Positions 1-64,000 of a stretch of 64,000 nucleotides of DNA are shown one piece after another (the first letter of the stretch is position 1; the number at the start of each line of letters is the position of its first letter). This DNA is from Haliotis rubra (Eukaryota). The stretch lies in NCBI RefSeq assembly GCF_003918875.1, contig NW_025766525.1:566865-630864 (forward strand). The letters run 5' to 3'. The position numbers and the translations under genes are program-made. The notes beneath the pieces were generated by a model, which was not told the origin of the DNA, searched no databases, and saw nothing but the letters and a program-made list of their open reading frames with translations.

Positions 1-324
1 CTCCACCACCCCCTCTTGGACATCATGCAGCCCCACGTCCCCCTCCAGGACTAGCTCCTCCTCCACCTCCCACTTCTAGCCATCATGAAGCCCCGCCTCC
101 ACCACCTCCCGCTCGTGGACTTTATGCAGTCCTCCCTCCACCATTTCCTCTAGCATTACGTCAGGCAACCCCACCTCTGTCACACCGAAGAGGTGTCGAA
201 AATCACATTCCTCCACCTCCCCCAGATGTCTCCAGGATGTCTCCTCCTTCACAAGTTGATGAAGACAAAAGATCAGGAAGATCAAGAAAATCAACAAGTA
301 GAAGCAGAGATCGTGATTTAGCAG
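1..324 (+). CDS. Partial exon running in from upstream of the window. It encodes a Pro-rich then Arg/Ser-rich segment (PPPPLGHHAAPRPPPGLAPPPPPTSS...DEDKRSGRSRKSTSRSRDRDLAG) and ends at the donor gcaG|gtaaga.
   Basis: The open frame starts at position 3. A strong GTAAGA donor lies at 325. The exon ends in phase 1, which fits the phase of the acceptor at 3781. The minus-strand ORF at 76-297 is the antisense artefact. Confidence 0.45.
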
Positions 325-519
325 GTAAGATAAGAAAATCTGATTTTCAGTGTCAACAGTTTTACAAATCTTGGCATAGAGAGATACCAGGGGTCTTTTT
401 CACAAGTTGATTTTAATCTTAAGCCCCAGATATAACAACATACGACTATTAGCATTATGATGGCCACACGAGCTCTGTTTTAACAATGACTTTTGATTTG
501 CTGTTGACAACAGTATTTG

Positions 520-1512
520 GTAGAGTTGTTCATGCACTGTCAATGCCAATGTTTGATAGGGTCGTTGATGCACCTTCCACACCAGTGTTTGATAGGGTCG
601 TTGATGCACCTACCACTCCAGTGTTTGATAGGGTCGTTGATGCACCTTCCACTCCAGTGTTTGATAGGGTCTTGATGCACCTTCCACACCAGTGTTTGAT
701 AGGGTCGTTGATGCACCTTCCACACCAGTGTTTGATAGGGTCGTTGATGCACCTTCCACACCAGTGTTTGATAGGGTTGTTGATGCACCTTCCACACCAG
801 TGTTTGATAGGGTCGTTGATGCACCTTCCACTCCAGTGTTTGATAGGGTCGTTGATGCACCTTCCACTCGAGTGTTTGATAGGGTCGTTGATGCACCTTC
901 CACTCGAGTGTTTCACAGGGTCATTGATGCACCTTCCACACCAGTGTTTGATAGGGTCGTTGATGCACCTTCCACACCAGTGTTTGATAGGGTTGTTGAT
1001 GCACCTTCCACACCAGTGTTTGATAGGGTCATTGATGCACCTACCACTCCAGTGTTTGATAGGGTCGTTGATGCACCTTCCCCTCCAGTGTTTGATAGGG
1101 TCGTTGATGCACCTTCCACACCAGTGTTTGATAGGGTCGTTGATGTACCTTCCACACCAGTGTTTGATAGGGTCGTTGATGCACCTTCCACTCCAGTGTT
1201 TGATAGGGTCGTTGATGCACCTTCCACAGCAGTGTTTGATAGGGTCGTTGATGCACCTCCCACACCAGAGTTTGATAGGGTCGTTGATGCATTTTCCACG
1301 TCAGTGTTTGATAGGGTCGTTGATGTACCTACCACAGCAGTGTTTGATAGGGTCGTTGATGCACCTTCCACTCCAGTGTTTGATAGGGTCGTTGATGCAC
1401 CTTCCACACCAGTGTTTGATAGGGTCGTTGATGCACCTTCCACACCAGTGTATGACAGGGTCATTGATGCACCTTCCACACCAGTGTTTGATAGGGTCAT
1501 TGATGCTCCGTC
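520..1512. repeat. 36-bp minisatellite (unit tgtttgatagggtcgttgatgcaccttccacaccag), about 27 copies, in the putative intron 1 of gene A.
   Basis: Direct reading shows a 36-bp period. The 12-aa periodic ORFs on both strands (PVFDRVVDAPST) are repeat artefacts. Confidence 0.9.
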
Positions 1513-1639
1513 AATGGAGTGTTTGGTAAGGTTGACTATGAAAAAACACCGTAGTCAAAGTGACCAAGTAATTTTCTGGGATATTAAAGTTCATGTGTGC
1601 ATGTGCTCATTATAACATTTCATTATTTGGTCATCTTCT

Positions 1640-2752
1640 TCCACATACCACATACTGTCTCCAGTACCCCATGCTTGTCAGGTCACACCTGTCTCCAGTA
1701 CCCCATGCTTGTCAGGTCACACCTGTCTCCAGTACCACATACTTGTCAGGTCACACCTGTCTCCAGTACCCCATACTTGTCAGGTCACACCTGTCTCCAG
1801 TACCACATACTTGTCAGGTCACACCTGTCTCCAGTACCCCATGCTTGTCAGGTCACACCTGTCTCCAGTACCCCATGCTTGTCAGGTCACACCTGTCTTC
1901 AGTACCCCATGCTTGTCAGGTCACACCTGTCTCCAGTACCCCATACTTGTCAGGTCACACCTGTCTTCAGTACCCCATGCTTGTCCAGGTCACACCTGTC
2001 TCCAGTACCCCATGCTTGTCAGGTCACACCTGTCTCCAGTACCACATACTTGTCAGGTCACACCTGTCTCCAGTACCCCATGCTTGTCAGGTCACACCTG
2101 TCTCCAGTACCCCATGCTTGTCAGGTCACACCTGTCTCCAGTACCACATGCTTGTCAGGTCACACCTGTCTCCAGTACCCCATGCTTGTCAGGTCACACC
2201 TGTCTCCAGTACCCCATGCTTGTCAGGTCACACCTGTCTCCAGTACCCCATGCTTGTCAGGTCACACCTGTCTCCAGTACCCCATGCTTGTCAGGTCACA
2301 CCTGTCTCCAGTACCTCATGCTTGTCAGGTCACACCTGTCTCCAGTACCTCATGCTTGTCAGGTCACACCTGTCTCCAGTACCCCATGCTTGTCAGGTCA
2401 CACCTGTCTCCAGTACCCCATACTTGTCAGGTCACACCTGTCTCCAGTACCCCATGCTTTTCAGGTCACACCTGTCTCCAGTACCCCATACTTGTCAGGT
2501 CACACCTGTCTCCAGTACCCCATACTTGTCAGGTCACACCTGTCTCCAGTACCCCATGCTTGTCAGGTCACACCTGTCTCCAGTACTCCATACTTGTCAG
2601 GTCACACCTGTCTCCAGTACCCCATGCTTGTCAGGTCACACCTGTCTCCAGTACCCCATGCTTGTCAGGTCACACCTGTCTTCAGTACCCCATGCTTGTC
2701 AGGTTACATCTGTCTCCAGGAGCTTGTCAGGTTACATCTGTCTCTAGTACCC
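1640..2752. repeat. 34-bp minisatellite (unit caggtcacacctgtctccagtaccccatgcttgt), about 32 copies.
   Basis: The period is 34 bp, not a multiple of 3. All three + frames stay open and rotate through the array, which marks this as a satellite artefact rather than coding sequence. Confidence 0.9.
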
Positions 2753-3000
2753 CATGTGAGTCGAGCTAGGAAGTACATTTGTTACCCAAATGGTGAAACA
2801 TAACCAGTGTCATATATATCATATGTGCATATGTGTACATATCACTTTTGCCTAGCAACCGTTGTTTCTGTGTTTCGTTGTGTGTGACATCATTAAATAA
2901 TTGAACTTGATTTAATTTACAGGGCAGTCACACTTGCTTATGGTGTTTTGCTGCATACATTTACATGAATAAAATGATAATAAAGAAAGTATTACACTCA

Positions 3001-3120
3001 CAAGTGTGTCATACGACTTATATGAAACTCATGCAAAATTGTGTATTGCCCTCTTTCACGCTTGGACAATGCAACATATATTTACACACTTGTTTCATTT
3101 AAGTCGTATGACACACTTGC
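3001..3120. repeat. Inverted-repeat hairpin: 28-bp arms (caagtgtgtcatacgacttatatgaaac / gtttcatttaagtcgtatgacacacttg) around a loop of about 56 bp.
   Basis: The arms match at 27 of 28 positions as reverse complements. Confidence 0.7.
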
Positions 3121-3780
3121 TTGTGTAATAATCTCTATCTATGTACTTGTCATCAGTATCCATGTTTACATTTTAATGTTTCTGTTTCTAAAGTGGGAAA
3201 CTCCTATTTGACAGATGGAGCTATTGAATGTACCACCCATAATCTTTACCACTGTGAATCTTTATCCCATTACTTAATATTTACCTTGCCACAGACTTCA
3301 CAAATTTTATAGTGTTATATAATAATAGAGTAATGTAACATTTAATCTATAATAATTATGTATTATGATATATACATTTAACTAACACTTGGTTAATATT
3401 TCTTATTTTACAAAAGTTTGATCATGAATCTTGAATGTAAATATGTTTACCTGAGTGATCTGTCACTCTGTTGTTGCTTAGTGTTCAGACTTTGTTTATC
3501 ATTCTGTCACTGAATTTATGATACAGCATTGGCATCCTGTCATGGCAAAATATTATATTGCAGCCATTTTTGTAAACAAAATAGTAAAGTGCATACAGTG
3601 TAAGGTGTGATGAGTTGATAGTTGTATATTTAATGACATTGCTGTAAGAAATGCTGTATCCATGTCAACTACTGATAATTATCCTTGTTATCGCGATTGT
3701 CCTCATGGTGTAAGGACATTCCATGAATAGTTTGGCAGCCGTCACAGCCTTATAATACCCTGGCGGCTATGTTTCTACAG

Positions 3781-5643
3781 GTGTGGAAGAGGAAGGGAGG
3801 ACATTTCGCTCCAAGAGTGCATCTCTGTTAACAGCAAGAGACCAGGCAGAGGAAGATCTGCTTGGAATGGATGTGGAAATGGCTTCCTCTGTTCATCCTC
3901 CTTCCTCGGTTGCAGGACATGCAACCATTCTACCACAAGGAGAAGTCATTCAAACTGGTATGGCGTTCTACCCAACATCTGCTTCAACGACTTTCTCGTC
4001 TGGGCCAGTAGGGAAATTTAAACATGCTGAAAAATCCTCTTTTGGATCCGGATTTGGTAGTTCAGTGCTACCTGCTTCACAAACAATCCAAGCAGACAGA
4101 CAAGTGGCGACACCTTTTTCAACGGGTTTCTCATTTGGGGCAGTAGATATGTCTAAACATGCTGAAAAATCATCTTTTGGATCTAGATTTGGTAGTTCAG
4201 TGCTACCTGCTTCACAAACTATCCAAGCAGACAGACAAGTGGCGACACCTTCTTCAACGGAGTTTTCATTTGGGGCAGTAGATATGTCTAAACATGCTGA
4301 AAAATCATCTTTTGGATCTGGATTTGGTAGTTCAGTGCTACCTGCTTCACAAACTATCCAAGCAGACAGACAAGTGGCGACACCTTCTTCAACGAGTTTC
4401 TCATTGGGGGCAGTAGATATGTCTAAACATGCTGAAAAACCATCTTTTGGATCTGGATTTGGTAGTTCAGTGCTACCTGCTTCACAAACTATCCAAGCAG
4501 ACAGACAAGTGGCGACACCTTCTTCAACGAGTTTCTCATTGGGGGCAGTAGATATGTCTAAACATGCTGAAAAACCATCTTTTGGATCTGGATTTGGTTG
4601 TAATGTACAGATGCCATTTCACACAGACATCATGAAGCACAATCTGCCAGGATTCCAGGATTCACAGAGCTTCATGTCATCTCTTTCATCAGATGTCATG
4701 CAGCAGCAGCAACAACAACAGCCTCCAGTGAAATCTAATTCCCGGTTTGTAAACAAGCATGCAGATGAACAACTGTATCAGAGTAGTACATTTGGCATGC
4801 AACAACAACAACAGCAACAACAGGCATATCCTTCTGAGGAAAGGAGGCCCCTGTTTGGACAAAGCTATACAAAGGAACAAACATATCAGAGTGGTATGTT
4901 TGGAATGCAAGAGCAACAGCAGCAGCAACAAAAGAGCCCTCCACAACAGATACCCTTTGGTGGACAGCCACTATCATTGGAAGGAGGAAGAGGAGGAGGA
5001 TTTGGAGGACTATCTCGTTTCAATCAGGAATCTTTTAGTGGACAGTCGCTGTCATTTGGAGAAGGGGGACTTGGAGGAGATGGTGTAGGATTCGGAGGAC
5101 TATCTACGTCCCCATCAGACACCTTTTAGTGGACAGTCGCTGTCATTTGGAGGAGCGGGACTTGGAGGAGATGGTGTAGGATTTGGAGGAGCTTTCTCTG
5201 GGAGTCAGATGACACAGGGTTTTACTGCAGGCAAGAGGTCAGAAAAGACTGAAGTAACTCCAGTCAAGTTTTTCAGAGATTGGGAAGTACCAGAGAAACC
5301 AACTACTGGATTTGTTAATCAGAGTGGAATATTCCAGGGGTCTGACCCTTGCATCACCATGTTTCCTACGTTGTCCACTGACCAGGTGATGACTGAACCT
5401 CTAGCTGAGCCGACAAGCAATAAATTCACTCAGGGAGGCTACGGAGGAAAGATGCCATTCAGCTTCCAATCTGGATCTAGCAGTTTGAAGTATGGTGGCA
5501 CCATGGGGATTGTTTCAGGGGATGTGACAAGAAGAGCAACACCACTAGAACTTGGGGGTCATGTGACAGGTGCTGCAGCAGCTCACTATAGGAACCCCTT
5601 ACCTCAGGGCAACATCCAGATGGTCCTCCAGCTGCAGCATCAG
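3781..5643 (+). CDS. Long internal exon of gene A. It carries 5 x 135-bp near-identical coding repeats (KHAEKSSFGSGFGSSVLPASQTIQADRQVATP.STSFS.GAVDMS), poly-Q tracts and Gly-rich GFGG/LGG repeats. A frameshift near 5105-5130 breaks the frame. The exon ends at the donor CAG|gtgagt (5643/5644).
   Basis: The acceptor is ttctacag|gt at 3780/3781. The frame is open 3783-5129, then the +1 frame is open from 5101 to the donor at 5643. The frameshift lies inside a duplicated unit of about 93 bp (5031-5123 vs 5124-5200) that carries a 1-bp length difference. Exon phases at both ends match the neighbouring exons. Confidence 0.6.
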
Positions 5644-5902
5644 GTGAGTGGGAGTACTAACACTTGTCCTTCACTATCCTCTAGTAAATACCATAGAGAC
5701 ATTACAAAAACTTCACCGGACTCTGGTTCAAGTGCTTCAGGTAGCTATTCAATCTGTTTTCTGGAACCAGTAGACTCCCCCCCAAAATGAACCAGAATTT
5801 GTTCTGGACTAAGAGTAATCCCAAATAGAGCAGATGTTATATAACGTAATGTGTCATGTGTATTATGTTTCTCGTGTTCTGTATGATGATGTCTGTTGTC
5901 AG

Positions 5903-6002
5903 GATGGGTCATGGAGATTCTGTAGTGAGCTTGACACAACTCTCTGCATCAGGAGCCTTGACTACAGAGAGATGTTGATGATGGCGGGGCTTCGGTCTCT
6001 AG
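5903..6002 (+). CDS. Exon of gene A (DGSWRFCSELDTTLCIRSLDYREMLMMAGLRSL + G). The acceptor is tgtcag| and the donor is ctaG|gtaatg.
   Basis: Entry is in phase 0, matching the preceding exon. Exit is in phase 1, matching the next exon at 9101. Paralogue B has an equivalent exon at 37513-37612 with about 50% aa identity and the same phases. Confidence 0.7.
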
Positions 6003-6054
6003 GTAATGGTTTCCTCTTACAGAAAACAGTCAAATTTGTAAAACTGATCACTCA

Positions 6055-8495
6055 GTACAATATCACTCTGCTAGTTCATAGTGTGTGTGTTAGAACAGGG
6101 AGGAGATCCTGATATTACTCTGCTAGTTCATAGTGTGTGTGTTAGAACAGGGAGGAGATCCTGATATTACTCTGCTAGTTCATAGTGTGTGTATTAGAAC
6201 AGGGAGGAGAGCCTGATATTACTCTGCTAGTTCATAGTGTGTGTGTTAGAACAGGGAGGAGAGCCTGATATTACTCTGCTAGTTCATAGTGTGTGTGTTA
6301 GAACAGGGAAGAGAGCCTGATATTACTCTGCTAGTTCATAGTGTGTGTGTTAAACAGGGAAGAGAGCCTGATATTACTCTGCTAGTTCATAGTGTGTGTG
6401 TTAGAACAGGGAGGAGAGCCTGATATTACTCTGCTAGTTCATAGTGTGTGTGTTAGAACAGGGAGGAGAGCCTGATATTACTCTGCTAGTTCATAGTATG
6501 TGTGTTAGAACAGGGAGGAGAGCCTGATATTACTCTGCTAGTTCATAGTGTGTGTGTTAGAACAGGGGAGAGAGAGCCTGATATTACTCTGCTAGTTCAT
6601 AGTGTGTGTGTGTTAGAACAGGGAAGAGAGCCTGATATTACTCTGCTAGTTCATAGTGTGTGTGTTAGAACAGGGAGGAGAGCCTGATATTACTCTGCTA
6701 GTTCATAGTATGTGTGTTAGAACAGGGAGGAGAGCCTGATATTACTCTGCTAGTTCATAGTGTGTGTGTTAGAACAGGAAGAGAGCCTGATATTACTCTG
6801 CTAGTTCATAGTGTGTGTGTGTTAGAACAGGGAGGAGAGCCTGATATTACTCTGTTAGTTCATAGTGTGTGTGTTAGAACAGGGAGGAGAGCCTGATATT
6901 ACTCTGCTAGTTCATAGTGTGTGTGTTAGAACAGGGAGAGGGAGAGCCTGATATTACTCTGCTAGTTCATAGTGTGTGTGTTAGAACAGGGAGGAGAGCC
7001 TGATATTACTCTGCTAGTTCATAGTGTGTGTGTGTTAGAACAGGGAGAGAGAGCCTGATATTACTCTGCTAGTTCATAGGGAGGAGAGACTGTGTGTTAG
7101 TGTGTGTGTTAGGGAGGGGAGAGCCTGATATTACTCTGCTAGTTCATAGTGTGTGTGTTAGAACAGGGAAGAGAGCCTGATATTACTCTGCTAGTTCATA
7201 GTGTGTGTGTTAGAACAGGGAGGAGAGCCTGATATTACTCTGCTAGTTCATAGTGTGTGTGTTAGAACAGGGAGGAGAGCCTGATATTACTCTGCTAGTT
7301 CATAGTGTGTGTGTTAGAACAGGGAGGAGAGCCTGATATTACTCTGCTAGTTCATAGTGTGTGTGTTAGAACAGGGAGGAGAGCCTGATATTACTCTGCT
7401 AGTTCATAGTGTGTGTGTTAGAACAGGGAGGAGAGCCTGATATTACTCTGCTAGTTCATAGTGTGTGTGTGTTAGAACAGGGAGGAGAGCCTGATATTAC
7501 TCTGCTAGTTCATAGTGTGTGTGTTAGAACAGGGAGGAGAGCCTGATATTACTCTGCTAGTTCATAGTGTGTGTGTTAGAACAGGGAGGAGAGCCTGATA
7601 TTACTCTGCTAGTTCATAGTGTGTGTGTTAGAACAGGGAGGAGAGCCTGATATTACTCTGCTAGTTCATAGTGTGTGTGTTAGAACAGGGAGGAGAGCCT
7701 GATATTACTCTGCTAGTTCATAGTGTGTGTGTTAGAACAGGGAGGGAGAGCCTGATATTACTCTGCTAGTTCATAGTGTGTGTGTTAGAACAGGGAGGGG
7801 AGAGCCTGATATTACTCTGCTAGTTCATAGTGTGTGTGTTAGAACAGGGGAGAGAGAGCCTGATATTACTCTGCTAGAACAGGGAGGAGAGCCATGCTAG
7901 TTCATAGTGTGTGTGTTAGAACAGGGAGGAGAGCCTGATATTACTCTGCTAGTTCATAGTGTGTGTGTTAGAACAGGGAGGAGAGCCTGATATTACTCTG
8001 CTAGTTCATAGTGTGTGTGTTAGAACAGGGAGGAGAGCCTGATATTACTCTGCTAGTTCATAGTGTGTGTGTGTGTGTGTTAGAACAGGGAGGAGAGCCT
8101 GATATTACTCTGCTAGTTCATAGTGTGTGTGTTAGAACAGGGAGAGAGAGCCTGATATTACTCTGCTAGTTCATAGTGTGTGTGTTAGAACAGGGAGGAG
8201 AGCCTGATATTACTGCTGTTCATAGTGTGTTGTTAGAACAGGGAGGAGATAGTGGTTCATGTGTGTGTTAGAACAGGGCTAGAGAGCCTGATATTACTCT
8301 GCTAGTTCATAGTGTGTGTGTGTTAGAACAGGGAAGAGAGCCTGATATTACTCTGCTAGTTCATAGTGTGTGTGTTAGAACAGGGAAGAGAGCCTGATAT
8401 TACTCTGCTAGTTCATAGTGTGTGTGTTAGAACAGGGAGGAGAGCCTGATATTACTCTGCTAGTTCATAGTGTGTGTGTTAGAACAGGGAGGAGA
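6055..8495. repeat. 52-bp minisatellite (unit cctgatattactctgctagttcatagtgtgtgtgttagaacagggaggagag), about 46 copies, filling the intron between the gene A exons at 6002 and 9101.
   Basis: Direct reading shows a 52-bp period, with variants in the (gt)n and gggag(g)agag segments. Confidence 0.9.
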
Positions 8496-8797
8496 TCCTG
8501 AAGCCATGCATGTCAGAGACATATCCCATGGCTTGTGTGGAACCCACAAGCAGGGGAAGGTACTGGCATGACAGTCTGGTCTTCCTTCCAAACTGGAATA
8601 CTGTTTTTGGTATTTCTAAAACACTTAATTACTCATGCACATTCAAGGACACTTTGTCTTTAGATATGTTGCCATTCCCTCTTTATACTTGGTTCTGACA
8701 AGGTGTCATACCACTGATTCCCATAAGCATGTAGACAGTAGCTGATTGTGTTATTTCAGCTTCTGTATGCTCAACACTATCTTAGTCAATATGGAAC

Positions 8798-8960
8798 AAG
8801 TTTTTATGGATAACAACTTCTTTATTTCTTGAGTGCGACGTTTCGATACAGATTCTTGTACTGTTGTCAAGCAAGAATGTGACTCTTGCTTGACAACAGT
8901 ACAAGAATCTGTATCAAACGTCGTGACTCACGAAATAAAGAAGTTGTTATCCATAAAAAC
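8798..8960. repeat. Long near-perfect palindrome. The arms are about 75 bp (ttttatggataacaacttctttatttcttgag...gtcaagcaag / cttgcttgac...ctcacgaaataaagaagttgttatccataaaa) around a short central loop.
   Basis: The reverse complement of the left arm matches the right arm with few mismatches. It sits in the gene A intron just upstream of the last exon. Confidence 0.8.
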
Positions 8961-9100
8961 CTGTTCCATATTGTACGTCTCAACTTCTAAAATGCCACTC
9001 AAACAAACTATCTTAGTCGGTTGGATTTCTATAAGTTTGGGTAATGATTACATGACCAAGTAAAAAATCTTTCTGAAATTCAGTCTCCAATGTTTTCCAG

Positions 9101-9519
9101 GAACAACTGTCGCAGAAGAAATCCAACGTCTAGTTTCCACCTTGCTGGCTATTCTTGTCATCTTGGAGGCTCTCTGCCCAGAGTTATTTCCCCTGACAGA
9201 TGACAGTTTGCACAAAGACGGTGAAAAGGATTTGGGCAAAATTCTGTCTAGTAAAATTGAGTTAGCAGTCATATCTTGGAAAATAGACGTGGCTGAGATG
9301 TTTTTAGCATTACATCAAGGAATCAAGTTTTGCACTGCGCTGGATGAAAAACACCCACTTGTGTGTAGATCCTTGGAGCTGGCTGATGATTGGCTGTCTG
9401 CAGTGGCGAAGATGTTGGGTGATTTGGGAGAAAGTCAGAAGACAAAGGCGGTGGGAAAAGTCTTTCATCTTCTGTTTCCAGAACTTGAAAAAAACTTTGG
9501 AGAGGAAAAACAAACTTAG
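9101..9519 (+). CDS. Terminal coding exon of gene A (..TTVAEEIQRLVSTLLAILVILEALCPELFPLTDDSLHKDGEKDLGKILSSKIELAVISWKIDVAEMFLALHQGIKFCTALDEKHPLVCRSLELADDWLSAVAKMLGDLGESQKTKAVGKVFHLLFPELEKNFGEEKQT*).
   Basis: The acceptor is tgttttccag| at 9100. The entry phase completes the codon G(gga) carried from the exon ending at 6002. The stop codon is at 9517-9519. A paralogous exon with the shared ILEALCPELFPL block lies at 46036-46289. Confidence 0.7.
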
Positions 9520-10668
9520 AACAAAACCTAGGTTGTGTTAGACTGGTGTATTGGGATATGAAAGATGGTTTTATTATTTTTATTGTACTTTGTATGCTGC
9601 ATAATGGATGGTGTAATCATTTAGGTAAACAAAACTCTATCTAGTGTGTGTTGATGATGAAATACTGGTTGGTCACAGGCACAGATAGTTTGTACAGAAT
9701 CAACATTGTCTTCTTGAAAGCCTTTGTCTGCATATGGAAAATGTGTAACAGAAGCATTCTGATTGTATTGATATGTGATATCATCGGTGCCTAGAGTCAG
9801 TTGGCTTGAGGAGAAGACTAAAGTAAATCATGACATTAATGCGAGCATTTTATTAATGCGAAAAATGTGTCTGTACTCTTCTTGCATTATTATAATGACG
9901 CATTTCAGTCTGACCATGTCTACTTTCGAGGACTTAATGAAAGACAGAAAACATAAATCTCTTGTCGTCTTTATTGTCTTCAGGTTAGCATTCATCATAA
10001 CAATACAGAATATAACAAAGACTTAGACATCTCTGAAAAAATTTATTGACAAATGAGCTCTAATTTCCATGACACTAACTGATATCCATTGAACTTATTC
10101 ATCAGTAAATTATGTAACAATAGCGGAAGTGTTGACACTACACATTACACCAGTACAGGTCACTTCCTCATTACAGGTATCTCAAGCCACATGTAATTTT
10201 CACTGGTTACAATCACTGGTCATTATTTAAAGTCACTCGCACATCAGTCAGACCGGACATTCTCCAACAAGGCAGGATCATTTCAATAGAAGAAGTCTTT
10301 CAAATCGGATTATATGTATAAATGTTGTAGCAAGCAATCATGTGATCAAAGATGGCAGCATAATCAAAACATCGTCAGCTCATTTCCATTTGTGGTTTAA
10401 CAAGCTCAATTCAGGTTATTTGGTAAATAACAAGTGTGAAAAGAAAATGAACAACCTCAAAGATCCAGGATGTCACATTTTATCATCAACACAGATTCCT
10501 GAAAGCTCAAATTAATTTTGTGATGCATTTTAGACTAGACCCTCGCACTCGCATTAATTTCATGATTTACAATATACTGATGGCTAATAATAAAGGAAGT
10601 GTTATGGAGAGTGTGTTGGCTGCGTGTTCTGCTATTGCTTTTTGACCAGTATTTGAGTTACAGCCTCA

Positions 10669-10728
10669 GTCTAACCCTGTTAATCCAGTCTAACCCTGTT
10701 AATCCAGTCTAACCCTGTTAATCCATGC
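10669..10728. repeat. 20-bp x 3 tandem repeat (gtctaaccctgttaatccag).
   Basis: Direct reading. Confidence 0.8.
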
Positions 10729-11070
10729 TTTATGGTGCCTGTTCTTATTTTGTTTTATCATCTTAACATTCCAGCGTATTGACTGTGATACACGTAGCTA
10801 GTGAGGAAATTACATTTATTTTGTTTGAATGACATGAGGTTGCATTATGTTTCTCACTTAATACAATTAAGCAGACCTTCATGATCTATCTCTGACCCTT
10901 ACTTGACCTTTGTGCAGTGTTAAACAGGAGTGAATAAATATATTTACTACATATGTTTGTCGTTCATAGAGTTGCTTGTCATGTTGTACCATGTTTTAAG
11001 TAATATGTGAGATTTCCTGTAAATACAAATTCTTCTCTGTATTTGTCAGTGTAGAGTTCTCCCTGGTGAA

Positions 11071-14000
11071 CCTGAGGACGTCCCAGGTCGCATCACAATG
11101 ACATTTAGTCCTCCCCACCATTACACATAAACCTGAGGACGTCCCAGGTCGCATCACAATGACATTTAGTCCTCCCCACCATTACACATAAACCTGAGGA
11201 CATCCCAGGTCGCATCAGAATGACATTTAGTCCTCCCCACTATTACACATAAACCTGAGGACATCCCAGGTCGCATCAGAATGACATTTAGTCCTCCCCA
11301 CCATTACACATAAACCTGAGGACATACCAGGTCGCATCAGAATGACATTTAGTCCTCCCCACCTTTACACATAAACCTGAGGACATCCCAGGTCACATTA
11401 AAATGACCTTAAGTCCTCCCTACCATTACACATAAACCTGAGGACGTCCCAGGTCGCATCAGAATGACATTTAGTCCTCCCCACCATTGCACAGAAACCT
11501 GAGGACATCCCAGGTCGCATCAGAATGACATTTAGTCCTCCCCACCTTTACACATAAACCTGAGGACATGCCAGGTCGCATCAGAATGACATTTAGTCCT
11601 CCCCACCTTTACACATAAACCTGAGGACGTCCCAGGTCACATCAGAATGACATTTAGTCCTCCCTACCATTACACATAAACCTGAGGACATCCCAGGTCA
11701 CATCAGAATGACCTTTTGTCCACCCTACCATTGCACATAAATCTCAGGACATGCCAGGTCACATCAGAATGACATTTTGTCCTCCCTACCATTGCACATA
11801 AACCTGAGGACATGCCAGGTCGCATCAGAATGACATTTAGTCCTCCCCACCATTGCACAGAAACCTGAGGACATGCCAGGTCACATCAGAATGACATTTA
11901 GTCCTCCCCACCTTTACACATAAACCTGAGGACATCCCAGGTCGCATCAGAATGACATTTAGTCCTCCCCACCTTTACACATAAACCTGAGGACGTCCCA
12001 GGTCGCATCAGAATGATCTTTTGTCCTCCCTACCATTGCACATAAACCTGAGGGCGTCCCAGGTCGCATCAGAAGGACCTTTTTGTCCTCCCTACCATTG
12101 CACATAAATCTCAGGACATCCCAGGTCACATCAGAATGACCTTTTGTCCACCCTACCATGTGCACATAAATCTCAGGACATGCCAGGTCACATCAGAATG
12201 ACCTTTTGTCCTCCCTACCATTGCACATAAACCTGAGGGACATCCCAGGTCGCATCAGAATGACATTTAGTCCTCCCCACCTTTACACATAAACCTGAGG
12301 ACATCCCAGGTCGCATCAGAATGACATTTAGTCCTCCCCACCTTTACACATAAACCTGAGGACGTCCCAGGTCGCATCAGAATGACCTTTTGTCCTCCCT
12401 ACCATTGCACATAAACCTGAGGACGTCCCAGGTCGCATCAGAAGGACCTTTTGTCCTCCCTACCATTGCACATAAACCTGAGGGACATCCCAGGTCACAT
12501 CAGAATGACCTTTTGTCCACCCTACCATTGCACATAAATCTCAGGACATGCCAGGTCACATCAGAATGACCTTTTGTCCTCCCTACCATTGCACTGGAAC
12601 CTGAGGGACATCCCAGGTCACATCAGAATGACCTTTTGTCCACCCTACCATTGCACATAAATCTCAGGACATGCCAGGTCACATCAGAATGACCTTTTGT
12701 CCACCCTACCATTGCACATAAATCTCAGGACATCCCAGGTCACATTAAAATGACCTTAAGTCCTCCCTACCATTACACATAAACCTGAGGACATGCCAGG
12801 TCACATCAGAATGACATTTTGTCCTCCCTACCATTGCACATAAACCTGAGGACATGACAGGTCACATCAGAATGACATTTTGTCCTCCCTACCATTACAC
12901 ATAAACCTGAACCTGAGGACATCCCAGGTCACATCAGAATGACCTTTTGTCCACCCTACCATTGCACATAAATCTCAGGACATGCCAGGTCACATCAGAA
13001 TGACCTTTTGTCCTCCCTACCATTGCACTGAAACCTGAGGACATGCCAGGTCACATCAGAATGACCTTTTGTCCACCCTACCATTGCACATAAATCTCAG
13101 GACATGCCAGGTCACATCAGAATGACCTTTTGTCCACCCTACCATTGCACATAAATCTCAGGACATCCCAGGTCACATTAAAATGACCTTAAGTCCTCCC
13201 TACCATTACACATAAACCTGAGGACATGCCAGGTCACATCAGAATGACATTTAGTCCTCCCTACCATTGCACATAAACCTGAGGACATGCCAGGTCACAT
13301 CAGAATGACATTTTGTCCTCCCTACCATTACACATAAACCTGAACCTGAGGACATCCCAGGTCGCATCAGAATGGCATTTTGTCGTCCCTACCATTACAC
13401 ATAAATCTGAGGACGTCCCAGGTCACATCAGATTGACGTTTTGTCCTCCCTACCATTACACATAAATCTGAGGACATGCCAGGTCACATCAGATTGACGT
13501 TTTGTCCTCCCTACCATTACACATAAACCTGAACCTGAGGACATCCCAGGTCGCATCAGAATGACCTTTTGTCCTCCCTACCATTACACATAAATCTGAG
13601 GACATGCCAGGTCACAGCAGAATGACCGTTTGTCCTCCCCACCATTGCAGAAAAATCTGAGGACATCCCAGGTCACATCAGAATGACGTTTAGTCCTCCC
13701 CATCATTACACATAAACCTGAGGACATGCCAGGTCACAGCAGAATGACCTTTAGTTCTCACTACCATTACACATAAATCTGAGGACATCCCAGGTCACAT
13801 CAGAATGACCTTTTGTCCTCCCCACGATTACAGAAAAATCTGAGGACATCCCAGGTCACATCAGAATGACGTTTAGTCCTCCCCACCATTACACATAAAC
13901 CTGAGGACATCCCAGGTCACATCAGAATGACCTTTTGTCCTCCCTACCATTACACATAAACCTGAGGACATCCCAGGTCGCCTCAGAATGACCTTTTGTC

Positions 14001-17000
14001 CTCCCTACCATTACACATAAACCTGAGGACATCCCAGGTCGCATCAGAATGACCTTTTGTCCTCCCTACCATTACACATAAACCTGAGGGACATCCCAGG
14101 TCACATCAGAAACCTGAGGACATTGCCAAATCTCTAGGACATCAGGTCACATCAGAATGACCTTTTGTCCCACCCTACCATTGCACATAAATCTCAGGAC
14201 ATCCCAGGTCGCATCAGAATGACATTTAGTCCTCCCCACCATTGCACAGAAACCTGAGGACATCCCAGGTCGCATCAGAATGACATTTAGTCCTCCCCAC
14301 CTTTACACATAAACCTGAGGACATCCCAGGTCGCATCAGAATGACATTTAGTCCTCCCCACCTTTACACATAAACCTGAGGACGTCCCAGGTCGCATCAG
14401 AAGGACCTTTTGTCCTCCCTACCATTGCACATAAACCTGAGGACGTCCCAGGTCGCATCAGAATGACCTTTTGTCCTCCCTACCATTGCACATAAATCTC
14501 AGGACATCCCAGGTCACATCAGAATGACCTTTTGTCCACCCTACCATTGCACATAAATCTCAGGACATGCCAGGTCACATCAGAATGACCTTTTGTCCTC
14601 CCTACCATTGCACATAAACCTGAGGACATCCCAGGTCGCATCAGAATGACATTTAGTCCTCCCCACCTTTACACATAAACCTGAGGACATGCCAGGTCGC
14701 ATCAGAATGACATTTAGTCCTCCCCACCTTTACACATAAACCTGAGGACGTCCCAGGTCGCATCAGAATGACGTTTTGTCCTCCCTACCATTGCACATAA
14801 ACCTGAGGACGTCCCAGGTCACATCAGAATGACCTTTTGTCCACCCTACCATTGCACATAAATCTCAGGACATGCCAGGTCACATCAGAATGACCTTTTG
14901 TCCTCCCTACCATTGCACTGAAACCTGAGGACATCCCAGGTCACATCAGAATGACCTTTTGTCCACCCTACCATTGCACATAAATCTCAGGACATGCCAG
15001 GTCACATCAGAATGACCTTTTGTCCACCCTACCATTGCACATAAATCTCAGGACATCCCAGGTCACATTAAAATGACCTTAAGTCCTCCCTACCATTACA
15101 CATAAACCTGAGGACATGCCAGGTCACATCAGAATGACATTTTATCCTCCCTACCATTGCACATAAACCTGAGGACATGACAGGTCACATCAGAATGACA
15201 TTTTGTCCTCCCTACCATTACACATAAACCTGAACCTGAGGACATCCCAGGTCGCATCAGAATGGCATTTTGTCGTCCCTACCATTACACATAAATCTGA
15301 GGACGTCCCAGGTCACATCAGATTGACGTTTTGTCCTCCCTACCATTACACATAAATCTGAGGACATGCCAGGTCACATCAGATTGACGTTTTGTCCTCC
15401 CTACCATTACACATAAACCTGAACCTGAGGACATGCCAGGTCACAGCAGAATGACCGTTTGTCCTCCCCACCATTGCAGAAAAATCTGAGGACATCCCAG
15501 GTCACATCAGAATGACGTTTAGTCCTCCCCATCATTACACATAAACCTGAGGACATGCCAGGTCACATCAGAATGACATTTAGTCCTCCCTACCATTACA
15601 CATAAACCTGAGGACGTCCCAGGTCGCATCAGAATGACCTTTTGTCCTCCCTACCATTACAGAAAAATCTGAGGACATCCCAGGTCACATCAGAATGACG
15701 TTTAGTCCTCCCCACCATTACACATAAACCTGAGGACATCCCAGGTCACATCAGAATGACCTTTTGTCGTCCCTACCATTACACATAAATCTGAGGACAT
15801 CCCAGGTCACATCAGAATGACGTTTAGTCCTCCCCACCATTACACATAAACCTGAGGACATCCCAGGTCACATCAGAATGACGTTTAGTCCTCCCCACCA
15901 TTACACATAAACCTGAGGACATGCCAGGTCACATCAGAATGACATTTAGTCCTCCCTACCATTACACATAAACCTGAGGACGTCCCAGGTCGCATCAGAA
16001 TGACCTTTTGTCCTCCCTACCATTACGCATAAACCTGAGGACGTCCCAGGTCGCATCAGAATGACCTTTTGTCCTCCCTACCATTACACATAAACCTGAG
16101 AACATCCAACGTTGCATCAGAATGACCTTTTGTCCTCCCTACCATTACACAGATACCTGAGGACATCGTAGGTCTCATTAGAATGACCTTTGGTCCTCCC
16201 CACCTTTACACATAAACCTGAGGACATCCCAGGTCGCATCAGAATGACATTTAGTCCTCCCCACCTTTACACATAAACCTGAGGACGTCCCAGGTCGCAT
16301 CAGAATGACCTTTTGTCCTCCCTACCATTGCACATAAACCTGAGGACGTCCCAGGTCACATCAGAATGACCTTTTGTCCACCCTACCATTGCACATAAAT
16401 CTCAGGACATGCCAGGTCACATCAGAATGACCTTTTGTCCTCCCTACCATTGCACTGAAACCTGAGGACATCCCAGGTCACATCAGAATGACCTTTTGTC
16501 CACCCTACCATTGCACATAAATCTCAGGACATGCCAGGTCACATCAGAATGACCTTTTGTCCACCCTACCATTGCACATAAATCTCAGGACATCCCAGGT
16601 CACATTAAAATGACCTTAAGTCCTCCCTACCATTACACATAAACCTGAGGACATGCCAGGTCACATCAGAATGACATTTTGTCCTCCCTACCATTGCACA
16701 TAAACCTGAGGACATGACAGGTCACATCAGAATGACATTTTGTCCTCCCTACCATTACACATAAACCTGAACCTGAGGACATCCCAGGTCGCATCAGAAT
16801 GGCATTTTGTCGTCCCTACCATTACACATAAATCTGAGGACGTCCCAGGTCACATCAGATTGACGTTTTGTCCTCCCTACCATTACACATAAATCTGAGG
16901 ACATGCCAGGTCACATCAGATTGACGTTTGTCCTCCCTACCATTACACATAAACCTGAACCTGAGGACATGCCAGGTCACAGCAGAATGACCGTTTGTCC

Positions 17001-18068
17001 TCCCCACCATTGCAGAAAAATCTGAGGGACATCCCAGGTCACATCAGAATGACGTTTAGTCCTCCCCATCATTACACATAAACCTGAGGACATGCCAGGT
17101 CACATCAGAATGACATTTAGTCCTCCCTACCATTACACATAAACCTGAGGACGTCCCAGGTCGCATCAGAATGACCTTTTGTCCTCCCTACCATTACACA
17201 AAAATCTGAGGACATCCCAGGTCTCATCAGAATGACGTTTAGTCCTCCCCCACCATTACACATAAACCTGAGGACATCCCAGGTCACATCAGAATGACCC
17301 TTTGTCGTCCCTACCATTACACATAAATCTGAGGACATCCCAGGTCCCATTACACATAAACCTGAGAACATCCAACGTTGCATCAGAATGACCTTTTGTC
17401 CTCCCTACCATTACACAGATACCTGAGGACATCGTAGGTCTCATTAGAATGACCTTTGGTCCTCCCCGCCATTACACATGAACCTGAGAACATCCCAGGT
17501 CGCATCAGAATGACCTTTTGTCCTCCCTACCATTACACAGATACCTGAGGACATCGTAGGTCTCATTAGAATGACCTTTGGTCCTCCCCGCCATTACACA
17601 GAAATCTGAGGACATCGTAGGTCACATCAGAATGACCTTTGGTCCTCCCCGCCATTACACAGATACCTGAGGACATCGTAGGTCTCATTAGAATGACCTT
17701 TTGTCCTCCCTACCATTACACAGATACCTGAGGACATCGTAGGTCGCATCAGAATGACCTTTTGTCCTCCCTACCATTACACAGATACCTGAGAACATCG
17801 TAGGTCTCATTAGAATGACCTTTGGTCCTCCCCGCCATTACACAGAAATCTGAGGACATCGTAGGTCACATCAGAATGACCTTTGGTCCTCCTCGCCATT
17901 ACACAGAAACCTGAGGACATCGTAGGTCTCATTAGAATGACCTTTTGTCCTCCCTACCATTACACAGATACCTGAGGACATCGTAGGTCTCATTAGAATG
18001 ACCTTTTGTCCTCCCTACCATTACACAGATACCTGAGGACATCGTAGGTCTCATTAGAATGACCTTTC
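11071..18068. repeat. 61-bp satellite (unit cctgaggacgtcccaggtcgcatcagaatgacatttagtcctccccaccattacacataaa). About 115 copies span 7 kb. Several subfamilies occur, for example a cctgaggacatcgtaggtctcattagaatgacctttggtcctccccgccattacacagata variant at 17340-18068.
   Basis: A 61-bp period was counted directly (11071 to 11132). The minus-strand ORFs at 11959-12165 and 17117-17383 are repeat artefacts. Confidence 0.9.
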
Positions 18069-19019
18069 ATGAAATTAGCTGAACTAATGAAGAACTAGCA
18101 AAACCCTGAAAGCAGCCTATAATAACGAGATTTCTCAGGCTCCACGGCACAAGTATCAGACCAATTGCATGAACATCTCCTTGCAGCTGAGTGCATTGAC
18201 GAGGTGTGTATCACAGTATACCATGAATACAGACATTGTAAAATATTTAGTGTTTGACTAACTTATTTCTGTTTTAGAATATGTTGTAATGTTATAAATT
18301 ATATTAATATGAGATTACAGTTTTATGATCTGCCTGTTGAGAAAGAATTATTTTTGATAGTTTGATAAATCATGAAATATTTACAGCTGTATTGTTGGTG
18401 AACCTTTGTTGATTGGTTCTGGATAGTTAGCTAGAATGTTTGCTGTGTCTCAGTTTCCATGAAAACACTGCTGACATTTGTTTTCCACTGTTTCTGTCTT
18501 GTTCTGTCGTGTTGTTCATCATGTGGGTTGTACTGAAATTATTGTATCTTGGAATAAATTATGGTTAGAAGAGTTTGTTTTATTGCCGAAGTGTGACAAA
18601 GCATTGCCGTTGCCAAAATATGTGGTGTTTACAGTCTGTTTGGGTCAAAATGATATCGACGAATCACAAATGATGTGACGTCACAAGTGCATGTGATTCC
18701 CGCCCCCTGAGGCTGTTCCTGCAACTGTTACTTTACTCACAGAAAACCAAAACAAAATCTTGACAGTTTGTTAAGTAACATTTTCATTTTGGAGACAAAA
18801 TATGAATCTTTTTCATTACATTCTGCGTTGAAATGAATGTTTTATCATTAACGGATTGTGATTCATAGGTATGATTTTGACCCAACAGACTGTAACTAAG
18901 GGTAGTTCCAAGCAGTGGTGAATATACAAGACACAGTGAAAAGGAATGTATGTTACCAAATCTGATGCTGTTGAAGTCTCTTAGTTAAGGATTACATGAT
19001 CCACAGCAAGTGACATGCC

Positions 19020-22000
19020 CAGAGGGGTAGAAATATTGTGTGGAGACCTCTCTTGGTGTGGAATGTACACAGACCTCTCTTGGTGTGGAATGTCTGCAGA
19101 CCACACTTGGTGTGGAATGTGTAGAGACCACTCTTGGTGTTGAATGTGTAGAGAACACTCTTGTTGTCGAATGTGTAGAGACCACTCTTGTTGTGGAATG
19201 TGTGGACACCACTCTTGGTGTGGAATGTGTAGAGACCCCTCTTGTAGTGGAATGTGTAGAGACCACTCTTGTTGTGGAATGTGTGGAGACCACTCTTATT
19301 GTGGAATGTGTAGAGACCACTCTTGTTGTGGAATGTGTAGAGACCACTCTTGTGGAATTCGCACAGACCACTCTTGTTGTGGAATTCGTAGAGACCACTC
19401 TTGTTGTGTAATGTGTAGAGACCACTCTTGTTGTGGAATTTGTAGAGACCTCTCTTGTTGTGGAATGTGCACGGACCACACTTGGTGTGGAATGTGTAGA
19501 GACCACTCTTGTTGTGGAATGTGTAGAGACCACTCTTGCTGTGGAATGTGTAGAGACCACTCTTGTTGTAGAATATGTAGAGACCACTATTGTTGTGGAA
19601 TGTGCACAGACCACTCTTGTTCTGGAATGTGCACAGACCACTGTTGTTGTAGAATGTGTAGAGACCACTCTTGTTGTGGAATGTGTGAATACCACTCTTG
19701 GTGTGGAATGTGTAGAGACCACTCTCGGTGTAGAATGTTTTGAGACCACTCTTGTTGTGGAATGTGCACAGACCACTCTTGTTGTGGAATGTGTAGAGAC
19801 CACTCTTGTTGTGGAATGTGTAGAGACCACTCTCGGTGTAGAATGTTTTGAGACCACTCTTGTTGTGGAATGTGCACAGACCACTCTTGTTGTGGAATGT
19901 GTGGAGACCACTCTAGTTGTGGAATGTGTGTAGACCACTCTTGTTGTGGAATGTGTGGAGACCACTCTTGTTGTGGAATGTGTAGAGACCACTCTTGTTG
20001 TGGAATGTAGAGTGTAGAATGTGTAGAGACCACTCTTGGTGTGGAATGTGAAGACCACCACTGTTGTTGTGAGAACTCTTGGTGTAGAATATGAAGAGAC
20101 CACTCTTGTTGTGGAATGTGTAGAGACCACTCTTGGTGTAGAATATGTAGAGACCACTCTTGTTGTGGAATGTGTAGAGACCACTCTTGTAGAATATGTA
20201 GAGACCACTCTTGTTGTGGAATGTGCACAGACCACTCTTGTTGTCGAATGTGTAGAGACCACTCTTGTTTTCGAATGTGTAGAGACCACTCTTGTTGTGG
20301 AATTGTAGAGACCACTCTTGTTGTGGAATGTGTGGAGACCCCTCTTGTTGTGGAATGTGTAGAGACCACTCTTGTGGAATGTGTAGAGACCACTCTTGTT
20401 GTGGAATGTGTGGAGACCACTCTTGTTGTGGAATGTGTAGAGACCACTCTTGTTGTGGAATGTGTAGAGACCACTCTTGTTGTGGAATGTGTAGAGACCA
20501 CTCTTGTTGTGGAATGTGTAGAGACCACTCTTGTTGTGGAATGTGTAGAGACCACTCTTGTTGTGAATATGAAGAGACCACTCCTTGTTGTGGAATGTGT
20601 AGAGACCACTCTTGTGTGTGTAGAAGACCACTCTTGTTGTGGAATGTGAGACCACTCTTGTTGTGGAATATGTAGAGACCACTCTTGTTGTGGAATGTGT
20701 AGAGACCACTCTTGTTGTGGAATGTGTAGAGACCACTCTTGTGGAATGTGTAGAGACCACCACTCTTGTTGTGGAATGTGTGGAGACCACTCTTGTTGTG
20801 GAATGTGTAGAGACCACTCTTGTTGTGGAATGTGTGCTCATGTTGTGGAATGTGTAGAGACCACTCTTGAATGTGTGTGGAATGTGTAGAGACCACTCTT
20901 GTTGTGGAATGTGTAGAGACCACTCTTGTTGGGGAATGTGTGAGACTCTTGTTGTGGAATGTGTAGAGACCACTCTTGGTGTAGAATATGTAGAGACCAC
21001 TCTTGTTGTGGAATGTGTAGAGACCACTCTTGTTGTGGAATGTGTGTAGTGTAGAATATGTAGAGACCAGGAATGTGAAGAGACCACTCTTGTTGTGGAA
21101 TGTGTAGAGACCACTCTTGTTGTAGAATGTGTAGAGACCACTCTTGTTGTCGAATGTGTAGAGACCACTCTTGTTGTGGAATGTGTAGAGACCACTCTTG
21201 TTGTGGAATGTGTAGAGACCACTCTTGTTGTGGAATGTGTAGAGACCCCTCTTGTTGTGGAATGTGTAGAGACCACTCTTGTGGAATGTGTAGAGACCAC
21301 TCTTGGTGTGGAATGTGTGGAGACCCCTTTTGTTGTGGAATGTGTAGAGACCACTCTTGTTGGGGAATGTGTAGAGACCACTCTTGTTGTGGAATGTGTA
21401 GAGACCGCTCATGTTGTGGAATGTGTAGAGACCACTCTTGGTGTAGAATGTGTAGAGACCACTCTTGTTGTGGAATGTGTAGAGACCGCTCATGTTGTGG
21501 AATGTGTAGAGACCACTCTTGGTGTAGAATGTGTAGAGACCACTCTTGTTGTGGAATGTGTAGAAACCACTCTTGTAGTGGAATGTGTGGAGACCACTCT
21601 TGTTGTGGAATGTGTAGAGACCACTCTTGTTGTGGAATGTGTAGAGACCACTCTTGTTGTGGAATGTGTAGAGACCACTCTTGTTGTGGAATGTGTAGAG
21701 ACCACTCTTGTTGTGGAATGTGTAGAGACAACTCTTGTTGTGGAATGTGTAGAGGCCACTCTTGTTGTGGAATGTGTGAAGACCACTCTTGTTGTGGAAT
21801 GTGTGGAGACCACTCTAATTGTAGAATGTGTAGAGACCACTCTTGGTGTGGAATGTGTGGAGACCACTCTGTGGAATGTGTGGAGACCACTGTTGTGGAA
21901 TGTGTGGAGACCACTCTTGTTGTGCAATGTGTAGAGACCACTCTCGGTGTAGAATGTTTTGAGACCACTCTTGTTGTGGAATGTGCACAGACCACTCTTG

Positions 22001-22225
22001 TTGTGGAATGTGTAGAGACCACTCTTGTTGTGGAATGTGTGGAGACCACTCTTGTTGTGGAATGTGTAGAGACCACTCGTGTTGTGGAATGTGTAGAGAC
22101 CACTCTTGTTGTGGAATGTGTGAAGACCACTCTTGTTGTGGAATGTGTGGAGACCACTCTAGTTGTAGAATGCGTAGAGACCACTCTTGTTGTGGAATGT
22201 GCACAGACCACTCTTGTTATATCAT
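19020..22225. repeat. 27-bp satellite (unit gagaccactcttgttgtggaatgtgta), about 120 copies.
   Basis: The period is 27 bp, a multiple of 3. This produces very long spurious ORFs on both strands, including the 798-aa and 526-aa minus ORFs with VETTLVVEC / STHSTTRVV periodicity. Confidence 0.9.
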
Positions 22226-22424
22226 TCTCTCCTGAATAGTCCATCAGCTTGGACTGTGTAATAAGTAAACAACAGGGCCCTCCTGCTGTCTAATTTTTCT
22301 AATTGTTCTAATTGTTCTAACCAGCCGTGTGTATTTTGTTCTGCTCTCACATACAGTTGGTTTCCTCGTGTTTTTTCGGTATTAATCACAAATCCTTGAC
22401 TGTTGTTAATCTATTTCGTGCATA

Positions 22425-22940
22425 CACTTATATTACTGAATCTGTATTAGATGTATATAATCCATATTTGTTGTATATAATACATATTAGATATATATAA
22501 TCCATATTAGATGTATATAATCCATATTAGATGTATATAATCCATATTTGATGTATCTAATCCATATTTGTTGTATATAATACATATTAGATATATATAA
22601 TCCATATTAGATGTATATAATCCATATTTGATGTATCTAATCCATATTAGATGTATCTAATCCATATTAGATGTATATAATACATATTAGATATATATAA
22701 TCCATATTAGATGTATATAATCCATATTAGATGTATATAATCCATATTTGATGTATCTAATCCATATTTGTTGTATATAATACATATTAGATATATATAA
22801 TCCATATTAGATGTATATAATCCATATTTGATGTATCTAATCCATATTAGATGTATCTAATCCATATTAGATGTATATAATCCATATTAGATGTATATAA
22901 TCCATATTAGATGTATATAATCCATATTTGATGTATATAA
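22425..22940. repeat. 20-bp AT-rich satellite (unit tccatattagatgtatataa), about 25 copies.
   Basis: Direct reading. Confidence 0.85.
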
Positions 22941-23137
22941 TCAAGAGATATATATTCTGTGCTGTTACTTTGTTCTTGCTTAGAGCAGTATATAGATGTG
23001 TGCTGAAACATCGAAACATAATATGATAAAGGTGTTCTCATCCATAAAATAACTTCCGTTTATTGTTAACAGTTCAGTGATCTCATGGAAACATTAGCTC
23101 AAGATTGTGCTGGGGTACTTTTCAGAGACTGTGACAC

Positions 23138-25290
23138 AGTTTTCATCAAATGAGCTGCAATCACGAACCAAGGCTGTGTATGAAGCATCACCCAGCTACT
23201 CACCGACTTCACCCAGGTACTCACCGACTTCACCCAGGTACTCACCGACTTCACCCAGCTACACACCGACTTCACCCAGCTACACACCGACTTCACCAAG
23301 GTACTCACCTACTACTCCCAGGTACTCACCAACTGCTCCCAGGTACTCACCGACTTTGCCAAGGTACTCACCGACTTCACCCAGTTACACACCGACTTCA
23401 CCCAGGTACTCACCAACTGCTCCCAGGTACTCACCGACTTCACCAAGGTACTCACCGACTACTTACAGGTACTCACTGATTTCACCCAGCTACACACCAA
23501 CTTCACACAGCTACACACCAACTTCACCGAGCTACTCAATGATTTCACCCAGCTACACACCAACTTCACCGAGCTACACACCAACTACACCCAGCCACAC
23601 ACCAACTTCACCCAGCTACACACTAATTTCACACAACTACACACTAACTTCACCCAGCTACAGACCAACTTCACACAGCTACACACTAACTTCACCCACA
23701 GAAAATCTAACTTCACCCAGCTACACACTAATGTCACACAACTACACACCAACTTCACCCTGCTACACACTGACTTCACACCAACTTCACCCAGCTACAC
23801 ACTAACTTCTCCCAGCTACACACCAACTTCACACTAACTTCACACAGCTACACACTAACTTCTCCCAGCTACACACTATCTTCACCTATCTACACACCAA
23901 CTTCACCCAGCTACACACCAACTTCACCCAGCTACACACTAACTTCACCTATCTACACACCAACTTCACCCAGCTACACACCAACTTCACCCAGCTACAC
24001 ACCAACTTCACCCAGCTACACACCAACTTCACCCAGCTACAAGCCAACTTCACCCAGCTACACACCAACTTCACCCAGCTACAAGCCAACTTTACCCAGC
24101 TACACACCAACTTCACCCAGCTACACACCAACTTCACCCAGCTACACACCAACTTCACCCAGCTACACACCAACTTCACCCAGCTACAAGCCAACTTCAC
24201 CCAGCTACACACCAACTTCACCTATCTACACACCAACTTCACCCAGCTACAAGCCAACTTCACCCAGCTACACACTAACTTCACCTATCTACACACCAAC
24301 TTCTCCCAGCTACACACCAAGTGCACCTATCTACACACCAACTTCACACAGCTACACGCCAACTGCACCTATCTACACACCAACTTCACCTATCTACACG
24401 TAAACTTCATCCAGCTAGTCACCGACTTCACCTATCTACACACCAACTTCATCCAGCTACACACCAACTTCACCTATCTACATGCCAACTTCACCCTGCT
24501 ACACACCAACTTCACCTATCTACACGCCAACTTCATCCAGCTAGTCACCGACTTCACCTATCTACACACCAACTTCATCCAGCTACACACTAACTTCACC
24601 TATCTACACGCCAGCTTCATCCAGCTAGTCACCGACTTCACCCAGCTACACACCAACTTCACCCAGCTACACACCAACTTCACCTATCTACACACCAAAT
24701 TCACCCAGTTACACACAACTTCACCTATCTATACACCAACTTCACCCAGCTACACGCCAACTTCACCCAGCTACACACCAACTTCACCTATCTACAAGCC
24801 AACTTCACCTATCTACACACCAACTTCACCTATCTACATGCCAACTTCATCCAGCTACACGCCAACTTCACCCAGCTACACACCAACTTCTCCCAGCTAC
24901 ACACCAACTTCACCTTTCTACACACCAACTTCACCTATCTACACACCAACTTCACCTATCTACAAGCCAACTTCACCTATCTACATGCCAACTTCATCCA
25001 GCTACACACCAACTTCACCTATCTACACGCCAACTTCATCCAGCTACACGCCAACTTCACCCAGCTACACACCAACTTCAACCAGCTACACACCATCTTC
25101 ACCCAGCTACACACCAACTTCAACCAGCTACACACCAACTTCTCCCAGCTACACACCAACTTCACCCAGCTACACGCCAACTTCAAACAGCTACACACCA
25201 ACTTCTCCCAGCTACACACCAACTTCACCCAGCTACACACCAACTTCACCCAGCTACACGCCAACTTCACCCAGCTAGTCACCAACTACT
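23138..25290 (+). repeat. 21-bp tandem array whose + frame encodes RNA polymerase II CTD-like heptads (YSPTSPR / YTPTSPS / YTPTSPI...). The proximal about 300 bp is open and codon-diverse. The distal part is homogenised at the DNA level and interrupted by stops.
   Basis: ORF 23107-23805 reads ...[42 protein letters not shown]... A possible acceptor is gacacag| at 23137. Units such as cagctacacaccaacttcacc repeat perfectly at 23950-24200. A second block lies at 26870-28095. Confidence 0.75.
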
Positions 25291-25479
25291 CTCAGGTACT
25301 CACATCTACTCCCAGCTATAAACCGACTTGACCCAGCTACTCACTGACTGAGCTACCCACCGACTTCACCCACTACTCCCAGGTACTCACCGACTTCACC
25401 AAGGTACTCACCAACTACTCCCAGCACCGACTTCACACAGCTACTCAGCAAGACCACAGAAGCACTCACAATCTCCCCA

Positions 25480-26870
25480 TGTTTCTCACTGACATCACTT
25501 AACCACCCCACCCACATCTTACTGACATCCACCCACCCCTAACAAACACTCATGACCCCCTCACAGATGCTTACTGACTCACCCACATCTTACTGACGTC
25601 CACCCACCCCTAACTAACACTCATCACCCCCTGACAGATGCTTACTGACTCACCCACATCTTACTGACGTCCACCCACATCTTACTGACTCACCAACATC
25701 TTACTGACTCACCCACATTTTACTGACTCACACACATCTTACTGACGTCCACCCACATCTTACTGACGTCCACCCACATCTTACTGACGTCCACCCACAT
25801 CTTACTCACGTCCACCCACATCTTACTGACTCACCCACATCTTACTGACGTCCACCCACATCTTACTGACGTCCACCCACCCCTAACTAACACTCATCAC
25901 CCCCTGACAGATGCTTACTGACATCAGCCCACATCTTACTGACGTCCACTCACATCTTACTGACGTCCACCTACATCTTACTGACGTCCACCCACCCCTA
26001 ACTAACACTCATCACCCCCTGACAGATACTTACTGACGTCCACCCACATCTTACTGACGTCCACCCACATCTTACTGACGCCCACCCACATCTTACTCAC
26101 GTCCACCCACATCTTACTGACTCACCCACATCTTACTGACGTCCACCCACATCTTACTGACGTCCACCCACCCCTAACTAACACTCATCACCCCCTGACA
26201 GATGCTTACTGACATCAGCCCACATCTTACTGATGTCCACCCACATCTTACTGACGTCCACCCACATCTTACTGACGTCCACCCACCCCTAACTAACACT
26301 CATCACCCCCTGACAGATACTTACTGACGTCCACCCACATCTTACTGACGCCCACCCACATCTTTACTGACTCACCCACATCTTACCACGCCCACCCACA
26401 TCTTACTCCACGCCCACCCCACATCTTACTCACGCCCTCCCACATCTTTACCACGCCCACCCACATCTTACTGACGCCCACCCACATCTTACTGACGCCC
26501 ACCCACCCCTAACTAACACTCATCACCCCTGACAGATGCTTACTTACGCCCTACCACATCTTTACTGACGCCCACCCACATCTTACTCACATCCACCCAC
26601 ATCTTACTGATGTCCACCCACATCTTACTGACGCCCACCTACATCATCTTACTGACATCCACCCACATCTTACTGACGTCAGCCCACATCTTACTGACTC
26701 ACCAACATCTTACTGACGTCCACCCACATCTTACTGACGTCCACCCACATCTTACTGACTCACCCACATCTTACTGACGTCCACCCACATCTTACTGACT
26801 CACCCACATCTTACTGACGTCCACCCACATCTTACTGACGTCCACCCACATCTTACTGACATCCACCCAC
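25480..26870. repeat. Second 21-bp satellite (cacccacatcttactgacgtc, with gtc/tca/gcc variants). It is punctuated by a longer insert of about 70 bp (cacccctaactaacactcatcaccccctgacagatgcttactgac) to form a higher-order repeat.
   Basis: Direct reading. The same array continues at 28300-32215. Confidence 0.9.
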
Positions 26871-28095
26871 ACTAACTTCACCTATGTACACACCAACTTC
26901 TCCCAGCTACACACCAACTGCACCTATGTACACACCAACTTCACCCAGCTACATGCCAACTGCACCTATCTACACACCAACTTCACCTATCTACACGCCA
27001 ACTTCATCCAGCTAGTCACCGACTTCACCTATCTACACACCAACTTCATCCAGCTACACACCAACTTCACCAATCTACACGCCAACTTCACCCTGCTACA
27101 CACCAACTTCACCTATCTACACGCCAACTTCATCCAGCTAGTCACAGACTTCACCTATCTACACACCAACTTCATCCAGCTACACACCAACTTCACCTAT
27201 CTACACGCCAACTTCATCCAGCTAGTCACCGACTTCACCTATCTACACGCCAACTTCATCCAGCTACACACCAACTTCACCTATCTACACACCAACTTCA
27301 CCCTGCTACACACTAACTTCACCTATCTATACACCAACCTCTCCCAGCTACACACCAACTTCACCCAGCTTCACACCAACTTCACCCAGCTACACACCAA
27401 CTTCACCTATCTACACACCAAATTCACCCAGCTACACACAACTTCACCTATCTACACACCAACTTCACCCAGCTACACGCCAACTGCACCCAGCTACACA
27501 CCAACTTCACCTATCTACACACCAACTTCACCTATCTATACACCAACCTCTCCCAGCTACACACCAACTCCACCCAGCTACACACCAACTTCACCTATCT
27601 ACAAGCCAACTTCACCTATCTACACACCAACTTCACCTATCTACATGCCAACTTCATCCAGCTACATGCCAACTTCACCCAGCTACACACCAACTTCTCC
27701 CAGCTACACACCAACTTCACCTATCTACACACCAACTTCACCTATCTACACACCAACTTCACCTATCTACAAGCCAACTTCACCTATCTACATGCCAACT
27801 TCATCCAGCTACACACCAACTTCACCTATCTACACGCCAACTTCATCCAGCTACACGCCAACTTCACCCAGCTACACACCAACTTCAACCAGCTACACAC
27901 CAACTTCACCCAGCTACACACCAACTTCAACCAGCTACACACCAACTTCTCCCAGCTACACACCAACTTCACCCAGCTACACGCCAACTTCAAACAGCTA
28001 CACACCAACTTCTCCCAGCTACACACCAACTTCAACCAGCTACACACCAACTTCACCCAGCTACACGCCAACTTCACCCAGCTAGTCACCAACTA
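26870..28095 (+). repeat. Second copy of the CTD-heptad-like 21-bp array. 27645-28085 is nearly identical to 24838-25278.
   Basis: The 146-aa ORFs at 24838 and 27645 are near-identical. The flanking unique segment 25279-25500 matches 28082-28330. Together these indicate a segmental higher-order duplication of about 2.8 kb. Confidence 0.85.
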
Positions 28096-28299
28096 CTCTC
28101 AGGTACTCACATCTACTCCCAGCTATAAACCGACTTGACCCAGCTACTCACTGACTGAGCTACCCACCGACTTCACCCACTACTCCCAGGTACTCACCGA
28201 CTTCACCAAGGTACTCACCAACTACTCCCAGCACCGACTTCACACAGCTACTCAGCAAGACCACAGAAGCACTCACAATCTCCCCTATGTTTCTCACTG

Positions 28300-31200
28300 A
28301 CATCACTTAACCACCCCACCCACATCTTACTGACGTCCACCCACCCCTAACTAACACTCATCACCCCCTGACAGATGCTTACTGACTCACCCACATCTTA
28401 CTGACGTCCACCCACATCTTACTGACTCACCAACATCTTACTGACTCACCCACATTTTACTGACTCACACACATCTTACTGACGTCCACCCACATCTTAC
28501 TGACGTCCACCCACATCTTACTCACGTCCACCCACATCTTACTGACTCACCCACATCTTACTCACGTCCACCCACATCTTACTCACGTCCACCCACCCCT
28601 AACTAACACTCATCACCCCCTGACAGATGCTTACTGACATCAGCCCACATCTTACTGACGTCCACTCACATCTTACTGACGTCCACCCACATCTTACTGA
28701 CGTCCACCCACCCCTAACTAACACTCATCACCCCCTGACAGATACTTACTGACGTCCACCCACATCATACTGACTCACCCACATCTTACTCACGTCCACC
28801 CACATCTTACTCACGTCCACCCACATCTTACTCACGTCCACCCACATCTTACTCACATCCACCCACATCTTACTCACGTCCACCCACATCTTACTGACTC
28901 ACCCACATCTTACTGACGTCCACACACATCTTACTGACGTCCACCCACCCCTAACTAACACTCATCACCCCCTGACAGATGCTTACTGACATCAGCCCAC
29001 ATCTTACTGATGTCCACCCACATCTTTACTGACGCCCACCCACCCTTCTAACTAACACTCATCACCCCTGACAGATACTCTTACTGACGCCCACCCACAT
29101 CTTACTGACGCCCACCCACATCTTACTGACTCACCCACATCTTTACCACGCCCACCCACATCTTACCCACGCCCTCCAAAAATCTTACTCACGCCCACCC
29201 ACATCTTTACTCCACGCCCACCCACATCTTTACTGACGCCCACCCACATCTTACTGACTCACCCACATCTTACCACGCCCACCCTCATCTTACTGACGCC
29301 CACCAACCCCTAAATAACACTCATCACCCCCTGACAGATGCTTACTGACGCCCATCCACATCTTTACTGACTCACCCACATCTTACTGACGCCCACCCAC
29401 ATCTTACTGACGCCCACCCACATCTTACTGACGTCCACCCACCCCTAACTAACACTCATCACCCCTGACAGATGCTTACTTACGCCCTACCACATCTTTA
29501 CTGACGCCCACCCACATCTTACTCACATCCACCCACATCTTACTGATGTCCACCCACATCTTACTGACATCCACCCACATCTTACTGACGCCCACTCCAC
29601 ATCTTTACTGACGCCAGCCCACATCTTACTGACTCACCCACATCTTACTGACGCCCACCCACATCTTACTGACGCCCACCCACATCTTACTGACTCACCC
29701 ACATCTTTTACTGACGCCCACCCACATCTTACTGACGTCCACCCACATCTTCCTGACATCCACCCACATCTTACTGACTCACCCACATCTTACTGACGTC
29801 CATCCACATCTTACTGACGTCCACCCACATCTTACTGAATCACCCACATCTTACTAACGTCCACCCACATCTTACTGACGTCCACCCACATCTTACTGAC
29901 ATCCACCCACATCTTACTGTCCACCCACATCTTACTGACTCACCCACATCTTACTGACGTCCACCCACATCTTACTGACGTCCACCCACCCCTAACTAAC
30001 ACTCATCACCCCCTGACAGATGCTTACTTACGTCCACCCACATCTTACTGACGTCCACCCACATCTTACTGACTCACCCACATCTTACTGACTCACCCAC
30101 ATCTTACTGACGTCCACCCACATTTTACTGACTCACCCACATCTTACTCACATCCACCTACATCTTACTGATGTCCACCCACATCTTACTGACGTCCACC
30201 CACATCTTACTGACATCCACCCACATCTTACTGACGTCAGCCCACATCTTACTGACTCACCCACATCTTACTGACGTCCACCCACATCTTACTGACGTCC
30301 ACCCACATCTTACTGACTCACCCACATCTTACTGACGTCCACCCACATCTTACTGACTCACCCACATCTTACTGATGTCCACCCACATCTTACTGACGTC
30401 CACCCACATCTTACTGACATCCACACACATCTTACTGACGTCCACCCACCCCTAACTAACACTCATCACCCCCTGACAGATGCTTACTGACATCAGCCCA
30501 CATCTTACTGATGTCCACCCACATCTTACTGACGTCCACCTACCCCTAACTAACACTCATCACCCCCTGACAGATACTTACTGACGTCCACCTACATCTT
30601 ACTGACGTCCACCCACATCTTACTGACTCACCCACATCTTACTCACGTCCACCCACATCTTACTCACGTCCTCCAAAATCTTACTCACGTCCACCCACAT
30701 CTTACTCACGTCCACCCACATCTTACTGACGTCCACCCACATCTTACTGACTCACCCACATCTTACTGACGTCCACCCTCATCTTACTGACGTCCACCAA
30801 CCCCTAACTAACACTCATCACCCCCTGACAGATGCTTACTGACGTCCACCCACATCTTACTGACTCACCCACATCTTACTGACGTCCACCCACATCTTAC
30901 TGACGTCCACCCACATCTTACTGACGTCCACCCACCCCTAACTAACACTCATCACCCCCTGACAGATGCTTACTTACGTCCTACCACATCTTACTGACGT
31001 CCACCCACATCTTACTCACATCCACCCACATCTTACTGATGTCCACCCACATCTTACTGACGTCCACCCACATCTTACTGACGTCCACCCACATCTTACT
31101 GACGTCAGCCCACATCTTACTGACTCACCCACATCTTACTGACGTCCACCCACATCTTACTGACGTCCACCCACATCTTACTGACTCACCCACATCTTAC

Positions 31201-32215
31201 TGACGTCCACCCACATCTTACTGACGTCCACCCACATCTTCCTGACATCCACCCACATCTTACTGACTCACCCACATCTTACTGACGTCCATCCACATCT
31301 TACTGACGCCCACCCACATCTTACTGAATCACCCACATCTTACTAACGCCCACCCACATCTTACTGACGCCCACCCACATCTTACTGACATCCACCCACA
31401 TCTTACTGTCCACCCACATCTTACTGACTCACCCACATCTTTTACTGACGCCCACCCACATCTTTACTGACGCCCACCCACCCCTAACTAACACTCATCA
31501 CCCCCTGACAGATGCTTACTTACGTCCACCCACATCTTACTGACGTCCACCCACATCTTACTGACTCACCCACATCTTACTGACTCACCCACATCTTACT
31601 GACGTCCACCCACATTTTACTGACTCACCCACATCTTACTCACATCCACCTACATCTTACTGATGTCCACCCACATCTTACTGACGTCCACCCACATCTT
31701 ACTGACATCCACCCACATCTTACTGACGTCAGCCCACATCTTACTGACTCACCCACATCTTACTGACGTCCACCCACATCTTACTGACGTCCACCGACAT
31801 CTTACTGACTCACCCACATCTTACTGACGTCCACCCACATCTTACTGACTCACCCACATCTTACTGACGTCCACCCACATCTTACTGACGTCCACCCACA
31901 TCTTACTGACATCCACCCACATCTTACTGACGTCCACCCACATCTTACTGACATCCACCCACATCTTACTGACATCCACCCACATCTTACTGACTCACCC
32001 ACATCTTACTGACGTCCATCCACATCTTACTGACGTCCACCCACATCTTACTGAATCACCCACATCTTACTGACGTCCACCCACATCTTACTGACGTCCA
32101 CCCACATCTTACTGACATCCACCCACATCTTACTGTCCACCCACATCTTACTGACTCACCCACATCTTACTGACTCACCCACATCTTACTGACGTCCACA
32201 CACATCTTACTGAGG
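28300..32215. repeat. Continuation of the 21-bp cccacatcttactgacgtcca satellite, about 3.9 kb.
   Basis: Direct reading. Confidence 0.9.
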
Positions 32216-32595
32216 TCCACCCTCCCCTTACCTATGACTTTTACCCCGTGTATAGCAGTATAAAGGCAAGCATCACATCCGGTGTATGTGTCCAACATTA
32301 AGCCAGTATGAAGCTGTAGTACACTTTTCTGACTTTTCAGTAGCTTGGAAAGTCAGTTGATTTCATTGTTGATAAGGAAATATAGGGCTTCCTCAGCTGA
32401 CAACTGACAAGGATAGTTAGTTGTTGGTGTGAGGACATTTAGGGCTATTGCAAGAGATGATGGTTGTCATCCATCCACTAGTTTGCTGTTTAGCCAGAAA
32501 ACATAATCAAAGTAATGATTTTAAGGAAGGCTAGTGTTTAGGTCCACCACGAGTCACTATTCGGAGGGAGCTTACAGCCCTTCCCTGGCTTCCAC

Positions 32596-33060
32596 ATTGT
32601 TGTTTGACCAACAAAACACCCCAGATCAGCCCAGATCACCTCAATATAGAACCCGTTGTTATCTCCAGGGTACAACAAAACACCCCAGATCAGCCCAGAT
32701 CACCTCAATATAGAACCCGTTGTTATCTCCAGGGTACAACAAAACCCCAGATCAGCCCAGATCACCTCAATATAGAACCCGTTGTTATCTCCAGGGTACA
32801 ACAAAACACCCCAGATCAGCCCAGATCACCTCAATATAGAACCCGTTGTTATCTCCAGGGTACAACAAAACCCCCCAGATCAGCCTAGATCACCTCAATA
32901 TAGAACCCGTTGTTATCTCCAGGGTACAACAAAACCCCCCAGATCAGCCCAGATCACCTCAATATAGAACCCGTTGTTATCTCCAGGGTACAACAAAACC
33001 CCCCAGATCAGCCCAGATCACCTCAATATAGAACCCGTTGTTATCTCCAGGGTACAAAGC
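32596..33060. repeat. 64-bp x about 7 tandem repeat (caacaaaacaccccagatcagcccagatcacctcaatatagaacccgttgttatctccagggta).
   Basis: The ORF starts at 32782, 32846, 32910 and 32974 are spaced 64 bp apart. Confidence 0.9.
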
Positions 33061-33520
33061 AACACAATGTGCTTGGGGTCAAGTTCAACGTCACTGCAAT
33101 TTGAGGGCATGGGGAAGGGTCCACTGGTCAGACAAAAGGCGATTTCTTCTGTTCCTGATAGATTCCCGAGCTTGTGTTTGGTGCTATAGGAACACTGCAC
33201 ATGCACAATTGAATACCTCGGAGCATGAATCATTCAGCAGGAGTTTATTCATTGTAGACTTGATCTCGTGATGATCACACAAAATCTGAATGGACAACGC
33301 ACATCACTGATATTGTAGACAGGGTGCATGCCGATGGTGATTTCTTACGTCAAGGAGGGGTAGCAGCTCTTCCTTGGCCCACCAGGAGTCCCGATCACAG
33401 TACACCCTGGCAGACAGATGCTCCAGTACAAAATCTTGATGTATTGGTACAAGCCTGCCATCTAGAATGGAACACAATGCCTTGTAAACTTCAGCAACTG
33501 ATAGTCATTGAGGAGTAGGG
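33038..33520 (+). mobile_element. Degraded Tc1/mariner transposase remnant. It retains the DDE-domain motifs: HWSDKRRFLLF..SRACVW (matching the consensus WSDESKF.LF..DGR..VWR) and LPWPTRSPD...QNLDVLVQACHLEWNTMPCKLQQLI (matching LPWPA.SPDLNPIE ... NL.EL..AL.EEW..IP...I.NLI).
   Basis: The motifs were read from ORFs 33038-33271 and 33324-33518. Frameshifts and an internal deletion between the SPD and QNL blocks show it is decayed. Confidence 0.7.
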
Positions 33521-33599
33521 TGTGGGATGTTGTTGCTGATGGCGGAGGTTACACCAGGTGTTGACATTGTGCTTGCTTATTGATACTTATGTGATCTCT

Positions 33600-33960
33600 T
33601 GTAGAGGTGAGGTGAGGTGAAATTGGGTTTAACGTCGTGCTTGAGAATATTTCGCTCATATGACGACGTGCATGCGTGTGTATGTGTATGTGCGGCTGCT
33701 TGTACTAGCCCAGACTTAAGCTGGTTTTATAGTGCTAGCTCACTGAGATACCATGCCGCAGTGAAGCATGAATACCCTACTCAGACACATTATACTGACT
33801 CCGAGCCGACCAGTCCTTGTTGTACCCCTTAATGCCGAGCGCCAGGCAGGGACCAACAAGTACCATATTTTAACGTCTTTTGGTATGACGCGGTCGGGGA
33901 TCGAACCCGCGACCTTCCGCTCTCCGGGGGGGAACGCTATAAGCACTACACCGAGGAGGC
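33600..33960 (-). mobile_element. tRNA-derived SINE-like element on the minus strand. Its head carries a B-box (gggttcgatcc), read as ggatcgaaccc on the + strand. It ends in a (cacct)n-like tail next to the conserved segment aatattctcaagcacgacgttaaaccc.
   Basis: B-box and A-box-like motifs are visible in the reverse complement of 33883-33960. The tail domain resembles the tail of the SINE at 40619-40806. Confidence 0.5.
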
Positions 33961-34565
33961 GGTCGATTTCTTGAGGATTGTAGGCCAGAATCTTGTTGAC
34001 ATCTTAGTTATCAGTGGTACAAAGTGAATCAATATTTTGCCATGATTGCTTCCATGGATACACTACAGTATTTCGTTCTTTTTGTGTTTAGATTTGCCAT
34101 TTTAATATTCCTTTTGGGTCAGTTTATCTAGATAGTAAGTCGAATTTAGGTTTGGATAGGTTCCTATGCTATGGTTAGTGGGAACATATTGATGACGCTA
34201 TGAAATATATGGGGTGTTACAATACTTTTTTCCATGTGTATGTTATGTATGTAATCCCAGGAATGTGGTCTTTGAAATATGCTCACAGAAATATGGATCG
34301 ACTATAAACATGGCTGTCATCTTAAACATGTGGACTCCACCACTGCTGAAACATTCTGCATGTAGCATTATATGAAATTTGAAATAAATTTGAAAGACTG
34401 TAATTTTGGACTGACTAACCAAACCCAATTTATTCCTGGAGTGTCTGGAGTGTCCATGTCATGTCTGATGGAACATGGTGTTGCAGTCCTGTGTTCTTCT
34501 TTTAATGTTCCTCGAATGACTTCCTATTATAATTCCACAGTAGCTATCGCTTCGCGGACACAAGG

Positions 34566-35045
34566 ATGTCTTCAGAGAGAGACCCACCCCGCATAATGCT
34601 GTCAGTGAGAACTCCACGGAGAGAAATGTTTTGGATGAAAGAGATGGAGGTTTCAAGTCCACGTGGATTCCAAAGCAAGATTGCAATGAGTGAGAAAGAA
34701 ACCGACCGTACACTTGAAAGACATACTGACTCTGCTTCACTTATAACCACATCAATTATGAAGAAGCCCAGCTATCTTGACATATCTCTGGAATCTGTGG
34801 CTGCTCTTCGTAAGAAAAAAGCCAAAAAACTATCTGGCAAAAGAGTCGGACTAGAAGAGTTAACTGGAGATAGGCCACTGGATGTGAATGATGAATCCTT
34901 GTTGGACATTGTACAGGACAAGAATACACCAGATGCGGTGGTGTTGCCGATGATGGAGTTGGGTGTCGTTGTGCCGTGTATACGCGAGTACAGGGTGGAA
35001 CTCAATACTGCTCGCATATCAACACTTCTCACCATGCAGCAACAG
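34566..35045 (+). CDS. First coding exon of gene B, the paralogue of gene A (MSSERDPPRIML...VVLPMMELGVVVPCIREYRVELNTARISTLLTMQQQ). The donor is CAG|gtaggt.
   Basis: The ATG sits in the context acaaggATGt. The 3' end is homologous to the end of the gene A long exon (PLELGGHV...NIQMVLQLQHQ). The exon exits in phase 0, matching the next exon at 37513. Confidence 0.6.
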
Positions 35046-35384
35046 GTAGGTCGACCAGCTGTATGTCATCCAAATCTCTTGCACAGTTATAAATTTAGGC
35101 AGTCTTGTAACTATTTATGTTTTGTGACACAGGATATTTTTATTTATCATCCAAAACTGTGTTCCACAGGAGATATCGCTTGTGTGAGATCAAACGATAT
35201 CTCCTAGGAGATATCGTTTTGACAGTAGATTTTGTACAATGCCCTGACAATGCTATGACGTCATGTACTTGATGACGTCACAATGCTATGACATCGCTGC
35301 ACTGCAAGTCTAATGGCAGTACCATGTTCAGAGATGTACATATTTCATTGAAAATTAATGAAGTGTGATTTTGGATGATAAATA

Positions 35385-35505
35385 GAATCTCACTCTCGTG
35401 TCTTCTGATATCAAATATATCAACACTCGTTGATAAAAGTAAAAATTTGTAACTTTATCAACTCGTGTTCATATAATTGATATCAGAAGACACTTGGGTG
35501 AGATT
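35385..35505. repeat. Imperfect hairpin of about 120 bp (gaatctcactctcgtgtcttctgatatcaa ... ttgatatcagaagacacttgggtgagattc), with nested internal inverted repeats.
   Basis: Reverse-complement matching of the arms. A separate short palindrome, aggagatatcg/cgatatctcct, lies at 35185-35225. Confidence 0.7.
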
Positions 35506-35639
35506 CTCTATGTATTTTATAGATGTATATATTATCTCCACAATGTTTTATCATGATTGTAAAGATAAAAGTTTGATCAGATTTGAAGTGTTCCATGTGT
35601 ATGTTCAGTGTTACTCATCTGTGCTAGGGTAGAGATTTC

Positions 35640-36900
35640 TTATATCAACAGGGGAAGAAGTTGCCTAGCTAGGCCAGAATCTCCCCCTTTTGATGTAAGA
35701 ACAAGGGTGGGGAAGAAGTAGCCTAGCTAGGCCAGAATCTCCCCCTGTTGATATAAGAACAAGGGTAGGGAAGAAGTAGCCTAGCTAGGCCAGAATCTCC
35801 CTTTGATATAAGAACAAGGGTGGGGAAGAAGTAGCCTAGCTAGGCCAGAATCTCCCCCTTTTGATATAAGAGCAAGCTTTAAGGGTGGGGAAGAAGTAGC
35901 CTACCTCGGCCAGAACCTCCCCCTTTTGATATAAGAACAAGGGTGGGAAAGAAGTAGCCTAGCTAGGCCAGAATCTCCCCCTTTTGATATGAGAACAAGG
36001 GAAGGGAAGAAGTAGCCTAGCTAGGCCAGAATCTCCCCTTTTGATATAAGAACAAGGGTGGGGAAGAAGTAGCCTAGCTCGGCCATAATCTCCCCTTTTG
36101 ATATAAGAACAAGGGTGGGGAAGAAGTAGCCTAGCTAGGCCAGAATCTCCCCCTTTTGATATAAGAACAAGGGTGGGGAAGGAGTAGCCTAGCTAGGCCA
36201 TAATCTCCCCCTTTTGATATAAGAACAAGGTTGGGGAAGAAGTAGCCTAGCTAGGCCAGAATCTCCCCCTTTTGATATAAGAACAAGTGTGGGGAAGAAG
36301 TAGCCTAGCTAGGCCATAATCTCCCCCTTTGATATAAGAACAAGTGTGGGGAAGAAGTAGCCTAGCTAGGCCAGAATCTCCCCTTTTGATATAAGAACAA
36401 GGGTGGGGAAGAAGTAACCTAGCTAGGCCATAATCTCCCCTTTTGATATAAGAACAAGGTTGGGGAAGAAGTAGCCTAGCTAGGCCCTTTAGCTCCCCCT
36501 TTTGATATGAGAACAAGGGTAGGGAAGAAGTAGCCTAGCTATGCCAGAATCTCCCCCTTTTGATATAAGAACAAGGGTGGGGAAGGAGTAGCCTAGCTAG
36601 GCCAGAATCTCCCCCTTTTGATATTAGAACAAGGGTGGGGAAGAAGTAACCTAGCTAGGTCATAATCTCCCCCTTTTGATATAAGAACAAGTGTGGGGAA
36701 GAAGTAGCCTAGCTAGGCCAGAATCTCCCCCTTTTGATATAAGAACAAGGGTGGGGAAGAAGTAACCTAGCTAGGCCAGAATCTCCCCCTTTTGATATAA
36801 GAGCAAGGGTGGGGAAGAAGTAGCCTAGCTAGGCCATAATCTCCCCCTTTTGATATAAGAACAAGGGTGGGGAAGAAGTAGCCTAGCTATGCCAGAAACC
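35640..36900. repeat. Minisatellite of about 58-59 bp (unit ggggaagaagtagcctagctaggccagaatctcccccttttgatataagaacaagggtg), about 21 copies, in intron 1 of gene B.
   Basis: Direct reading. A degenerate relative extends to about 37100. Confidence 0.9.
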
Positions 36901-37512
36901 CCCCTTTTCATAGAAAACATCAGAAAACATCCTAGTTTAAACAGGGGGGAAACTTTGGCCTATGGGTGGAAACATTGGCCTAGCCCAAACTTTCCCCAGG
37001 GTAAGAATATCCTAGGACAAAACTTCCCCAGGGAAAGTTTGGCCTAGGCCAGATTCTCACCGGGGAAAGTATAGACTGGGGAAGAAATGGCCTGCTACAC
37101 TGGGTCTTCAGTGTGACAATCGACTACTTTAACCACTTATGTAAGTCGTCGTATATTCAAAGACACAAGAATGAGATTGCACTTCAACTATTCCAAGGTG
37201 TCAGGGAGTGGAGGGATTACATATGCTCTACAAGGCATTCCAACAGTATATCCTGTGGAGGCCGGTTTTGGATAATGAACATTCACTCTTCTTCCATACT
37301 CATCCCGTATCAAATCAGCCTTTGCATCTCTGATATAAGAATTGATGGTTTCTTATTGGAAATATTTTTGATTTAATCTTGCATGTAACTTTACTCTGGA
37401 GATTAGTCTGATATGTCTTCAGTCGTGTTCATGATGGTCTACTTATTTAATACGACAAGAGATTTTCCTGAAGAATTATATTTTTCTACTTCAATTTTGT
37501 TTGCCATGACAG

Positions 37513-37612
37513 GATGGATTCTGGGAGTTGTGCAGTGATCTTGACCAGTCTCTCGGCATCAACTCTAACACTGGCAAGACTATGTTATTCAAAGCTGGAC
37601 TGAAGTCATTAG
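37513..37612 (+). CDS. Exon 2 of gene B (DGFWELCSDLDQSLGINSNTGKTMLFKAGLKSL + G). The acceptor is gacag| and the donor is ttaG|gtgaga.
   Basis: Homologous and phase-identical to the gene A exon at 5903-6002. Confidence 0.65.
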
Positions 37613-37932
37613 GTGAGAAATTCTTTGAAACAATTACTTGCACCTGGATGGATTGTCCAGTAGTTGAAGCAGTGTACCAGTGTATGAAATAAGCCAAAAA
37701 ACCCAGCCAGTTACTTGCCCAAAGTGGATTTAACCAGACCAGACACCAAGATATGGTGAATTAACTCAGATGTATGGACTAGCTAAAAATAAAATTTACC
37801 AGACCATCGGGCTGGCTAGCTGTAAATTTAGACCCTCTGTTAGAAATCTAGCCTGTCTTGGGTGGTCAGATTGTCCTTATCCATACACTGAGTTTGCCAT
37901 TGAATCCTGTTTGTAGATTTATATCCATGTAG

Positions 37933-37994
37933 GTGATGAGATGCTCCACCTGTTGGCAAAAGGAGCAATTACATATATTGTTTGTAATTGTTAG
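37933..37994 (+). CDS. Truncated terminal exon of gene B (G-DEMLHLLAKGAITYIVCNC*). It matches the paralogues only as far as ...ctgttggcaa.
   Basis: The acceptor is catgtag| at 37932. The phase-1 entry completes codon G. The next 17 bp match the paralogues, then the sequence diverges into the foldback element and reaches a stop at 37992-37994. Confidence 0.5.
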
Positions 37995-38335
37995 TAAACT
38001 TACCTCTGGATTATGATTGCCTTAATTCTGTGGTTTCCACAGACACATACAGAAAATAAAATGAAAATTTTAACCCTAAGTCCCTAGTGGCATGTTTCCC
38101 TCCTAACCCATAGAGTTACCTCCCCTTGACATGACATCACACCATTGTTGTTTGAAAAACCTCACATTTTGTCCAAAGAAAAAAACTATCTTGTAGAGGA
38201 TAAGGTGGGGAGGTTAGGTGGGACATATATCCTACAATCCAGAGATAAGTCTACTAACAATTGCTAACAATATATGTAATTGTTCCTAATTATAGCGTAA
38301 ACATTCCCTCTTGATTATGGTTGCCTGAATCCCAC
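37960..38335. mobile_element. Foldback/MITE-like element. It has inverted repeats (caattacatatattgtttgtaattgttagtaaacttacctctggattat vs ataatccagagataagtctactaacaattgctaacaatatatgtaattg) flanking an internal sequence of about 200 bp.
   Basis: Reverse-complement matching between 37960-38010 and 38228-38280. A second, reverse-complemented copy of the internal part lies at 45720-45870. Confidence 0.6.
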
Positions 38336-38544
38336 ATACGGAAGGAGGGCTATCCATAGAAGTATAATTCTCTAACATACCACTAGTAAATATTCCTCAA
38401 TCATCTTAGACCTCTTAGGATAACTATGACTTAGTAATGTATACAACACTGATAACATCATAAGATTGTGTTAATAATGTGAAGGAGGATAACTACTAAA
38501 CCGCTAGGTGAGTAGACTCTTTCTCCCTGATAAGATAATATGTT

Positions 38545-38700
38545 CTACTACCTATACCTCTTAATCAAGTATTTCCGATACCCAACCTTCTGATGTCATT
38601 TCCGATATTCTTACGTCATTTCCAGTTCTATGGTGTCACTTCGGGTCCATGACGACACTAATATTCATTCCGCGCGCATGATCTGATGTCACTTCCGGTT
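38545..38700. promoter_or_regulatory. Cluster of five composite motifs TGAYGTCAYTTCC(G)G, each a CRE-like TGACGTCA joined to an ETS-like CTTCCGG, within 160 bp.
   Basis: tgatgtcatttccg, tacgtcatttccag, tggtgtcacttcgg, tgatgtcacttccggtt and tgacgtcacttccggtt were all read directly. The cluster lies at the 3' side (in element orientation) of the DIRS-like element. Confidence 0.4.
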
Positions 38701-40618
38701 AATTGACGTCACTTCCGGTTGATTAACCAAAAAATCTAAAACGGCGGAACAACAGAAAGAGACTGCTCCCTAGAATACTGAACCTCACCTCAGTGCTTGG
38801 TTAGTATCACGAAAGGGATACACATAATCGTTCCTTACCTGTTAAATCTCTGTATCTTTATCTTCCTTCCATGATCTGAATAATACAAGAAGAGCTGGTG
38901 CTCTGATAACCTACAAACCCCCATCCCCCACCCCAGGACACTAGGCAGAGGATGCTGTGCCACTACTAAAGGACCCAAGGACTTAAATTAAAATTGATAA
39001 AGGCATTCTGAGACTTCCATGACAGCTCATGACTACTCACGCAACTGATACCGAACCCCATGCAGCTATAGAAGATGCTAAGGCCCTAATCTCATGAGGG
39101 AAAATCTATTGGTAACTGATTCCATCAGCCATGAAGCAATAGTATTCTTACAGATCTCTGTATCTACATTGTCTTGCATGAGAGGAAGAGATGGCGACGG
39201 TTACGTCTAAAGGTAGATGAGCGTTGTAAGTACCATCTAAGGGCTCTGATTGGGCATAGTAACCTTGATCTATCGGACCTTGAAGCAGTGGCAGGAAGGG
39301 CTGGTATTTCATAAGATCTGTGTCCCAAAGGACCTGCAGCGGCTGACTGATTCTTGGCTGCAAACTCTGGTACTGTCCTACAAGACATTGACTTATAACC
39401 CTCAGCAAGGGCAATAGATTTAACATCAATTGCATGCAACTCTGATTCTCTCGAGGCCTTGGGGAAGGCAAGGAGGAAAGCTGTCTTGAAACTCAAATAT
39501 TTCAGACAGGTATCTTGCATAGGTTCAAAAGGGTATCTCTGTAGAGCTTATAATACTAAGCATAGGTCCACACTGGAAACACTGATGGATCCGTGAACCA
39601 CGCCCTGGTTGGCCATGCTGGAGCTACCAGATAAACTACACAGTTGTGTTGTGCAATTTGGTTAGTACTTCCGGAATTAACTTGAATGGAGGAAACGCAT
39701 AAGCTATGAGATTCTTTCATGATATTGATTGGGCGTCCACTGCCCAGGCGTAGGATCCGGACCGGACTCACAAATATTGGTAGTCTGTTGTTTCTTGACG
39801 TCGCAAACAGATCTATGGATGGCATCTCCCAATTGTCCATAATGAGCTTGAATGCTTCCATATTGAGAGTCCATTCCATTGCCACAATCCTGCCCTGCCT
39901 GGAGAGGGAATCGGCTAAAATGTTCAGCTTGCCTGGAATGTGACGTGCTCTGATAAACTCTACATCATGTCTGCCACTCTGAATATGTCCTGAGTGATGT
40001 AAAGGAGATGATGTGATTTTGTTCCTCCTTGTTTGTTTATGTACGCTACTACCATACTGGTGTCCGTTACCAACATGATACTTTTCCGATGTAGACTCCA
40101 AGACCAATGGGAAAGAGCCTTTTGTAGTGCTAACATCTCGAGACAATTGATGTGAAGATTGCTCACTTCCGGAGACCAAAGACCCTGAGCCTGATACACG
40201 TCCATATGAGCACCCCAGCCCGTGGTTGAAGCGTCCGTATAAATCGTGACCTCTGGAGGAGGCTGACGAAAGTGAACTCCCGGAAGGACGTTGCTGTTGA
40301 CTGTCCACCATAATAGTTCCTGGCGTTTTATGCTGGAAGGAGAGATCGTTTCTTCCAGGTCCAGATTGCGAAACTGGTTTAGCCAAATCTGTGGTTCCCG
40401 CAAATGTATCCTGCCCCTCCTCGTAACAACCTGGATGGATGTGAGAGATGCCATCAGAGACATCCATGAACGAAACCGACACAGCCTTGTCTGCCGGGAG
40501 ATCATAGACTTTGGACCGAATCTTGTACTAGCGATCTTGAGGAGTATAGAGTCATCCCGCCTTGGCATCAAGAATGGCTCCCAGATACTTGATCCTTGAC
40601 GTGGGTTCCATTTATGAT

Positions 40619-40806
40619 TTGGGGCGGTGGGGTAGTCTAGTGGTTTAAGCGGTGGCTCATCACGCTGAAGACCCTGGTTCAAATCCCCACATGGGTACAA
40701 AGTGCGAAGCCCATTTCTGGTGTCACCCGCTGTGATGTTGCTGGAATATTGCTAAAAGCGGCGTAAAGCCAAACTCAGTCAGTCAGTCAGTCCAGTTCTG
40801 ATTTGA
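40619..40806 (+). mobile_element. tRNA-derived SINE nested in the DIRS-like element. Its head, ggggcggtggggtagtctagtggtttaagcggtggctcatcacgctgaagaccctggttcaaatcccc, carries an A-box (tagtctagtgg) and a B-box (ggttcaaatcc). The body ends in a (cagt)n tail.
   Basis: Pol III box A/B consensus motifs are present. A candidate 7-bp target-site duplication, tgatttg, occurs at both flanks. Confidence 0.7.
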
Positions 40807-41103
40807 CAGGATGTACTATGAGACCGAGATGGGTAAATACATGGAGAATAAAATCGTCCAAGTACCCGTGAATTGCAATCTGACACCGATGCAGGAACGC
40901 TAAGATGGGATTTATGACCACTGTGAAGAGCCAAGGAGCTAGCGATATCCCGAACGGTAGGACACGAAACTGGAATCTCCGGCCGTTTATCGCAAAACGA
41001 AAGTACTTCTGTGAACGAGGATGAATAGGTACGTGGAGATAAGCGTCCTTCAAGTCTGTGCTGATGAACATGGAGCCCTGTTGAATAAATGTTCTCAAGT
41101 TGG

Positions 41104-41222
41104 CCTTGGTGGGGTAGCCTAGTGGTTAAGGCGTTAACTCGTCACCATGAATACCTGGGTTCGAATCCCCACTTGGGTACAATGTGTGAAGCCCATGGCA
41201 TTGAGTGAGGACGCCTTGGCCA
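41104..41222 (+). mobile_element. Second, truncated copy of the same tRNA-SINE head (ggggtagcctagtggttaaggcg...ctgggttcgaatccccacttgggtacaatgtgtgaagcccat), inserted in the RT region of the DIRS-like element.
   Basis: A-box and B-box motifs are present. gccttgg is repeated at both flanks and may be a target-site duplication. Confidence 0.65.
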
Positions 41223-41679
41223 GGTTAGAATTGTAAGATTCCAATGAAGATTTCAATGCCGACGAATAAGGAAGAGATAATCTGGAAATCCTTTCTGGAG
41301 GCAGGCAGCCCGAAGTTCCTAGTTCAACTGGTAATTCCTGTTCTGGTTCGTCCAATTGTGACGTGACCGTGATTGGATATAAGCCATGAATCAGTTCTAC
41401 TTTCTCCTTGAAAGACCAACCTGGGGTAAAATCCTCAGACGAAGTATCCATAGGCTGAACCATGAGTAAACCCTCCTTCATTAAAAAGTCCGGCTGGGAA
41501 ACGGATAAACGGAAATACACTCTGAGTCCAATAAATCCGGTACCAGGGGTAAAATTGGCGGCTGTCTTGTCTGTAGGCTGGGAGATGAAGGCCGGAGGCA
41601 CGTAATCAGTCCCGCTAACTGGCTGAAGCCCATTCCCCGCGTGGGATAAGGTGACAGGCTTTTCCTGTTGGCGTCACCC

Positions 41680-43560
41680 GAATCCCTAGGCTTCGGGTCC
41701 TAGTCAAATGGGTCTCATGACAAATGGGCCCCAAAATGGAAAAGTCAAAAGGGTCGAAAGAAAGTCAAAATGGCTGTAAACCCCTAGTCAAAAGGGCCGC
41801 ATCAAAATTTAAAAGGGCCCCATCAAAAAGTCAAAAGGGCCTCAGACCCCTAGTCTAAAGGCCCCATATAAAAAAGGGTATTATAGTAAAGGTTATATAG
41901 CATGACCAGAAATTATTGAGAAGTTTAGGAATATGTTTAATTGGATATCTAGTATAAACAACCTTGACCTGCTATCAAGTGCTTGGTTTCATTCAAGAGA
42001 GACAACCCTGTTAATCCTTCTGCATTAGTTTGTGAAGAGTTATCCCCCTTTGTTTAATTGCTAGTAGACGACATTTTCAGTGATCCTCAGTATGGATGAT
42101 TTAGAGAAGAGGAAGTTGAGTTAAGAGTATTATAACAAGGACATCAGATCAGCTAAAGTGATTTCAAGTAGAACAGGCATCCCTTTGTCCACTTTTTATC
42201 GTGTTTTGAAAAATATTGCAAATGGATATGGCATTGAGCACCAGGGAGGCGCAGGCAGGCCCAGAAAATTGACTGTCAGTGACAGGAGTTGGTTTGGTAT
42301 TCTTGTTTCTAAAAACAAACGAAGGAGTTTAGAAAACTTAAGGCTGATAGAGGAACTGTGGCTGTCTGTAAGGAGACAATTAGAACTGAGCTGCATGCAA
42401 TGGGTTGGCAGAAAAGTCGAGGAATTCCATCACCGATCATGAAACCTGAACAAAAGGAGCGAAGGTTGAACTGGTGCTTACAGCACCAGAAATTTTAACT
42501 GAAACAATATGATTTTCTCAGATGAAAGTTCTGGGTGGCTGTTTCCTAATACACTGAAATTCTGGACCAAACAAACTGAAAAACCTTTTTATCAGTGCCC
42601 AAAGTACAGTCAGAAATTAAACGTGTGGGGTGGGATATCTGTGTTAGGGGCAACACCCCTCTGTGTATTTGAAGGGAATATGAACAGTGAGCGGTACACA
42701 GGTATTCTTGAAATTTACTTCCATCTGCTCACGTGTTCTATGGAAATTTTTGGATTTTCCAGCAGGACAACAACCCAAAACATCGTTCAAAACATCCAAG
42801 GTGTTTAACAATTAAATGCTAAAAAAATGCAAGCTGAACAAAATACATAAAAGATATCATTTTCATGATAAAATATTTCTTGATTAAGTTTAAGAACATA
42901 CCTATTTTTGTGACATATTTAAGGGTGTTACAAATCTCTCAATAGAATTTCTAGCTAAAACTTTAATACCACCTGCATACCAACCTTTCTGATTGCCTGA
43001 CAACAATTTAATAGCATAATTAAATCTCTTAAGTCAAACTGTTGAAGCCATGTCTCTGTTAGTCCTATTATATAATAAGATTTCACATAATCAATAAAGT
43101 GAGGAAAACCAGCATGCCACCTAATTTTGGCATTTGCTGATATAGACAGACAGATTGTTTATTTCTCTGCCAAAGTATTTGTCATAATCATAAATGATAG
43201 GTGTTTTGTTACTTAGATGAAATAATAACCATCACATACATCTATTCTTTGTCAGCATTTTCTTTCAAATATTGAAAAAAATATCTTCTTAAAACTGAAC
43301 TAGTATGTATAAAGTATACATTGTATAGATGTATCTAACGTTTTACTATAATACACTTTTACAAAAAGATGTTATTTTTTTATATGGGTCCCTTTTGACT
43401 AGGGGTCTGAGGCCCTTTTGACTTTTTGATGCGGCCTGTTTGACTAGGGATTTGCGGTCCTTTTGACTTTCTTGTGTCCCTTTTGACTTTTCCGTTTACG
43501 GTCCCTATTGTCATGCGACCCTTTTGACCTGTTCCCTAGGCTTTTTCCCCTGTGGGGAAT
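41680..43560 (+). mobile_element. Tc1/mariner-family DNA transposon with long TIRs of about 200 bp (41680-41880 and the reverse complement at 43380-43560). The TIRs contain internal agtcaaaaggg(c) direct repeats. Inside is a degraded transposase with an N-terminal HTH region (GRPRKLT) and the start of the DDE domain (FSDES..., NVWGGIS). The 3' half is missing.
   Basis: The TIR pair is verified by reverse complement (ccctagtcaaaagggcc..., gggcctcagacccctagtc). ORFs 42158-42442 and 42509-42808 carry the Tc1 motifs. Confidence 0.75.
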
Positions 43561-44279
43561 TGCTCTCCGGTCAGGACAGTACATGATACCCAGCTTTCCC
43601 AGGTAGAGCACCTAAAGTCTTCACGGTACCAGGGATACTCTACAACAGGGATAGGTCACTCGCTTGCTTTTTTTTACCATTTGTACTAATTAACGTGTGC
43701 CTCGGCATGCTCCAATGCACACAGTGACTTGGTTCGTTCCCAGTGCAACTTCGGCTGCGTTTAACAGTACTTCAGCCAGTTTATTGTATCAGTTGGAATT
43801 TTACAATGAATGAATGAATGTATGAATGAATGTATTAAGAGCACGAATTATATGTGAATGAATGAAAGAAATAAAGAAAAAGAACAAAAGAAAGAAATAC
43901 ATATGTGAATGAATGAAAGAATAAATGATATACTACGGCCATCCCTCCCCAAACCTGTTAAAGAACGCAAAACTATCGTTAGATCACATGTGTTAACATC
44001 AGCTGTCCTTTTTTTAAAAAATCTACTTTGAGGCATTTTTTACATCAGTAATAAATTCAGATATCTTATTGCATGTGTGGGATGGCATGGACATTTACAG
44101 AATGTTAACTGACACCGTCACACACCCCTCAAAAACAAAGTTTAGAGCTATCACAAAGCGTTGTAAACACCTTTCCAGTTTTGTCAAATACTAAGATCAA
44201 CTAGAAAGAAAGAAGTTTTAGAACCATAACACACAAGCATCAATGGCGGATAAGAACAGATCGGCAATATGTCATATTT

Positions 44280-44650
44280 TTCACATATCTCAAATACACC
44301 CTAACAATTTTTTTAAAATTATAAAACTATCACTATTACTTGCAAACACCTTTCACCTGATGGTATATTACCCTCATAAAAATTAAAGGTGTATGTGAAA
44401 GATGTTTTAGAACAATAACTAGAAACACTCAAACAACGCCCTGTAGTATTTCAATGGCAGATCAGCGATATGTCATATTTTTTCACACACCTCAAATACA
44501 CCCTAACAAAAAAAATTCAGTTATAAAACTATCACTATTACTTGCAAATACCTCTCAACTAAAGGTATATGTCCCTTCTAAAAATTAAACGAATATGTGA
44601 AAGAAGTTTTTAGCAATAGATTTTAGTCTTTCTTCGCTGTGTACCGATAA
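44280..44650. repeat. Tandem duplication of about 190 bp (atatgtcatattttt-cacatatctcaaatacaccctaacaa...ttacttgcaaacacc...).
   Basis: Two adjacent near-identical units were read directly. Confidence 0.7.
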
Positions 44651-45157
44651 TAAACGCCAATGAGCTACAACATGCCGACTTGAAACGTTACTACAAATCT
44701 ACTGTACTAATACTGACACTTATAACAATTATTTGACTTAAAATGAAGTGACAGAATAGGTAACTTATCTTCTACATGTAGGTTTTCAGTTGTCGCAACA
44801 CTCAGCGAATGTAAAAAATAAAATAATGTTGAAAAGCGAATGTTGAAAATAAATCAGGCTCATATTAAAAACTTCGCTGCTGCCATATTGGCTACACTGG
44901 TCACGTGACGAGCCGAGGCATACGCTAAGGGGCTTTTCGAGGAGTGACCACTCCCTTACTGACAGATGAACCGGCCTTTGCCCTCGCCAAACAGTCTGTA
45001 TTATTCATAGCCATATTGCCATGATCAATACTCTCTTGAAACATTCTCTGTAGAGAGTTGATTTTTGTCTCATTCCTCAAATCCATCTCCTTCATAGTCT
45101 GGTTAACTGAGGCTTGCAGCTCCGTTTTAAATGAAGAAAACAAATCTGCAATAGCCG

Positions 45158-45472
45158 TTAAATCCAAAAGAGAAGAATCTGATTTTGATCAAGACCTCGA
45201 CTTTGATTTAGGCTCCAATCTCTGAGAAGAAGCTGGTGTACTAGGAGTGGATTTCTTAGGTTTACTAGCCTCAGAACATAGAGAACTCTTACGTTTCTTA
45301 GACTGAGACCTAGCCTGTCGATGTTAAGCCACTGAATTTCTGACAAGTCGAAGCATAACAAACAACGATCTACAAGGGTGCAGGGGGTCCGCGTAAAGCA
45401 CGGTAAGCAAAGAGAGTGAGGGTCTAGATCGGACATAAATTTTTTACATTGAACACATTTAGATTTCGCCAT
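45158..45472 (-). CDS. Hypothetical ORF with a Cys-rich N-terminus (MAKSKCVQCKKFMSDLDPHSLCLPCFTRTPCTLVDRCLLC...). The product is unknown. An alternative Lys/Ser-rich frame downstream suggests a frameshift.
   Basis: The ORF is present in the six-frame track. The ATG is at 45470-45472 (minus strand). No recognisable domain was found. It may belong to a transposable element. Confidence 0.25.
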   Translation of the reverse strand: MAKSKCVQCKKFMSDLDPHSLCLPCFTRTPCTLVDRCLLCFDLSEIQWLNIDRLGLSLRNVRVLYVLRLVNLRNPLLVHQLLLRDWSLNQSRGLDQNQILLFWI

Positions 45473-45719
45473 AACTGAAGAGAAAAACTGAGGGAAAAAG
45501 GGCGGGAAAAGTCTAACAAAATAGACAATAATTTGTCGCAAATACGATTGTCACAAGGACCAAATGTCGACACCACTAACCGACAAGATATGGATCTAGT
45601 GTTGGAGACTGTTGATAGCAGAAATTTGTACTTCAATCTTGTGCATGTCTGTACTGTAGACCATGCAGAAAAATTGTGAGGGTTTTCAAACAACAATGGT
45701 GTGATTTCATGTCAAGGGG

Positions 45720-45870
45720 AGGTAACTCTATCGGTTAGGAGGGAGACATACCAGTAAGGGTAGCTATGACTTAGGGTGAAAATTTTCATTTCATTTTCTG
45801 TATGTGTCTGTGGAAACCACAGAATTAAGGCAACCATAATCCAGAGGGAATGTTTACGCTATAATTCCTC
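45720..45870 (-). mobile_element. Reverse-complement partial copy of the foldback element seen at 38008-38150.
   Basis: The reverse complement of 45723-45850 matches ctctggattatg.ttgccttaattctgtggtttccacagacacatacagaaaat.aaatgaaaatttt.accctaagtc...at 38008-38100. Confidence 0.6.
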
Positions 45871-46035
45871 TTTATCTTGTATCTGTGTTTGTATCAGTGG
45901 GTGCATGACTTTGCTATCTGTGATCAACATGTCATGTTACAGGAAGGCCTGTGGCTGATGAGATGCTCCACCTGTTGGCAACACTCTCAATCATGAATCT
46001 GTGTTTTTATCTGTGATCAACATGTCATGTTACAG

Positions 46036-46289
46036 GAATGACTGTGGACGGTGAGATGCTCCACCTGTTGGCAACACTACTGGTGATCTTCAGCATCTTG
46101 GAGGCTCTCTGTCCAGAGTTATTCCCCTTGTCCTTCAACAGTCTTCTTGAGTATTCTTCTCAGAAAGATCAAATTCAGCAGACCCAAAAAGGAATCCGAA
46201 ACAAGTTGCTGACCCCGATGTTGCAGGAATCACTGAGTCGGGGGTTAAACGTCTGCCTGGCTACTGACAGCAAACATCGGCCTGACTGA
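46036..46289 (+). CDS. Terminal exon of a third paralogue, gene C (G-MTVDGEMLHLLATLLVIFSILEALCPELFPLSFNSLLEYSSQKDQIQQTQKGIRNKLLTPMLQESLSRGLNVCLATDSKHRPD*).
   Basis: The acceptor is gttacag| at 46035. It is homologous to 9101-9519 over the ..TLL.I..ILEALCPELFPL block. A tandem duplication of about 90 bp at 45921-46060 copies the acceptor and the first 45 bp of the exon. Confidence 0.55.
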
Positions 46290-47504
46290 GTGGCCGTGAC
46301 AACCCAGCTGCTAGGACTGAAGAAACAGCCAGGCAGCAGGGCTGTCTCAGGGTTGAAAACCTTATCCATCTTACTGGATGATTTGGGAATTTTACAGACC
46401 AACGTCAACATGCAGTGAGATAAAAACTGTTTTGTTGAATTTTGTGATTAGTGTTTTGGTTTGATACATTAATTGGATTTTGTTGTTATTTCTTTCTAAC
46501 TTTATTACTGAGAGTGTTTCCATGGGATCCAGACCGTGGACCTAAGTAGATTACAATGTAATCATATAGGGACATGTTTGATGCCTTTTACAAATGGAGG
46601 AAACCCTGTGCAGGTTTGTGTGTATCCCTATGGTTGCTTGGGGTCCTCTTTTGATGTTATAACAGTTGTAGTAGGTGGGAAATATATCATAGTTGTAGTT
46701 GCTGGGAAATATATATTCTTATTGTTCACTTTTCTTTGCTTTTACACATCTGACTTTGTTTCGTAATGTTATGACTATTTTATCACTGGACAAACAGGCA
46801 GACACAGTGAACTGAACGTGACAGGTGTCACATAAACTGTCATGAGTAGCTTCCCTTTGATAAAGTGATCTTCCAGGCAGACCAAGGGATTGCCAGGTGA
46901 TCATAATTTTGTGTACATATTTTAATGTTAATGATGCGCACGTGAATGTAATGCCACTGTAAACCTCATGAATACCTGCAGCCAGTGGCTCTTGGCCATG
47001 GGAGCCGTGCGATTCTACACTTGTTTGAGGGGTAAACAAAGTCAGTGATAATGTTTGTGGTATCTGTGGTGGCTGAGTGGGTTAGAAGGCTGACTTGTGT
47101 GCTGGCAGTTCGGTGCCTGTGAGTGGGTTTTGACAGCATACCAGTAGAATAGTATAACTTACTGTAATGCTGTTGTAAGCGAAGCAGATAAAGTAAGCTT
47201 TTTGTTGTGTCATGCTTTTTATTTTTGTAATAATTTAAGGCTGCTATCTTAGAGAAGTGTAGCAAGCAGTCATATGATCACCATATAAAACCTACTAGAA
47301 GCATAGCCGATATGTCCACTTAACACATATGCAAATGAACCTTAAAGTAATAGATAAAAAATCCCTGAAATGCAAGTGTGTATATTAGCATCAAACAAAT
47401 TAACAACTTTCCCTGCTCGTCGGACAACTTCGCAGACTATTCAAATGATGCAATATTCAACTCCCCATGCAACATCTGAAATAACCATAAATGACATATA
47501 ATGA

Positions 47505-50500
47505 TAAAATTACATACCTATAACTTTCAGTTAATAACATTATCATGGTACACCAGGTATCCACACTCAGTGTAAGCTGAGCAAGCATAGTTCATGCCAC
47601 ACCACCACACGGGCTCTTCATTCAGCTGTTCACAATTATAGACAATAGGAAAAGTGGAAAGCAACTATCTCATTGTATCTGTTTTACTGTCCCTAAATAC
47701 ACTTGACATGCCATTACATTACATGTTGTGGTCTTTGTATGTTTGTTTTTGTCTGTCTGTTGGTATTTTCGTCTTGGTCTGGTTTACTTTGTATTTATTT
47801 ATCTCCAATATATTGTACAATTGTCAGTACTTGTCCCGGGGGATTATCATAAACTCTTAGGGTACTTATTGAATTGTAAATAACGTTCCAATACGCCGAC
47901 TTATTTATATATTTCTTCATATGGGTAATCATTGCGAAGTCATTGATATGACTACTCTCCCACTGTTCTCCATAGTTTGGAGTTTTGATTGTATTTAGTT
48001 GGGGTTTGTTTTGTTTTTGTGTTTTTTTCTTATCGTTTCTTTACCAACCGACGTGTACTACGTCCATTTACTTCACGCATTTACAGATGTCTAAACAGTA
48101 GTTATAATTGACATATTAATAAAATTACATACCTGTAATTTTCAATCAATAACATTATCCAGGTACACCAGGTATCCACACTCAGTGTAAGCTGAGCAAG
48201 CATAGTTCATGCCACACGACCCGCACGGGCTCTTCATTCAGAACATGCATACATAGCAGCTGTTCACAATTATAGACAATAGGAAAAGTGAAAGCAACTA
48301 TCTCATTGTATCTGTTTTACTGTCCCTAAATACACTTGACACGTCATTATTTACATGTTGTGGTCTTTGTATGTTTGTTTTGTCTGGTTGTGGGTATTTT
48401 CGTCTTGGTCTGGTTTACTTTGTATTTATTTATCTCCAATATATTGTACAGTTATCAGTACTTGTCTCAGGGGATTATCGTAAAGTCTTATGATACTTAT
48501 TGAATTGTAAATAACGTTCCAATACGTCGACTTATTTATATATTTCTTCATATGGGTAAGGTCGTGCCGAAGTCATTGATATGACTACTCACCCACGTTC
48601 TCCATTTTTTTGAGTTTTGATTGTATTTATTTTTTTATCGTTTCTTTACCAACCGACATGTACTACGTCCATCTATTTCACGCATGTTCAGATGTCTAAA
48701 CAGAAGTTATCCTTGCATGTTGGTACCACAACCTCATTTTCTATTTACTATTCTCATACTTCAAATGTTCCACATAATGTTTTACCTCACTACACGAAGC
48801 ATATTCCTCAAGCAGCACGTCCCACTGCCTCCAACTTCATATTGTTCGTAAGACAGATCGATGGGGGGTTGACATAACTCAGTATAGGATGGTAGTAGGG
48901 TTGTTCGCTGCTATTACCTCTAGTAGAAATAGTCGCCGTTTTGATAGATTTACTTGTTTTTGCATAGTCCTATGATTTCTTTATTATTGATATACTGTGG
49001 AGACGTACATCCAAACCCGGGTCCTGATCTTAGTATTATCCATTTAAACATACGTAGCTTGAGAGATAAAGTTGATCTACTTGCTGCCGAATACAGTCAC
49101 TATGACGTCATTTGTTTATCTGAGACTTGGTTAAGTCATGACGTAACGAATGATTCTATAGCTATATCCGGGTATCATCCGCCACTTCGTAAAGATAGAC
49201 CGACAAGGGGTGGAGGGGTTTAAAATTTGGGAAACACTTCAAGGATGCATTTAAGAGAACAATTTATGACTATAACCGTGCAGACTACGATGGGTTAAGT
49301 GATAGTATATCATCAACCGATTGGGACACTCTGTTTAGTGATGATATTAATATCTCTGTTGAAACTTTTACATCCACGCTCAGTAGATTAATCAATAAAT
49401 ATATTCCAAATAAAGAAGTAGTTATAAGACCTCGAGACTGTATATGGATGAACGGATATCTCATGGAAATTAATGAGGAAAAGAAACCGCCTACATAAAG
49501 TTGCTAAACGAAAAAATGATACCTATCATTGGGAATGTTTTAAAGTCGCTAGAAACAAAGTCATTTCGAAGTTAGAAAAGCTAAACGCAAGATATGATTT
49601 GAAACTTGATGATATCATTAACACCGATAGAGGAACTAAATCATGGTGGCGATTAGTAAATAAGCATATTAAGAAAAATAGAAATTCAGGTAAACAGTTT
49701 TCACCTATCACACACAACGGTACTGTTCTAGAAGATGCAGATGACATTGCTAATGCGTTTAATGAATACTTCACAGAACAAGCCCAAGTTGATTTAACCT
49801 AATATCGACTCACCTCCTCCCACTCACAGCTTAAAACAAATTAGATATAATTCTCTAACGGAAAATGAAGTGTATGATATCCTGGTGTGTTTAGACACAA
49901 AGAAAGCTAAGGGTCCTGATAATATCAGCAATAAATTATTAAAAGTTTTAGCTCGGCCTCTCCATAGACCCGTTACGAAGCTTTTGAATCTATCCCTAAA
50001 ACATTCTCAATTTCCCGACATTTGGAAATTTTCGGCAGTTGTCCCTCTTCACAAAAAAGGAAGTGTGCATGATTGTAATAATTATAGGCCAGTTGCTCTA
50101 TCTTGTTGTTTGGCTAAAGTATTTGAAAAGTGTATATTCAAGCACGTTTATAATTTCTTTATGGATAATGATATTATATCGAAACATCAGTCTGGATTTA
50201 AACCTGGTTTTATCAAAGGCTCTAGATGAGGGTAAAGAAGTCCGAGCTGTCTTTTGTGATATCAGCAAGGCCTTCGATCGTGTTTGGCACGCAGGGATGG
50301 TATCAAAACTTGAATCCATAGGAATAACTGGAAAACTATTGCTTTGGTTTGAAAATTATCTTAGTAATAGAAAACAGTCAGTTGTGATTAATGGCCACAA
50401 ATCGAGTCCAAAATTTGTATCGGCTGGTGTTCCTCAAGGCTCTGTCTTGGGGCCACTATTATTTCTCGTCTATATAAACGATTTAACCAACGGAATAGTA

Positions 50501-52050
50501 AGTAACGTTAAACTCTTTGCTGATGATACTTCCCTATACTTAGTAATTGAAGATCCGTTTCGGACACAGACATTGCTTAATAATGACCTTGAACGTATTT
50601 CAGACTGGGCTTCCAAGTGGCAGGTTAATTTCAACCCTGAAAAGACAGAAGCTATGTTATTCTCCAATGCAAGTCCGAAACTTCAATTAACACTTAATAA
50701 TACTGCGATTTCTGAAGTTTGTGAACATAAACATCTTGGTCTGATTATACAAGATGATGGAAAATGGCAGAATCATATTAATTATATACTAGCCAAAGCA
50801 AGTCCACTAATAAATTGTCTGAGAAGTTTGAAACACAGGCTAAACAGAATATCACTTGAAACTATGTATAAATCATATATTTTGCCTATATTTGACTACT
50901 GTGATACCATCTGGGATAACTGTACCAAGGAGCAGGCTCATCTGATAGAGAAGCTACATTTAGATGCCCTTAGGACTATTTCAGGTGCAGTGAGAGGCAC
51001 AAGTCATGATAAACTTTATGCTGAAACAGGATATTGTTCTTTAGTCGAAAGACGCCACTATCATAAATTATGTATGTTCTACAAAATGGTAAATGGGTTA
51101 ACACCACAATATCTCTCAATATGGGTACCACCAAATGTTTCTAATCAAAGCCTCTATAATTTGCTTAAACTCCGATAATCTCCAATGTAATGCAGGGCGT
51201 GTATCTTACTTTAATAATTCTTTTCTCCTATCTACTGTTAAGGCATGGAATTCGCTTGACATCAATATTAGAAATGTAGAATCATTATCAAAATTTAAGA
51301 AATGTATATCTTGTGACATGACATTATCCCCAACATTTAAGAATTATATATCGTATGGTCCCAGGCGAGGTCAAATTCTTCGCTGTCGTTTGCGCCTGGG
51401 CTGCAGTGATCTTAATTCTCACTTGTTTGATAGATATTTGTCAGACAGCCGAACCTGCTCCTGTGGGAACACTCGAGAAGATGCTTACCATTATTTCCTT
51501 CAGTGTCCTCTATATGATAGGTTTAGATTTAATAAATACTTCTTTCAAAATAATATAAGTTTACATGCTATTCTAAGCAGCGGTGAATCTTTGTCCCAGT
51601 ATGAAAACGAATTAATAATAAAATCGGTTTACAGTTTCTTAAATGATACCAACCGTTTTCCATGAAGTGTGGTACCATATGCTTTACTTAGTTTGAAATT
51701 ATTGAATTACTTATTTCCACAAATGTACTTATAAAATCATTCTCTGCAAGATTATGTTTAGGAGAAGCATTTACATAGGCTGATGCAGCCTGTTTGCTGA
51801 TCATTTTTCCTTTTTGTAACTTAATCATGTTTAATGTATATCACATGTCTTTCGGGAAATAAAAATACTGTTTAAATATGATCACCAGATTTAGAATATA
51901 TTCACTGTGATATTCCACGCTTGTAAGCTGTTATTTATCTTAATGATATAGCTATAGCTATTATATGTTATATTTTTATATTTTTTTTCTACATTGCAGT
52001 TAATGAAATAAAAAATAAAACTACTAAACTTTTCCAGGGTGGTTTTCTTT
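47505..52050 (+). mobile_element. Non-LTR retrotransposon (LINE, CR1/Jockey-like).
- Two tandem 5' monomers of about 610 bp (47505-48115 and 48118-48725).
- An ORF start carrying a 2A-like motif (LLIYCGDVHPNPGPD).
- APE endonuclease N-terminus (LSIIHLNIRSL...CLSETWL...RKDRPTRGGGV), followed by an internal deletion.
- RT domain (...NYRPVAL..., VRAVFCDISKAFDRVWH, LFADD).
- C-terminal CCHC-like motif (CSCGNTREDAYHYFLQCPLY).
   Basis: The motifs were read in ORFs 48954-49223, 49473-49802, 49870-50229, 50039-51178 and 51135-51665. Frameshifts are present. An AATAAA signal and an A-rich end lie near 52007-52050. Confidence 0.8.
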
Positions 52051-52639
52051 AATGAGTATTCACATCAAGAGTTCAGCCGTCTCCATGGAAACTGTTAGTT
52101 TTATAGCTTCTAGTTAATGGCAAACACAGAGTTTGGATAATAAAATGCTGTTGGTACAATTGATAGCAGAAGGCACACCAAGTTAAATATCTCGGTGGTT
52201 GCATGACGTTGATAGCAGAGGACACCAGGTGTCCAGCTTGGTTGCAGGTCATTGTCCCCTGGTACGTGTTATTGATCTTCAGTAACCCATGCTTGTAAGA
52301 GGTGACTAACAGGATCGGGTGGTCAGGCTCGCTGACTTGGTTGACACATGTCGTCGGTTCACAATTGCGCAGATTAATGCTCATGCTGTTGATCACTGGA
52401 TTGTCTGGTCCAGATTCGATTATTTACAGACCACCGCCATATATCTGGAATATTGCTGAGTGTGGCATTAAACAACCAACCAACCAACCAACCAATCCTC
52501 ATCTCAGTGTACCTCCACTACAGAACAAGTTAAAAAGTATCTTTCTCTTGAAATAGATTTTATTCCATGTTTTACAAAATGTACATTCAGAAAACATTTG
52601 TATTTACAATTTAGCCAGCTCTCAATCACATGCTGACTA

Positions 52640-53230
52640 TAGCCACATCATGTACACTCAACCACTGAATCATAGAATTGTTGATTCAGCACATTTAAGC
52701 ACTGAATCATTGATTCTGTACACTCGAACACTGAATCACTGATTCTGTACACTCGAACACTGAATCATTGAATCACTGAACCTGTACACGCGATCACTGA
52801 TTCTGTACACTCATACACTGAATAATTGAATCACTGATTTTGTACACTCAAACACTGAATCATTGAACCTGTACACGCGAACACTGAATCACTGATTCTG
52901 TACACTCGAACACTGAATCATTGATTCTGTACACTCATACACTGAATCATTGAATCACTGATTTTGTACACTCAAACACTGAATCATTGATTCTGTACAC
53001 TTGAACACTGAATCACTGATTTTGTACACTCAAACACTGAATCATTGATTCTGTACACTTGAACACTGATTCTGTTCACTCGAATACTGAATAACTGAAT
53101 TGCTGATTCTGCACATTTAAACACTGAATTGTTGAATAACTGATTTTGTAAAACTTAAAGACTGTATAGTTTAATCACTGATTCTGTACACTCATACACT
53201 GAATTGTTGAATCACTGACACCATATATTC
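52640..53230. repeat. Irregular tandem repeat of about 40 bp (ctgtacactcgaacactgaatcattgaatcactgatt...).
   Basis: Direct reading. It is degenerate. Confidence 0.7.
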
Positions 53231-53799
53231 TAACAGCTGAATCATTGAATCTCTGAGTTTCTGGATCTGATATCCTAGAACAGTGATGGTCACCACATTA
53301 GGTGACACAAGGGCATTAGATATCCATGGATGTACAAGTATGTCGGCACTTGTATCTTGCTACACGATGATACAGTGTCCTCACAGACTTCAAAACAAAA
53401 AGTGTGGCTCAGTCCAGAGAATGGCTGATCCTGGAGATACGTTTTGCAGTTTGCTGTGTAGAGCAGCACCCCTTTGGCATGCTGGATCCTATGATCCATG
53501 TTATGATCCATGTTATGATCCCTGGTAAGTCAACAGATTGAGGATGCTATACCACAGCAACAATCAGGTGATCTCGCACGTTTTCACCTGACTAGCAATG
53601 TCCTCCTTGCAAACCTGGAAACTCCAAGTTCCTGCCAGCTTCCAACGATATTATGGATATAACAGAGAAAGACCCAGGTGAAGGAACGGAACAGTGACTT
53701 ACATTCATGAGTGTACTTACATCAATTCATGTGTTATTAACCATTTTATGTACATCGCATCATTGGACAGTTTGCCTCATCCACAAGTATACACATTTC

Positions 53800-54870
53800 T
53801 TTCACAATATGATCTTACACATAGGTAGGTGTACCGTGTATACGTGTTGTGTATCACCTAGGTAGGTGTACCATGTATACGTGTTGTGTATCACATAGGT
53901 AGGTGTACCGTGTATACGTGTTGTGTATCACATAGGTAGGTGTACCGTGTATATGTTTTGTGTATCACATAGGTAGATGTACCGTGTATACATGTTGTGT
54001 ATCACATGCCGTGTATGACATAGGTAGGTGTACCGTGTATACGTGTTGTGTATCACATAGGTAGATGTACCATGTATACGTGTTGTGTATCACATAGGTA
54101 GATGTATCGTGTATACATGTTGTGTATCACATGCCGTGTATGACATAGGTAGGTGTACCGTGTATACGTGTTGTGTATCACATGCCATGTATCACATAGG
54201 TAGGTGTACCGTGTATACGTGTTGTGTATCACATAGGTAGATGTACCGTGTATATGTGTTGTGTATCACATGCCGTGTATCACATAGGTAGGTGTACCGT
54301 GTATACGTGTTGTGTATGACATGCCATGTATACTTGTTGTGTATCACATGCCGTGTATCACATGCCGTGTATACGTGTTGTGTATCACATGCCATGTATA
54401 CTTGTGTATCACATACCGCGTATCATATGCCGTGTATACGTGTTGTGTATCACATGCTGTGTATACATGTTGTGTATCACATGCTATGTATCACATAGGA
54501 AGGTGTACCGAGTATACGTGTTGTGTATCACATGCCGTGTATGACATAGGTAGGTGTACTGTGTATACGTGTTGTGTATCACATAGGTAGATGTACCGTG
54601 TATACGTGTTGTGTATCACATAGGAAGGTGTACTGTGTATACGTTGTTGTCACACTGCGTATGACACAGGTGTACGTTGTTGTGTATCACATAGGTAGAT
54701 GTACGGTATATGTGTTATTATGTATGTGTGTATCACATGCCGTGTATCACATAGGTAGATGACATAGGTATGTTGGTGTATCACATAGGTAGGTGTACCA
54801 TGTATACGTGTTGTGTATCACATAGGTAGATGTACCATGTATATGTGTTGTGTATCATATGCTGTGTATC
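53800..54870. repeat. 37-bp satellite (taggtaggtgtaccgtgtatacgtgttgtgtatcaca), about 28 degenerate copies.
   Basis: Direct reading. The Cys/Val-rich ORFs in this region are artefacts. Confidence 0.85.
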
Positions 54871-55345
54871 ATCATGTGTATCATGACACACAAGAAAGAC
54901 ATATTGCTTTGTGCTGTTCCCTCAATCCTCATGACGAGATTCTTCTTGGTTTAGTGAGACATGTGACCAGCTTTGAGAGCATGTTACAGGTAACCTGTTC
55001 ACAGTGAAACCTGGATAATCCAGACAGAAGCATCCCGAGTGATGTCATGTTTCCTGATCAACAAAATATAGTGTTACCCTTTGTCATTTATATGAACAAA
55101 AACCCAGAATGAATATATTTATAGATAAAACTAGAAAAAGGAAGAAGAAAAGAGCTCATCTGAAGGTGAATCGATTATGAAAAGTGGCATGGTTTCACTG
55201 TGAATGTTTGTGGTGGAACATCCTCCCACCGAGGACGAACACCTGGCAGAGGATGTCAGCCACGTGGAATGTTACATCTCACTTCCAAACACCATACTTT
55301 CAAGTCTTTATACTTGATGTATGTCATCAAATCATAAAGACATTT

Positions 55346-55673
55346 TCAGCTATCAAACTCAAGACCATCCAGTTCCTCCTTGAGCTCAGTGTTGACCTGT
55401 GTCTCGATGTTGGATGGCACAACATCCAGGCAGATGTCGTACTGCTGGTCAAGCCCAAGGTAGGAGTCACTCATCAGGTAGAGGGTGTAGATGACACGTC
55501 CCACCGTCTCCGGTGTGTACAGAGCAAGTTGGGCCTTGGAGCGACTCCGCACGTACCCCATCCGCTTGAGTGCGATGAGTTCCTTGGTCTCCACCTCGCC
55601 GACCACAAGAACCCAGCCTTCATCCTTGGGCTTCGGGAACCGTGGACTGTGCGCCTTGCTGTCATTCTTCTGA
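55346..55673 (-). CDS. ASCC3: Last coding exon of a Sec63-domain DExH helicase, ASCC3-like (KNDSKAHSPRFPKPKDEGWVLVVGEVETKELIALKRMGYVRSRSKAQLALYTPETVGRVIYTLYLMSDSYLGLDQQYDICLDVVPSNIETQVNTELKEELDGLEFDS*).
   Basis: The acceptor is ttccttcag| (minus strand) at 55674. The stop is TGA at 55346-55348. The RFPK.KDEGW...GEV...ELIALKR.GY...YTPE..GR.IYTLY.MSD.YLGLDQQYDI block strongly resembles the C-terminus of ASCC3, recalled from memory, and less closely that of Brr2/SNRNP200. Confidence 0.8.
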
Positions 55674-56209
55674 AGGAACAAATTATTGTCATGAATGAGT
55701 GAGTGAGACAGGTGTTATACACTGGAGCCATGGAACTGATCCATGGTCTTTGCTGTGACAAGCGTATGCTTTAACCATTTGGCTACTGCACTATCTTATT
55801 TGCTGTAAAGCATTTGATACTTTCATCTTGTGCACAAGCAGGCAGCAATATATCTGTGATGTGGCTCTGTAAGTGAATATGTTTGGACTAGAGCAAAGTG
55901 AAAGTGAAACTATAAGCAGCATAGGCAATGACAACCTGACACAGACAAGACCCAGAGCCTGACTATTGATGCCCAGTCAGTTGTTACCACATGCAGGAGA
56001 CCTGACTACATCAAGGTTAGAATTGGTCTTCGGGAACCCTTCTTTGAGTGCCATTTAGAAGCTGGTAGGATGAAAGGAACAATGTCTAATGGATTGACCT
56101 ATCCTTCATGTATATATTCTCATTCTCGCTAACAACCAAATGGACTTTACTAAATGCAAGCTCACCGAAGCCATTCACATCAAACGCCAAAGACCAGCAT
56201 CAACCGTGA

Positions 56210-57640
56210 CCAAGGATACTTCATTCCATCCGCTTATGATGCACATCTCCACCAAGCCCAATCTATTGTATGAACATCTCCACCAAACCCAATCTATTGT
56301 ATGAACATCTCCACCAAGCCCAATCTATTGTATGAACATCTCCACCAAGCCCAATCTATTGTATGAACATCTCCACCAAACCCAATTTATTGTATGAACA
56401 TCTCCACCAAGCCCAATCTATTGTATGAACATCTCCACCAAACCCAATTTATTGTATGAACATCTCCACCAAGCCCAATCTATTGTATGAACAACTCCAC
56501 CAAGCCCAATCTATTGTATGAACATCTCCACCAAGCCCAATGTATTGTATGAACATCTCCACCAAGCCCAATCTATTGTATGAAGATCTCCACCAAGCCC
56601 AATCTATTGTATGAACATCTCCACCAAGCCCAATTTATTGTATGAACATCACCAAGCCCAATCTATTGTATGAACATCTCCACCAAGCCCAATCTATTGT
56701 ATGCACATCTCCACCAAGCCCAATCTATTGTATGAACATCTCCACCAAGCCCAATCTATTGTATGAACATCACCAAGCCCAATCTATTGTATGAACATCT
56801 CCACCAAGCCCAATCTATTGTATTAACATCTCCACCAAGCCCAATCTATTGTATGCACATCTCCACCAAGCCCAATCTATTGTATGAACATCTCCACCAA
56901 GCCCAATCTATTGTATGAACATCACCAAGGCCAATGTATTGTATGAACATCTCCACCAAGCCCAATCTATTGTATGAACATCTCAACCAAGCCCAATCTA
57001 TTGTATGAACATCTCCACCAAGGCCAATCTATTGTATGAACATCTCCACCAAGCCCAATCTACTGTATGAACAACTCCACCAAGCCCAATCTATTGTATT
57101 AACATCTCCACCAAGCCCAATCTATTGTATGAACATCACCAAGCCCAATCTATTGTATGAAGATCTCCACCAAGCCCAATCTATTGTATGCACATCTCCA
57201 CCAAGCCCAATCTATTGCATGAACATCTCCACCAAGCCCAATCTATTGTATGAACATCTCCACCAAGCCCAATCTATTGTGTGCACATCTCCACCAAACC
57301 CAATCTATTGTATTAACATCTCCACCAAGCCCAATCTATTGTATGAAGATCTCCACCAAGCCCAATCTATTGTATGAACATCTCCACCAAGCCCAATCTA
57401 TTGTATTAACATCTCCACCAAGCCCAATCTATTGTATGAACATCTCCACCAAGCCCAATCTATTGTATGAACATCTCCACCAAGCCCAATCTATTGTATG
57501 AACATCTCCACCAAGCCCAATCTATTGTGTGCACATCTCCACCAAGCCCAATCTATTGTATGAACATCTCCACCAAGCCCAATCTATTGTATGAACATCT
57601 CCACCATGCCCAATCTATTGTATGAACATCTCCTCCTCCT
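56210..57640. repeat. 31-bp satellite (catctccaccaagcccaatctattgtatgaa), about 46 copies, in the last intron of the helicase gene.
   Basis: Periodic ORFs of 31 aa show the frame cycling expected of a 31-bp unit. Confidence 0.9.
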
Positions 57641-58370
57641 TTAACTACTCCTTTATTTGTACATCTCTGGCTTCCAGGCCCTACCCTTTGTGTACTCACT
57701 GGCTTCCAGGCCCTACCCTTTGTGTACTCACTGGCTTCCAGGCCCTACCCTTTGTGTACATCTCTTGCTTCCAGGCCCTACCCTTTGTGTACATCTCTGG
57801 CTTCCAGGCCCTACCCTTTGTGTACATCTCTTGCTTCCAGGCCCCACCCTTTTGTGTACCCCTTGTGCACTCACTGGCTTCCAGGCCCTACCCTTTGTGT
57901 ACTCACTGGCTTCCAGGCCCCTACCCTACCCTTGTGTACATCTCTGGCTTCCAGGCCCTACCCTTTGTGTACTCACTGGCTTCCAGGCCCTACCCTTTGT
58001 GTACATCTCTGGCTTCCAGGCCCTACCCTTTGTGTACATCTCTGGCTTCCAGGCCCTACCCTTTGTGTACTCACTGGCTTCCAGGCCCTACCCTTTGTGT
58101 GTACTCTCTGGCTTCCAGGCCCTACCCCTTGTGTACTCACTGGCTTCCAGGCACCCTTTGTGTACTCACTGGCTTCCAGGCCCTACCCTTTGTGTACTCA
58201 CTGGCTTCCAGGCCCTACCCTTAGTGTACTCACTGGCTTCCAGGCCCTACCCTTTGTGTACTCACTGGCTTCCAGGCCCTACCCTTTGTGTACTCACTGG
58301 CTTCCAGGCCCTACCCTTTGTGTACTCACTGGCTTCCAGGCCCTACCCTTTGTGTACTCACTGGCTTCAT
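57640..58370. repeat. 33-bp satellite (cactggcttccaggccctaccctttgtgtactc), about 22 copies.
   Basis: Direct reading. Confidence 0.85.
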
Positions 58371-59039
58371 CAGCTTACTGCTTAGCCAGTTGTGTCAATT
58401 ATGTTGTCTCATTGTTACATTATAAGTTGTTCACTGGTCACGAGGGGGGCATGGGTCGATGAACCCTCAACGTTTGAATATGTTCCCTAAGCCCGAAGGA
58501 CCAGTGAACAACGTATTTATCTTACCGAACACCTTAATGTTAATTTTGAATTGTTTGAAGCACCGGTACAAAACTTATTGTAGCCATCGCTAGATTTTGC
58601 TGACAAGAAAAACAGATTTAGAGTTATCTCCCTTCCATCCATTTCCATTCGCAAAACATGATTATTTTCCGTACATCATATGTGATTCAATGTTTTTCAA
58701 GATAAAGAATTGCTACCACGAAGTACCAAATGAGTTGCCATTGACAGCGGGTACATTGAAATGTTACTCGCTTGTAAGCGGGGTACATTGAAAATAATAG
58801 AAGAGCGCTAAGCCAATCAGAAAGCGACATTTATGTGTGAGGTAAGATAATCAGTAATGGTAAGATAATCAGTAATGGTAAGATAGACTGAAATGTCCTA
58901 TCTATTGCAATAAAGAAGTTGTCTGTCCATAAAAAATCATTCCTATTCAGTGAGCCTTGCTTGCAGTTAGGAGTGATTGGCTGGGCAGGTTTGTTGTCTT
59001 GGTTGAAACATGCCATCATATCCCAGTTGCACGGATCGA

Positions 59040-59215
59040 TGCTTGAGGACCTTGACGGTCTGGTCAAGACTTGATGCTTGAGGACCTTGACGGTCTGGTC
59101 AAGACTTGATGCTTGAGGACCTTGACAGTCTGGTCAAGACTTGATGCTTGAGGACCTTGACGGTCTGTTCAAGACTTGATGCTTGAGGACCTTGACGGGC
59201 TGGTCAAGACTTGAT
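59040..59215. repeat. 35-bp x 5 tandem repeat (gatgcttgaggaccttgacggtctggtcaagactt).
   Basis: Direct reading. Confidence 0.85.
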
Positions 59216-59349
59216 TATTTACAGACTGCCATCATACAGCTGGAATATTGCAAAGTGTGACAGTAACAAAAGACAACTGCACATATTTGACATCTTGGAT
59301 GTCCATGCCATCACTGTACATGAGGGTTACTGGTACTACACAACTCACC

Positions 59350-59440
59350 CGGGTCTTGTTGACTCTGGCCAGTTCGACCTGAAGGACATATTCCTGGTCA
59401 GCATGGACCTTGATCCAGTCCGAGTCTTGCCGCCGCCCAC
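59350..59440 (-). CDS. ASCC3: Penultimate exon of the helicase gene (G-GRRQDSDWIKVHADQEYVLQVELARVNKTR). The donor is cgg|gtgagt.
   Basis: The acceptor is ctgctatag| (minus strand). WI.LHADQEYVLQV.L.RV matches the ASCC3 segment just upstream of PRFPKSKDEGW. The phase-0 exit matches the last exon. Confidence 0.75.
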
Positions 59441-59452
59441 CTATAGCAGGTA

Positions 59453-59565
<113 letters not shown>

Positions 59566-59642
59566 TGGCAGAGACATTCTTGTTAGCTTTGTTGCAGCAG
59601 GTACAAGGAACAGTTGTCTTTAATGAATGAAAAAAGTCCTAC

Positions 59643-59757
59643 CTGTAACGGATAGATTGACCAATCTCTCCTCCTGCTTGCCCTTTGACCCTTCCCAGAA
59701 TCCCTTGACTGTGATGGAGACACTGATTTGAGGCAGACGACTCAATACCAGGTACAC
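59643..59757 (-). CDS. ASCC3: Helicase exon (VYLVLSRLPQISVSITVKGFWEGSKGKQEERLVNLSVT + g).
   Basis: The acceptor is ggcttcag| and the donor is acaG|gtagga (minus strand). At 115 nt, entry is in phase 0 and exit in phase 1, matching the neighbouring exons. The sequence matches the ASCC3 segment ...LSHLPVINVGISVKGSW... by pattern. Confidence 0.7.
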
Positions 59758-59929
59758 CTGAAGCCAAACATTATAATTATATCTTCTGACCATCTTTCAT
59801 TTTAATTCTAAAATGATCAGCAGTTGTTGTTTTACTGATAATAAATGTAGAAATATGATATTATGACCTTTTTACGTAAAAAATCTCCAAAAATGACAAT
59901 ACTCTCTGTTAGTATAACCATACATGATA

Positions 59930-60240
59930 TGTGTCAGTTTGTCCCTTACACAAGCTGGCTTGCCCAGCATCATCCTGCTACATCATGGCAGACACAGTGT
60001 CAGCTCACCTGATCCAGCACCATCCTGCTACATCATGGCAGACACAGTGTCAGCTAACTTGCCCAGCACCCATCCCTAGCATCATGGCAGACACAGTGTC
60101 AGCTAGCTCTGCCCAGCACCATCCTGCTACATCATGGCAGACACAGTGTCAGCTAGCTTGCCCAGCATCATCCTGCTTGCACCAGCACCATCCTGCTACA
60201 TCATGGCAGACACAGTGTCAGCTCACCTGATCAATCTCCG
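59930..60240. repeat. 59-bp x about 5 tandem repeat (ccagcaccatcctgctacatcatggcagacacagtgtcagctcacctgat...). The last copy overlaps the donor end of the helicase exon 60227-60376.
   Basis: Direct reading. Each unit carries a copy of the gtcagctcacctgatc sequence, which is the reverse complement of the exon-end/donor sequence gatcag|gtgagctgac. Confidence 0.8.
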
Positions 60241-60376
60241 TTTGGTTCATCTCACCACTCAACATGGCAGCCAGGGCCTCAAACTTCCCATCACAAACTG
60301 CCACAAGCTCTGGGAGAGTCTCGATTGGTCCTCGCAGCTCCGGGAAACCTTTCTGTCTGGCACCTCCCCCTCGGGG
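60227..60376 (-). CDS. ASCC3: Helicase exon (g-PRGGGARQKGFPELRGPIETLPELVAVCDGKFEALAAMLSGEMNQTEIDQ).
   Basis: The acceptor is tgtgtttag| and the donor is gatcag|gtgagc (minus strand). At 150 nt, entry is in phase 2 and exit in phase 0, consistent with the flanking exons. An ETLPEL...GK block follows the second Sec63 domain in ASCC3, recalled from memory. Confidence 0.65.
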
Positions 60377-60403
60377 CCTAAACACATGAACACACCTTGT
60401 ATG

Positions 60404-63240
60404 TCACTTCATTTCATCGGACATATTGAACAATGGCACTGTATGTACCTGACACATGGAATGATGGGACTGTATGTACCTGACATATGGAATGATGGGA
60501 CTGTATGTACCTGACACAAGGAATGATGGGACTGTATGTACCTGACACAAGGAATGATGGGACTGTATGTACCTGACATATGGAATGATGGGACTGTATG
60601 TGCCTGACACATTGAATGATGGGACTGTATGTGCCTGACACATGGAATGATGGGACTGTATGTACCTGACACATGGAATGATGGGACTGTATGTACCTGA
60701 CACATGGAATGATGGGACTGTATGTACCTGACACATGGAATGATGGGACTGTATGTACCCACAAGGAATGACACAAGGAATGATGGGACTGTATGTACCT
60801 GACACAATGGAATGATGGGACTGTATGTACCTGACACATGGAATGATGGGACTGTATGTACCTGACACATGGAATGATGGGACTGTATGTACCTGACACA
60901 AGGAATGATGGGACTGTATGTACCTGACACATGGAATGATGGGACTGTATGTACCTGACACAAGGAATGATGGGACTGTATGTACCTGACACATGGAATG
61001 ATGGGACTGTATGTACCTGACACAAGGAATGATGGGACTGTATGTACCTGACACATGGAATGATGGGACTGTATGTACCTGACACATGGAATGATGGGAC
61101 TGTATGTACCTGACACAAGGAATGATGGGACTGTATGTACCTGACACATGGAATGATGGGACTGTATGTACCTGACACATGGAATGATGGGACTGTATGT
61201 ACCTGACACAAGGAATGATGGGACTGTATGTGCCTGACACAAGGAATGATGGGACTGTATGTACCTGACACATGGAATGATGGACTGTATGTACCTGACA
61301 CAAGGAATGATGGGACTGTATGTACCTGACACAAGGAATGATGGGACTGTATGTACCTGACACCTGACACAAGGAATGATGGGACTGTATGTACCTGACA
61401 CAAGGAATGATGGGACTGTATGTACCTGACACATGGAATGATGGGACTGTATGTACCTGACACATGGAATGATGGGACCGTATGTACCTGACACATCTGA
61501 ATGATGGGACTGAATGACACATGGAATGATGGACTGTATGTGCCTGACACATGGAATGATGGGACTGTATGCAAACCTGACACAAGGAATGATGGATGTG
61601 CCTGACACATGGAATGATGGGACTGTATGTACCTGACACATGGAATGATGGGACTGTATGTACCTGACACATGGAATGGAATGATGGACTGTATGTACCT
61701 GGACACAAGGAATGATGGACTGTATGTGCCTGACACATGGAATGATGGGACTGTATGTACCTGACACAAGGAATGATGGGACTGTATGTACCTGGACACA
61801 AGGAATGATGGACTGTATGTACCTGACACAAGGAATGATGGGACTGTATGTACCTGACACAAGGAATGATGGGACTGTATGTACCTGACACAAGGAAATG
61901 ATGGGACTGTATGTACCTGTACAAGGAATGATGGGACTGTATGTACCTGACACAAGGAATGATGGGACTGTATGTACCTGACACATGGAATGATGGGACT
62001 GTATGTACCTGACACAAGGAATGATGGGACTGTATGTACCTGACACAAGGAATGATGGGACTGTATGTACCTGACACAAGGAATGATGGGACTGTATGTA
62101 CCTGACACATGGAATGATGGACTGTATGTACCTGACACAAGGAATGATGGGACTGTATGTACCTGACACAAGGAATGATGGGACTGTATGTACCTGACAG
62201 AAGGAATGATGGGACTGTATGTACCTGACACATGAAATGATGGGACTGTATGTACCTGACACATGGAATGATGGGACTGTATGTACCTGACACAAGGAAT
62301 GATGGGACTGTATGTACCTGACATATGGAATGATGGGACTGTATGTACCTGACATATGGAATGATGGGACTGTATGTACCTGACACATGGAATGATGGGA
62401 CTGAATGTACCTGACACAAGGAATGATGCGACTGTATGTGCCTGACAGAAGGAATGATGGGACTGTATGTGCCTGACACAAGGAATGATGGGACTGTATG
62501 TACCTGACATATGGAATGATGAGACTGTATGTACCTGACACATGGAATGATGAGACTGTATGTACCTGACACATGGAATGATGGGACTGTATGTCCCTGA
62601 CACATGGAATGATGGGAATGTATGTACCTGACACATGGAATGATGTATGGACTGTACTGATGTACCTGACACATGGAATGATGGGATGCACCCGACACAT
62701 GGAATGATGGGACTGTATGTACCTGACACAAGTAATGGTGGGACTGTATGTACCTGACACAAGGAATGATGGGACTGTATGTACCTGACACATGGAATGA
62801 TGGGACTGTATGCACCTGACACATGGAATGATGGGACTGTATGTACCTGACACATGGAATGATGGGACTGTATGTGCCTGACACAAGGAATGATGGGACT
62901 GTATGTACCAGACACATGGAATGATGGGACTGTATGTACCTGACACAAGGAATGATGGGACTGTATGTGCCAGACACATGGAATGATGGGACTGTATGTA
63001 CCTGACACATGGAATGATGGGACTGTATGTACCTGACACAAGGAATGATGGGACTGTATGTACCTGACACATGGAATGATGGGACTGTATGTACCTGACA
63101 CATGGAATGATGGGACTGTATGTACCTGACACAAGGAATGATGGGACTGTATGTACCTGACACATGGAATGATGGGACTGTATGTACCTGACACATGGAA
63201 TGATGGGACTGTATGTACCTGACACAAGGAATGACAGGAC
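60404..63240. repeat. 31-bp satellite (cctgacacatggaatgatgggactgtatgta, with acatgg/acaagg variants). About 90 copies fill a helicase intron.
   Basis: The 31-aa periodic spurious ORFs of up to about 1000 aa on the minus strand are artefacts. The unit is unrelated in sequence to the other 31-bp satellite at 56210-57640. Confidence 0.9.
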
Positions 63241-63249
63241 TGTATGTAC

Positions 63250-63401
63250 CTGAAACAGTACACGTGGTAGGGCATGATGTTAGGGAGAGTGAGAAGGGTG
63301 GAGTCCTCAAGCCATCGACCTTGCACCACCATCTGTATCAACTGAATCACCCGCAGTGATGTTGCCAACCAGCCCTGGTCTGCCGACACATCCAACATGG
63401 C
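63250..63401 (-). CDS. ASCC3: Helicase exon in the Sec63 domain (AMLDVSADQGWLATSLRVIQLIQMVVQGRWLEDSTLLTLPNIMPYHVYCF + ag).
   Basis: The acceptor is ccttcacag| and the donor is tttcAG|gtacat (minus strand). The phase-2 exit completes codon R with the first g of exon 60376. The GWL...L.QM..QGRW......LLTLPNI motif is typical of the Brr2/ASCC3 Sec63 domain. Confidence 0.75.
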
Positions 63402-63850
63402 CTGTGAAGGGAGGTGAAACAAAGTGAAAGCTGTAACTCTTGTAAGGTGGACAGCTTCAAAAACATTGCAAACAAAGAATTATTTTGCCATCTAGGGCAG
63501 GAACAAGTCCAAATTTTACAACCTAGAGTGCCATCCCAATCTTACCTGTATCTCTTAGGTCTCTAGAGCTGGGTACACAATGTCTCATTGGGTATAGTTT
63601 CACAACCGCCCTTGCAAAAAGCGTTTTAGACACACATGCAAAACACTGATCCTACACTGAAGTTGACATAAGATATATTTAATTTAAATTGATGAAGGTT
63701 GAAGGAATGTGTGCACATTCAGAAAGTCGAAGCCCTAAGGCATCCACAACACTGTATGTGACTAACAAACAAGGACAGAGACACTGGTGACAGAGTTGTC
63801 TCCCTTGTACTGTTTGAGAACATCTGAAACGATTGATGAGGGGACCCACC

Positions 63851-64000
63851 TGGAGGATCCTAATGGCTTGGTCCAGCACAGACTTTGTGTCAGTGTAGTA
63901 GTCGGTTGACGGCAGCTGCATCTGGGAGAAGTGAGCCTGCAGCAGGATGTGGGTCTTGGTGTGGGCCGAGTCGTATGAGTGAGGGTTCACTGCCAGGGGA
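63851..64000 (-). CDS. ASCC3: Helicase exon, partial and continuing beyond the window (..NPHSYDSAHTKTHILLQAHFSQMQLPSTDYYTDTKSVLDQAIRILQ). The donor is ccag|gtgggt.
   Basis: The frame is open to the window edge. The .PH.K..LLLQAH.SR..LP..DY.TDTK.VLDQA.R motif belongs to the Sec63 domain and is closest to ASCC3. Confidence 0.75.

What the first reader, a model, noticed from the sequence alone, without database searches (positions are those of the whole stretch)
1..9519. Modular low-complexity gene (gene A) with a conserved C-terminal module of unknown function
Four exons with mutually consistent splice phases give this architecture, in order:
- a Pro-rich/RS-like N-terminus;
- five near-identical 45-aa repeats containing FGSGFG;
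- poly-Q tracts;
- Gly-rich GFGG repeats;
- a C-terminal module (DGSWRFCSELDTTLCIRSLDYREMLMMAGLRSLG-TTVAEEIQRLVSTLLAILVILEALCPELFPL...).

I cannot assign the module to a known domain. The FG/Q-rich composition suggests a phase-separating or nucleoporin-like protein.
Basis: partly seen in the sequence, partly recalled or inferred. Interest (0 to 1): 0.6.

Follow-up and report, generated by a model that had tools for sequence, protein, structure and literature searches.

The report
Abalone disordered protein with vault-docking domain

Summary
The window is Haliotis rubra. The exons and all listed motifs are real. Two of the three splice joins match the NCBI protein LOC124279140 exactly.

Exon 2 is not one open frame. 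An extra base near 5106 shifts the frame and gives a TAG at 5127-5129. NCBI therefore annotates only 317 aa, starting at Met 5209.

The C-terminal module is assignable: it is the PARP4 MVP-interaction (MINT / MVP-ID) domain, Pfam PF26156.
- phmmer to human PARP4 residues 1576-1705: E=5e-6.
- AlphaFold model: pLDDT 83.

Closest relatives are mollusc proteins of 630-1280 aa. They are Pro/FG-rich (some with CTD-like heptads) with a C-terminal MINT and no PARP, VIT or vWA domains. True PARP4s from a chiton, a bivalve and a nemertean are more distant.

The last exon is under purifying selection (dN/dS 0.31). A tandem paralogue at 34.6-46.4 kb has a destroyed MINT.

Most likely function: the MINT domain docks the disordered protein to the vault inner wall. 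This is inferred. Only 1 of 4 human contact residues is conserved.

The 5' end lies outside the window, so a full PARP4 is not excluded. Known domain, little-studied architecture, moderate interest.

The parts
1..324 (+). Exon 1, cut by the window start. It encodes the Pro-rich and RS-like segment and is read from base 3. It ends in phase 1 at donor AG|GTAAGA.
   Evidence: 107 codons are open with no start codon. There are four runs of 4-6 prolines. The join to 3781 is inferred from canonical sites and phase only.
325..3780 (+). Intron 1. It holds a 36-nt minisatellite (507-1506, 27.8 copies) and a 34-nt minisatellite (1655-2756, 32.6 copies).
   Evidence: Tandem Repeats Finder. The 36-nt array loses its frame at a 1-nt deletion near 665, and 34 is not a multiple of 3, so neither array is coding.
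3781..5126 (+). Exon 2, part upstream of the frameshift. It encodes five 45-aa FGSGFG repeats (DNA 3975-4598), three poly-Q tracts, and the first GFGG repeat.
   Evidence: The frame is open over 3783-5126 (448 codons). Repeat spacing is exactly 45 aa. TRF gives a 135-nt period, 4.6 copies, 94% matches.
5098..5129 (+). Frame-breaking lesion. One extra base near 5106, relative to the preceding 90-nt repeat copy, leads to the in-frame TAG at 5127-5129.
   Evidence: plus direct reading. Copy 1 reads GGACTATCT-CGTTTCAATCAGGAATCT. Copy 2 reads GGACTATCT-A-CGTCCCCATCAGACACCT. Removing one base restores a 900-aa ORF.
5089..5643 (+). Exon 2, part downstream of the frameshift. It encodes the second GFGG repeat, Met 5209 (start of the NCBI 317-aa protein), a Gly/Ser-rich linker, and the first MINT helix from about 5596. 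The donor is CAG|GTGAGT.
   Evidence: Frame 0 is open over 5089-5643. P0001 is identical from 5209 onward. AlphaFold confidence rises at residue ~20 of the model, which is nt 5596.
5903..6002 (+). Exon 3. It encodes the MINT motifs DGSW and GLRSLG. This includes the family-invariant Ser that corresponds to the human PARP4 S1614 contact with MVP.
   Evidence: with coordinates. The paralogue has an exon homologous in sequence and position at 37510-37614.
6003..9100 (+). Intron 3. It holds a 52-nt minisatellite (6060-8501) and a MITE-like nested palindrome (8787-8973).
   Evidence: Copies of the palindrome occur in the H. asinina locus L001.
9101..9519 (+). Exon 4. It encodes the rest of the MINT domain (to about 9412, including KHPLVCRSLELADDW), a ~35-aa extra C-terminal helix seen only in the abalone-type sequences (gene A, its relative P0002 and paralogue P0003), and the stop codon TAG at 9517-9519.
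   Evidence: dN/dS is 0.31 against the relative in Logan contig DRR299178. Fisher's exact test on synonymous versus non-synonymous changes gives p=1.8e-6.

Best explanation
Gene A is a Haliotis rubra member of a mollusc family of MINT-tailed disordered proteins. It has a long, intrinsically disordered Pro/FG/Q/Gly-rich region of at least 700 aa, followed at the extreme C-terminus by a PARP4-type MVP-interaction (MINT / MVP-ID, Pfam PF26156) helical domain.

Proposed mechanism: the MINT domain docks the protein onto the inner wall of the vault particle, as human PARP4 MINT binds repeats 3-5 of the major vault protein. The FG/Q-rich chain would then hang into the vault lumen as a tethered passenger or cargo-capturing matrix.

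Shown here:
- domain identity, fold and C-terminal position;
- family distribution;
- purifying selection on the domain;
- the exon structure, and that the public model uses two of the three joins.

Inferred:
- binding to abalone MVP, and any role of the disordered region;
- absence of PARP/VIT/vWA domains upstream of the window;
- that the single-base frameshift is an assembly error or a very recent change, not old decay.
For: Domain identity:
- phmmer of the 197-aa module against PDB sequences hits only human PARP4 residues 1576-1705, E=5.4e-6.
- A profile of 28 family modules hits PARP4 1563-1707, E=2.7e-42. The human MINT domain is residues 1562-1724 (PMC12280208).
- The identical NCBI protein carries a precomputed PF26156 hit. 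PF26156 is named PARP4_MVP-ID.

Fold:
- The AlphaFold2 model has pLDDT 82.7 and pTM 0.81 and is all-helical.
- Foldseek top hit is 9bw6_B, probability 1.00, target TM-score 0.69. The next hit has probability 0.09.

Family:
- The motifs LQxxDGxW, GLxSLG and HPxxxxxLELGxxW are all present. G64, S67, G69 and E161 are invariant across the family.
- An exhaustive HMMER search found 40 relatives. In every full-length relative with a single match the module ends within about 25 residues of the C-terminus.
- Among full-length relatives the best hits are Aplysia, Plakobranchus, Pinctada and one unnamed protein (E 5e-15 to 1e-12); Elysia, Littorina and Argopecten score 8e-10 to 1e-7, overlapping chiton PARP4. 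None of these has PARP, VIT or vWA domains.
- True PARP4s score lower, E 5e-8 to 7e-6.
- The module is also fused to an Hsp70 substrate-binding fragment, to a ubiquitin-like domain and to 14-3-3. This behaviour fits a portable targeting tag.

Selection and integrity:
- Last exon dN/dS is 0.31, p=1.8e-6.
- Both halves of exon 2 are still long open frames, P about 5e-12 and 2e-5. This argues against an old disabling lesion.

Partner present: gastropods have MVP genes, four in Aplysia (PMC9334734).
Against: - Only one of the four human MINT side chains that contact MVP is conserved. S1614 stays S. K1618 becomes T, Q1682 becomes K, and R1689 becomes S with an Arg one position earlier (contacts from PMC12280208).
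- The loop that is basic in human MINT is less basic here.
- PMC12280208 reports that the MVP residues that bind PARP4 are conserved only in vertebrates. The same interface cannot therefore be assumed in molluscs.
- As assembled, the long ORF is broken. NCBI annotates only a 317-aa product.
- The tandem paralogue is clearly damaged, so the locus may be decaying.
- The 5' end is outside the window, so an upstream PARP half is not excluded.
- Chiton PARP4 has an FG-rich linker before its MINT domain.
- No homologue of the N-terminal 549 aa was found, though that search saturated on low-complexity words.
Confidence: 0.55

Rival explanations
1. Gene A is the 3' half of the abalone PARP4 (vault PARP) orthologue. 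The BRCT, PARP catalytic, VIT and vWA exons would lie upstream of the window. The FG/Q-rich stretch would be the long disordered linker that precedes MINT in PARP4.
For: - Exon 1 is open from the first bases of the window with no start codon.
- Chiton PARP4 (P0017, 2150 aa) has an FG-rich linker that hits Nucleoporin_FG, between vWA and a C-terminal MINT.
- No other Haliotis PARP4 was retrieved in my searches.
Against: - The module is closer to several PARP-less mollusc proteins (Aplysia, Plakobranchus, Pinctada: E 5e-15 to 1e-12) than to the PARP4s of chiton, bivalve and nemertean (5e-8 to 7e-6).
- RefSeq models with their own start codons in Aplysia (903 aa), Littorina (780-877 aa) and Argopecten (1280 aa) have Pro/FG-rich regions plus MINT and no enzymatic domains.
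- The order Pro-rich, then FG-rich, then MINT matches Aplysia P0004.
- Gene A's nearest relative is the small tandem paralogue (88% bootstrap).
- The deep nodes of the tree are unresolved, so this rival is weakened but not excluded.
Confidence: 0.2
2. The frameshift is real, and gene A is a decaying or truncated gene. Either it is a pseudogene, or only the 317-aa C-terminal protein (linker plus MINT) is made from Met 5209. The FG/Q-rich ORF would then be an untranslated relic.
For: - The in-frame TAG at 5127-5129 follows an extra base that is not in a homopolymer.
- NCBI's model starts at 5209.
- The neighbouring paralogue has a 27-nt deletion of the invariant LELG motif plus a TGG>TGA change. 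Gene loss at this locus is therefore happening.
- Short stand-alone MINT proteins of 150-350 aa are common in teleosts.
Against: - The 448-codon ORF upstream of the frameshift, and the 107 open codons of exon 1, contain no other stop (P about 5e-12). Any disabling event must be very recent.
- The lesion lies inside a 90/91-nt tandem repeat, where assembly polishing is least reliable. This is my own knowledge and was not tested.
- The MINT exon is under purifying selection.
Confidence: 0.3
3. It is a nucleoporin-like or generic phase-separating FG/Q protein. The C-terminal module would serve another purpose, and the protein would have nothing to do with vaults.
For: - There are 21 FG dipeptides and three poly-Q runs.
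- The Aplysia homologue is auto-named POM121.
- The MVP-contact residues are poorly conserved.
- PMC12280208 finds the PARP4-binding residues of MVP only in vertebrates.
Against: - There is no Nucleoporin_FG or any nucleoporin domain hit.
- The only folded domain is specifically MINT-like, with no other comparable PDB match by Foldseek.
- The automatic names POM121, Rpb1 and SRRM1 given to relatives follow low-complexity composition only.
Confidence: 0.1
4. The module is derived from a transposon.
For: None was found. The region is rich in repeats and transposable elements.
Against: - All relatives are PARP4 or MINT-tailed host proteins from molluscs, a nemertean, amphioxus and vertebrates.
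- Synteny with ASCC3 is conserved between two abalone species.
- The intron positions are shared between the two paralogues.
Confidence: 0.01

Closest known systems
Human PARP4 (vault PARP) MINT / MVP-ID domain: residues 1562-1724; PDB 9bw6, 9bw7, 11jf; Pfam PF26156
   Same: - It is a homologous helical domain at the extreme C-terminus.
- It shares the LQxxDGxW, G(L/I)xSLG and LELGxxW motifs.
- The Ser equivalent to S1614 is conserved.
- It is preceded by a long disordered linker.
   Different: - No BRCT, PARP, VIT or vWA domains are visible in the window.
- Sequence identity is only about 25-28%.
- K1618, Q1682 and R1689 are not conserved.
- There is an insertion of about 15 residues between the central helices.
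- There is an extra ~35-aa C-terminal helix shared only with abalone relatives.
Mollusc low-complexity MINT-tailed proteins: Aplysia XP_005096629.2 ('POM121'), Plakobranchus GFO43317.1 ('Rpb1'), Elysia GFR66341.1, Littorina XP_070191041, Argopecten XP_069141939 ('PARP4-like')
   Same: - The architecture and order match: poly-Pro, then FG/Gly-rich repeats, then C-terminal MINT.
- No enzymatic domains are present.
- Several (Aplysia, Plakobranchus, Pinctada) give the best sequence matches to the module among full-length proteins (30-38% identity).
   Different: - The low-complexity parts are not alignable.
- Several relatives carry YSPTSPA heptads. In this window heptads lie next to the paralogue (23-28 kb), not in gene A.
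- None of these proteins is characterised.
Mollusc and nemertean full-length PARP4: Liolophura XP_064611003.1, Potamilus KAK3593675.1, Tubulanus XP_074640441.1
   Same: They have a C-terminal MINT domain. The chiton protein has an FG-repeat linker before it.
   Different: They carry BRCT, PARP, VIT and vWA domains. Their MINT is more distant from gene A (E 5e-8 to 7e-6) than those of several PARP-less mollusc proteins (E down to 5e-15).
FG nucleoporins
   Same: FG dipeptides sit in a Ser/Gly/Gln-rich disordered region.
   Different: There is no nucleoporin family hit and no pore-anchoring domain. The anchor here is a vault-binding type domain.

Membership tests
PARP4 MVP-ID / MINT domain (Pfam PF26156) | Sequence match to the family model or to human PARP4 residues 1562-1724 | tested here: met
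   - A precomputed PF26156 hit lies on the identical protein P0001.
- phmmer gives E=5.4e-6 to PARP4 1576-1705.
- The family profile gives E=2.7e-42.
- The local Pfam copy lacks this model, so the empty results are uninformative.
PARP4 MVP-ID / MINT domain (Pfam PF26156) | Compact multi-helix fold as in PDB 9bw6 chain B | tested here: met
   - The AlphaFold2 model has pLDDT 82.7.
- Foldseek gives probability 1.00 and target TM-score 0.69.
PARP4 MVP-ID / MINT domain (Pfam PF26156) | Position at the extreme C-terminus of the protein | tested here: met
   The canonical domain ends about 35 residues before the stop codon. In all full-length relatives with a single match the module is C-terminal.
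PARP4 MVP-ID / MINT domain (Pfam PF26156) | Conservation of the human MVP-contact residues S1614, K1618, Q1682 and R1689 | tested here: inconclusive
   - Ser is conserved and invariant across the family.
- K becomes T, Q becomes K, and R becomes S with an adjacent Arg (contacts from PMC12280208).
PARP4 MVP-ID / MINT domain (Pfam PF26156) | Physical binding to MVP repeats 3-5 and packaging into vaults | not testable with these tools
   This needs biochemistry or vault proteomics.
PARP4 (vault PARP) orthologue | BRCT, PARP catalytic, VIT and vWA domains N-terminal to MINT | tested here: inconclusive
   None is present in the 900 aa encoded in the window. The gene runs off the 5' edge of the window, and the upstream sequence could not be fetched.
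FG nucleoporins | Nucleoporin_FG repeat model or a pore-anchoring domain | tested here: not met
   There is no PF13634 or other nucleoporin hit at E<=10. The chiton PARP4 linker does hit PF13634.
Transposon-derived protein | Match to transposase, reverse transcriptase or integrase families, or a multi-copy dispersed distribution | tested here: not met
   - There are no such hits.
- The relatives are host genes.
- The window holds only gene A's own exons and the tandem paralogue as module copies.

The most novel reading that the evidence does not exclude
Molluscs have split the vault-docking half of PARP4 from its enzymatic half and expanded it into a family of natural vault passengers. In this reading, FG/Q/Pro-rich disordered proteins (and fusions to Hsp70 substrate-binding, ubiquitin-like and 14-3-3 domains) are tethered by MINT to the vault wall. 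The vault lumen would then be filled with a nucleoporin-like FG matrix that captures or retains cargo. Gene A would be one such lumenal matrix protein.
Probability: 0.15. Interest if true: 0.75.

Novelty: new variant of a known kind. Interest (0 to 1): 0.4.

Why it matters
What the vault particle does is a long-standing open question. PARP4 is the only studied protein that carries a MINT domain.

The papers I could search treat MINT purely as a PARP4 feature. PMC12280208 even proposes that PARP4 came to occupy vaults only in 'higher order organisms'. The data here point the other way:
- The domain is present in molluscs, a nemertean and amphioxus.
- In gastropods and bivalves it is repeatedly attached to long FG/Pro-rich disordered regions or to other modules, without the enzyme.

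If these domains bind MVP, they name natural vault passengers and offer a testable handle on vault function.

For this particular gene the value is limited. The domain is already in Pfam, the protein is already in NCBI as 'uncharacterized', the 5' end is missing, and the ORF is interrupted as assembled.

Tried and rejected
- **Local Pfam scans.** Scans of the full protein and of the module found nothing relevant. The local library lacks PF26156, because even vertebrate PARP4 C-terminal fragments give no hit. These negatives are not evidence.
- **Upstream sequence.** Fetching the H. rubra contig through the exact protein failed, as it is not on record. I could not read upstream of the window.
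- **N-terminal homologues.** A search with the N-terminal 549 aa returned nothing. The candidate list saturated at 8000 low-complexity matches, so orthologues could not be used to test the frameshift.
- **Gene A orthologue in H. asinina.** The locus L001 holds the gene B orthologue and ASCC3 but no gene A within 10 kb upstream.
- **Small intron bypassing the frameshift.** A 97-nt GT..AG interval spanning one repeat unit would restore the frame. I rejected it by reading: the donor (G|GTGTAG) is weak and the acceptor is purine-rich with no pyrimidine tract.
- **Intronic minisatellites as coding repeats.** The 36-nt array loses its frame at a 1-nt deletion, and 34 and 52 are not multiples of 3.
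- **Phylogeny.** The neighbour-joining tree could not resolve whether the low-complexity type and PARP4-type MINT domains form separate clades. Deep bootstrap support is below 30%.
- **Other searches.** Rfam found nothing in the window.
Full report
**What is in the sequence**

The region is eukaryotic. The spliced translation of 5209-5643 + 5903-6002 + 9101-9519 is identical to the NCBI protein 'uncharacterized protein LOC124279140 [Haliotis rubra]' (317 aa). The window is therefore blacklip abalone.

All four proposed exons have canonical splice sites: AG|GTAAGA, CAG|GTGAGT and TAG|GTAATG as donors, with pyrimidine-rich CAG acceptors. The phases fit at each join. The listed features are real:
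- four poly-Pro runs and an RS-like stretch in exon 1;
- five repeats spaced exactly 45 aa apart, each with FGSGFG (one has FGSRFG);
- three poly-Q runs;
- GFGG repeats;
- 21 FG dipeptides in the first 700 aa.

The introns are filled with minisatellites of 36, 34 and 52 nt, plus a MITE-like palindrome. None of these is coding.

Exon 2 is not a single open frame. The frame inherited from exon 1 is open over 3783-5126 and ends at TAG 5127-5129. The frame that continues into exon 3 is open only from 5089.

The break lies inside a tandem repeat of 90 and 91 nt. Comparison of the two copies shows one extra base near 5106 (TCT-A-CGT). Deleting one base gives a continuous 900-aa product. NCBI's model avoids the problem by starting at Met 5209.

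Both sides of the break are long intact ORFs (P about 5e-12 and 2e-5 by chance). The lesion is therefore either an assembly error in a repeat or a very recent mutation. I could not decide between these.

The 324>3781 join is unverified. The gene also runs off the 5' edge of the window.

**Identity of the C-terminal module**

- phmmer of the module against all PDB sequences hits only human PARP4 residues 1576-1705 (E=5.4e-6). This lies within the MVP-interaction (MINT) domain, residues 1562-1724, whose complex with the vault shell was solved recently (PMC12280208).
- The identical NCBI protein carries a precomputed Pfam PF26156 hit. That family is named PARP4_MVP-ID.
- My own Pfam scans were empty only because the local library lacks that model.
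- An AlphaFold2 model built on a 28-sequence family alignment is confident (pLDDT 82.7, pTM 0.81) and all-helical.
- Its best PDB match by Foldseek is 9bw6_B, the PARP4 MINT chain (probability 1.00, target TM-score 0.69; next hit probability 0.09).
- The family motifs LQxxDGxW, GLxSLG and HPxxxxxLELGxxW are all present.
- The domain starts in the last ~45 nt of exon 2 (about 5596) and ends near 9412. An extra helix, shared only with abalone relatives, follows it.

**Relatives and architecture**

An exhaustive HMMER search found 40 relatives. In every full-length relative with a single match the module is at the extreme C-terminus. They fall into two architectures.

1. True PARP4 (BRCT, PARP, VIT, vWA ... 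MINT). These come from a chiton, a freshwater mussel and a nemertean. The chiton protein has an FG-repeat linker that hits Nucleoporin_FG.
2. Proteins of 630-1280 aa from gastropods and bivalves that are Pro-rich and FG-rich. They often carry YSPTSPA heptads, end in MINT, and have no enzymatic domain. Automatic annotation misnames them POM121, Rpb1 or SRRM1-like.

The module is also found fused to an Hsp70 substrate-binding fragment (Pinctada), to a ubiquitin-like domain, and to 14-3-3 (amphioxus). Teleosts have many short stand-alone MINT proteins.

Gene A's best full-length matches are of type 2: E 5e-15 to 1e-12 for Aplysia, Plakobranchus, Pinctada and one unnamed protein, against 5e-8 to 7e-6 for PARP4s; other type-2 proteins (Elysia, Littorina, Argopecten) score 8e-10 to 1e-7. 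Its order of segments matches Aplysia P0004. The deep nodes of a neighbour-joining tree are unresolved.

**Surroundings**

A tandem paralogue (gene B) lies at 34566-46412, with homologous exons around the module. It is the orthologue of H. asinina XP_067674270 ('PARP4-like'). The two abalone paralogues are sister sequences (88% bootstrap).

In H. rubra, gene B has lost 27 nt encoding PLICRSLEL, and its invariant Trp codon is now TGA. Its MINT domain is therefore destroyed.

Synteny with an ASCC3-type helicase on the minus strand is conserved between the two species.

**Constraint**

Against a related sequence in a Logan contig (run DRR299178, 74% aa identity), the last exon has dN 0.19 and dS 0.61, giving dN/dS 0.31. 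Fisher's exact test gives p=1.8e-6. The domain has been kept by selection.

**How it most likely works**

By homology, the MINT domain docks the protein to the inner wall of the vault shell, and the disordered FG/Q/Pro-rich chain extends into the lumen. Three observations support a portable docking tag:
- the strict C-terminal position;
- the variety of N-terminal partners;
- the established use of human MINT as a packaging tag (PMC12280208).

Gastropods have MVP genes (PMC9334734).

The evidence against is real:
- Only one of four human contact residues is conserved (S1614).
- PMC12280208 reports that the MVP residues binding PARP4 are conserved only in vertebrates.

Binding is therefore inferred, not shown. 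I put about 0.95 on the domain assignment and about 0.5 on vault docking.

**Rivals**

- Gene A is the 3' half of a full PARP4 (0.2).
- The frameshift is real, and only a 317-aa product or none is made (0.3). This is compatible with the domain assignment.
- Gene A is a nucleoporin-like protein unrelated to vaults (0.1).
- The module is transposon-derived (rejected).

**Novelty**

The domain, its structure and the Pfam family are known, and the protein is in NCBI as uncharacterised. None of my literature searches surfaced a paper on MINT outside PARP4; I did not open every listed paper. A MINT domain attached to an FG/Q-rich disordered protein without the enzyme is thus an unstudied variant of a known kind.

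Interest is moderate. It is tempered by the missing 5' end and the interrupted ORF.

Noticed in passing
window 34566-46412 (+): exons about 34566-35045, 37510-37614 and 46035-46412: This is a tandem paralogue (gene B) and the orthologue of H. asinina XP_067674270 'PARP4-like'. In H. rubra its last exon has a 27-nt in-frame deletion that removes PLICRSLEL, plus TGG>TGA in the invariant Trp codon. Its MINT domain is therefore destroyed and it is probably a pseudogene. Its last intron (8.4 kb) carries retroelement ORFs, including an RNase H domain at 39960-40700 on the minus strand.
   Followed up: partly
window 23188-32222 (+); H. asinina L001:5416-7392: These are very large 21-nt (7-codon) tandem arrays.
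- The unit TCACCCAGCTACACACCAACT encodes SPSYTPT, an RNA polymerase II CTD-like heptad. It has 106 copies with 0% indels at 23188-25425, and recurs at 26868-28232.
- A second 21-nt unit, CTTACTGACGTCCACCCACAT, is interleaved at 25570-26871 and 28378-32222.
- Aplysia, Plakobranchus and Elysia MINT-tailed proteins carry YSPTSPA heptads in the same polypeptide. The array may therefore be, or have been, coding sequence of gene B.
   Followed up: partly
window 8787-8973; H. asinina L001:22740-22836 and 24288-24407: This is a nested perfect-hairpin element in intron 3 of gene A. The outer arms are 48 nt (96% complementary) and the inner arms 35 nt (97%). Copies occur in another abalone genome, so it looks like a MITE family.
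   Followed up: partly
window 507-1506, 1655-2756, 6060-8501, 11069-12000+, 18985-22244, 57000-58500, 60404-63310: Minisatellite density is exceptional. The units include 36, 34, 52, 61 and 27 nt, and they fill most introns and intergenic DNA. Many arrays give long spurious ORFs in several frames.
   Followed up: no
window 55346-55681 (-) and about 63300-63422 (-): These are exons of an ASCC3/Brr2-type helicase (Sec63 Brl domain hits) on the minus strand. The same neighbour follows gene B in H. asinina, so synteny is conserved.
   Followed up: partly
window 49870-51665 (+): This is a LINE-type reverse transcriptase ORF (RVT_1, E=3e-24), lying just downstream of gene B.
   Followed up: no
   Followed up: no
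relatives P0008 (Pinctada), P0009, P0030 (amphioxus), and teleost hits: The MINT domain is also fused to an Hsp70 substrate-binding fragment, to a ubiquitin-like domain and to 14-3-3. In teleosts it occurs as many short stand-alone proteins of 150-350 aa. The domain may therefore tag a wider set of proteins than PARP4.
   Followed up: partly

Follow-up and report, generated by a model that had tools for sequence, protein, structure and literature searches.

DIRS1-like retrotransposons have been described in molluscs, including AcaDIRS1 and AcaDIRS2 of Aplysia and LgDIRS1, LgDIRS2 and LgDIRS3 of Lottia (Piednoel et al. 2011, PMC3266345). According to their published descriptions, these elements combine a pol with RT, RNase H and methyltransferase-like domains and a tyrosine recombinase (YR), and they are bounded by inverted repeats whose outer parts diverge, the right one being extended, with a native size of about 5-6 kb (PMC3266345). 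In Dictyostelium, DIRS-1 encodes a YR, and the sequence of its internal complementary region (ICR) is complementary to its two termini joined together (Malicki et al. 2020, PMC7192593). That ICR was found by experiment to be essential for retrotransposition (PMC7192593), whereas the mollusc family is known here from sequence alone.

We analysed a 64-kb stretch of Haliotis rubra DNA (the window) and found that 37961-45866 is very probably a DIRS1-type YR retrotransposon, present as one minus-strand insertion into a short local tandem repeat (Table 1). It resembles AcaDIRS and LgDIRS in its pol domains, YR, inverted repeats and right extension, and its size without the nested elements is about 5.7-5.8 kb. 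The original order was left inverted repeat, ORF1, pol, YR, a long 3' region, ICR, and right repeat with its outer extension. A YR and an ICR complementary to the joined termini are shared with Dictyostelium DIRS-1. DIRS-1 has another gene order, with a different overlap of the YR and pol, and its host and sequence are very distant.

Compared with the described mollusc families, the present copy is degenerate and holds nested insertions. The copy is dead: stops, deletions and no fewer than 7 frameshifts interrupt its minus-strand coding remnants, and nothing at the locus is still able to move on its own. Later arrivals within the element are one SINE, one SINE fragment and a DNA transposon of Tc1 type, itself broken. 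The sequence-only reading had placed the stack at 39148-43560. This span was too narrow, as the YR reaches ~38946 and the element covers 7.9 kb, not about 2.5 kb. The idea of SINE and Tc1 sequences lodged in a YR retroelement held, while the layout did not, and only one SINE insertion is cleanly demonstrated. No other DIRS, Tc1 or SINE1 copies were found within the window, where a search returned only a weak 36-nt match at 37102-37137.

Table 1. Features of the probable DIRS1-type copy and its surroundings (positions in the window)
Feature	Position	Strand	Basis or content
Probable whole DIRS1-type YR retrotransposon	37961-45866	-	7906 bp; ICR complementarity and gapless alignment of joined flanks
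Right (3') inverted terminal repeat and outer extension	37961-38173	-	repeat about 38003-38173; unique extension 37961-38002
ICR	38236-38330	-	88/95 identical to reverse complement of joined element ends, no gaps
YR catalytic domain remnant	38946-39583	-	3-4 frames; profile of YR homologues
Post-RNase H block	39589-39954	-	tblastn 57% identical to P0001 residues 614-751; profile positions 475-598
RT thumb/connection and RNase H	39960-40614	-	Pfam RT_RNaseH 20.8 bits; profile 194 bits
SINE1 with duplications	40615-40805	+	177-bp body 40622-40798: tRNA-like head, body, (CAGT)4 tail
RT core	40793-41101	-	Pfam RVT_1 54.7 bits; 77% identical to P0001 residues 277-395; profile 130 bits
SINE2	41108-41212	+	tRNA-like head: A box TAGCCTAGTGG, B box GGTTCGAATCC
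Segment between SINE2 and Tc1	41213-41687		open 155-codon minus-strand frame 41134-41601
Tc1-type transposon with internal deletion	41688-43545 (about)	+	inverted repeats, HTH domain, catalytic core
Interior between Tc1 and ORF1	43546-44927		(AATG)n-like tract 43805-43930; 2.4 copies of 202-bp unit, 44137-44610
ORF1 (gag-like) remnant	44928-45472	-	two frames; alignment to ORF1 of DIRS contig L003
Left (5') inverted terminal repeat	45668-45866	-	blastn complementarity to right repeat
Target DNA	45867-46078		local tandem duplication, unit about 93-116 bp

Termini, internal complementary region and insertion site

The element is bounded by inverted repeats (38003-38173 and 45668-45847) of about 171-190 bp that are 88-95% complementary; by blastn, 45668-45857 pairs with 38173-37994 at 88% (E 5e-64). 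The outer 19 nt of the left repeat (45848-45866) are unique to the left end. The conserved repeat part, about 171 bp, is longer than the 31-141 bp of mollusc DIRS1-like elements (PMC3266345).

The ICR consists of two adjacent halves. One half (38288-38330) is complementary to the element's first 43 nt (95% match), the other (38236-38287) to its last 52 nt, and the matches to the termini have E values of 6e-13 and 2e-13. In mollusc DIRS1-like elements the two parts measure 39-46 and 67-88 nt (PMC3266345). The CCTCTGGATT motif is common to both terminal repeats and both ICR halves, and a short motif distributed in this way is described for DIRS1-like elements, those of molluscs included (PMC3266345). 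The first trinucleotide of the element is AAT and the last is CCT, with TTT following. This lack of identical terminal trinucleotides counts against the DIRS1 pattern and differs from the mollusc elements, which have the same trinucleotide at both ends (PMC3266345). A shared trinucleotide complementary to the circular junction occurs in most DIRS1-like elements and is not strict (PMC3266345, Table 3).

To the target DNA, we aligned the joined flanks (37960 and 45867), which match the paralogous unit 45949-46015 gaplessly across the join; therefore, there is no target-site duplication. This 'empty site' is ~83% identical, and it is paralogous rather than an orthologous allele. The present DIRS copy lies within this local tandem repeat, and more than half of the window is made of tandem arrays.

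Coding remnants and their relatives

The RT, RNase H and post-RNase H block of pol have 2902 homologues. The best is the Haliotis rubra predicted protein LOC124255024 (P0001; E 7e-221), which shares 73% identity across these three domains and has an RT N-terminal region that is absent here. As the sequence-only reading had proposed, RT, RNase H, the post-RNase H block and the YR are all recognisable but frameshifted, judged by Pfam, alignment to P0001 and profiles, with RNase H and the block alternating between frames over 40490-39589. The RT core carries the YLDD motif at 40864-40844, followed by an in-frame deletion of 16 codons. RNase H carries the motif DAS..GWGA at 40247-40206, and the frame shifts near 40490. 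The post-RNase H block, called 'methyltransferase-like' in the DIRS literature, has 3 frame changes and no Pfam match.

The YR gave a profile match of 131 bits (39547-39167, E 8e-39), with further collinear pieces at 39200-39081 and 39105-39040, the latter pieces including the H-x-x-R motif. Both an R (in ASRESELHA, 39457-39431) and H-x-x-R (39099-39070) are kept, whereas the catalytic Tyr appears to be replaced by Asn in FINFNL (39022-38981), a segment picked by eye. The SAM-like N-terminal half is deleted. The YR matches 20 proteins, and its homologues P0124 and P0130 score above the Pfam Phage_integrase cutoff.

ORF1 retains an N-terminal Cys/His motif, C-x2-C-x7-DPH-x2-C-x2-C. Against the ORF1 of L003, a metagenome or genome contig that has this motif and a YR in common with the present copy, it scored 88, a value reached by 0/2000 shuffles (mean 28.5, max 53), and BLASTP gave E 7e-8. 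Only about 180 codons are recognisable. No matches to the gag-like ORF1 were returned from 5.8 billion proteins, and its homology was seen only by the direct comparison with L003.

On contigs L001, L002, L004 and L005, pol and YR homologues lie side by side on one strand in the order ORF1-pol-YR, with pol directly upstream of the YR gene, which suggests that the RT/RNase H belongs to a YR-linked clade. L004, also a metagenome or genome contig, is an intact relative with the same repeat and ICR design. Terminal repeats were not found on L001 and L002, both of which are incomplete contigs. The pol of L003 and L004 is only about 40% identical to the present one, which puts both in the same clade but in families other than this one.

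Nowhere in the window could we detect the conserved N-terminal region of RT (about 130 residues), and RT homology ends sharply at 41101. A single-element reading therefore has to invoke one or more deletions or replacements, which counts against it. Also counting against it is ~1.85 kb of interior (41213-41687 and 43546-44927) with no recognised element part. The interior on the far side of Tc1 has no similarity to pol or ORF1. The 155-codon frame gave only spurious matches among 1.8 billion representative proteins (repetitive bacterial surface proteins) and no Pfam family match. A reading of 41213-41601 as the RT N-terminus had been proposed, and shuffled alignment, profile and frameshift-aware alignment detected no RT similarity there. 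We also withdrew a match by eye of the minus-strand translation of 41213-41690 and 43545-43800 to the P0001 N-terminus (GFPDYLFLIRRH, SHC, YNKLAE); it gained no support from local alignment with shuffles, from a profile built on 80 homologues and run on the six-frame translation, from frameshift-aware alignment or from a scan of candidate excision boundaries. A larger transposon between short inverted matches (41230-41244 and 43793-43807) was rejected too, these matches being at chance level and non-colinear.

Elements nested within the copy

SINE1 is flanked by a 7-bp duplication, TGATTTG (40615-40621 and 40799-40805), and its removal gives ...HPVKS*MEPTSRIKYLGA, colinear with HPVKSELVPTSKIKYLGA of P0001, so that the reading frame of pol is recovered. 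The tRNA-like heads of SINE1 and SINE2 (40626-40714 and 41108-41196) are 82% identical over 89 nt and both have A- and B-box-like motifs; only this 89-nt head of SINE2 matches SINE1. The Rfam tRNA model scored 22.2 bits for SINE2 against a 29-bit cutoff and did not match SINE1, and ARAGORN found no tRNA. Of two SINEs proposed within pol, both heads and the SINE1 duplication with restored colinearity were borne out, and a second clean insertion was not. GCCTTGG is a candidate duplication at SINE2. With its candidate A/B-box head, body, tandem-repeat tail and flanking duplication, SINE1 is built like the tRNA-derived SINEs described from gastropods and bivalves, whose duplications vary in size (Matetovici et al. 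2016, PMC4758252). Its tail is (CAGT)n, whereas Haliotis MESC SINEs are reported to have (CACCT)n, compared by description (PMC4758252).

The Tc1-type transposon has inverted repeats of about 170-190 bp (about 41688-41875 and 43376-43545) that are 81% identical with a 21-bp indel. Its transposase remnant (42092-42804) matches HTH_Tnp_Tc3_2 (33.5 bits against a cutoff of 31.5), its catalytic core matches the Sleeping Beauty transposase (E 4e-9), and the C-terminal third, including the region of the third acidic residue, is absent. Like Sleeping Beauty and other Tc1 elements with long IR/DR repeats, it has a paired-like HTH, a core that aligns to SB100X with the first D and DNxPKH, and inverted repeats of about 180 bp holding repeated 21-23-bp motifs. 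It differs in that the transposase ends before the third acidic residue, no TA is recognisable and an 11-bp repeat brackets the ends. This exact direct repeat, TCCCTAGGCTT, lies at 41683-41693 and 43533-43543 and includes TA. HTH, core and repeats agree with the Tc1 element with long TIRs proposed earlier, while the expected TA duplication was not seen at the aligned repeat ends, which are defined from a single copy. P0001 was not placed on any contig searched, so no close genomic copy fixes the ends of SINE2 and Tc1.

Abalone genomes contain SINEs and Tc1 elements in tens to hundreds of thousands of copies each (PMC11393055, Table 4). Because these copy numbers are so high, a nested stack is expected.

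Alternative readings, history and significance

Could the retroelement end at the Tc1 element? The sequence-only reading had Tc1 abutting the retroelement and perhaps removing gag, which would leave a 5'-truncated YR element of only about 39.1-41.6 kb. RT similarity is lacking past 41101, the Tc1 repeat begins at 41688, and the sequence from ORF1 to Tc1 has no recognised element part, as such a truncation would allow. We consider it highly unlikely, however, since Tc1 is nested inside: on its far side lie an ORF1 with a DIRS-type N-terminal motif (45472-44928) and a left repeat (45668-45866) that pairs with the right one and whose first 43 nt match the ICR at 95%. The flanks at 37960 and 45867 are also contiguous in the paralogous repeat. 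The same outer ends bear on whether two juxtaposed DIRS copies of one family, one left as a 5' piece (repeat and ORF1) and the other as a 3' piece (from RT through the right repeat), were joined by insertion of copy into copy or by recombination, with foreign DNA between them. The absent pol N-terminus with its homology break, repeats just 88% alike, and the reported preference of Dictyostelium DIRS-1 for inserting into pre-existing copies (PMC7192593) fit this. Such a joining is nonetheless quite unlikely, because a single ICR fits the two outer ends with no shift in register, the paralogous unit runs on uninterrupted from one outer flank to the other, as a single insertion predicts, and no additional repeat or ICR copies lie in between.

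We see almost no probability of a Ngaro, PAT-like or LTR (Gypsy, BEL/Pao) retrotransposon instead of a DIRS1-type one. Pfam detects only generic RVT_1 and RNase H domains, and the RTs of DIRS and Gypsy elements are related (PMC3266345). Against this, the copy has a YR, inverted repeats, an ICR and a post-RNase H block. We found no long direct terminal repeats (LTRs) at the element, and across 38900-41640 none of the minus-strand frames has a Pfam match to an integrase (rve) or a protease. The contrary outcome set beforehand, affiliation with an LTR clade, did not emerge: the YR aligns to recombinases, and the pol homologues adjoin YR genes. Split direct repeats, a Ngaro or PAT-like trait, do not join the ends or interior of 37961-45866. 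Of the initial label 'DIRS/Ngaro-like', only the DIRS1-type part is kept, because inverted terminal repeats and an ICR are present and split direct repeats are absent. Ngaro elements are not known to carry a post-RNase H block.

For the favoured single DIRS1-type insertion, published work on the class (the Cappello model; PMC3266345; PMC7192593) suggests how this copy may have arisen. Its transcript would lack the outermost ends. The ICR would template end restoration and formation of the circle junction, and recombination by the YR would insert the DNA into the genome, leaving no target-site duplication. The later events may have followed in this order. SINE1 would have retroposed into the RT thumb, generating its duplication, and SINE2, whose head is of the same type, would have entered where the RT core begins. 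The long-repeat Tc1-type transposon would then have inserted upstream and lost the 3' third of its transposase. Deletions would have taken the RT N-terminal region, the 16 codons that followed YLDD, the tail of pol and the YR N-terminal half, and point mutations would have produced the stops and frameshifts.

The locus is an ordinary pile of dead mobile elements with little biological importance past annotation, and gastropod DIRS1-like elements have been known since 2011. A preference of abalone DIRS1-type elements for minisatellite-dense, possibly pericentromeric DNA, like that of DIRS-1 in Dictyostelium centromeres, is unlikely. The exact termini, the ICR and the duplication-free junction could seed the consensus of a Haliotis-type DIRS1 family. 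If the termini were rebuilt from the ICR, the divergence between ICR and termini (7/95) is a possible insertion clock.

Termini, relatives and insertion site of the retroelement

Repeat searches paired 38003-38173 with 45668-45847 as inverted repeats (88-95% complementary, E 5e-64). In addition, the complement of 45824-45866 was found at 38288-38330 and that of 37961-38012 at 38236-38287, two blocks that adjoin each other. Their reverse complement reads as the final 52 nt of the element followed by its first 43 nt, matching at 88/95 positions without a gap. Together, the adjoining blocks are an internal complementary region (ICR) of the DIRS1 type. This complementarity fixes the termini of the minus-strand element at 37961 and 45866, and the boundaries of 39148-43560 proposed by the sequence-only reading are replaced by those of a much larger element. 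The outermost 19 nt of the left end bear no relation to the outermost 42 nt of the right end, and the boundary motif CCTCTGGATT is common to both repeats and both ICR halves. Exactly such a layout of repeats, ICR and shared motif was described for DIRS1-type elements, including those of molluscs, by Piednoel et al. (PMC3266345). The same design is found in an intact relative on contig L004, which carries the pol homologue P0009 and a tyrosine recombinase (YR) gene; its terminal repeats lie at 130-327 and 7438-7633, and its ICR halves, complementary to its two ends, at 7261-7303 and 7297-7357.

The element had previously been called DIRS/Ngaro-like. Inverted repeats, ICR and YR bear out the DIRS1-type part, and the Ngaro part fails because split direct repeats are missing. 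Neither long or split direct repeats (repeat searches) nor an integrase (Pfam on the minus-strand frames of 38900-41640) were found, which excludes Ngaro, PAT and LTR identities. An LTR clade, the alternative that the sequence-only reading had set against its own assignment, lacks both LTRs and integrase here, and the YR is real. Taken together, this is a dead DIRS1-type retrotransposon with nested SINE and Tc1 debris, whose components had been named correctly and whose boundaries and relationships had not. All three classes are abundant in the host genome (PMC11393055).

A local tandem duplication forms the right flank of the element. With the element removed, the flanks (left to 37960, right from 45867) join as ...CTGTTGGCAAA directly followed by CCTCTTTATC..., and align gaplessly across the join to 45949-46015, a paralogue and not an allele. 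This match indicates a single insertion with no target-site duplication, the outcome that integration by a recombinase would predict. A 32-nt sequence (..GATGAGATGCTCCACCTGTTGGCAA) flanks the element on either side, at 37928-37959, 45950-45981 and 46043-46074, and is part of the duplicated target, not of the element.

By the model published for such elements, the ICR would template restoration of the missing transcript ends and the circle junction, and the YR would then integrate the DNA without target-site duplication. The ICR of Dictyostelium DIRS-1 was shown experimentally to be essential (PMC7192593). What the sequence shows is only the anatomy that such a mechanism predicts, namely an ICR complementing the ends once joined, and an insertion free of target-site duplication.

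Remnants of pol, YR and ORF1

Among proteins, the retroelement is matched best by P0001, the predicted Haliotis rubra protein LOC124255024 (73% identity, E 7e-221), which makes the host an abalone or one of its near relatives. In the minus-strand translation, RVT_1 scored 54.7 bits and the RNase H matches were weak. By tblastn with P0001, the RT core was located at 41101-40793 (77% identical), with a 16-codon in-frame deletion directly after YLDD, and the thumb, RNase H and conserved post-RNase H block at 40629-39589, where the frame alternates at least 5 times. A profile from 80 homologues confirmed these pieces. Neither tblastn nor a profile search nor frameshift-aware alignment detected the conserved RT N-terminal region (~130 residues) anywhere in the window; alignments to it made by eye failed the same tests and were withdrawn. 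Pol homology breaks off sharply at 41101, right where SINE2 lies. Most simply, a deletion would have started inside SINE2, taking its 3' part, and continued upstream across the pol N-terminus. A 155-codon open frame in the interior has no real homologues in protein database searches or Pfam.

The presence of a YR was borne out by a profile of its homologues, which matched 39547-39167 at 131 bits. Further colinear matches in other frames were found at 39200-39081 and 39105-39040 (H-x-x-R motif), and the YR ORFs of contigs L003 and L004 extended the match to ~38946. The reconstructed C-terminal sequence matched 20 proteins. Two of these exceed the Pfam cutoff for Phage_integrase, and the N-terminal SAM-like domain is present in others. 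Since the homologues align only from residue 50-125 onward, the YR N-terminal half and the pol tail were deleted near 39585. At the expected catalytic Tyr motif, a segment picked by eye only, FINFNL stands in place of the consensus FYLRD. Between the YR and the ICR, TGA(C/T)GTCA(C/T)TTCC(G) occurs 5-6 times at 38589-38724; it resembles a CRE-like palindrome adjoining an ETS-like core, and may be a regulatory module or merely a small repeat.

Downstream of the left repeat, at 45472-44928, we identified a gag-like ORF1 in two frames, starting MAKSKCVQCKKFMSDLDPHSLCLPC..., which retrieved nothing in a protein database search. Its N-terminal Cys/His motif aligns to the ORF1 of L003 (BLASTP E 7e-8), which sits directly upstream of the pol homologue P0013. 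The alignment scored 88, a value reached by 0/2000 shuffles (mean 28.5, maximum 53). ORF1 lies on the far side of the Tc1-like element; therefore that element is inside the DIRS element, and did not abut it and remove gag as had been proposed. Between ORF1 and the Tc1-like element are a 202-bp unit repeated 2.4 times (44137-44610) and an (AATG)n-like tract (43805-43930).

Nested SINEs and Tc1-like element

TGATTTG is present on both sides of the SINE1 body. Removing the body and one duplication copy gives ...HPVKS*MEPTSRIKYLGA..., colinear with HPVKSELVPTSKIKYLGA of P0001 without an indel, demonstrating that SINE1 is a true insertion. SINE2 has only an 89-nt head in common with SINE1 (82% identical) and scores 22.2 bits on the Rfam tRNA model, under the cutoff. 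Neither its 3' end nor a duplication could be fixed from the window sequence, and of the two SINE insertions with candidate duplications named before, SINE1 alone had its duplication confirmed.

The Tc1-like inverted repeats (~170-190 bp, 81% identical) are made of repeated 21-23-bp motifs. The reconstructed transposase exceeds the Tc3-type HTH cutoff. Its similarity to the catalytic core of Sleeping Beauty (E 4e-9) reaches as far as the DNxPKH motif and breaks off there, indicating that the last third of the transposase is missing. The long-repeat Tc1 element was confirmed; at its aligned ends, the expected TA duplication could not be seen. The element is bracketed instead by an 11-bp direct repeat, TCCCTAGGCTT, identical in its two copies at 41683-41693 and 43533-43543.

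Surrounding sequence

The window, which is animal DNA, consists for more than half of many different minisatellite arrays (units 20-135 bp), and this DNA looks heterochromatin-like.

Positions of SINE1, interior stretches and minisatellites
Feature	Position	Size	Remark
SINE1 body	40622-40798	177 bp	tRNA-like head, body, (CAGT)4 tail
Interior stretches	41213-41687, 43546-44927	~1.85 kb together	without assignment
Minisatellite-rich stretches	507-32222, 35651-36919, 52651-54857, 56239-63257		
Minisatellite	11069-18067	61 bp x ~115	
Minisatellite	19037-22218	27 bp x 119	
Minisatellite	23188-32222	21-bp units	GC skew -0.7

A 224-codon open frame at 34533-35204 (+) has no Pfam match, and its match to the YR N-terminal profile is at chance level (E 0.64). 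A LINE-type reverse transcriptase ORF, in which RVT_1 scores 86 bits, lies at 50039-51662 (+), and zf-RVT matches weakly behind it. This ORF could act as an autonomous partner of SINEs. A SINE-like unit at ~52240-52495 (+), with a (CCAA)n end, has its 3' domain (CTGGAATATTGCT..G.GGC.T.AA) in common with SINE1 and a different 5' part.
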